34,159 bases of DNA from Jimgerdemannia flammicorona (lineage: Eukaryota). The position numbers and the translations under genes are program-made. Positions within the stretch are counted from its first letter, which is position 1, and each line of letters starts with the position of its first letter. The DNA lies in NCBI GenBank assembly GCA_003990765.1, contig RBNJ01000285.1, positions 1 to 34,159 of the forward strand. The letters are read 5' to 3'. Positions 1 to 34,159 of the stretch are shown in pieces. The notes under the pieces were generated by a model. The model did not search any database, was not told the origin of the DNA, and worked only from the letters and a program-made list of their open reading frames with translations.

Positions 1-14
1 AAAAAAAAAAAAAA

Positions 15-463
15 AGTTGATCCAAATTAGCAATATGAATCATAGGAATTAGACATTTGATCACAGTACCTGAATCAATTCCTGATATAGTATAGCCTTA
101 TAAATAGCAGTCATTTCACAAGTATTAAAGTTTTTACAAATGTTAAACTCTTTACAAATATCAAGAATTTACAGATGTTAAAGTTTTGACAATCATATAA
201 AAAGTGACTCATAACATAGTCAAAACTTAGCCACCTTATAGCTAGCAAACTTGTATAAATAACTCAGTATCTTAGAGTGAATAAACCTCAGATCAAAATA
301 GTTCAAAGCAAAGAGAAAGCAAAGGAACTAGTAAGCCTGTGGGCAGATACATTTCAAACTCACTCCCCTGCACCCTGAGGACTCTGTGAGAGTCAGAACA
401 AGTCAAGTTTTCAAGATACAGAAATCCGCCGTACTTCTGAGGTTAGGCGTCCACTACGTTACA
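15..463 (+). mobile_element. LTR (solo or 3' LTR) of the same Ty3/gypsy family as the elements at 11566-19722 and 20642-27242
   Basis: Colinear with 19276-19722 and with the reverse complement of 20642-21120 (shared blocks such as gttgatccaaatt, gtgaataaacctcagatcaaaatagttcaaag, gaactagtaagcctg). Ends ...ccactacgTTACA at 463 with no PBS after it. The first ~6 nt (TGTGAC) are replaced by a poly(A) run. Confidence 0.9.
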
Positions 464-2141
464 ATACATTGGGATTGCAAGTCGCAGATCGGGGACTGCA
501 GACCGCTCGGACCTAAAATCCGTGACTCTTTTGGATTCCGATGGCTGAGGAATAGATATCGTGACGGAAATGACGATACTCTAATAAGGAATAATAAAAA
601 TAGTGTTTAACCGTAAGCTCGTAGTAATACAGGCAATACCCCAAATGAAGTGAACACAACGATAACGAGCAGACCCTCCAGCTTCTGAATTGCCATTTAT
701 AATATGGTGTGAACGAATTAAATACGGCCTTCGAATTCTTTATTAAAAAAAAAAAAACAAACAACCCGAGCGAGCGCCTACAAAGCTAAGGTGTAAAAGT
801 GATCGTTCCATCAGATCAAGGACCGAAATTCTTTGGCAACTGGGATTCTTCGTGCCTTCAACCAAACGCAATGATAAATCCATTTTCCAAATACAGCGAA
901 ATGCTCTGGCGGTCTGTTTGGAGACCCCTTGAGGAGACATGAGAGCCCGTTGTTCTTTCCACGATTATTCGGTGGACTATACCAACCGTAAACGTAATGC
1001 CAGCGCCGAAGGTGATACAAACTATCTCGACCCAACTAGCAATTGGCTGCATCGCGTATATACATGGTTACTTGCGATATTCAGAAGCGATCGTTGTCGC
1101 ACCGAACAAGGAAATCGTCTCCACATTTCGCACCCCGAAATGACGCAGCTCGTGTAGCACGTTGCACACAAGTAACAGTGAATAATAGAGATGGGCAATC
1201 ACGTCGGTATTATCACCAATAAGCATGGTGAGATTCGTTCGAAGTTGTGATTCCTCTTGATGATTAATGAAATCCGGGCACGGATGCCAACAGACGCGTT
1301 GTCGTCGATGTGAGCTCTGTCCACAAATCTAAGATGTATGGTTAAGTCAGCTTTTCGACGCGACCTGCAGTCCTTGCAAAGCCTGCATATGGTCTTCATC
1401 CATATGATTTACTTTTTGCGCTGCTGCTATCACTCTCTGAATTTTCGGTGGCGGAGTATTATTTTAAAAGCAAGTCCGATTCTTTATAAATGTAATAAAC
1501 TGGACTTCGTTGCGTTTGAGCAAAGGAAATAATTTATCCGCAAATTTATACTACAATGTTCGACAAGAATTGCCAAAGCATAATAATGGGTAATTGATAT
1601 ACTGATTATGACAAACCCCGATATATAGGGGTAAAAAAAAAAAAGACCCCTTAACGAATGTGTCGAGCTAAAAATCCGGCATAGAGCTTTATAACTTTCA
1701 AAATCATATACTACCCTCTATTATGTCTACATTTGCAATATTATATATAACATCGATACTTGTGACCGGTGATTAAGATATGAGCCATCCGGAGATGTGC
1801 TCCGAAAAAAATCCTTCGTATGCCGAAGCGAAATTAGAGGGCCACATTTCCAAAAAAAAAAAAAATCGACATTGAGACATAAATCCCTACTGGTTCACTC
1901 CGAAAATGGTGCAGACATTAGTCCAAATGGGTGTAGCCGTTCGGTTCACCCATCCACAAATATCCTATATGGATATAAGTCATAGCCATTCTCGTGGTTG
2001 CACTATTTTTTAATTGGATACCTTTAATTTGTGCGTCGTATAGGTCCGATAGCCGAGGTGTATTCCGGTATATATTAAGCTGTAAGAACACCTCGATGAG
2101 TCGATACTATCCGTCATCGCAATCCGACGATACGTTTCAGA

Positions 2142-3573
2142 ATGTTTTTCCTTACCAAAAGCCTCACTATCGCGGTGACGGTTTTCACCGTTATCGCCTC
2201 CGCATCACCATTTAAACGACAAGTCGCTAATGGTTCAGTAACGGACCGGAATATCAAGTAAATGTTCGCAAATTTAATGTGACTTGGGCCAAACCTGACG
2301 AGCCTTGTAATTTAATCCGTGTCTTTCATAACGTAGATACGTCGGTCGCTGGAACTCGACGACTACAACTGGCTATTGGTAATTTCAGATGATCATTTAT
2401 GCGATCAGTTTCCTACCGCTTCACGCCAGAACCTCACCATTTGCGCATCCTCACGTTGCCAGGTGTGCTCCCTACATCCGCGTCCGCTTCACTAATACCA
2501 CAACCTTGAAGGTTAATCTGGATGGCAATAACAATACAGTAGTATGGAAAATCGACAATGGCGAACCGACACTACTAACAACCAACGGTCCAGGCACTTA
2601 TGAGATTAAGCCTGCGGGTGGGTTTAGCATCTCGGAAATATACACACTGATGCTAGGCCCAGAATATTGTTTTCCTTTGGCGTTCAAAGGGCTGGTATTC
2701 GATGAGGGTGGTCACACGATCAAGGGGAACTTCCCAAAGAAACTAATCGAGTTTGTGGGCGACTCGGTCACGGGGGGGGTGAGTTTTTTTTAATGCATTA
2801 CGACACACAACGCAAATGTCTATGCTGGCATCGCGCCAGTAATTTACAGAATCTGACTGCAAAGCTCACCTTTACTCCAGGTAACCGATTCCATGCTGAC
2901 ATGGTCCGACTACTCGTTCCTTACGGGCGAGGCACTTGGCGTCGAGCACACGCAAATCGCCAAAGCTGGCATGTGCCTCACAGATTACGGCACCTGTCTG
3001 CCAGGCTCTTTGAAAGACTACTTCACCAGCACCTACAATCCCGGGTTTTCCCCGTGTAATTGCTCCATGGAGTGGGATTTCTCCTACCAAGCCGACGCAG
3101 TGTCGATCATGATTGGTAATGAACTCGCGTTACCGAATACTGTTTTTTTTTTTATTTTTATTTTTTTTTCCCTGGCCATGATACCGATTGAAATCCAATC
3201 AACTATATTCATTAATGCTTATATCCGCTGTATCATTCATCTGCCAGGTGTAAACGACCACAGTCATGGGCCGGCTCCCAGCGATGTCTTCCAATCGACT
3301 TATACCAACTTGCTGGTCACAGTCCGTACCAAGTACCCGAAAGCACACATCTTCAGCTTGACGGCCTTTAGTGGGTTTTACGGTGGCGATATTGTAGCCG
3401 CCATCGCCGGACGAGCTGCCGCTGGCGACCATGCAATTACATTTGTCAATACGACCACTTGGCTCATCCGCCCAGACGACTTCAGCAATAACGGTTCGCA
3501 TCCCAACAATGGGGGGCAGGTAAAGGTGGTTAAACAGCTTGCGCCAATTATGAAGAATGTGTTGCAGTGGTAA
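2142..3573 (+). CDS. Secreted SGNH/GDSL hydrolase, carbohydrate esterase family 2-like, 344 aa; exons 2142-2257, 2337-2378, 2463-2778, 2881-3115, 3248-3573
   Basis: Four GT..AG introns with compatible phases; exons total 1035 nt. N-terminus MFFLTKSLTIAVTVFTVIASASPFKR (signal peptide plus KR site). KYVGRW start typical of the CE2 N-terminal beta domain. Block I IEFVGDSVT, block II region IAKAG, block III IMIG|VND joined by splicing, block V NGSHP. Confidence 0.88.
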
Positions 3574-4719
3574 TTGAATTCATGAATTCTTAAATAATCA
3601 TGGATGGTTTTGCCGGTATTATCGTTTCGGCATATCCTGTGATTGACCTAAGTTACAGCATAAGGAAGAGAGTTAGAGAGGATTATAAAGCTTGCTTACA
3701 AAGAAACACATTCAGAGCTCCAGATATACAAACTATAGACGCATTGGTGAGTGGACATCAATAAAAGGAACGTTGGAACTAAAGGGCACTTTTATAAGTC
3801 CGTCGAGTATCCTCGAAATCAGATGCTGCGAAGGGTTTCAGTAAAACGTTTTCGGAGACGTTTATACCCCCGCTGTATTAATATCAAATTCGGAAAATCA
3901 CGGTTCCTATTAGCAAACTCTCCTTGAAATTAGGAACCGGTTAATAAATACTTGTAATACTAGTGCGCCATTTAGAAGGAAGAATAACGAGTGAAGAACA
4001 GGGAAATAAGAGTGTCACGAAATGGCGTACGGGTGCCTGTTGCATATGCGGAGTGATAACTAGTATCGGATGAATCATCGAGAGCGCGGACATCTTCTGA
4101 CTTTCGAATCATTTAAATAAAGGCGGTGCATCTTTCCGAATTCCAGCAAAGGCATCGAAGGATCTTGTTCAACCTCTGATTTGGGTGGGCCCGCAGCTCG
4201 GGTGCTGAGAAATTCACTTAAGGAGTACAGTTGTCGTGGATCAGTAACAAATAATTATGATGTCAGCCCAAAGCACTCTTGATACTGGCCACTATAGTCA
4301 TATATGCAAGAATCCAAACTGTTGACGCGGTTATGCAGCATCGTAAAGGCGCTCGATTACGGGAGGGGAATCAGGATGTCGTGAAGCTATTTGAAGTGGT
4401 ATTTTCCGGCAGCTACAAAACAACGCATTGAAATTAAAACGCAATGGCTTCGCACACTTACGGCTAATCCAACAAGACGATCCCCACGGTATCGAGTACT
4501 GGATTTAATTATATGATAATTGTTGTTAGTGCACAGTCACGTTTACCCCATGTAGCAATTTGTTCAAACTTGCGTTGAAGCCTATCTGTCTGTCTAAGAG
4601 AACCTCAAGCTATAGCTTATTCAATCCATAAGATGGAAATTCAAAGCTCACATGTCTTGAAATATTAAATATTGAGACTATAATCCTTATGGCTTCTTCA
4701 GAAAAATTATTGAGAAGTG

Positions 4720-5800
4720 ATTATGATATTTTTTTTGGTATTATTGATTACTTAACAAAATACCAGATGGTATTTCAGGCTACACTTTATTTATTAAGAT
4801 TGAAGTATTGATATTTTCTAACACAAGTATTAGAAAACTTATATTATTTAATATATATTTCAATTTATTAATTTCTTCTTTTTGAGATAATATTGTTTAC
4901 TATATTTATAACTTTTAATATAAAGTATATATAATATAGAATTAGTTAATACATTACTCTAAGTATTTAATAATATAATTTTAATAATTTTGATATATTT
5001 TAATAATATTGAAAAGTATTATAAAATAATTAAATATATAGAAGATAAGTATATCTATATAAAGAGATAGAATATATAATTTATCTTTTTAAAAATTATT
5101 ATTTAAAGAAATTAATCTTTGACTTAAAGTTATTTATCTATAAAAAAGAAATTTAAAGATATAATTTATAAGATAAAATTATAATAATACTTATTAATAT
5201 ATTTATCTACTTAAATATTATTAACTTATAGTTTATTTAATTTACTCTTCAAAGTACTTTCTTATTTATAAATTTTAGATGCTTTCAACTTATATAATTT
5301 TCTCTCTTTTTATAAATAAAATTGTAGCTATAATTTATTTATATTTATGATAATTAATTTAATTATAAACTTTAATTAATATAATAAGAAATATCTTAGA
5401 TGATAACTAAAATACTGATATTTTAATTGATTTAAATTTACTAAGATTCTATTAACTATATTTAAACCAATTAAATAATAAGTTATATAGTAAAATATTT
5501 AAAATAATTAATATTTTATTATTCTATAAATTAGAAAGTTAGATATTATAAGATTTATTTAATAATTTTAATATACTTTAATATTAAGAAAATATTATAT
5601 ATTTTTCATTTTATTAAAAAAATAAACAAAATATATCTATTTTTAATTATACTAAATTATATGTATATGCTATTTCTTTTTTTTATTTAGTAAAAAGATT
5701 AATTTTATTATATAGCTATTTAAATTACCGAAATTAATATATTGAAGACAAGATTGTTCCCAATATATTTCATTGATATGATATAATTTTATAAATGCTC
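4720..5800. other. Extremely AT-rich tract, probably a terminally C>T/G>A-mutated repeat relic
   Basis: G+C falls steeply from host-like sequence, CpG is essentially absent and TpA is abundant. No ORF >=60 aa; no domain recognisable by eye. Confidence 0.5.
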
Positions 5801-6069
5801 TGCTTTAATTATTTGCAGTAAAAAAAAAAAAAAACTCCGATTTTTACCACATTCGGTGTATTTCATAGTATGCTTTTCACCACCGTGTCTTCCGCAAACG
5901 ATGACCATTATCTTTGCTTTCTTTCGTTTTTTAGCGAGATGATTGAAAAATGTATCGCCAAGTACCATTTAATAATGTTTATGTTAGCCCAACTCTCCTC
6001 TAGTATACGTATAACTGATGAATTCCACCCCACCTACTATCGATATATGGGGTAACGATACCGGTAACG

Positions 6070-6700
6070 TCAATATGCAGTATTGCAAAATTCCAAAATG
6101 TTTTCAGAAAACTGAACCTCAAGGGTCTTTGGACAGTCAACAATTTGCAGCATAATCTTGGATGTCGCGCACAGTTCTATGTCGTGTCTACTTACGTGTG
6201 AATCGTCGATTATGGAATGTTTATAAAGTTCCTGTGTCCGCATCTTATTTAGGCTGCGGTTAATGTTTGCTCTTGCAAGCATCCCATTCGCAGGTTTGTT
6301 CGTTGCATCTGAATCGGTTTGGCTTTATTTGAACATGATCGCTCATCACAAAAGCCTCTTGCGTACCCCAACTTTCCTCAAAGCAAACAGAACTTTCTAC
6401 TTCAACTTTGTACTGGATCAATCTGTACATGTACGTACGTTTCCGAATTAATATCCATGCGTACCGTTGAGTTCAGAGCTTATATTTTTCCGTCCTTTCA
6501 ATACATTAATGTTCTTTTACGCCTGGCTGTGGATCGTTATGATCGATATCATAGTGCTGTTGTATGCCGCAAGCGAGTCCATATACCGCAATCGTTTGCC
6601 CCTGTTTGACTTAACACCTTAACATTTCTCAGCACTGTCATCCATTATTTATTGTCCCAGTGATATACTATTGTTCAATGCTCAACCTGACTTACTAGTA
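6070..6700 (-). pseudogene. Possible relic of a Ulp1/C48-like cysteine protease followed by a ZZ-like zinc finger
   Basis: One minus frame reads ...VEH*(W)TIV... (6680) and ...KVLSQTGANDCGIWT (Q 6608, C 6590), matching HW and Q-x5-C(G) C48 motifs. Downstream, FCDERSC.../RFRCNEQTCEWDAC (about 6360-6275, one frameshift) resembles a ZZ finger. The H-to-C spacing (30 codons) is shorter than in typical C48 proteases. Confidence 0.3.
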
Positions 6701-7061
6701 AACCTTTATTATTTCAAATCAATCCTGCTCAACTCCACATTAGCATATCGGAAATTTTTTTTCTTTTAAGTAGAAGAAACCATCCCTAAAGATATTAGGT
6801 CAATAGACCTGGCTACATATATATATCAGAAATTATTATTAGATACAAGTAATGGAAGAAAGCAAGGCATCACCGGACATAGAATAATATGAACTTGAGC
6901 TAGAGCAAAAAAAAATGAGATACTCAGAGCATTGTAAAAGCAGGATGCGCCGGAAACCGGCGCCAAAAGTTAATGGCATACACTTCCCATTGTCAATCGC
7001 CAGCATGACAAGTTGCTCGCTCGCTCTGCAGAGTGGGAATGATTCCCCGAAAGTCACACGC

Positions 7062-7205
7062 GGTGGACTATATAGACATGGTAGACTTGATCGACACGGT
7101 GGACTTGATCGACACGGTGGACTTGATCGACACGGTGGACTTGATCGACACGGTGGACTTGATCGACACGGTGGACTTGATCGACACGGTGGACTTGATC
7201 GACAC
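7062..7205. repeat. Tandem 18-bp minisatellite (ggtggacttgatcgacac) x8
   Basis: Direct reading; units start at 7062, 7080, 7098 ... 7188, and the last six are essentially identical. Confidence 0.95.
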
Positions 7206-7490
7206 CTGCAGTGGACCTGATCGACACGGCGGGCGTGGACCTGATCAACACGGCGGCGGTGGACCTGATCAACACGGCGGCGGTGGACCTGATCGACACG
7301 GCGGCTGTGGACCTGATCGACACGGCGGCGGTGGACCTGATCGACACGGCGGCGGTGGACCTGATCGACACGGCGGCGGTGGACCTGATCAACACGGCGG
7401 CGGTGGACCTGATCGACACGGTGGGCGTGGACTTCATCAACACGGTAGACGTGGACCTGATCGATACGGTGGACATGGACCAGAACGACA
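7206..7490. repeat. Tandem 24-bp minisatellite (ggcggtggacctgatcgacacggc), about 11-12 copies
   Basis: Direct reading; the unit is the 18-mer core plus about 6 nt (ggcggc). Confidence 0.93.
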
Positions 7491-7509
7491 GGGAGATGAA
7501 GATGTCAGT

Positions 7510-9120
7510 GTAGTGATGTTGGCGTAGTGGGGAAAGGTGGAAGGCGTCAAAGTCGGAGTGGGGAGAAGACGAAGGCATCTACATAGTGGGGGGAAAGGTG
7601 GAAGTCGTCGTCATCGTCATCGTCGGAGTAGGGGGGAGTGGATGGCATCTGCGTAGTGGGGAGAAGGTGAAAGTCATCATTGTCATTGTCGGAGTAGGTG
7701 GAAGTAGAAGGCATCGGCGTAGTGGGGGAAAGTGGAAGTCGTCGTCGTCAATGTCAGAGTGGGGGGGAAGTGGAAGGCATCGGCGTAGTGGGGGGGAAAT
7801 GGAAGGCATCGGCATAGTGGGGGGAAAGTGGAAGTCGTCATCGTCATAATCTGCGTAGTGGGAGAAAGGTGGAAGTCATCATCGTCATCGTCATCGTCGG
7901 AGTGGGGGGAAGTGGAAGGCATCGGCGTAGTAGGGAAAAGTCGTCGTCGTCGTCGTCATCGTCGGAGTGGGGGAAGTGGATAATCTGCGTAATGGGAAGA
8001 AGGTGGAAGTCTTCATCGTCATCGTTAGAGTGGGGGGAAGTGGATGGCATCTGCTTAGTGGGAGAAAGGTGGAAGTCGTCATCGTCATCGTCGGAGTGGG
8101 GGGAAGTGGAAGGCATCGGCGTAGTAGGGAAAAGTCGTCGTCGTCATCGTCGGAGTGGGGAGAAGTGGAAGGCATCGGCATAGGTGGGGGGAAAGTGGAA
8201 GTCGTCATCGTCATAGTCGGAGAGGGGGAAGTGGATAATCTGCGTAATGGGAAGAAGGTGGAAGCCTTCATCGTCATCGTTAGAGTAGGGGGAAGTGGAT
8301 GGCATCTGCGTAGTGGAGAGAAGGTGGAAGTCGTCGGAGGACGAGTGGGGGGGAAGTGGATGGCATCTACATATTGGGGGGAAGGTGGAAGTCACCATCG
8401 TCGTCATCGTCGGAGTGGGAAGTGGATGGCATCTTGTGTAGTGGGGGGGAAGGTCGTAGCCGTCCTCGTCGTCATCACCGGAGTGGGAGGGTAAGTGGAT
8501 GAGGTGGAAGTCATCCTCGTCGTCATCGACAGAGTGGGGAGAAGTGGATGGGGCATCCTGTGTAGTGGGGGAAAGGTGGAAGTCATCGTCGTCGTCATTG
8601 TCGGAGTGGGGGGAAGTGGATGGTATCTTGCGTAGTGGGAGAAAGGTGGAAGTCGTCATCGTCATCGCCATCGTCATCGTTGGAGTGGGGAGAATCTGAT
8701 GGCATCTTGCATAGTGGGGGAACGTGGAAGTCGTCCTCGCCGTCATCGTCGGAGTGGGGGAAGCGGTGGCATCTGCGTAGTGGAGGGAAGGTGGAAGTCA
8801 TCGTTATCATCGTCGGAGTGGGGGGAAGTGGATGGCATCTGCGAAGTGGGGGGAGTGGATGGCATCTGCGAAGTAAGGGGAAGGTGGAAGTCGTCGTCAT
8901 TGCTTTCGTCGAGTGGGGGAAATTGAAAGGCATCGGCGTAGTAAGTCGACGCCGTCATCGTCATAGTGAGGGGAAGTGAAAGGCACTGCGTACTGGGGGG
9001 AAACGTAGAAGTCATTGGCGGAGAGGGGGTGAAGAGGAAGGCGTCGGCGTGTGGGGGAGAGTGGAAGATGTCGGCGTAGTGGGGGGAAGTGGAAGATAGC
9101 GGCGTAGTGGGAGAAGTCTC
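7510..9120. repeat. G-rich ~55-70 bp minisatellite, roughly 25 copies (gcgtagtggggGaaaggtggaagtc(gtc/atc)n ggagtggggggaagtggatggcatct)
   Basis: Direct reading; unit length varies through triplet number and G-run length. The minus strand translates in pieces to DDDDFHLSPTTQMPSTSPHS repeats with frequent frameshifts. Confidence 0.92.
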
Positions 9121-9199
9121 CAAGTTGTCATTCTAAATAATTCAAAGATATAAATTTAAAAGACATGAACACATCATCAATTATACTACAAACTCCTCC

Positions 9200-10860
9200 T
9201 CATTTCATCTAGGTCTATTCCAACCTAACCCGAATGTCACACTTTTTTGCGGAAATCGCTTTTGGCCCAGGGAGTGTTATCTTGGTGAACGATGATCCGA
9301 CGAACGATGACTTGACGAACGATGACTTGGGAACGATAGGATAGGAAATAGCTTGGAGAGCGATTGCTTAGGTAACGATGGCTTGAGGAGCGATGGCTTG
9401 GAGAGCGATGGCGTGGTGATCGGTAGCCTTGGTCACTCGTAAGTGGCTAGGAGGTACTCGAAAGTGTCTTGAAATCCCCTGTTGCTATGACCGAGGAATG
9501 TCTTGAGAGGCTCCTGCAATCGCGCAGCATTCCAGATAGAATACTATGATTTGAGAGAGGCTCGGAAAGGTGGCGGGGGCATTTGTAATTGTTGGCGTTC
9601 TGGCGGTTTTGGAAGTCTTGCAGATGGGGATGTTGATTGCAGATGTAGAGTTGCGGAGGTGGATGTAGATATAGATGACATGCGAATGTGGACGTGGAGG
9701 TGGAGTTGCTGCTGTGAATGTGTATTTGGACGTTATCGTAGACGAAGATTTTTTCGCAGACGAAGTTGTGTTCATGCGGACTTGATGTTCTTGTAGATGT
9801 TCTAGCAGATGTGAACGTTGTTTCGATGTGAAGTATATTCAGATGTAGAAGTTTTTGTTGTAAATGTGAAGTATTTGCGAATTATCCTTGTACACATTTA
9901 TCTTTTTGCAATGACAGAATACATATTTACCGATGTGGACGTGTGGACATTCTTGCAGATGCGGACGTTCTTGCAGACGAGGACGTTCCTGCAGACGTGG
10001 ATGTTACTGCAGATGTGGATGCTCTTGCAGGCGTCGACGTTTTTTGTAGATGTCGGTGTGTACTTGTGAACATATGGTCGTTCTTGAAAGATTCTGGAAA
10101 GATAACACGTTAAAGATACATATATCGTCATTCAATTTAAATTAGGAACGCTTGACGCACACGTTTCTTCAATACTCTGAGTCTCCCCTTTAATTCATTC
10201 TTTTGCTCGGCCCACCTCCCTTCATGTTGTTATTCCTTCTGTCCAAAAAACATACGGACTTACATCTTTCTCGAAGAGAATAATGGCCAGGATTTAATGC
10301 AGATTTGAGCGTCCTTATGGACGGAGGTCGTGGACTGTGGATGTTCCTATGGTCTTGCGGACGTGGACGTAGATGTCCTTGTGGTCTTGCGGACGTAGAC
10401 GCGGATGACCTTGTGGATGGTCTTGTGGATAACGGTGGGGTGTCATGGTGGTGGGAAGGAAAGAATAAAAGAAATTTCAATATAAGGGAACCTGAACCTC
10501 TACGAATGCGAAGACCTAGCCACTATTAAGGCGAAAACATAACTACTATGAAGACACCGCCACAACGAAGACACGACTATTGCAAAGACACAGCCACTAC
10601 GAAGATGCGACTACTTCAAAGACACAGCCACCACGAACTTCAAGGGAAACTCACAGCGTATTTTCAGTGAAGCAGATGGGACTTGTCAGAGGAAGTGGTA
10701 TCGTCGGAGGAAATCGTCGCGTAGGAGGAAATCATCTCGACAGAGGTAATGATCTCGTCTGAGAAATCGTCTCATCAGAGGAATAGGCGTTGTTAGTGGG
10801 CGTTTCCAATGGAAATTACAGTGGAGGGTGTCTCTTAGGAGAAGGAATGGTCTCGTCGAT
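9200..10860 (-). pseudogene. Possible decayed intron-containing gene segment encoding Ser/Thr-rich low-complexity repeats
   Basis: Minus-strand pieces such as DEIITSVEMISSYATISSDDTTSSDK, LSTRPSTRSSASTSARP and TSTPARASTSAVTSTSAGTSSSARTSASAR. Candidate donors gtgagt (about 10657) and gtaagt (about 10264). Short 15-18 bp degenerate repeats at 9290-9420 and 9930-10040. No continuous frame. Confidence 0.3.
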
Positions 10861-10879
10861 AAAGAAAATGAGCAAAAGA

Positions 10880-10978
10880 GTGCAGAAGTGAAGGAGTGAA
10901 GAAGTGTAGGAGTTAAGAAGTGGAAGGAGTGAAGGAGTGAAGGAGTAGGGAGTGAAGAAGTGAAGGAATGAAGGAATA
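10880..10978. repeat. Purine-rich 8-bp microrepeat (gaaggagt/gaagaagt), about 11 copies
   Basis: Direct reading. Confidence 0.8.
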
Positions 10979-11990
10979 GAAAAAAAAAAAGGGGATGTGT
11001 TTACGCGTTTACCCGCGTGGATCAGGAATGTTCTCGAAATTTCAAGTCACAGATTTTTTTGATGTAAGCTTTACACTCGAACAATTATGAATGCCTGAAA
11101 AAGGTAACATATATGTATATATGTTCAGTATAGACAGGAAAGTCAAAAAACTTGTTAGATTCCACTAGGCGGGGTTGATAGATGAACAAATGTTACCCTT
11201 TCTAGCCCATTCTCAAAATTACAGATACGGTGTCGGATTTGCCTTTTTGGGTCATGTCTCGACGTCCAGTCTTTTGTGTATAATACTAACCGTTTCGCCC
11301 TTCGTCTTAGTTTGTGCGCGTGGGTTTAAAAGTCAATAATTACACTGATACTGTTGTATAAGGAATTATTTTATATGATACAACTTCAAACCCTTTTTTT
11401 GTAGAGATCTAAACAATATCTGAAAAGTATCCAAGCTGGTTATTCTATGAAATGTAATGGGCATTTCTTATATGGTACACTCTACTATAAATAATAATTT
11501 AGAGTATTAAAAGTAAGTAAAAGTTATTTAAGAAATTATATTATAAATATTAAAAATAAAATATTAATATAAATTAGAGAAATAGACATTTGATTACAGT
11601 ACCTGAACTCATTCCCCTAATATAGTATAGCTATAAATAGCAGTTATTTCACAAATGTCAAGATTTAACAGATGTTGAAATTTGACAATTATCAAAATTT
11701 TACAAATATCAAGGATCCACACTTGTGAAAAATAACTCACAGTTATAACTTAGCTACCTTATAGCTAGCAAACTTGTATAAATATCTCCAGTATCTAGAG
11801 TGAATAAACCTCAGATCAAAATAGTTCAAAGTAAAGAGAAAGCAAGAGAACTAGTAAGTCTGTAGATAGATATACTTTGAACTTATACTTCTACACTCTG
11901 AGGATACTATGAGAGTCAGAATAAGATCAAGTTTCTAATATATAGAAAACTGCTATACTTCTGAGATTAGGCATCTACTATATTATAACT

Positions 11991-12008
11991 TAGTACCTAT
12001 TGGCTGGT
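11991..12008 (+). other. Primer-binding site of copy 1 (decayed TGG>TAG)
   Basis: tagtacctattggctggt begins 3 nt (act) after the LTR end; copy 2 has tagtgcccattgactggt at the same position. Confidence 0.7.
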
Positions 12009-14171
12009 GATTTAAGATAAATTCCTCACTTTCAAGCTGAACAACAAACAATAGCTACCATTTAAACAATCATATAAACCGAACCAAAATATCCAGATAA
12101 GATAGATATGATATTACCTATGTTCTACAGATATATTTCAGATGAATCAATTATTACCTTTATTGATAATTTCAAGCAATATGCTACTGTAGGAACCCTG
12201 AAAGTAAGATGGTAAGTAGTTCTCATACTCTTCAGTCTCTGAGGTCTAGCAAGAGTAATATTCATAGCTATAATTTATGTAGAAGCAAATAATGATACTA
12301 TGCTAGCAGTATAAAAGACCTAGCTCTGAACTACATACTATATAGATGAGATTAAGTAAACTCTAAAGAATTAGTTCTATAATATACTAAGGAATGAGTG
12401 AAGATCTAAACACATTCTACATCAGAATCTGATATTAGATAATTCTTACTAATTATACTGATATCATTCAAAACCAAGTAGCTGAAGCAACCTTTATAAA
12501 AGAAATCTATCTGAAGATAGCCATGACTATCTGCTTATCATTAGTAGTTCTGGACCTACCACAGAAGGTCACCTATGCTCAGTAATACTAGATAGCCAGA
12601 CATCTACAAGACCATATAATGAAAAGAGTTACTAGAGTCAGAATTAAGACATTCAAGATAACTAGCATATCTCTATTATAATGGTCAATCAAAACACACT
12701 ATAGCTAAAAGCTATAAAATAATAGAGAAACAGTAACTCTATAGAGGAACTCACTAAGAAGTTTGCTGAAGTAACTATCTATCTAAAAGATATAATAAAG
12801 GAAATTAGAGAGAGATCATCACTCAGTTAAGAAGTTTGCTACTATCTCAGACAAAAAAAGAGATATCCACTATAGCTGTAGAGAGGAAGGCCACTATTTT
12901 TATAAATATATAAGTAAAATCAAGTATAAGACTCAGACAAGTAATAGTATCCAAAATAAAGAACAGATCAATATTATTATCTTCAAAGAAATTAGAGAGT
13001 CTATAAAGAAAAATGAAAAGCTTACTCTGCTTAAACTACTAAGAAAGATATCTGCAAGTCCTACAAAAGACCACTAGAAAGGCCCAAGAAGAATCTAGTA
13101 AAAAAGAAAATAGAGATAACTATAGAGAGTGAAATTACCATTGAATAAATAGACCAAGATATAGAGCTTGAACTAGTAGTTGAAGATATTATCTGAGGAA
13201 CTACCTTAGTCAGTAAAGGAGAAAAGATGAAGAAGCTTTACAAAAGCAAGACCTTTAAGAATAATATCTTCAAAGATCTCAGCTAATAAAAGGTTATTAT
13301 AACCTTTGAACAACTGGTAGAAATCTCCACATTTAGGTAATATATAAGATTTGGACTTGCAAAAAAGCCAAAACACAAGACTGAAAGATAACCAAGACCA
13401 ACAATATTCAAGAAGTCTCTGAAGAAGAAAGTAAAGATAATTTCAAGAGCTCTGTCTATATAATCTGTCAGATTGAGATCAGAGTTTTTGAAGCTATTAT
13501 TTATATAAGAGCAGGAGGATATCTCCTTAGTAAGAAAATAGTAGACTACCAAGATTGAGAGGTTGAAGAAGTAATCAGATTAGTATTTATCACAGTAGAT
13601 GGTATAAGAGTCATATCTCTGGAAAAGATCTAAGATATTCCTATTAATATTAGAAGAGCCACTATTCTGGTAGATATAATTATAATCAATATAACTAATT
13701 ATGATATTCTCATTGACAATTAATGGCTTCACAAAGCTAGAGCAATAATTGATCTGAATATTCAGAAGATATAGATTATCTACTATATACAAAAGATACA
13801 AATTTCTATCAATATCAATAAAGAAGTCCTATTCAAAATAAAGGAAAGAGAAAGTAAGTAAAAAGAAGCATATATAGTGACTATTCAGAAAAAGAAAAAG
13901 AATATTAAATGGATGAGTAAAGAGAACTAGGACAAGAAGATTATAGAAGGATATATACTATAAGGAGTCTATTTCTATATAATCAGGATATACTATATAG
14001 AGCATATTAATAATTGCTATCAGTATATATACTAGCAAAATTAAGAAGATCTACTACCAAAGAAGACAGAAGGCTCTTGAGAAAGATACAAGAGAGGAGA
14101 AAGAAGAAAAGAAAGAGAAAAAAGATAACAAATCACCAGCCTTAATAGAAAATAGTGATGATAAAGAAGAG

Positions 14172-14585
14172 ATCAAGGTCAAGATTTGAAAAATTCACTC
14201 TAATATAGTACTACTAGAATATAAGACTGAAAATACAGCTAGAATAGATATTGCCATAATAAATAAATACATCCTTAAGCTTCAGATAATCACCTAACTT
14301 ACAACTAGTCTAGAAATAACTATCCTGAAGAACTATGTTGGAATTCTCAAAATAAGAAGCAGTGTAGCTAGAAGTGAAATCACTATTGAAAGAGAAGTTA
14401 TTGGTTCAGATTATATTGAAGAAATACTATCTATTACTAGGAACTACAATTCTATAATTCTATTTTTAATCAAGAAGAAGGACAAACTAGTGCAGATATT
14501 AATCTTTTAGTTCAATAGCTAAAGATTATAAAAGTCAAGAAGTTGAAGGAAACAAATAGAGAAAATGAATAATTTAGATCTATAG
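14172..14585 (+). pseudogene. dUTPase domain inside pol of copy 1
   Basis: TARIDI (motif I AGxD), KIRSS (motif II), REVIGSDYIEEI (motif III GVIDxDYxG), DKLVQI (motif IV), NRENE*FRS (motif V RGxxGFGS), with transitions. Confidence 0.88.
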
Positions 14586-15534
14586 TTTCACTAGTACTAA
14601 GATTATAGAGCTGGATTACAAGAAAAAGAAAATTATAAACAAGTATAGCTATATTATTAGAAATGAATTTCCACTCAAGAAGGAACTCAAGAAGATATTT
14701 TAGAAATTTGAGGATATCTAGTCACAGATTTCAAGAATATCAAAGGAAAGAGTCCATACTACTAGTGTGATATAGATATAAGAGATATCAAACCAATTTA
14801 CCTAAAAGCAAGACCAATTCCACCAGTCTATTGAGAATAACTTAGAGAAGAAATCAAGCAGATAGAAGAAGCCAATATTATTAAAGAAGCCAGCAGCCCC
14901 GGAGCTTCACCAGTCATACTAGCTCTGAAGAAAAAAAGCAAGTCAGGAGAATTTGTCTCAAGACTCTGCACTAATTACAGAAGACTCAACCTAGTTAACC
15001 AGAAGAATTGCCAACTACTGCCCCTTGTTAGTAATATCCTTGTAACTCTAGAAAATAAAGTATAATATTATAGTATCTTAGATCTGTACTCAGAATTCAA
15101 CCTAATTAGTCTTATAGAGCAGCAAGTGAGAAGTCAGCCTTCATTACCTCAGATGGAATCTATATCTACCTATAAATATTATTTGGAATATATAATATAT
15201 TAGCAAATGATGAATAAAATCTTCTACTATAATATGAGAAGATTGATAATAGTATATATAAGATATGATCATATATATAAGATATCAATAGTATATCCAG
15301 CAGATGATAGAGAAGCTAAAGGAGTATAGTCTATATATCAAGCCTAAGAAGTACAAATTTGTAGGAATTGAGATCCCCTACCTTGGCTATATTATCAATT
15401 GAGATAGAATACACACAGACTCCCTAAATATATAAGTAGTAGCTGTATATCCAAGACCTACTACTGTTACTGAGGATCAAGTCATCATAGGACTAGTCTT
15501 ATATAATTACTAATTTATTAGAAGATTTTCTAAT

Positions 15535-16713
15535 TCTCTTTCTCCACTACCTTACTGGTCACAATAGTTTGGTAGGTAATCTTCCGAGTCTACTTTCTAC
15601 AATTATTACCCCCTCTACCTTAGGTTGGTTTGCTGTACCTATTGCAGGGCAGTGGGAGGGAGGCAATGGTGTTGCCCCTTTATTGGTGTCAGATCGGTGT
15701 CTTCTCCACTTTTTTGCAGTTTCTGGTGCCTTCAGCTGCATCTGGAGTACATCTGTTTTGGTGTAGCACCTTCTTTCTTTTGCCATCGCCAACAAGGTGC
15801 TGTCTCAGTATGTCTTAGGCTACATAGAGAGTCAGCCGACCTTGGGCATCAAGTGCTCAGTGTAGATTACCTGCAGGTTCTCAGTATCTGTAGTGGGGCC
15901 CCCTGGCTTTGGCAAGCTTCCTGGTGAGTGCAGTTCTGGCATAGGTGACTGCTTTTTGGGTGTTTTTGGGATGGGAGGGGAGATGGCCATCACAGATAGG
16001 AGGATGGGTGATAATAGTAGACCAGTAGGGTGCCAGGCTGGGGGCAGTCATCAGGGCTGGGGCAAGTGCTGCTTCAGTGGGGCCTTTTGATTAGTGCAGC
16101 ATGGTTAGGTGGTAGGTCTCACTCTTGGCTTCTTTTGGTGGGTTGGTGGGTTAGGCCCTGGTCATCAGGGGGGGTCGGGGGGCCTGAGGCTACCCATTTC
16201 AGGTGTCTTGGCTGTACTCAACTGGAACTGGGAGCTGACATGGCACCATGATCAAGGCCTACAGGCTTGAGTAGTAGGGTATTGGGGGTCTCCTCCTGCC
16301 TCACATGTAAGTCCTTTACTCACCTTGACTGGGAGAACCAGGCCCTACCCACTGTGTTGTACTTTGATGAGGGTTTTTCTTTACCTGTCATTCTCTTTGG
16401 AGTGACAGGGGCTATTCTATTCAGCTTGGCCATGGCCTTGTACATACATTGGGTTCTTGGGTATGCACTTTTGGTCATTGGCATATGGTTGAGTTTCCTC
16501 TGGTAGTAGGGAGAGCATGGTGTACAGAATGAGGTGCAGGCCACTATAGGTCCTGCTGCATCTAGCATGGTCAAGCTACTGGACAATAGCTAGCCTAGGT
16601 TAATGGGGGGGCAGTGCTTGATGGGTGGTGGGAGAGGGTTTTGGCCTATATAGTCTAGGTTCCCTTCCAATAAAAATCTGCAAAATATTGAGTCTATTAA
16701 AAAAAAAAAAAAA
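15535..16713 (+). mobile_element. 1.18-kb polyadenylated non-LTR insertion within RT of copy 1
   Basis: A15 tail 16699-16713, AATAAA at 16669. 14-bp TSD gaagattttctaat (15521-15534) / ggagattttctaat (16714-16727). Absent from the homologous position of copy 2. Confidence 0.9.
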
Positions 16714-18429
16714 GGAGATTTTCTAATATTATAGGTCCAATCTATAAACTCAATAAGAAGAATATTAAGTTTCAGTATACTGGTAGACAATAGAAAGTAT
16801 TTGATGAACTCAAGATTAGACTGACCCAGATATCCATTCTGAGGAGATCTGATTGAACTTACGAATTCATCCTATAGATAGATATAAGTATAGTTAGATT
16901 AGAAGTAGTTCTAGCTCAGAAAAAAGACAAAGAAGAATATATTATTATATATCTCAGCTGAGAAATTCAAGGAGCTGAAAAGGAATATGAATTCTATAAG
17001 TTAAAATATCTTACAGTCATCTGGACCATAGAAAGTTCCATCGCTATCTTACTGGGAGATACTTCACTATTCAGACAGACCACTCAGCCCTCACTTGGCT
17101 ACTGACTATTAGATAACTTAAAGGAATCTATACTAAATAAATCATAAAGCTCTAGACCTATTTTGTAACTATTATATACTATCTAGGAAGAACTAATGCT
17201 AATATAGATACTCTCTAATAGATACTCCAAAGGACTTCCAATCAGTAAACTAATTATAAATATGAAGCTTTACTATAAAATTATCATCTATCTGAGATAG
17301 CAAAAGATATCCCAATTTCTGGAAGAATAGACATAAATAATTATCAACAGAATATGGAAATAATTTAAAGAAAGAAAAACTACTAGTTATATCCAAATAC
17401 AAGAAGGAGCAAGCTATAAAATCAGTATATGAACTTAGTTATCTCAGAGAAAAAAATATATGATAAAGCAAGAGGAACAATATAATGATCAGGAATAGAA
17501 GAAGATATCAGATAATTTGTCAAGACCTGTAATAAATATTAAAAACAGAAACAAGACTGATGAAATCAGACTCCAGAATTAGTACATATAGAATTAATAT
17601 TTTTTGAATATATTATAATAAATATAATTGGTCCTCTATCCTTAACTTTGACTGGTAATCAATATATTATTGTTATTGTAGACCTTTTTACAAAATGGAT
17701 AGAAGCAGAACTCCTCAAGAAAGTCAGTTCATATATAGTTAATTACCAATTTCTTCAAAAAAAAAAATTATCTGTCAATTCAAAACTTCAATACAAATAA
17801 CTATAGACAGAGGAATAGAATTTATGAACTAGGTTTTTGAAGTTCTCTATAAGAAGTACATATAAGATCTAGCATATTCAGACTACAGCCTATCACTCTC
17901 AGAGAAATGGACAAATAGAAAAGACTAATAAAACTCTTAAGAATATCATCACCAAGATCTGCAATAATTATAAAAACTGGAATTACTATCTGTTAATAGT
18001 ATTATCTGCTCTCTAGAATATCTGATCACAAAGTACTTATTTATTTTTTAAAAAATACTGTTCAGAGAAGAAAGTTCTCAAGAAATTCTATTATTCAATA
18101 GAGATACTGTATAGAAACATATGGATATAAAGATACAGAGACTATACCAAATCAGAAAAAAAGACCAAGAATTATATAACTAAGATATAGGCTCTATAAT
18201 AGAATAATATAGAGAAGATTCACAATTCCTTAGAGATTATTAAGATAGAAGACAAAGTTCTGATATATTAGAATATAGTAAAAGTCTCATAGTTATAAAA
18301 ATTAGAACTCAAGTAGAAAGGGTCTTACCTTGTATAAGATATAAAAAGAATCACCTTTTGGTTATAAAAACTCTTAGTCATAATTATCTCTACTACTATT
18401 TACTAAAATTAACTTAAGAAGTATTACAA

Positions 18430-19236
18430 CTCTTTAATAAAGTACTACCATTGTCCTCAAGATCACTAGTACTGCTGAATGAGCCATAAAAAGGCAATGA
18501 TGTATTATTTTTTTTTTGTAGTCATCTGGACTTTACTATTTATTATCTATTCAGTCTATCAATATATAATTTACAGTATCCCAACCCACTACCCAATCCC
18601 CTGAGAGGGATCCTTCCTGATTTCATTATAATTAAATGCCATCTTATCATCTCTCACCACAACTCTTCCCCCACTCAGCCCATATATCTTCTCTATCAAG
18701 CAGTGCAAATAACCCCACCCCAGCCACCAATCTGTCAAAACATCTCCCATTAGCCCTTCTCATCTCATTACTTACTCTCCCAAACTCAACTACTACCTCT
18801 TCTTAAAAACAAACAACTAGTGCCCAGCCAATCCTACCCAATAATGATATACTATCAAGTCATCTACATATAATAGAGAAATTTTTGATAGTAGATAGAG
18901 TATAATATAGATATATCTGTTATAAATCTCACATTTCAAGACCTATCAGATTTGAACTAAGTTTTAAGAATACTTCAAGTTAAGATAGCTACTAAATTTG
19001 CAGTCATAATTAGGAAAAGAAGACTAGATTAAAGAGTGTAAGCTCTCTTATACCCATATTACTATTGCTAAAAGAGTGTATAAGTTGTTTAAGATGATAC
19101 ACCAGCCCTAGCTCATTTCTAAGAAGTAGTTCTAGAAGACTTTGAACACATCAAGAGATACTATTGAGTAAATATAATAATATAAATTATATAGTATAAA
19201 TAGATATAACTTATAGAAGCTTGGATGTTTAAGTAA
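18430..19236 (+). pseudogene. Cryptic accessory ORF (ORF3) of copy 1, split by the 18509-18840 insertion
   Basis: Frame reads VLKITST..AIKRQ*C / IFDSR*SII*IYLL*ISHFKTY..EYFKLR*LLNLQS*LGKED*IKECKLSYTHITIAKRVYKLFK..EDFEHIKRYY..IEAWMFK*. Colinear with copy 2 ORF3 and ends at the same stop. Confidence 0.65.
18509..18840 (-). mobile_element. 5'-truncated LINE 3' end (332 bp) with poly(A) tail
   Basis: Poly-T 18508-18517 on +. 15-bp decayed TSD gcaatgatgtattat (18494-18508) / ataatgatatactat (18841-18855). G-rich sense strand like the LINEs at 28-33 kb. Absent from copy 2. Confidence 0.85.
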
Positions 19237-19275
19237 ATAGTATACTTTAGAGATAAAATATATTTAAGTGAAAGT

Positions 19276-19722
19276 TATGACAGTTGATCCAAATTAGAAA
19301 TCTAAATCATAGGAGTAGATATTTGATTATAGTATCTGAACCAAATCTCCAAATATAGTATAGCTATATAAATAGCAGTTATTTTACAAATATGAAAATT
19401 TAACAAATATTGAAATTTGATAATTATTAAAATTTCACAGATATCAAGAATCCATACTTGTGAAAAGTAACTCACAGTTATAACTTAGCTATCTTATAGC
19501 TAATAAATTTATATAAATATCTCCAGTATTCAAAGTAAATAAACCTTAGATAAAAATAGTTTAAAGTAAAGAGAAAGTAAGAGAACTAGTAAGCCTACAG
19601 ATAGATATACTTCAAACTCCCATCTCTGCACTCTGAGGACTCTATAAGAATTAGAATAAGATCAAGTTTCTAAGATATGGAAATCTGCCATATTTCTAAG
19701 ATTAGATATCTACTATATTACA
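19276..19722 (+). repeat. 3' LTR of copy 1 (447 bp)
   Basis: TATGACAG (from TGTGA..) ... TTACA; matches 11566-11987; preceded by a purine tract. Confidence 0.93.
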
Positions 19723-20370
19723 ATAAGTATTTAGTTTATTAATATATAAAAATTATTAATACTAATAAAGAAAGAATTATTATTATAAAAAATATTAATA
19801 ATAATAAATAAATTATATTTTATTAAATATTAAAATAAAAATAATATAATATTTAATAATTTTATTATATTATTTTATAATATTAAGATAAATATTTTAA
19901 TTATTAATTTTATTTCTATATATTGAGATATAAAAATTTAAATAAATATTTTTAGAATTAAAGATTATCTATTTTGAGTATAATAATAAAAAAATTTAAT
20001 ATTTTCTAATAATAACTTAAGTATCTTAAAGAATTCTAAAAGGAGAATTTTGAATTTATTTAAGTAAACAAAGAGAATATTTATATAAAATCTAAATAAA
20101 TAAATTAAATAAATTAAATTAAATTAAATTAAATAAAAAATATAAAGATAAGTTTGGATTAAAATAATTAAAAATGATTTATTATATTCTAGAAAGTATT
20201 TATAATTAGCCAAGATAAAATATTTATTATATATTAATAAAAGATAAAAATATCTAACAATAGCTTAGTATTAAAAGAAGAATTCTAAATATTTAAAATA
20301 TATTAAAATATTATATAATATTCAAGAAATAATAAAATAAAATAAAATTACTACCAATTAATTAAACAAT
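19723..20370. other. Extremely AT-rich relic; probably continuous with 11480-11565 as the target of copy 1
   Basis: Same composition on both sides of copy 1; no CpG; no ORF. Confidence 0.45.
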
Positions 20371-20641
20371 TGTAATAAACTTATACTGATAGAATTAATA
20401 TATTATAGATAATCAATTGACTATTAGTTCTAAGTTCTGAATCTTTGAGAGAAAGTACTGAGTTCTAATTATCTATTATAATAGATTAATAAGTCAGGTC
20501 AGAGGGTTATATAATAAGAATACTGCTTTATTCATATATTTGAGAAAAATAGAACTATGATAATTATATACTCAGTACAGAGAATATTTATATATATTTG
20601 AGGCTATGACTAAATATAGTATGCTAGATATATCTATATAT
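20371..20641 (-). mobile_element. Possible solo LTR of another family, split by copy 2 (remainder about 27243-27345)
   Basis: Begins TGTAAT on + (..ATTACA on -), AATAAA on - at about 20527-20532, TATA-like on - at about 20590. Possible 5-bp TSD acaat (20366-20370) / ataat (27346-27350). Confidence 0.3.
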
Positions 20642-21120
20642 TATAATATAGTAGATATATAACTATATAAGTATGTCAGATTTCTATATCTTGAAAACTT
20701 GTTCTTCTTTGACTCCATAGAGTTCTTAGGATGCAGGAGTGGGTGAGCTTGAAGTGTATCTGCCTACAGGCTTACTAGTTCCTTTGCTTTCTCTTTGCTT
20801 TGAACTATTTTAATCTAAGGTTTATTTACTCTAGATATTGGAGATATTTATATAAGTTTACTAGCTATAAGATGGCTAAGTTATAACTATATTTCTGTGA
20901 GTCACTTTTTGATATCTGCTAAATCTTTGACAATTGCCAAACTTTAATATCTGTAAAGTTTTCAACATTTGCTAAAACTTTAACATTTGCTATAACTTAA
21001 ACATTTGCAAAATATGGATACTATTTGTAAAGCTATACTATATTTGGAAATTGGATTCAAGTATTATAATCAAATGTCTATTTCTCTGATTTATGTTCTT
21101 AATTTGGATCAACTATCACA
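20642..21120 (-). repeat. 3' LTR of copy 2 (479 bp)
   Basis: TGTGATAG ... TTATA on minus; direct repeat of 26783-27242. Confidence 0.93.
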
Positions 21121-21161
21121 ACTTTCTCCTAAATAGATGATTCATCTCTAGAGTATCCTAT

Positions 21162-21610
21162 TTACTCAAACTTCCAAGCTTCCATGATTTTTATCTTCTT
21201 GTACTATAAAATTTGTGCTATTATGTTCTCTCAATGGTATCACTTGATATATCCAAAGTCTCATAAAGTTACTCCTCAGAGATGAGCTAGGACTTATTCA
21301 TCTTTTTTGAATAACTTGGATACTCTTTTAGTAATAGTAATCTGAGTATAAGAGAGCTGACATTCTCTGATCTAGTCTTCTTTTCCCATCTCTGCCTGTA
21401 AGTTTAGTAGCTGTTCCAACTTGAAGTATTCTTAAAACTCAGTCTAGTTCTCGTAGGCCTTGAAGTATAAGATTCATAACAAGTATATCTAGACTATACT
21501 CTGGATACTGTCAAAGGATTCTTCTAGAACCAGTAGCTCAGTAGTACACTATTGTCTTTCTATAGCTCATTGTATAGCACTGGTGATCTTGAGGGCTGTA
21601 GCAGTACTTT
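21162..21610 (-). pseudogene. Cryptic accessory ORF (ORF3, ~150 codons) of copy 2
   Basis: One frame with no frameshift: TALKITSAIQ*AIERQ*CTTELLVLEESFDSIQSIV*IYLL*ILYFKAYEN*TEF*EYFKLEQLLNLQAEMGKED*IRECQLSYTQITITKRVSKLFKKDE*VLAHL*GVTL*DFGYIK*YH*ENIIAQIL*YKKIKIMEAWKFE*. Internal stops are revertible to Q/R/W by the prevailing transitions. Confidence 0.7.
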
Positions 21611-24600
21611 ATTGATTAGCTATAATACTTCTTGAGTCTACATTAGTAAATAGAAGTAAAGATGATTGTGCCTGAGAGTTTTTATAGCCAAAAGATAGTT
21701 TCTTTTATATCTTACATAAGATAAGGTCCTTCTCACTTAGGCTTCAGTTTTCATGACCATGAAGCTTCTACTATATTCTGATATACCAGGACTTTGTCTC
21801 CTATTTTGATAATCTCTAGAGACTTGGGCATCTTCTCTGCATTATTCTGTTGTAGTGCCTATATCTTGGTTATGTAATCCTCAGCCTTCTTCCTGATTTG
21901 GTATAGTCTCTATACATATTTCTATATTTATGCATTTCCATACAGTATCTCTATTGGATGATAAGGTTTCTTCTCTGAACAATATCTCTCAAAAGGTGAA
22001 ATGGGTACTTTGTGATTTGATATCTCAAAGAGCAGATAATGCTATTGGCAAATAGTAATCTCAGTTTTCATAGTTATTACAGATCTTGACAATGATATTC
22101 TTGAGAGACTTATTGGTCCTTTCTGCTTGTTCATTTTTCTGAAGGTGATAGGCTGTAGTCTGAATGTACTGGATCTTATACTTCTTGTAGAGAACCTCAA
22201 AGAACTGGTATACAAATTCTATTCCTCTGTCTGTGGTTACTTGTGCTGGGGTCTTGAATTGGCAGATGATTTCTTTGTAGAAGAAATTGGCAATTAACTG
22301 TGCATTGACTTCTTTGAGAAGTCCTGCCTCTATCCATTTTATATAAAGGTCTACAATGATGATAATAGGTTGATTATCAGTCAAAGTCAAGAGTAAGGGC
22401 CAATTACATCTATTGCAATGTGTGCAAAGGATACTAGTTCTATGTGTGCTAATTCTGAGGTCTGATTTTGTTGGTCTTATTTCTGTTTCTGGCATTTGTC
22501 ACAGGTCTTAACAAATCATCTGATATCTTCCTCCGTTCCTGGCCATCACATTGTTCTTCTTACTTTTTCATAGATATTCATTCCTCTTAGATGGCCAAGT
22601 TCATGTACTAATTTCATTGCTTGCTTCTTCTTATATTTAGGTATAACTAGTAGCTTTTCTTTCTTCAGTATTTCTCTATCAGTCTCAAATTGTTTCTATG
22701 TTCTATTTATAATCATTTCCATCTATTCTTCCAGATATTGAGACATCTTTTACTATCTCAGGTAAGTCATAATTCCATAGTAGAGATTCTTATTTATAGT
22801 TGATTTGCTGGTTGAGAGTTTTTTAAAGTGTCTGTGAGAGGACATCTACATTGGCATTAGTTCTTCCAGAGTGGTATATAATGATTACATCATAGGCTTG
22901 CAACTTCAGGCATAGATTCCTTAGAGTTACCTGGTGGTCAGTAGTTAGGTGAGAGCTGAGTGGTCTGTCTGAATAGTGAAGTATCTTCTAGTAAGATAGT
23001 AGTGAAACTTTTCTATAGCCCAAATAACTGTGAGATATTCCAACTTATAGGATTCATACTCTTTTTCTACTCCTTAGATTCCTCAGCTGAGATATTTAAT
23101 AATATACTATACTTTGTCTTTTTTCTACACCAGAACTACTCCTAGTCTCTATGTACTTGTATCTGTCTACACAATGAATTCTTGGGTCCAATTGGGTCTT
23201 CTGAGGATGAGTGCTTAGGTCAGTCTGATCTTGAGTTCATTAAATACTTTTTGTTGCCTGCCAGTTTATTAAAACTTGACATTCTTCTGGTTGAGTTTAT
23301 AAATTGGGCCTGCAATGTTAGAGAATCCTCTAATAAATCTGCAATAGTATGAGACAAGTCCCATAAAGGCTTGGGCTTCAGTAATAGTAGTAGGCCTTGG
23401 GTATACTACTACTGCTTGAATCTTGAGTGGGTCTGTATGTATTCTATCTCAGTTAATAATGTGACCAAGGTAGGAGATCTTGATTTCTGCAAACTTACAC
23501 TTCTTGAGCTTGATATAAAGGCCATACTTCCTTAGCTTTTCCATTATCTGCTGGATAAACTACAGATGTTCTTTGGCTATCTTATTGTAGATGATAATAT
23601 CATCCATATAAACCATCATCCATCTTCTCTTTCATAGCAGAAGATTTTGTTCATCATTCACTGAAAGCTTGCTAGTACATTGTAATTCCAAATAGTATTT
23701 ACAGATAGACATAGGTTCTATCTGGACTGATGAAGGCTGAATTTTCACTTACTGCTTTAGTGAGACTAATTTGATAGAATCCTGAATATAAGTCCAGAGT
23801 GCTATAGTACTGTGCTTCATCTTCTAAAGTCACAAGGATATCATGGATGAGAGGCAGTGGTTGGTGATACTTCTTTGTAGCCAGGTTGAGCTTTCTGTAA
23901 TCAGTGCAGAGTCTTGGAGTGAATTCTCCTGGTTTGCTTCCTTTCTTCAGAGCAAATATGACTAGTGAAACCCAAGGACTGCTGGCTTCTTTGATGATAC
24001 CAGCTTCTTCCATCTACTTTATTTCTTCTCTTAGCTATTTGCAATAGGCTGGCAGAATTGGTCTTGCTTTTTGATAAATTGGTTCAGTGTCTCCTATATC
24101 TATATTATGAGTAGTATGGAGTCTTTTCCTTGATATTCTTGCAGTCTGTGACTAGGATATCCTTGAATTTTTAGAGTATCTTTTTGAGTTTTTTCTAGAG
24201 TGAGAATTCATCTCCAATAGTATAGCTATGCTTGTTTATGGTTTCCTCCTTGTAATCTAATTTGGTAATCTTGGTGCTGATGAATACTCCTCTTCCTGTA
24301 GATCTAAATTCTTTCTTTCCTCTTTCTGTTTCCTCTAACTTCTTAACTTCTATGATCTTTGGCTGAAGAACTGAGAAGATCAACATCTGTGCCAATTGGT
24401 CCTTTTTCTTAATTAGAAATAAAATCATGGAGTTGTAGTTCCTAGCAATAAGTAGTATTTCTCTAATTTAATCTGAATCAATGACTCCTCCTTCAATGGT
24501 TATCTCACTCTTGACCAGACAGCTTTTTGTCTTGAGGATCTCAATATGGTCTTTTGGAATAATTATCTCTAGACCAGTTGTAAGTAAGGTAGTTGTCTGG

Positions 24601-26722
24601 GGCTTGAATATAGTCTCCTCTACTGTGGTAATATCTATTCTAGTTGTATTCTCTGACTTATATTCTGGTAGAACTGTATCAGAGTAGATTTTCTGAATCT
24701 TGATTTTGATTTCTTCTTCATCATCACTGTTCTCTAGGAGAGCTAGTGGTTCATCATTCTCTTTCTTCTCCTTTTCTTGTCTTGCTTATTTCTCAAGAGC
24801 CTTCTGCCTTCTTTCATAGTAGATTTTCTTGATTCCACTGATATACTAGTAGCAATCATCAATATATTTCATACAGTATATCTTGATTTCGTGAGGACAG
24901 ACTCTATGTAGTATATATCTTTCAATGATTCTTTTGTTATTCCTCTTTACTGATCCATCTAACTTTCTTCTTTTTTTTCTGAAAAGTCACCATATAGACT
25001 TCTTCTTGCTCACTTTCTTCTTTCTCCATCTCAGGCAGCACTTCTTTGTTGATATTGATGAGAATTTACTTGGTAGATGATCTGTATCTTCTGGGTATTA
25101 AGGTCAATTATTGCTCTAACTTTATAAAGTCACTGGTTGCTGATGAGGATGTCATAGTTGGTAGCATTGGTTAAGATCACATTTACTGAGATGGTTGCTT
25201 CTTCAACCTCCCAACCTAAGCAGTCTGCTGATTTCTTGCTAAGGAGGCATTCTCCTGCTCTAGTGTTAATAATAGCCTTAAAGATTTAATATTCAATTTG
25301 ATAGGTTGCAAAGGCAGAGGTTTTGCAATTGTCTTCACTCTCTTCTAGAGTCTTCTTGAATATTATTGGCCTCAGTTATCTTTCAAGCTTGCTCCTTAGT
25401 TGTCTTAGCAAGTCTATATCTCATTTGTTATCTAAATGTGGGTATTTCTGTCATCTGGCCAAAGGTTGTATTGATCTTTTGATGACAGAGATTCTTGAAG
25501 ATGTCATACTTAAAAGTCATGGTCTTGCAAAGCTTTTTCTCCTTTTCTCCTTCACTGGCTAGAGTAGTTCCTTAGATGATATCTTGGATAGCCTGTTCTA
25601 ACTCCATATCTTGATCTGTTTTTTACCTTGGCTTTCTGTAGCACTCTCTATCTGTTTCTCCACAGAATTCTTTTTGGGTCTTCCTGGTGATCTCTTGTAG
25701 GGTTGCTTGCAGACATCCTTCTTAATAGTCTCAGTAGAGTAAGCTTCTTATTCTTCTTCATCTGATTCTCCAATCTTCTCAAAGGTGATGATGTTAGTCT
25801 GTTCCTTATTTTGAGTAGTATTGCTTGGCCAGGCCTTATATTTGGTTTTGCTCATATATTTATATGAGTAGTGGCCTTCTTCTCCACAGATGTAGCAGAT
25901 ATCCCTCTTCTTGTCTAAGGTGGTAGCAAACTTCTAAACTAGGTGGCAGTCTCTTTCTCTGATTTCTTTTTCTACATCTCCTAGATGGGCTGTTATTTTA
26001 GCAAACTTCTTAGCAAGTTCCTCCATAGGGTCACTGTTTCTCTGCTGCTCAGTAGCTCTTGGCTGAAATGTGTTTTGATTGATCACTATAGTAAGGATTA
26101 TACTGGTTACCTTGAGTACTTCAATTCTAACTCTAGTAACTCTTTCCATTATATGGTCTTGTGGATGTCTGGCAATCCAATATTGCTAGGCATAAGTAAC
26201 CTTTGGTACTAGATCCAGGACTACTAGTGATGAGTAGATGGCTAGAGCTATCTCTGAGTGGAATCTTTTTATAAAGATTATCTTGGCTACTTGATCTCTG
26301 ATGGTGGCAGCATAATCTGTAAAGATTATCTAATACCAGATTCTGGCATAGAATATGTTTGGATCCTTGCTCATTCCTTGACATATTGTATTGAGCTAAT
26401 CCTTCAGAGCTTTCTTGATCTTATCTATATAGTAGGTGGTTCAAGGCCAAGCCTTCTGTACTGCTAGCATAGTATTATCATCATTTCCTACATGAGTTGC
26501 AGCTGTGAATACTGCTCTTGCTGGTCCTCAGAGACTAAAGGGAATGAGAGCTACTTGCTGTACTGCTGTCAGAGTCCTTACAGTAGCATACTGCTTGAAA
26601 TCATCAATAAAGGTGATGATTAATTTGTCTGAGATATATTCACAGAATACTAGTAGTCTCATATCTATCTTGTCTAGATATCTTGGTTTGATTTATATGG
26701 TTATTCAGGTAGTAGTGGTTAT
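21610..26722 (-). pseudogene. gag-pol (gag, CCHC, aspartic protease, dUTPase, RT, RNase H, integrase) of copy 2
   Basis: ORF-track fragments 23699-24013 (RT: SPWVSLVIFALKK..RLCTDYRKLN..STLDLYSGFYQI), 24195-24428 (dUTPase C-terminus), 22061-22495 (integrase core) and 25934-26149 (gag), plus manual translation. Confidence 0.93.
24294..24710 (-). pseudogene. dUTPase domain inside pol of copy 2, between protease and RT
   Basis: IKIQKIYSDTVLPEYK..TRIDI..TTGLEIIIPKD..KTKSC..EGGVIDSD*IREI..KDQLAQML..EETERGKKEFRSTG: all five trimeric dUTPase motifs in order. Confidence 0.92.
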
Positions 26723-26782
26723 TTATTGTTTAGCTTAAAAGTGAGAAATTTGTCTTAAATTACCAGTCAATGGGCACTAAGT

Positions 26783-27242
26783 TGTAATATAGCAGATATG
26801 TAACTGTGTAAGTATGTCAGATTTCTGTATCTTGAAAACTTAATCTTCTTTAACTCCACAGAGTCCTTGGGATATAGGAGTGGGTGAGTTCAAAGTATAT
26901 CTGTCAACAAGCTTACTAGTTTCTTTACTTTCTCTTTACTTTAAACTATTTCAATCTGAGGGTTTATTCACTTTAGATACTGGAGATATTTATATATGTT
27001 TGCTAGCTATAAGGTGGCTAAGTTATGATTATATTTCCTGTAAGTTACTTTTTGACATCTGTTAAATCTTTGATAATTACTAAAACTTTAATATTTAAAC
27101 TTTAACATTTACTAAAACTTAAATATTTGTGAAATATAACTGCTATTTGTAAGGCTATACTATATTTGGGAATTGGATTCAGATACTGCAATCAAATGTC
27201 TATTCTTCTAATTCATATTCCTAACTCAGATTAACTATCATA
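26783..27242 (-). repeat. 5' LTR of copy 2 (460 bp)
   Basis: TATGATAG ... TTACA on minus, followed by act and the PBS. Confidence 0.93.
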
Positions 27243-27576
27243 ATATATTTATACTATTTTAGATAACTATGACAACTAGTTAGAATTTCTATAAGAATTT
27301 CTATTCAAATTTCTGGGGAAATTTCCAGTGGCTTGTAGATATATAATAATTTATTATATTCTTCTCTTCTTTCTCTTTGCTTACTCATTAAAGTTAGTAC
27401 TAAACTCTAGATACATATCAAACCAAATAACAGTATACTAGACTACTTGAAAAATAATATTGCTCTATTATTCATCATTCAAATTGACAATATTCTAGGA
27501 GAATACTCTACAGAGGTAGTTGCGAACTTGGGGTCAGATACAGAAAAGGACATAGAGTCATTTGATAACTATATAG

Positions 27577-28017
27577 TGTCATGTAGTGGTCACTAAGTCC
27601 TTTAAATACACCAGATTCTCTTCAAGATATATCTCTTAGACTAACTCAAGTTTGTTATAAGTAAGTTCTTATTGGAGTGCCTTCCCAAGGTCTTATAGTC
27701 CTCAAACTTCTTATTTTTAACTGTCTTGTTATCTCTTAGATTGCTTGCAAGAAAGTGTGTATAAGTGAAACCAGAACTGACTTTATTTCAGAGGAAATAA
27801 GAGGGGTATTTATACAAAATACAATTCAATGGTTGCTAAGATATAAAGCTAAATATAAATTCCAATAACTAAAACTACTAAGTTCCAGGGCTGGTATTAT
27901 TTAGTATCATATCAAAAATACCAGTACTGGAACAATTTCATGTTACCTCAGAATACCAGTGCTGGCATTATCCAGTGTTACATGAAAATACCAGTGCTGG
28001 CATTACCTAGTATAATA
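27577..28017 (-). mobile_element. LTR-like relic of a further family, with a 35-bp repeat array
   Basis: On minus: TATAAATACCCCTC (about 27815-27802), AATAAA (about 27787), and an end gaccactacatgaca resembling the main family's end gtccactacgttaca. Four ~35-bp units containing ccagtgctgg at 27885, 27921, 27956, 27991. No PPT or TSD seen. Confidence 0.4.
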
Positions 28018-28214
28018 AAGAACTTAGAGCAGAAAGTTCAGGATCATGGGGGCTTCATCATCATCATTACTGAAGGAGATGAGAACTGCAAATTCATCAT
28101 GTAGGTCACACATTTCATGTACTTCGTGTGCTTCAGGTATGTCATGTGGGATGATGTCATCAATAATGTCATCACATTTGACTGTAGCGGGGAAATCAGG
28201 GACAAGGTCTGGAG

Positions 28215-30524
28215 CTCTCCAGTCTATGATTACCTCTACTAATACCCACTAAGATATCTACCTGCCTATTTCAACTAGCACTGCTATACCATTTCTTGCA
28301 CTACTCATAGTCCCACTCACTATAGACTGAATATTCTGAAGAAGTACCACATCATACCTCCTGACTTTTAGCTAATGAAACAGATACTACTGCTTAACTC
28401 CATCATGCAGACTATTGATATTTAGAGATAATATAAGCAGACTGTTCATCATCATTAATAAAATTGTTTAAAGCTCTGTTGAAATTACCACTATCTTCTC
28501 TACTCTGCTATAGATTATCTCTCTTTGTTTCTCACAGATAGCCCTCCAAATACATGTCCCATTCATACTGCCACAGAATGAATCCACTCATTCTGATGCC
28601 ACTTTCCTGATGTCAGCCATCCTGACCTCATCAACTTCATACCCTTCATCATCCAGCAGTACCACTACCATCGCTATTACTAATTTTGGTCCCTATATAG
28701 TGATATTGAGAAATCTCTCCCAAGCCTCTTGAGATCTGTGAAATATATCCACTTCCTTAATATCTTCCTCTACAAGCTCCTCAAGCACTGCCTGGTACTA
28801 ACTATCAGTTATTATCACCAGCAGCCCCAGAGTGGCTGGCCTGGGAGATCTACTCAACTCCTGAAGCATCTCTCTATTAGCTGAGACATCAGAGACCACA
28901 TCTATTAGGTCATCCTCCTTAGTAATCTTCTTCAGCTATACAACCTCACCAGTCTCTAGACACTCTCAATGAACATTTGTTGCTCCTGCTATCTGAATGT
29001 CCTCCACTTGAGTCTCCAGCACTATCTCTGTGACTTTCTCAAAACTTTCTTCTCTCACCTCCTCCTTATCAGCCCACTTCCTTATTACTGATATATGAGC
29101 TAAACTCTCTACAATACCTAGTTGTGAAAATGATATCTTGGCTATCTCTACCTCCTCTATCTGATTCCTGGCCACCTTCACCCTTACTGTCTCCTCAGTC
29201 TGTGAACTCCAGAGGACTATCTGCAGGCATTCCCAGTTCTCTTTCCACCATCTCTTCCTTTTTCCATTGGTCAGAACCTATATCCAGTCCTTTGCAAACT
29301 TCTCTCATCTCCTTTTTCTCAATTTCTTTGTAGCCTCCCTCTCCTCCAGAGCCAGTAACAATTCCTTCCCCTCCTGCTCAGATCCCTTCCTCCTCTATAC
29401 CTTACACTCTTGGCTTCTAACCCAAATCACCTCTGGCCAGTCTCTACCAAGCCCCATGGCCTCCTTGTCCTCCAGTCTTATCATCATCTCACAGTTGCCA
29501 TTCCTCAGCTTGGTCCCCTCTCAGAACATAAATCCAAAGTCAACTATCTCACTAAAGCCCACCAGTGCCTCTGCCACTATTTTCTTAGTCTCCTATCTCC
29601 TAAGAGTCAGCAACCCTTCTACCACCAGATGTATGGCATACAGATCCCACCTCAGACACCTCACCATTCCAACCTTGATGCTTTTGATCACTAACCCTTT
29701 CTCCAGAGCCTTCACCATCTCCTCCTTCTTTACAAAGCCAATATCCACAGTCTCTGCTGATGAAATAAACTTCAGAGACTCTGTGCCAGCAATATCCTCA
29801 CCCACTAGTCACAAAACCTCTCCGGCAGACAAACCCAGTCCTAGAAAATTTGCTGAGATCACTCATATTGATACTGATTTGAGAAAAAAAGGATGCACCA
29901 CCAGTTCTCTAGAGTCAGCTGCCATCATTATCTTCCTATTACCTCCCAAGATACTAGCAGTTATCCCACCAACCCCAGGAAGCCCACTAGCAGTCTCTCC
30001 CCCTACCACTGGCCCAGTCACCAGTCTAGCCCCAGGAATATCAGTCTCAGCCATCATACCTCCAGACCCCTGTCCTCTGGCAGTCACCTGACCCACTATC
30101 TGACCAGTCACCTGTCTCTCCCCTCTGTCAATACTATGTCTCCCCTGCTCTACTCCTATGGGCCTAGCAGTAGCTCTCCTGCCCCCTATTACTATATACT
30201 AGCTTTCAATACCAGCAGGCCTCCTCTGACCACCTGTCCTACCAGCAGTAGTACCAACTCCTGCCACTGCTGCAAAACTCTTAGAGAGATCTAGGCCAGA
30301 CCTCTTCCTCTCTAAGCACTCAGAGCTTGATGAATCTGGAGTTGCCATTTAATGAAAACTTGATAGATTTTGATGAAACTTATTGTGAACTATTTCCAGA
30401 CTCCTGCCACACTTAATACACCAGTGTAGGCAAAGTGAAAACTTGAAAACATATTGTTTTTCTGAAAGGTATCTATGTGGCTTAGCTTGCTCAGAGTGGT
30501 ATGAGCAAAAGAAGTCTCCTCCCT
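28215..30524 (-). mobile_element. L1/Tx1-like LINE 'B': 5'UTR, ORF1 (30348-28468) and the start of the ORF2 APE endonuclease, 3'-truncated
   Basis: ORF1 MATPDSS..KSFAAVAG.., RRM-like region TVDIGF..KALEKGLVI..VVEGL..FSEIVDFGF..GTKLRNGNCEMMI. ORF2 start MMMNSLLILSLNINSL..YLFH*LK..YDVVLLQ matches the N-terminal APE motif. Confidence 0.85.
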
Positions 30525-31456
30525 CACTCTCTTCCTTCTCTACCTCCCAGCATCTCTACCAGCTTCTCTTCAGTAAACCCTTGTATCCTCTTTCAACTTC
30601 TTCCACCAGACATCCACTGGCAAACTCTCATATATCCAGCTAGTGATCTTTCCCTGAATGTTTTCTACCTATGAATCCCACAGCACCTTCTCAGCCAGCA
30701 GAGAGGAGTTGAGGTACCAATGTCTGGATCTATCTCCACTCCCCCCAAACTGCCCCTACCCTAATAATCTCCAGTGGTCTGACCATGGGCACCACTCCAC
30801 CTCCAGAGTTCTCCAAACATTTTTTTTTTTTTTTTTTTTTTATAGTCTCTTAGACTTTCTCCAAACATCCATGTCCCAGTATTCAGCTATCAGTATTCAG
30901 TCAATTCTTGTATGTAGTCCATTCACCCAGTATATATAAATCTTCTTTTCTCCTCACTACATTCTGCCCATATCTCTCAGAGAGCTAAGGTTCTCCACCT
31001 CCTTCCATGCATCCAGGCCACCACTCCTTCTACCAGCACTCCTTTCTCCATCAGTTCTATCTAACTGAAGATCTCACATCATATTGAAGTCACTCTCTAG
31101 AACATCTACCCCATCCTCCAAGAATGCACCCTTCTCTAAGAGACCCTTAATCTATGCAATCTGCTCTCCCCTAACTACAGGATAGTAGCAAGAGCCAACT
31201 CTTACTGATTCTCACCCTGATCAATGCCATTCTCTCTATACCAAATGGTCTCCCCAACTCCTGATTCCACCCAAATCCTCTTTACTACTCTGTACCAAAA
31301 CAGCCACTTTGCCCATCCAAGCTATCACTCTTCTCCATTCTCTAGTCTACTCCACCTGATTCACATTATCCTCACAACATACATCCTACAGCAAAAAGAG
31401 ATCAGCCTCCAATCTCTTTAGCCAAGTAAAAATATTGTATTACTACTCAGAGCTCC
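30525..31456 (-). mobile_element. L1/Tx1-like LINE 'A' fragment: ORF2 APE endonuclease
   Basis: IFTWLKRLEADLFLL*D..KVAVL..CYYP..VLESDFN(GGDFN)..LDR..LRD..TRID*IL..WSDH..HWYLNSSLL..WWKKLK: APE motifs in order. Confidence 0.9.
30821..30856 (-). mobile_element. 36-bp retro-insertion (15 nt plus poly(A)) with a perfect 12-bp TSD
   Basis: ttctccaaacat at 30809-30820 and 30857-30868. Removing the insert and one TSD restores the APE frame (DVWR|TLEVEWCPWSDH). Confidence 0.9.
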
Positions 31457-31574
31457 TGTAATAAAATAGATAATATGTGATAAGATGTAATGATATAAGG
31501 GATCATGTGACCCAGTGAATAATAATGTCATATGATTAAACATGGTGTCTTTCTCTGCTACAATTCATGTTACA

Positions 31575-33705
31575 CACACTTTTACAACACACTTTCAAGT
31601 TATTTATTAGAGAAAGGTATTAAGGCAATATCAACCAGTAAGCAAGCCAATACACATACTAGGCTGGGCAGACCTGGGACCTTTAACTGGCAGCATGTTG
31701 GGAGAGAGTATGGACTTGGGATGGGATCCTTTAGTGGCTCAAGTGGGCAGGGCAGCTTGGGCAGTAGAGGTAGCACTGGTGGGGAGACTGGAGAGTAGCA
31801 GGAAAGGAGCTTTGTGGACACACTGAGGACTGGAGGTTAGCCGATAGGAGCTTGCAGTGGACAGACAAGAGGGAAGGGGAAGCAGAAGGTTGGGGATACT
31901 GGGGGTGCTGGGCCTTTACTAGTGAGAGGTAGAGAAAGTGGAGCAGCTGCTGGGAGTAGTAGCAGGACTGCTAATGGTGGCATGACTGGGAATCTGGAAA
32001 AAAATCCAGATGTGACTATTGATGTGAGGGCTGGGCAGGTGGGCCCGAAGAGGAAGGGGGATCTGGCTAATGGTGTGATGGGGCTGGCAGTAGCACAATT
32101 ACTCAAGAAATTGATCTCAGAGTTTGTAGCCACCTTGTGCTTCTGGGGCTTGGCAGTGACAGCAAGGATAGTCCTAGAGCTTATCTCAAAGCAGGTGGCT
32201 GGAGCCACCTTAGTGAAGTTTCTAAAGAGGCTGGAGGGGGTTGAGGTGGGCTTTGAGGAGGCAGGTATACTAGATGAGACTCTGAAGGCTGGAGTAGTAG
32301 TTGGGGAGATAGTAGTCCCTATGGTGCATTACCTGAGATGGGACCCCAGGGTAGTGCAGCTACTGGTGAAGAGAGTGCCTATGGTGACAGTGGTCAAGAC
32401 AAAGAGAAGGGTTGAGAAGGTAATGGCTGATTATAGTGATGTGGTAGATATTGGTTTTCAGATTTGGAAGGGGACCACCATCAGGACTAGGGATGTTGAT
32501 GTCAGGATTTGACTGGCAGAGAAGGAGGCTACTGGGAAGTTGAGTGAATGACCAGTGGTGATACTTTGGGAGGCTTTCAGCTATTGAGTGTCAAGGGTGA
32601 AAGAGAGTGAGGAGGAGGAGGAGAATCTACTAGAGGCTCTGAAAGAGATAAGTGGGGCTGTCAAGTAGAGGGCAAAGGCCTGGAGGAAATATGTAGAGTT
32701 GATGTACTTGGAGATTGTGGAGGGGAAACATATCTGTACTGACAAGAGGCAGTGAGAGCAGACCCAGGGACACAAGAGGCAGAGAGAGCTTTTGGCAAGT
32801 ATGAATAGAGGGGCAATAAAGAAGTTGGATGAGGCTGAGGAGTCTAGAGACATTGAAGCCAGTATCTGGGCTAGTAAAGGAGGAGGAGAGGTAGAGGTGA
32901 ATAAGGAAGAGGCTAGGAAGGTGCTGGGCAAGGATCCTTATGTAGATAGTACATTCAAAGTCTGGGAGCAAGATTTGGATAGCACCCCCCCCCCCACTTA
33001 TCAGGAGGGACCCAGTTGGGAAGAGAGGGGAAGCAGAGGATATGCTGATGCAGGAGGCCTAGCAAGTTCACTTTGGGGTCCCAGATGTGGCGAAAGGGGG
33101 CCAGGTGGTAGTAGTTGGCAAGGATGAGCTGGTGGATATCTGGGAGGAGGAGTGGGATAAGACTGCTAGTGTAGGAGTAGATACCACAATGCTGGATGCA
33201 GGGTGGCCAGGGACTCCTGGAGGAAAGGAGGTGGGGAACCTGCTGTAGATAAGCAAGATAATGGATAACCTCATGGCTGAGGATTTGAGAGAGGTGGACC
33301 TGTGTGTGATGTCTGAGGAGTATTGGGCATGGATCCTATATGGAGATGGGGTGGTGGAGGCACTGAAGGTGGAGATTCTTGCAATTTTCCTGGAGGAGGA
33401 GAGATATAAGGTTGATAAGGTGAGAGAGGTAGAGCTGGCAGTTGTTGCTGGTGAGTGAGCTGCCTACTATTGGGCAGAGCATCATGGTTTGTAGCTCTGG
33501 CAGAAGGCCTGTATGGAGTATTATAAGGACTTTGAGAAGAAAGAGGATAGGGTAATGGCTGAACTTCTGGGGGGGTTAGAGACACAGGAAGCTAAAGAGA
33601 AGGGACTAGCTGCAGAATATGACTTGGACTTGATGCAGGAGGACCTGAATGCAGATTGGTAGTAGATGAGTGCAATAAACAATAGTATTTCTTATAAACA
33701 GTGTA
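31575..33705 (+). mobile_element. L1/Tx1-like LINE 'C': ORF1 (about 31628-33662), truncated at the ORF2 start
   Basis: ORF pieces 31532, 31922 and 32792 are in one frame, with a shift before 33261. The protein aligns with LINE B ORF1 (VEVGF/VDIGF, YLRWD/CLRWD, VVDIGF/IVDFGF, EDLREVD/EDIKEVD). An in-frame ATG at 33666 follows the stop. Confidence 0.82.
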
Positions 33706-33756
33706 ACTAACATTTTCTCTCTAAATGTGAATGGGTTATGGAGTTCTGGGTGGTAT

Positions 33757-34100
33757 TAGTGCTCCGCAAACCCGACCCGATTAACCCAAAACCTGACCCA
33801 TAAAACAGCCAACCCGGAATTAGACGTCACCCGTCTTTAACCCAACCCGGAATTATACGTCACCCATCTTTAACCTGACCCGGAATTATACGTCACCCGT
33901 CTTTAACCCGACCCAGAATTGTATGTCACCCGTCTTTAACCCGACCTGGAATAATACGTCACCCGTCTTTAACCCAACCTGGAAATGTATGTCACCCGAC
34001 CCGTTATTTACCCTTAACCCAAACCTGAACCCGACCCCTGAACCCGACCCTGAACCCGACCCCTGAACCCGACCCTGAACCCGACCCTCTGAACTCTGCT
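33757..34100 (+). mobile_element. Probable left terminus of a hAT-like DNA transposon or MITE with ACCCG subterminal repeats
   Basis: Starts TAGTGCTCCGCAAACCCGACCCG; dense ACCCG motifs as known for hAT subterminal regions. The other end is not in the window. Confidence 0.45.
33812..33998. repeat. Tandem 33-bp repeat (acccggaattatacgtcacccgtctttaacccg), about 5.7 copies; followed by 12-13 bp tgaacccgaccc(c) repeats at 34026-34087
   Basis: Units start at 33812, 33845, 33878, 33911, 33944, 33977. Confidence 0.93.
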
Positions 34101-34159
34101 CTGAAAAAATGATTCGGAAAATATTTGGATAATATTCAGAGTAATTGAAAGTGAAAAAT

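Follow-up and report, generated by a model that had tools for sequence, protein, structure and literature searches.

What is the reading frame that lies between the integrase gene and the polypurine tract (PPT) of the retrotransposon copies at this locus, and what would its product do for the element? Extra open reading frames (ORFs) are common in LTR retrotransposons and, in the portion of the source available, are mostly without known function (PMC7264820). One LTR element is present twice, in decayed form, in the window (the whole 34,159-nt stretch of DNA analysed): copy A on the plus strand and copy B on the minus strand (Table 1). We find that the frame, here called ORF3, is a selected, separately encoded gene for a 153-amino-acid protein of a dUTPase-bearing Ty3/Gypsy-type element, a type assignment that rests here on the LTRs, the PPT and the domain order protease (PR)-RT-RNase H (RH)-integrase (IN) rather than on RT phylogeny. 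Comparison among copies of the element further suggests that ORF3 may switch its own element on.

Table 1. Features of the two element copies in the window, in window coordinates.
Feature	Position	Strand	Basis or remark
Copy A, same element family as B	11558..19725	+	sequence comparison
ORF3 of copy A	18426..19236	+	broken by an insertion and a one-base frameshift near 19090
Copy B, full extent	27243-20641	-	sequence comparison
5' LTR of copy B	26782..27243	-	sequence comparison
ORF1 (gag-protease-dUTPase-RT-RNase H), start approximate	22790..26668	-	broken in copy B
dUTPase domain, two open stretches between protease and RT	24195..24785	-	PF00692 in both
RNase H stop/integrase start overlap, ATG-NN-stop	22790..22797	-	start decayed in copy B
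Integrase, separate ORF, +1 to RT-RH	21616..22797	-	decayed in copy B
TATA box within the integrase coding tail, candidate internal promoter	21703..21709	-	86 nt 5' of ORF3 start
ORF3 of copy B, 153 codons and stop	21162..21623	-	decayed pseudogene (start decayed, internal stops)
PPT of copy B, approximate position	21122..21130	-	sequence
Type-specific U3 part of the 3' LTR, copy B	20900..21121	-	LTR comparison
3' LTR of copy B	20641..21121	-	LTR TATA box near 20854-20845

The two LTRs of copy B are 85% identical, with 7 transversions in 459 columns, and its U3 contains about five 18-nt tandem repeats (21008-20917). The observed/expected ratio of CpG is 0.02-0.04 in copies A and B and normal in the first 4.5 kb of the window; the host heavily decays elements of this family and appears to methylate CpG. 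We take the host to be a fungus, as its genome has three matches to a chitin-synthase N-terminal domain. The family is large: a DNA-level search of the source genome returned 3225 candidates, of which 40 were scored, and a protein-level search returned 2125, of which 150 were scored. At the contig start (15-469) there is one more LTR of this family, 76-78% identical to the others. The pol region of copy A is interrupted by an insertion of about 1.2 kb (15533-16717) that has a poly(A) end and a near-perfect flanking duplication of about 14 nt, and looks like a truncated non-LTR retroelement. Elsewhere the window holds a probable host gene with introns (2383-3573, plus strand), where a match to GDSL lipase is weak and below the cut-off; repeats, both tandem and degenerate, whose units measure 18, 24, about 66, 33 and 12-13 nt (7040-9130 and 33776-34096); and, at 27300-33700, more repeats depleted in CpG, which contain long open stretches on either strand (29165-30091 and 31841-32512, oppositely oriented) that have no Pfam match.

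As had been proposed from the two window copies alone, the frame in copy B is +1 to integrase and overlaps its end; it stops about 30 nt 5' of the PPT. Alignment of copy B with 29 sister copies (together, 30 B-like copies) bears out the common terminal stop, the ORF3 stop column (21164) holding a stop in 30/30 copies, and the integrase frame likewise terminates at 21618-21616 in all 30. Each B-like copy carries 6-15 internal stops in ORF3. That these are mutation-derived is upheld by the alignment, where 258 of the 304 fall in columns that hold a sense codon elsewhere and are reachable from it by a C-to-T or G-to-A change. Between 21566 and 21167 no column of the ORF3 frame has a stop in at least 90% of copies, while the other two frames have 6 and 4 columns of this kind; just upstream, column 21569 is a stop in 28/30 copies, and stop-free copies read through it. 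The original prediction also held that no ATG survives. The start codon is indeed decayed in A and B, but it is present at 21623 in 15 of the 30 B-like copies and at the ORF3 start position in all 20 less-decayed copies, with an A at -3 in the copies displayed. Nor do A and B align codon for codon with an in-frame indel, as had been supposed: what separates them is a frameshift of one base together with an insertion of about 370 nt within ORF3. This insertion (about 18508-18876) begins with a run of T and is probably a reverse-oriented retroposed piece.

Intact forms of ORF3 exist both in the source genome and outside it. Among the 150 scored matches (of 2125 candidates), 37 are stop-free across all 153 residues, a count made by hand on a ranking that favours intact copies. 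Read with its stops as X, the frame of copy B matched nine metagenome proteins at 53-72% identity, and four database cluster members are stop-free and exactly 153 amino acids long. In comparison sets mostly chosen by protein similarity, which lowers dN, dN/dS in ORF3 falls below one as predicted, at 0.09 between seven less-decayed copies and the metagenome contig L031 (7 pairs), 0.14 within 13 stop-free copies (78 pairs) and 0.23 between copy B and L031; the other sense frames of the region give 0.7-2.4, and integrase gives 0.11-0.20. Between the two main ORF3 types dS is saturated, and dN is 0.22 in ORF3 versus 0.06 in integrase. The selection signal comes from between-subfamily comparisons; within the 30 B-like copies alone, an excess of the third-position differences that were first cited is not significant (9/4/12 shared transversion columns by codon position, p=0.09). 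A conserved sense ORF under selection is thus found between pol and the 3' LTR of most copies, and it is, as anticipated, an uncharacterised accessory gene, distinct from the C-terminus of integrase and from any Pfam domain. Two more groups of relatives, at 16-29% identity, came up in profile searches; the matches P0022, P0024 and P0025 were dropped as driven by repeats, and the viral contigs searched yielded no ORF3 relative. The position of ORF3 after integrase is probably old, because record P0074, the one distant relative whose genomic context was read, encodes an integrase 46% identical to that of L031 and, right after it, an ORF3 relative.

The ORF3 protein is soluble and predicted to be all-helical. 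By hydropathy, 19-residue segments of six natural relatives peak at Kyte-Doolittle means of 0.17-0.82, in line with the earlier view that the protein has no signal peptide or transmembrane segment and is not Env. AlphaFold models are all-helical at low confidence (pLDDT 56.4 and 55.6). The pI of relatives ranges from 4.8 to 8.8, which is not clearly basic, and no arginine-rich or strongly basic stretch was found in ORF3 proteins. In 14/14 relatives the C-terminal 25 residues carry a net negative charge, mild in the subfamily of copy B (-2 to -4), and 11 of the 14 terminate in an acidic W/F motif, an ending absent from the P0026/P0034 group. Pfam has no family for the window frame and returned none at the cut-off for four natural proteins or 16 relatives; among PDB sequences the best E values for ORF3 proteins were 0.088 and 0.77; and in the ESM Atlas P0018 led to unnamed clusters with low shared-feature counts and P0026 to nothing usable. 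In fold searches with the weak models the top matches had Z 6.8 (105 residues aligned at rmsd 3.6) and Z 5.5 (74 residues at rmsd 3.1), and Foldseek gave no BFVD or PDB match at E 0.001, results from which neither a new fold nor the absence of one follows. Neither a fold nor a motif for DNA binding was recognised in searches with the sequence and the weak models. Helical proteins from arbuscular mycorrhizal fungi, considered as possible look-alikes, did not appear in the profile-search results, and no likeness to them is claimed.

The layout of the element bears on how ORF3 is made. In L031 and 20 copies fetched from the source genome, gag-PR-dUTPase-RT-RH form one frame (ORF1, unbroken in less-decayed copies), integrase lies in the +1 frame and ORF3 in the +1 frame again. 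The integrase has its HHCC, core and tail regions, without a chromodomain match, and we take the tail to be GPY/F-like. It is a separate +1 ORF in L031 and in all 18 less-decayed copies that cover the junction (2 of the 20 fetched copies do not extend to it), which read ATG-AA-TAA in 15, ATG-AA-TAG in 1 and a decayed start in 2. Among 25 further copies (24 B-like and A) the stop is kept in 24, the ATG is present in 12 and decayed in 13, and the overlap keeps its spacing, the start codon overlapping the upstream stop as in termination-reinitiation. At the IN/ORF3 junction the ORF3 ATG is fixed in 20/20 copies, with the integrase stop 5, 8, 17 or 41 nt 3' of it according to subfamily; the geometry in the B-like subfamily equals that of the RH/IN overlap. 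Before the integrase ATG, four-fold sites show no dip (0.52 versus 0.49 for the backbone) and folding z ranges from -2.0 to 1.2. Upstream of the junctions no complement to rRNA helix 26 was matched above background, and no TURBS-like element was found. A gag TGA common to copy B and L031 was considered as a readthrough site and rejected as decay, other copies having sense codons there. One copy, L033, has R/U5 and integrase junctions closer to L031 than to other source-genome copies, which suggests a mosaic or a second backbone lineage. The usual Ty3/Gypsy layout, in the available portion of the source, places integrase within the Pol polyprotein (PMC5408684), an arrangement from which the ORF3-bearing element departs, and its separate integrase raises the question of how that enzyme gets into the particle.

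To judge from the comparison of copies, ORF3 probably has an internal promoter of its own. TATAWAW occurs at -85/-86 of ORF3 in 60/61 copies, with a matching site at a shifted offset in the 61st, and the plus strand of L031 holds the motif only twice, at the integrase-tail site and in the LTR. Before the integrase ATG it is missing, except for one instance in 1/9 low-decay copies. The box is spelled in less common codons (ATA for 20 of 130 Ile, AAA for 47 of 134 Lys). Its conservation owes something to shared ancestry, C-to-T decay leaves an AT-only motif untouched, and half (6) of the 12 ATA columns in L031 show equal conservation. In the 150 nt before the ORF3 ATG, four-fold sites score 0.25 versus 0.49 for the backbone, below 99% of backbone windows, a dip that is weak given 0.35 for the whole integrase and a single outside lineage compared. 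Splicing or frameshifting, which had been invoked to explain the supposed lack of an ATG, is not needed with a conserved ATG and a conserved TATA box upstream; AG dinucleotides are present upstream of ORF3. An ATG at -62 in some copies was discarded as a decay product, others having ACG, ACA or ATA. In the LTR of copy B, TGACTCA (about 20904-20898, minus strand) stands just 5' of the LTR TATA box, as it does in most copies of both types; we take it to be an AP-1/Gcn4-like site.

ORF3, the PPT and U3 form one cassette that occurs in two deep types on a shared gag-pol-integrase backbone. In 15 source-genome copies, the transversion distance across ORF3 types is 0.012-0.022 for the leader, gag, PR, dUTPase, RT, RH and IN, comparable segments within a type differing by 0.010-0.020, and it reaches 0.128 in ORF3 and 0.162 in U3. 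The divergence jumps at the IN/ORF3 junction and stops before the LTR TATA box. The two ORF3 types, about 70% identical, sit on the same integrase and Gag population. The major types of the ORF3 5' half, the ORF3 3' half and U3 agree in 59/59 typed copies (two of 61 dropped for short U3; four rows are references), 38 being of copy B's type and 21 of the other; at subtype level the association is looser, with 12/59 copies mixed. U3 repeats of 18-21 nt, type-dependent in kind, were found in 11/23 LTRs. Both ORF3-U3 pairings recur in L031, a contig from an unrelated metagenome, one at each contig end. Positions 1-540 of L031 hold the end of an ORF3, the PPT and an LTR of one type, and the other end is of the other type; tandem elements with a shared LTR, or an assembly chimera, could account for these ends, and they offer a possible route for cassette swapping. 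Linkage of ORF3 and U3 could also arise without any functional match, because ORF3 adjoins U3 and divergence suppresses recombination. The dUTPase was originally joined with ORF3 into one module; such a module is unsupported because dUTPase stays with the backbone, at a distance of 0.015 between types versus 0.012 within them.

How, then, would ORF3 be expressed and act? The account that we consider moderately probable is that ORF3 comes from a short mRNA of its own, which would begin at the candidate TATA promoter within the integrase coding tail and run into the 3' LTR, and that stop/restart translation at the ATG-NN-stop overlap would yield integrase. As to function, we tentatively favour, at somewhat less than even confidence, a protein that is expressed from an internal promoter and regulates the U3 of its own element, by analogy with Tas or VANC: the internal promoter, the co-inheritance of ORF3 with U3 repeats and the acidic aromatic tail all fit this reading. 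The protein would bind the type-specific U3 repeats, directly or via a host factor, and once bound would either promote transcription or relieve silencing, its acidic aromatic C-terminal tail being a putative activation region. Counter-defence, as first proposed, would form part of this reading in the sense of anti-silencing. Doubtful, taken as a whole, is the full programme resembling that of complex retroviruses, in which a Gag-Pol ORF, a stop/restart integrase and an internally promoted, sequence-specific activator or anti-silencer of a new family, swapped together with its own U3 repeats, would act in concert.

Of the other explanations, the one that survives best has ORF3 translated through another round of stop/restart downstream of integrase, the product serving as a particle or integrase cofactor, e.g., in recruiting integrase or replacing a targeting domain. 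Chromoviruses carry their chromodomain where ORF3 sits, and the distant relative in P0074 also directly follows integrase. In every case the ORF3 ATG precedes the integrase stop by 5-41 nt, in B-like copies with the geometry of the RH/IN overlap, and the junctions recorded for reinitiating viruses in the accessible part of one source include AUGucUGA and spacings as wide as about 30 nt (PMC2699510). A cofactor would, however, have to reconcile two ORF3 types with one integrase and Gag population; moreover, the integrase stop position drifts, neither a stable RNA fold nor a helix-26 complement was found upstream, and the TATA box provides a simpler route to ORF3 expression. We regard this explanation as unlikely.

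Co-inheritance with the 3' end is equally explained if ORF3 regulates the element's RNA post-transcriptionally, acting in Rev- or CERV-like export, in stabilisation or in protection from small RNAs, with its target in the ORF3-U3 RNA. CERV is a precedent for an accessory regulator of this kind in an LTR retrotransposon, as described in the portion of the source at hand (PMC10309623), but the ORF3 proteins lack an arginine-rich or strongly basic stretch, and no conserved structured RNA was found near the junction, which makes an RNA regulator rather improbable. It is a poor prospect, too, that ORF3 acts on a host protein as a general suppressor of silencing or defence, the types reflecting an arms race in which U3 hitch-hikes. 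ORF3 does evolve faster than integrase between types, the host decays the element heavily, and most stop-free copies belong to one type; purifying selection nevertheless dominates ORF3, no resemblance to a known suppressor was seen and dUTPase does not co-vary. Very improbable, and largely refuted, are readings of the frame as Env-like, as the C-terminus of integrase or as non-coding: ORF3 does occupy the env position, and P0074 has integrase and the relative in one frame, but ORF3 has its own ATG, is +1 to integrase in 20/20 copies, lacks a hydrophobic segment and has a dN/dS far below one, the P0074 linker resembles an out-of-frame integrase tail, the other eight cluster members are 75-167 amino acids long, and a search for longer, fused forms found none, which is weak evidence.

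If ORF3 is a regulator of its own U3, the element would extend Tas- or VANC-like regulation to a fungal retrotransposon, which would explain how the element spreads despite a genome that erases its CpGs and would add a new DNA-binding fold. Two natural stop-free ORF3 types with two matching U3 types make a comparison of cognate and non-cognate pairs possible. The ORF3 family, the stand-alone integrase and the ORF3-U3 swap were not found in the literature searched, which covered few subscription journals and had Repbase, GyDB and the supplements of PMC2864245 outside its scope.

Several components nonetheless have counterparts. Judging from the accessible portions of three papers (PMC7264820, PMC5408684, PMC2864245), ORFs after pol and a dUTPase between PR and RT are both known; plant aORF-3S, rotifer ORF3s and the fungal Gypsy 'add. 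ORF' share with ORF3 its position, sense orientation, presence in most copies and selection, and PosPlaTy3-5 has its dUTPase between PR and RT, as here. Compared with what these sources describe of other additional ORFs, ORF3 belongs to an unnamed family, has no transmembrane segment and no GDSL or DEDDy match, and has its own ATG overlapping integrase and a candidate internal TATA box instead of splicing. Termination-reinitiation is described, in the parts of the sources available, for RHDV (AUGucUGA) and for CHV1 and SART1 (UAAUG) (PMC2699510, PMC10275272). The RHDV site has the same geometry as the RNase H/integrase overlap; in contrast to all three, it would be an integrase that is freed from Pol here, in an LTR element, and no upstream ribosome-binding element was found.

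The closest functional parallels are drawn from similarly partial texts and imply no homology. CERV of Caenorhabditis elegans Cer1 is a non-Env accessory regulator of an LTR retrotransposon, the role proposed for ORF3, and exports genomic RNA (PMC10309623); it is made from a spliced mRNA, and the searches with ORF3 sequences and weak models found no homology to it. Foamy virus Tas (Bel1) acts first on an internal promoter and then on U3 (PMC3185757). The ORF3-bearing element has no env, and no homology with Tas was found in the sequence and weak-model searches or is claimed, but in both an accessory ORF lies beside the 3' LTR, with a promoter inside the upstream coding gene (a candidate one here) and U3 as target (proposed here). 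VANC proteins of Arabidopsis VANDAL transposons are anti-silencing factors with tandem-repeat targets (PMC5735166). These are plant DNA transposons, and ORF3 has no family match and no claim to homology with VANC; what the two have in common is an element-encoded accessory protein whose type accompanies type-specific tandem repeats, in a host that apparently methylates CpG.
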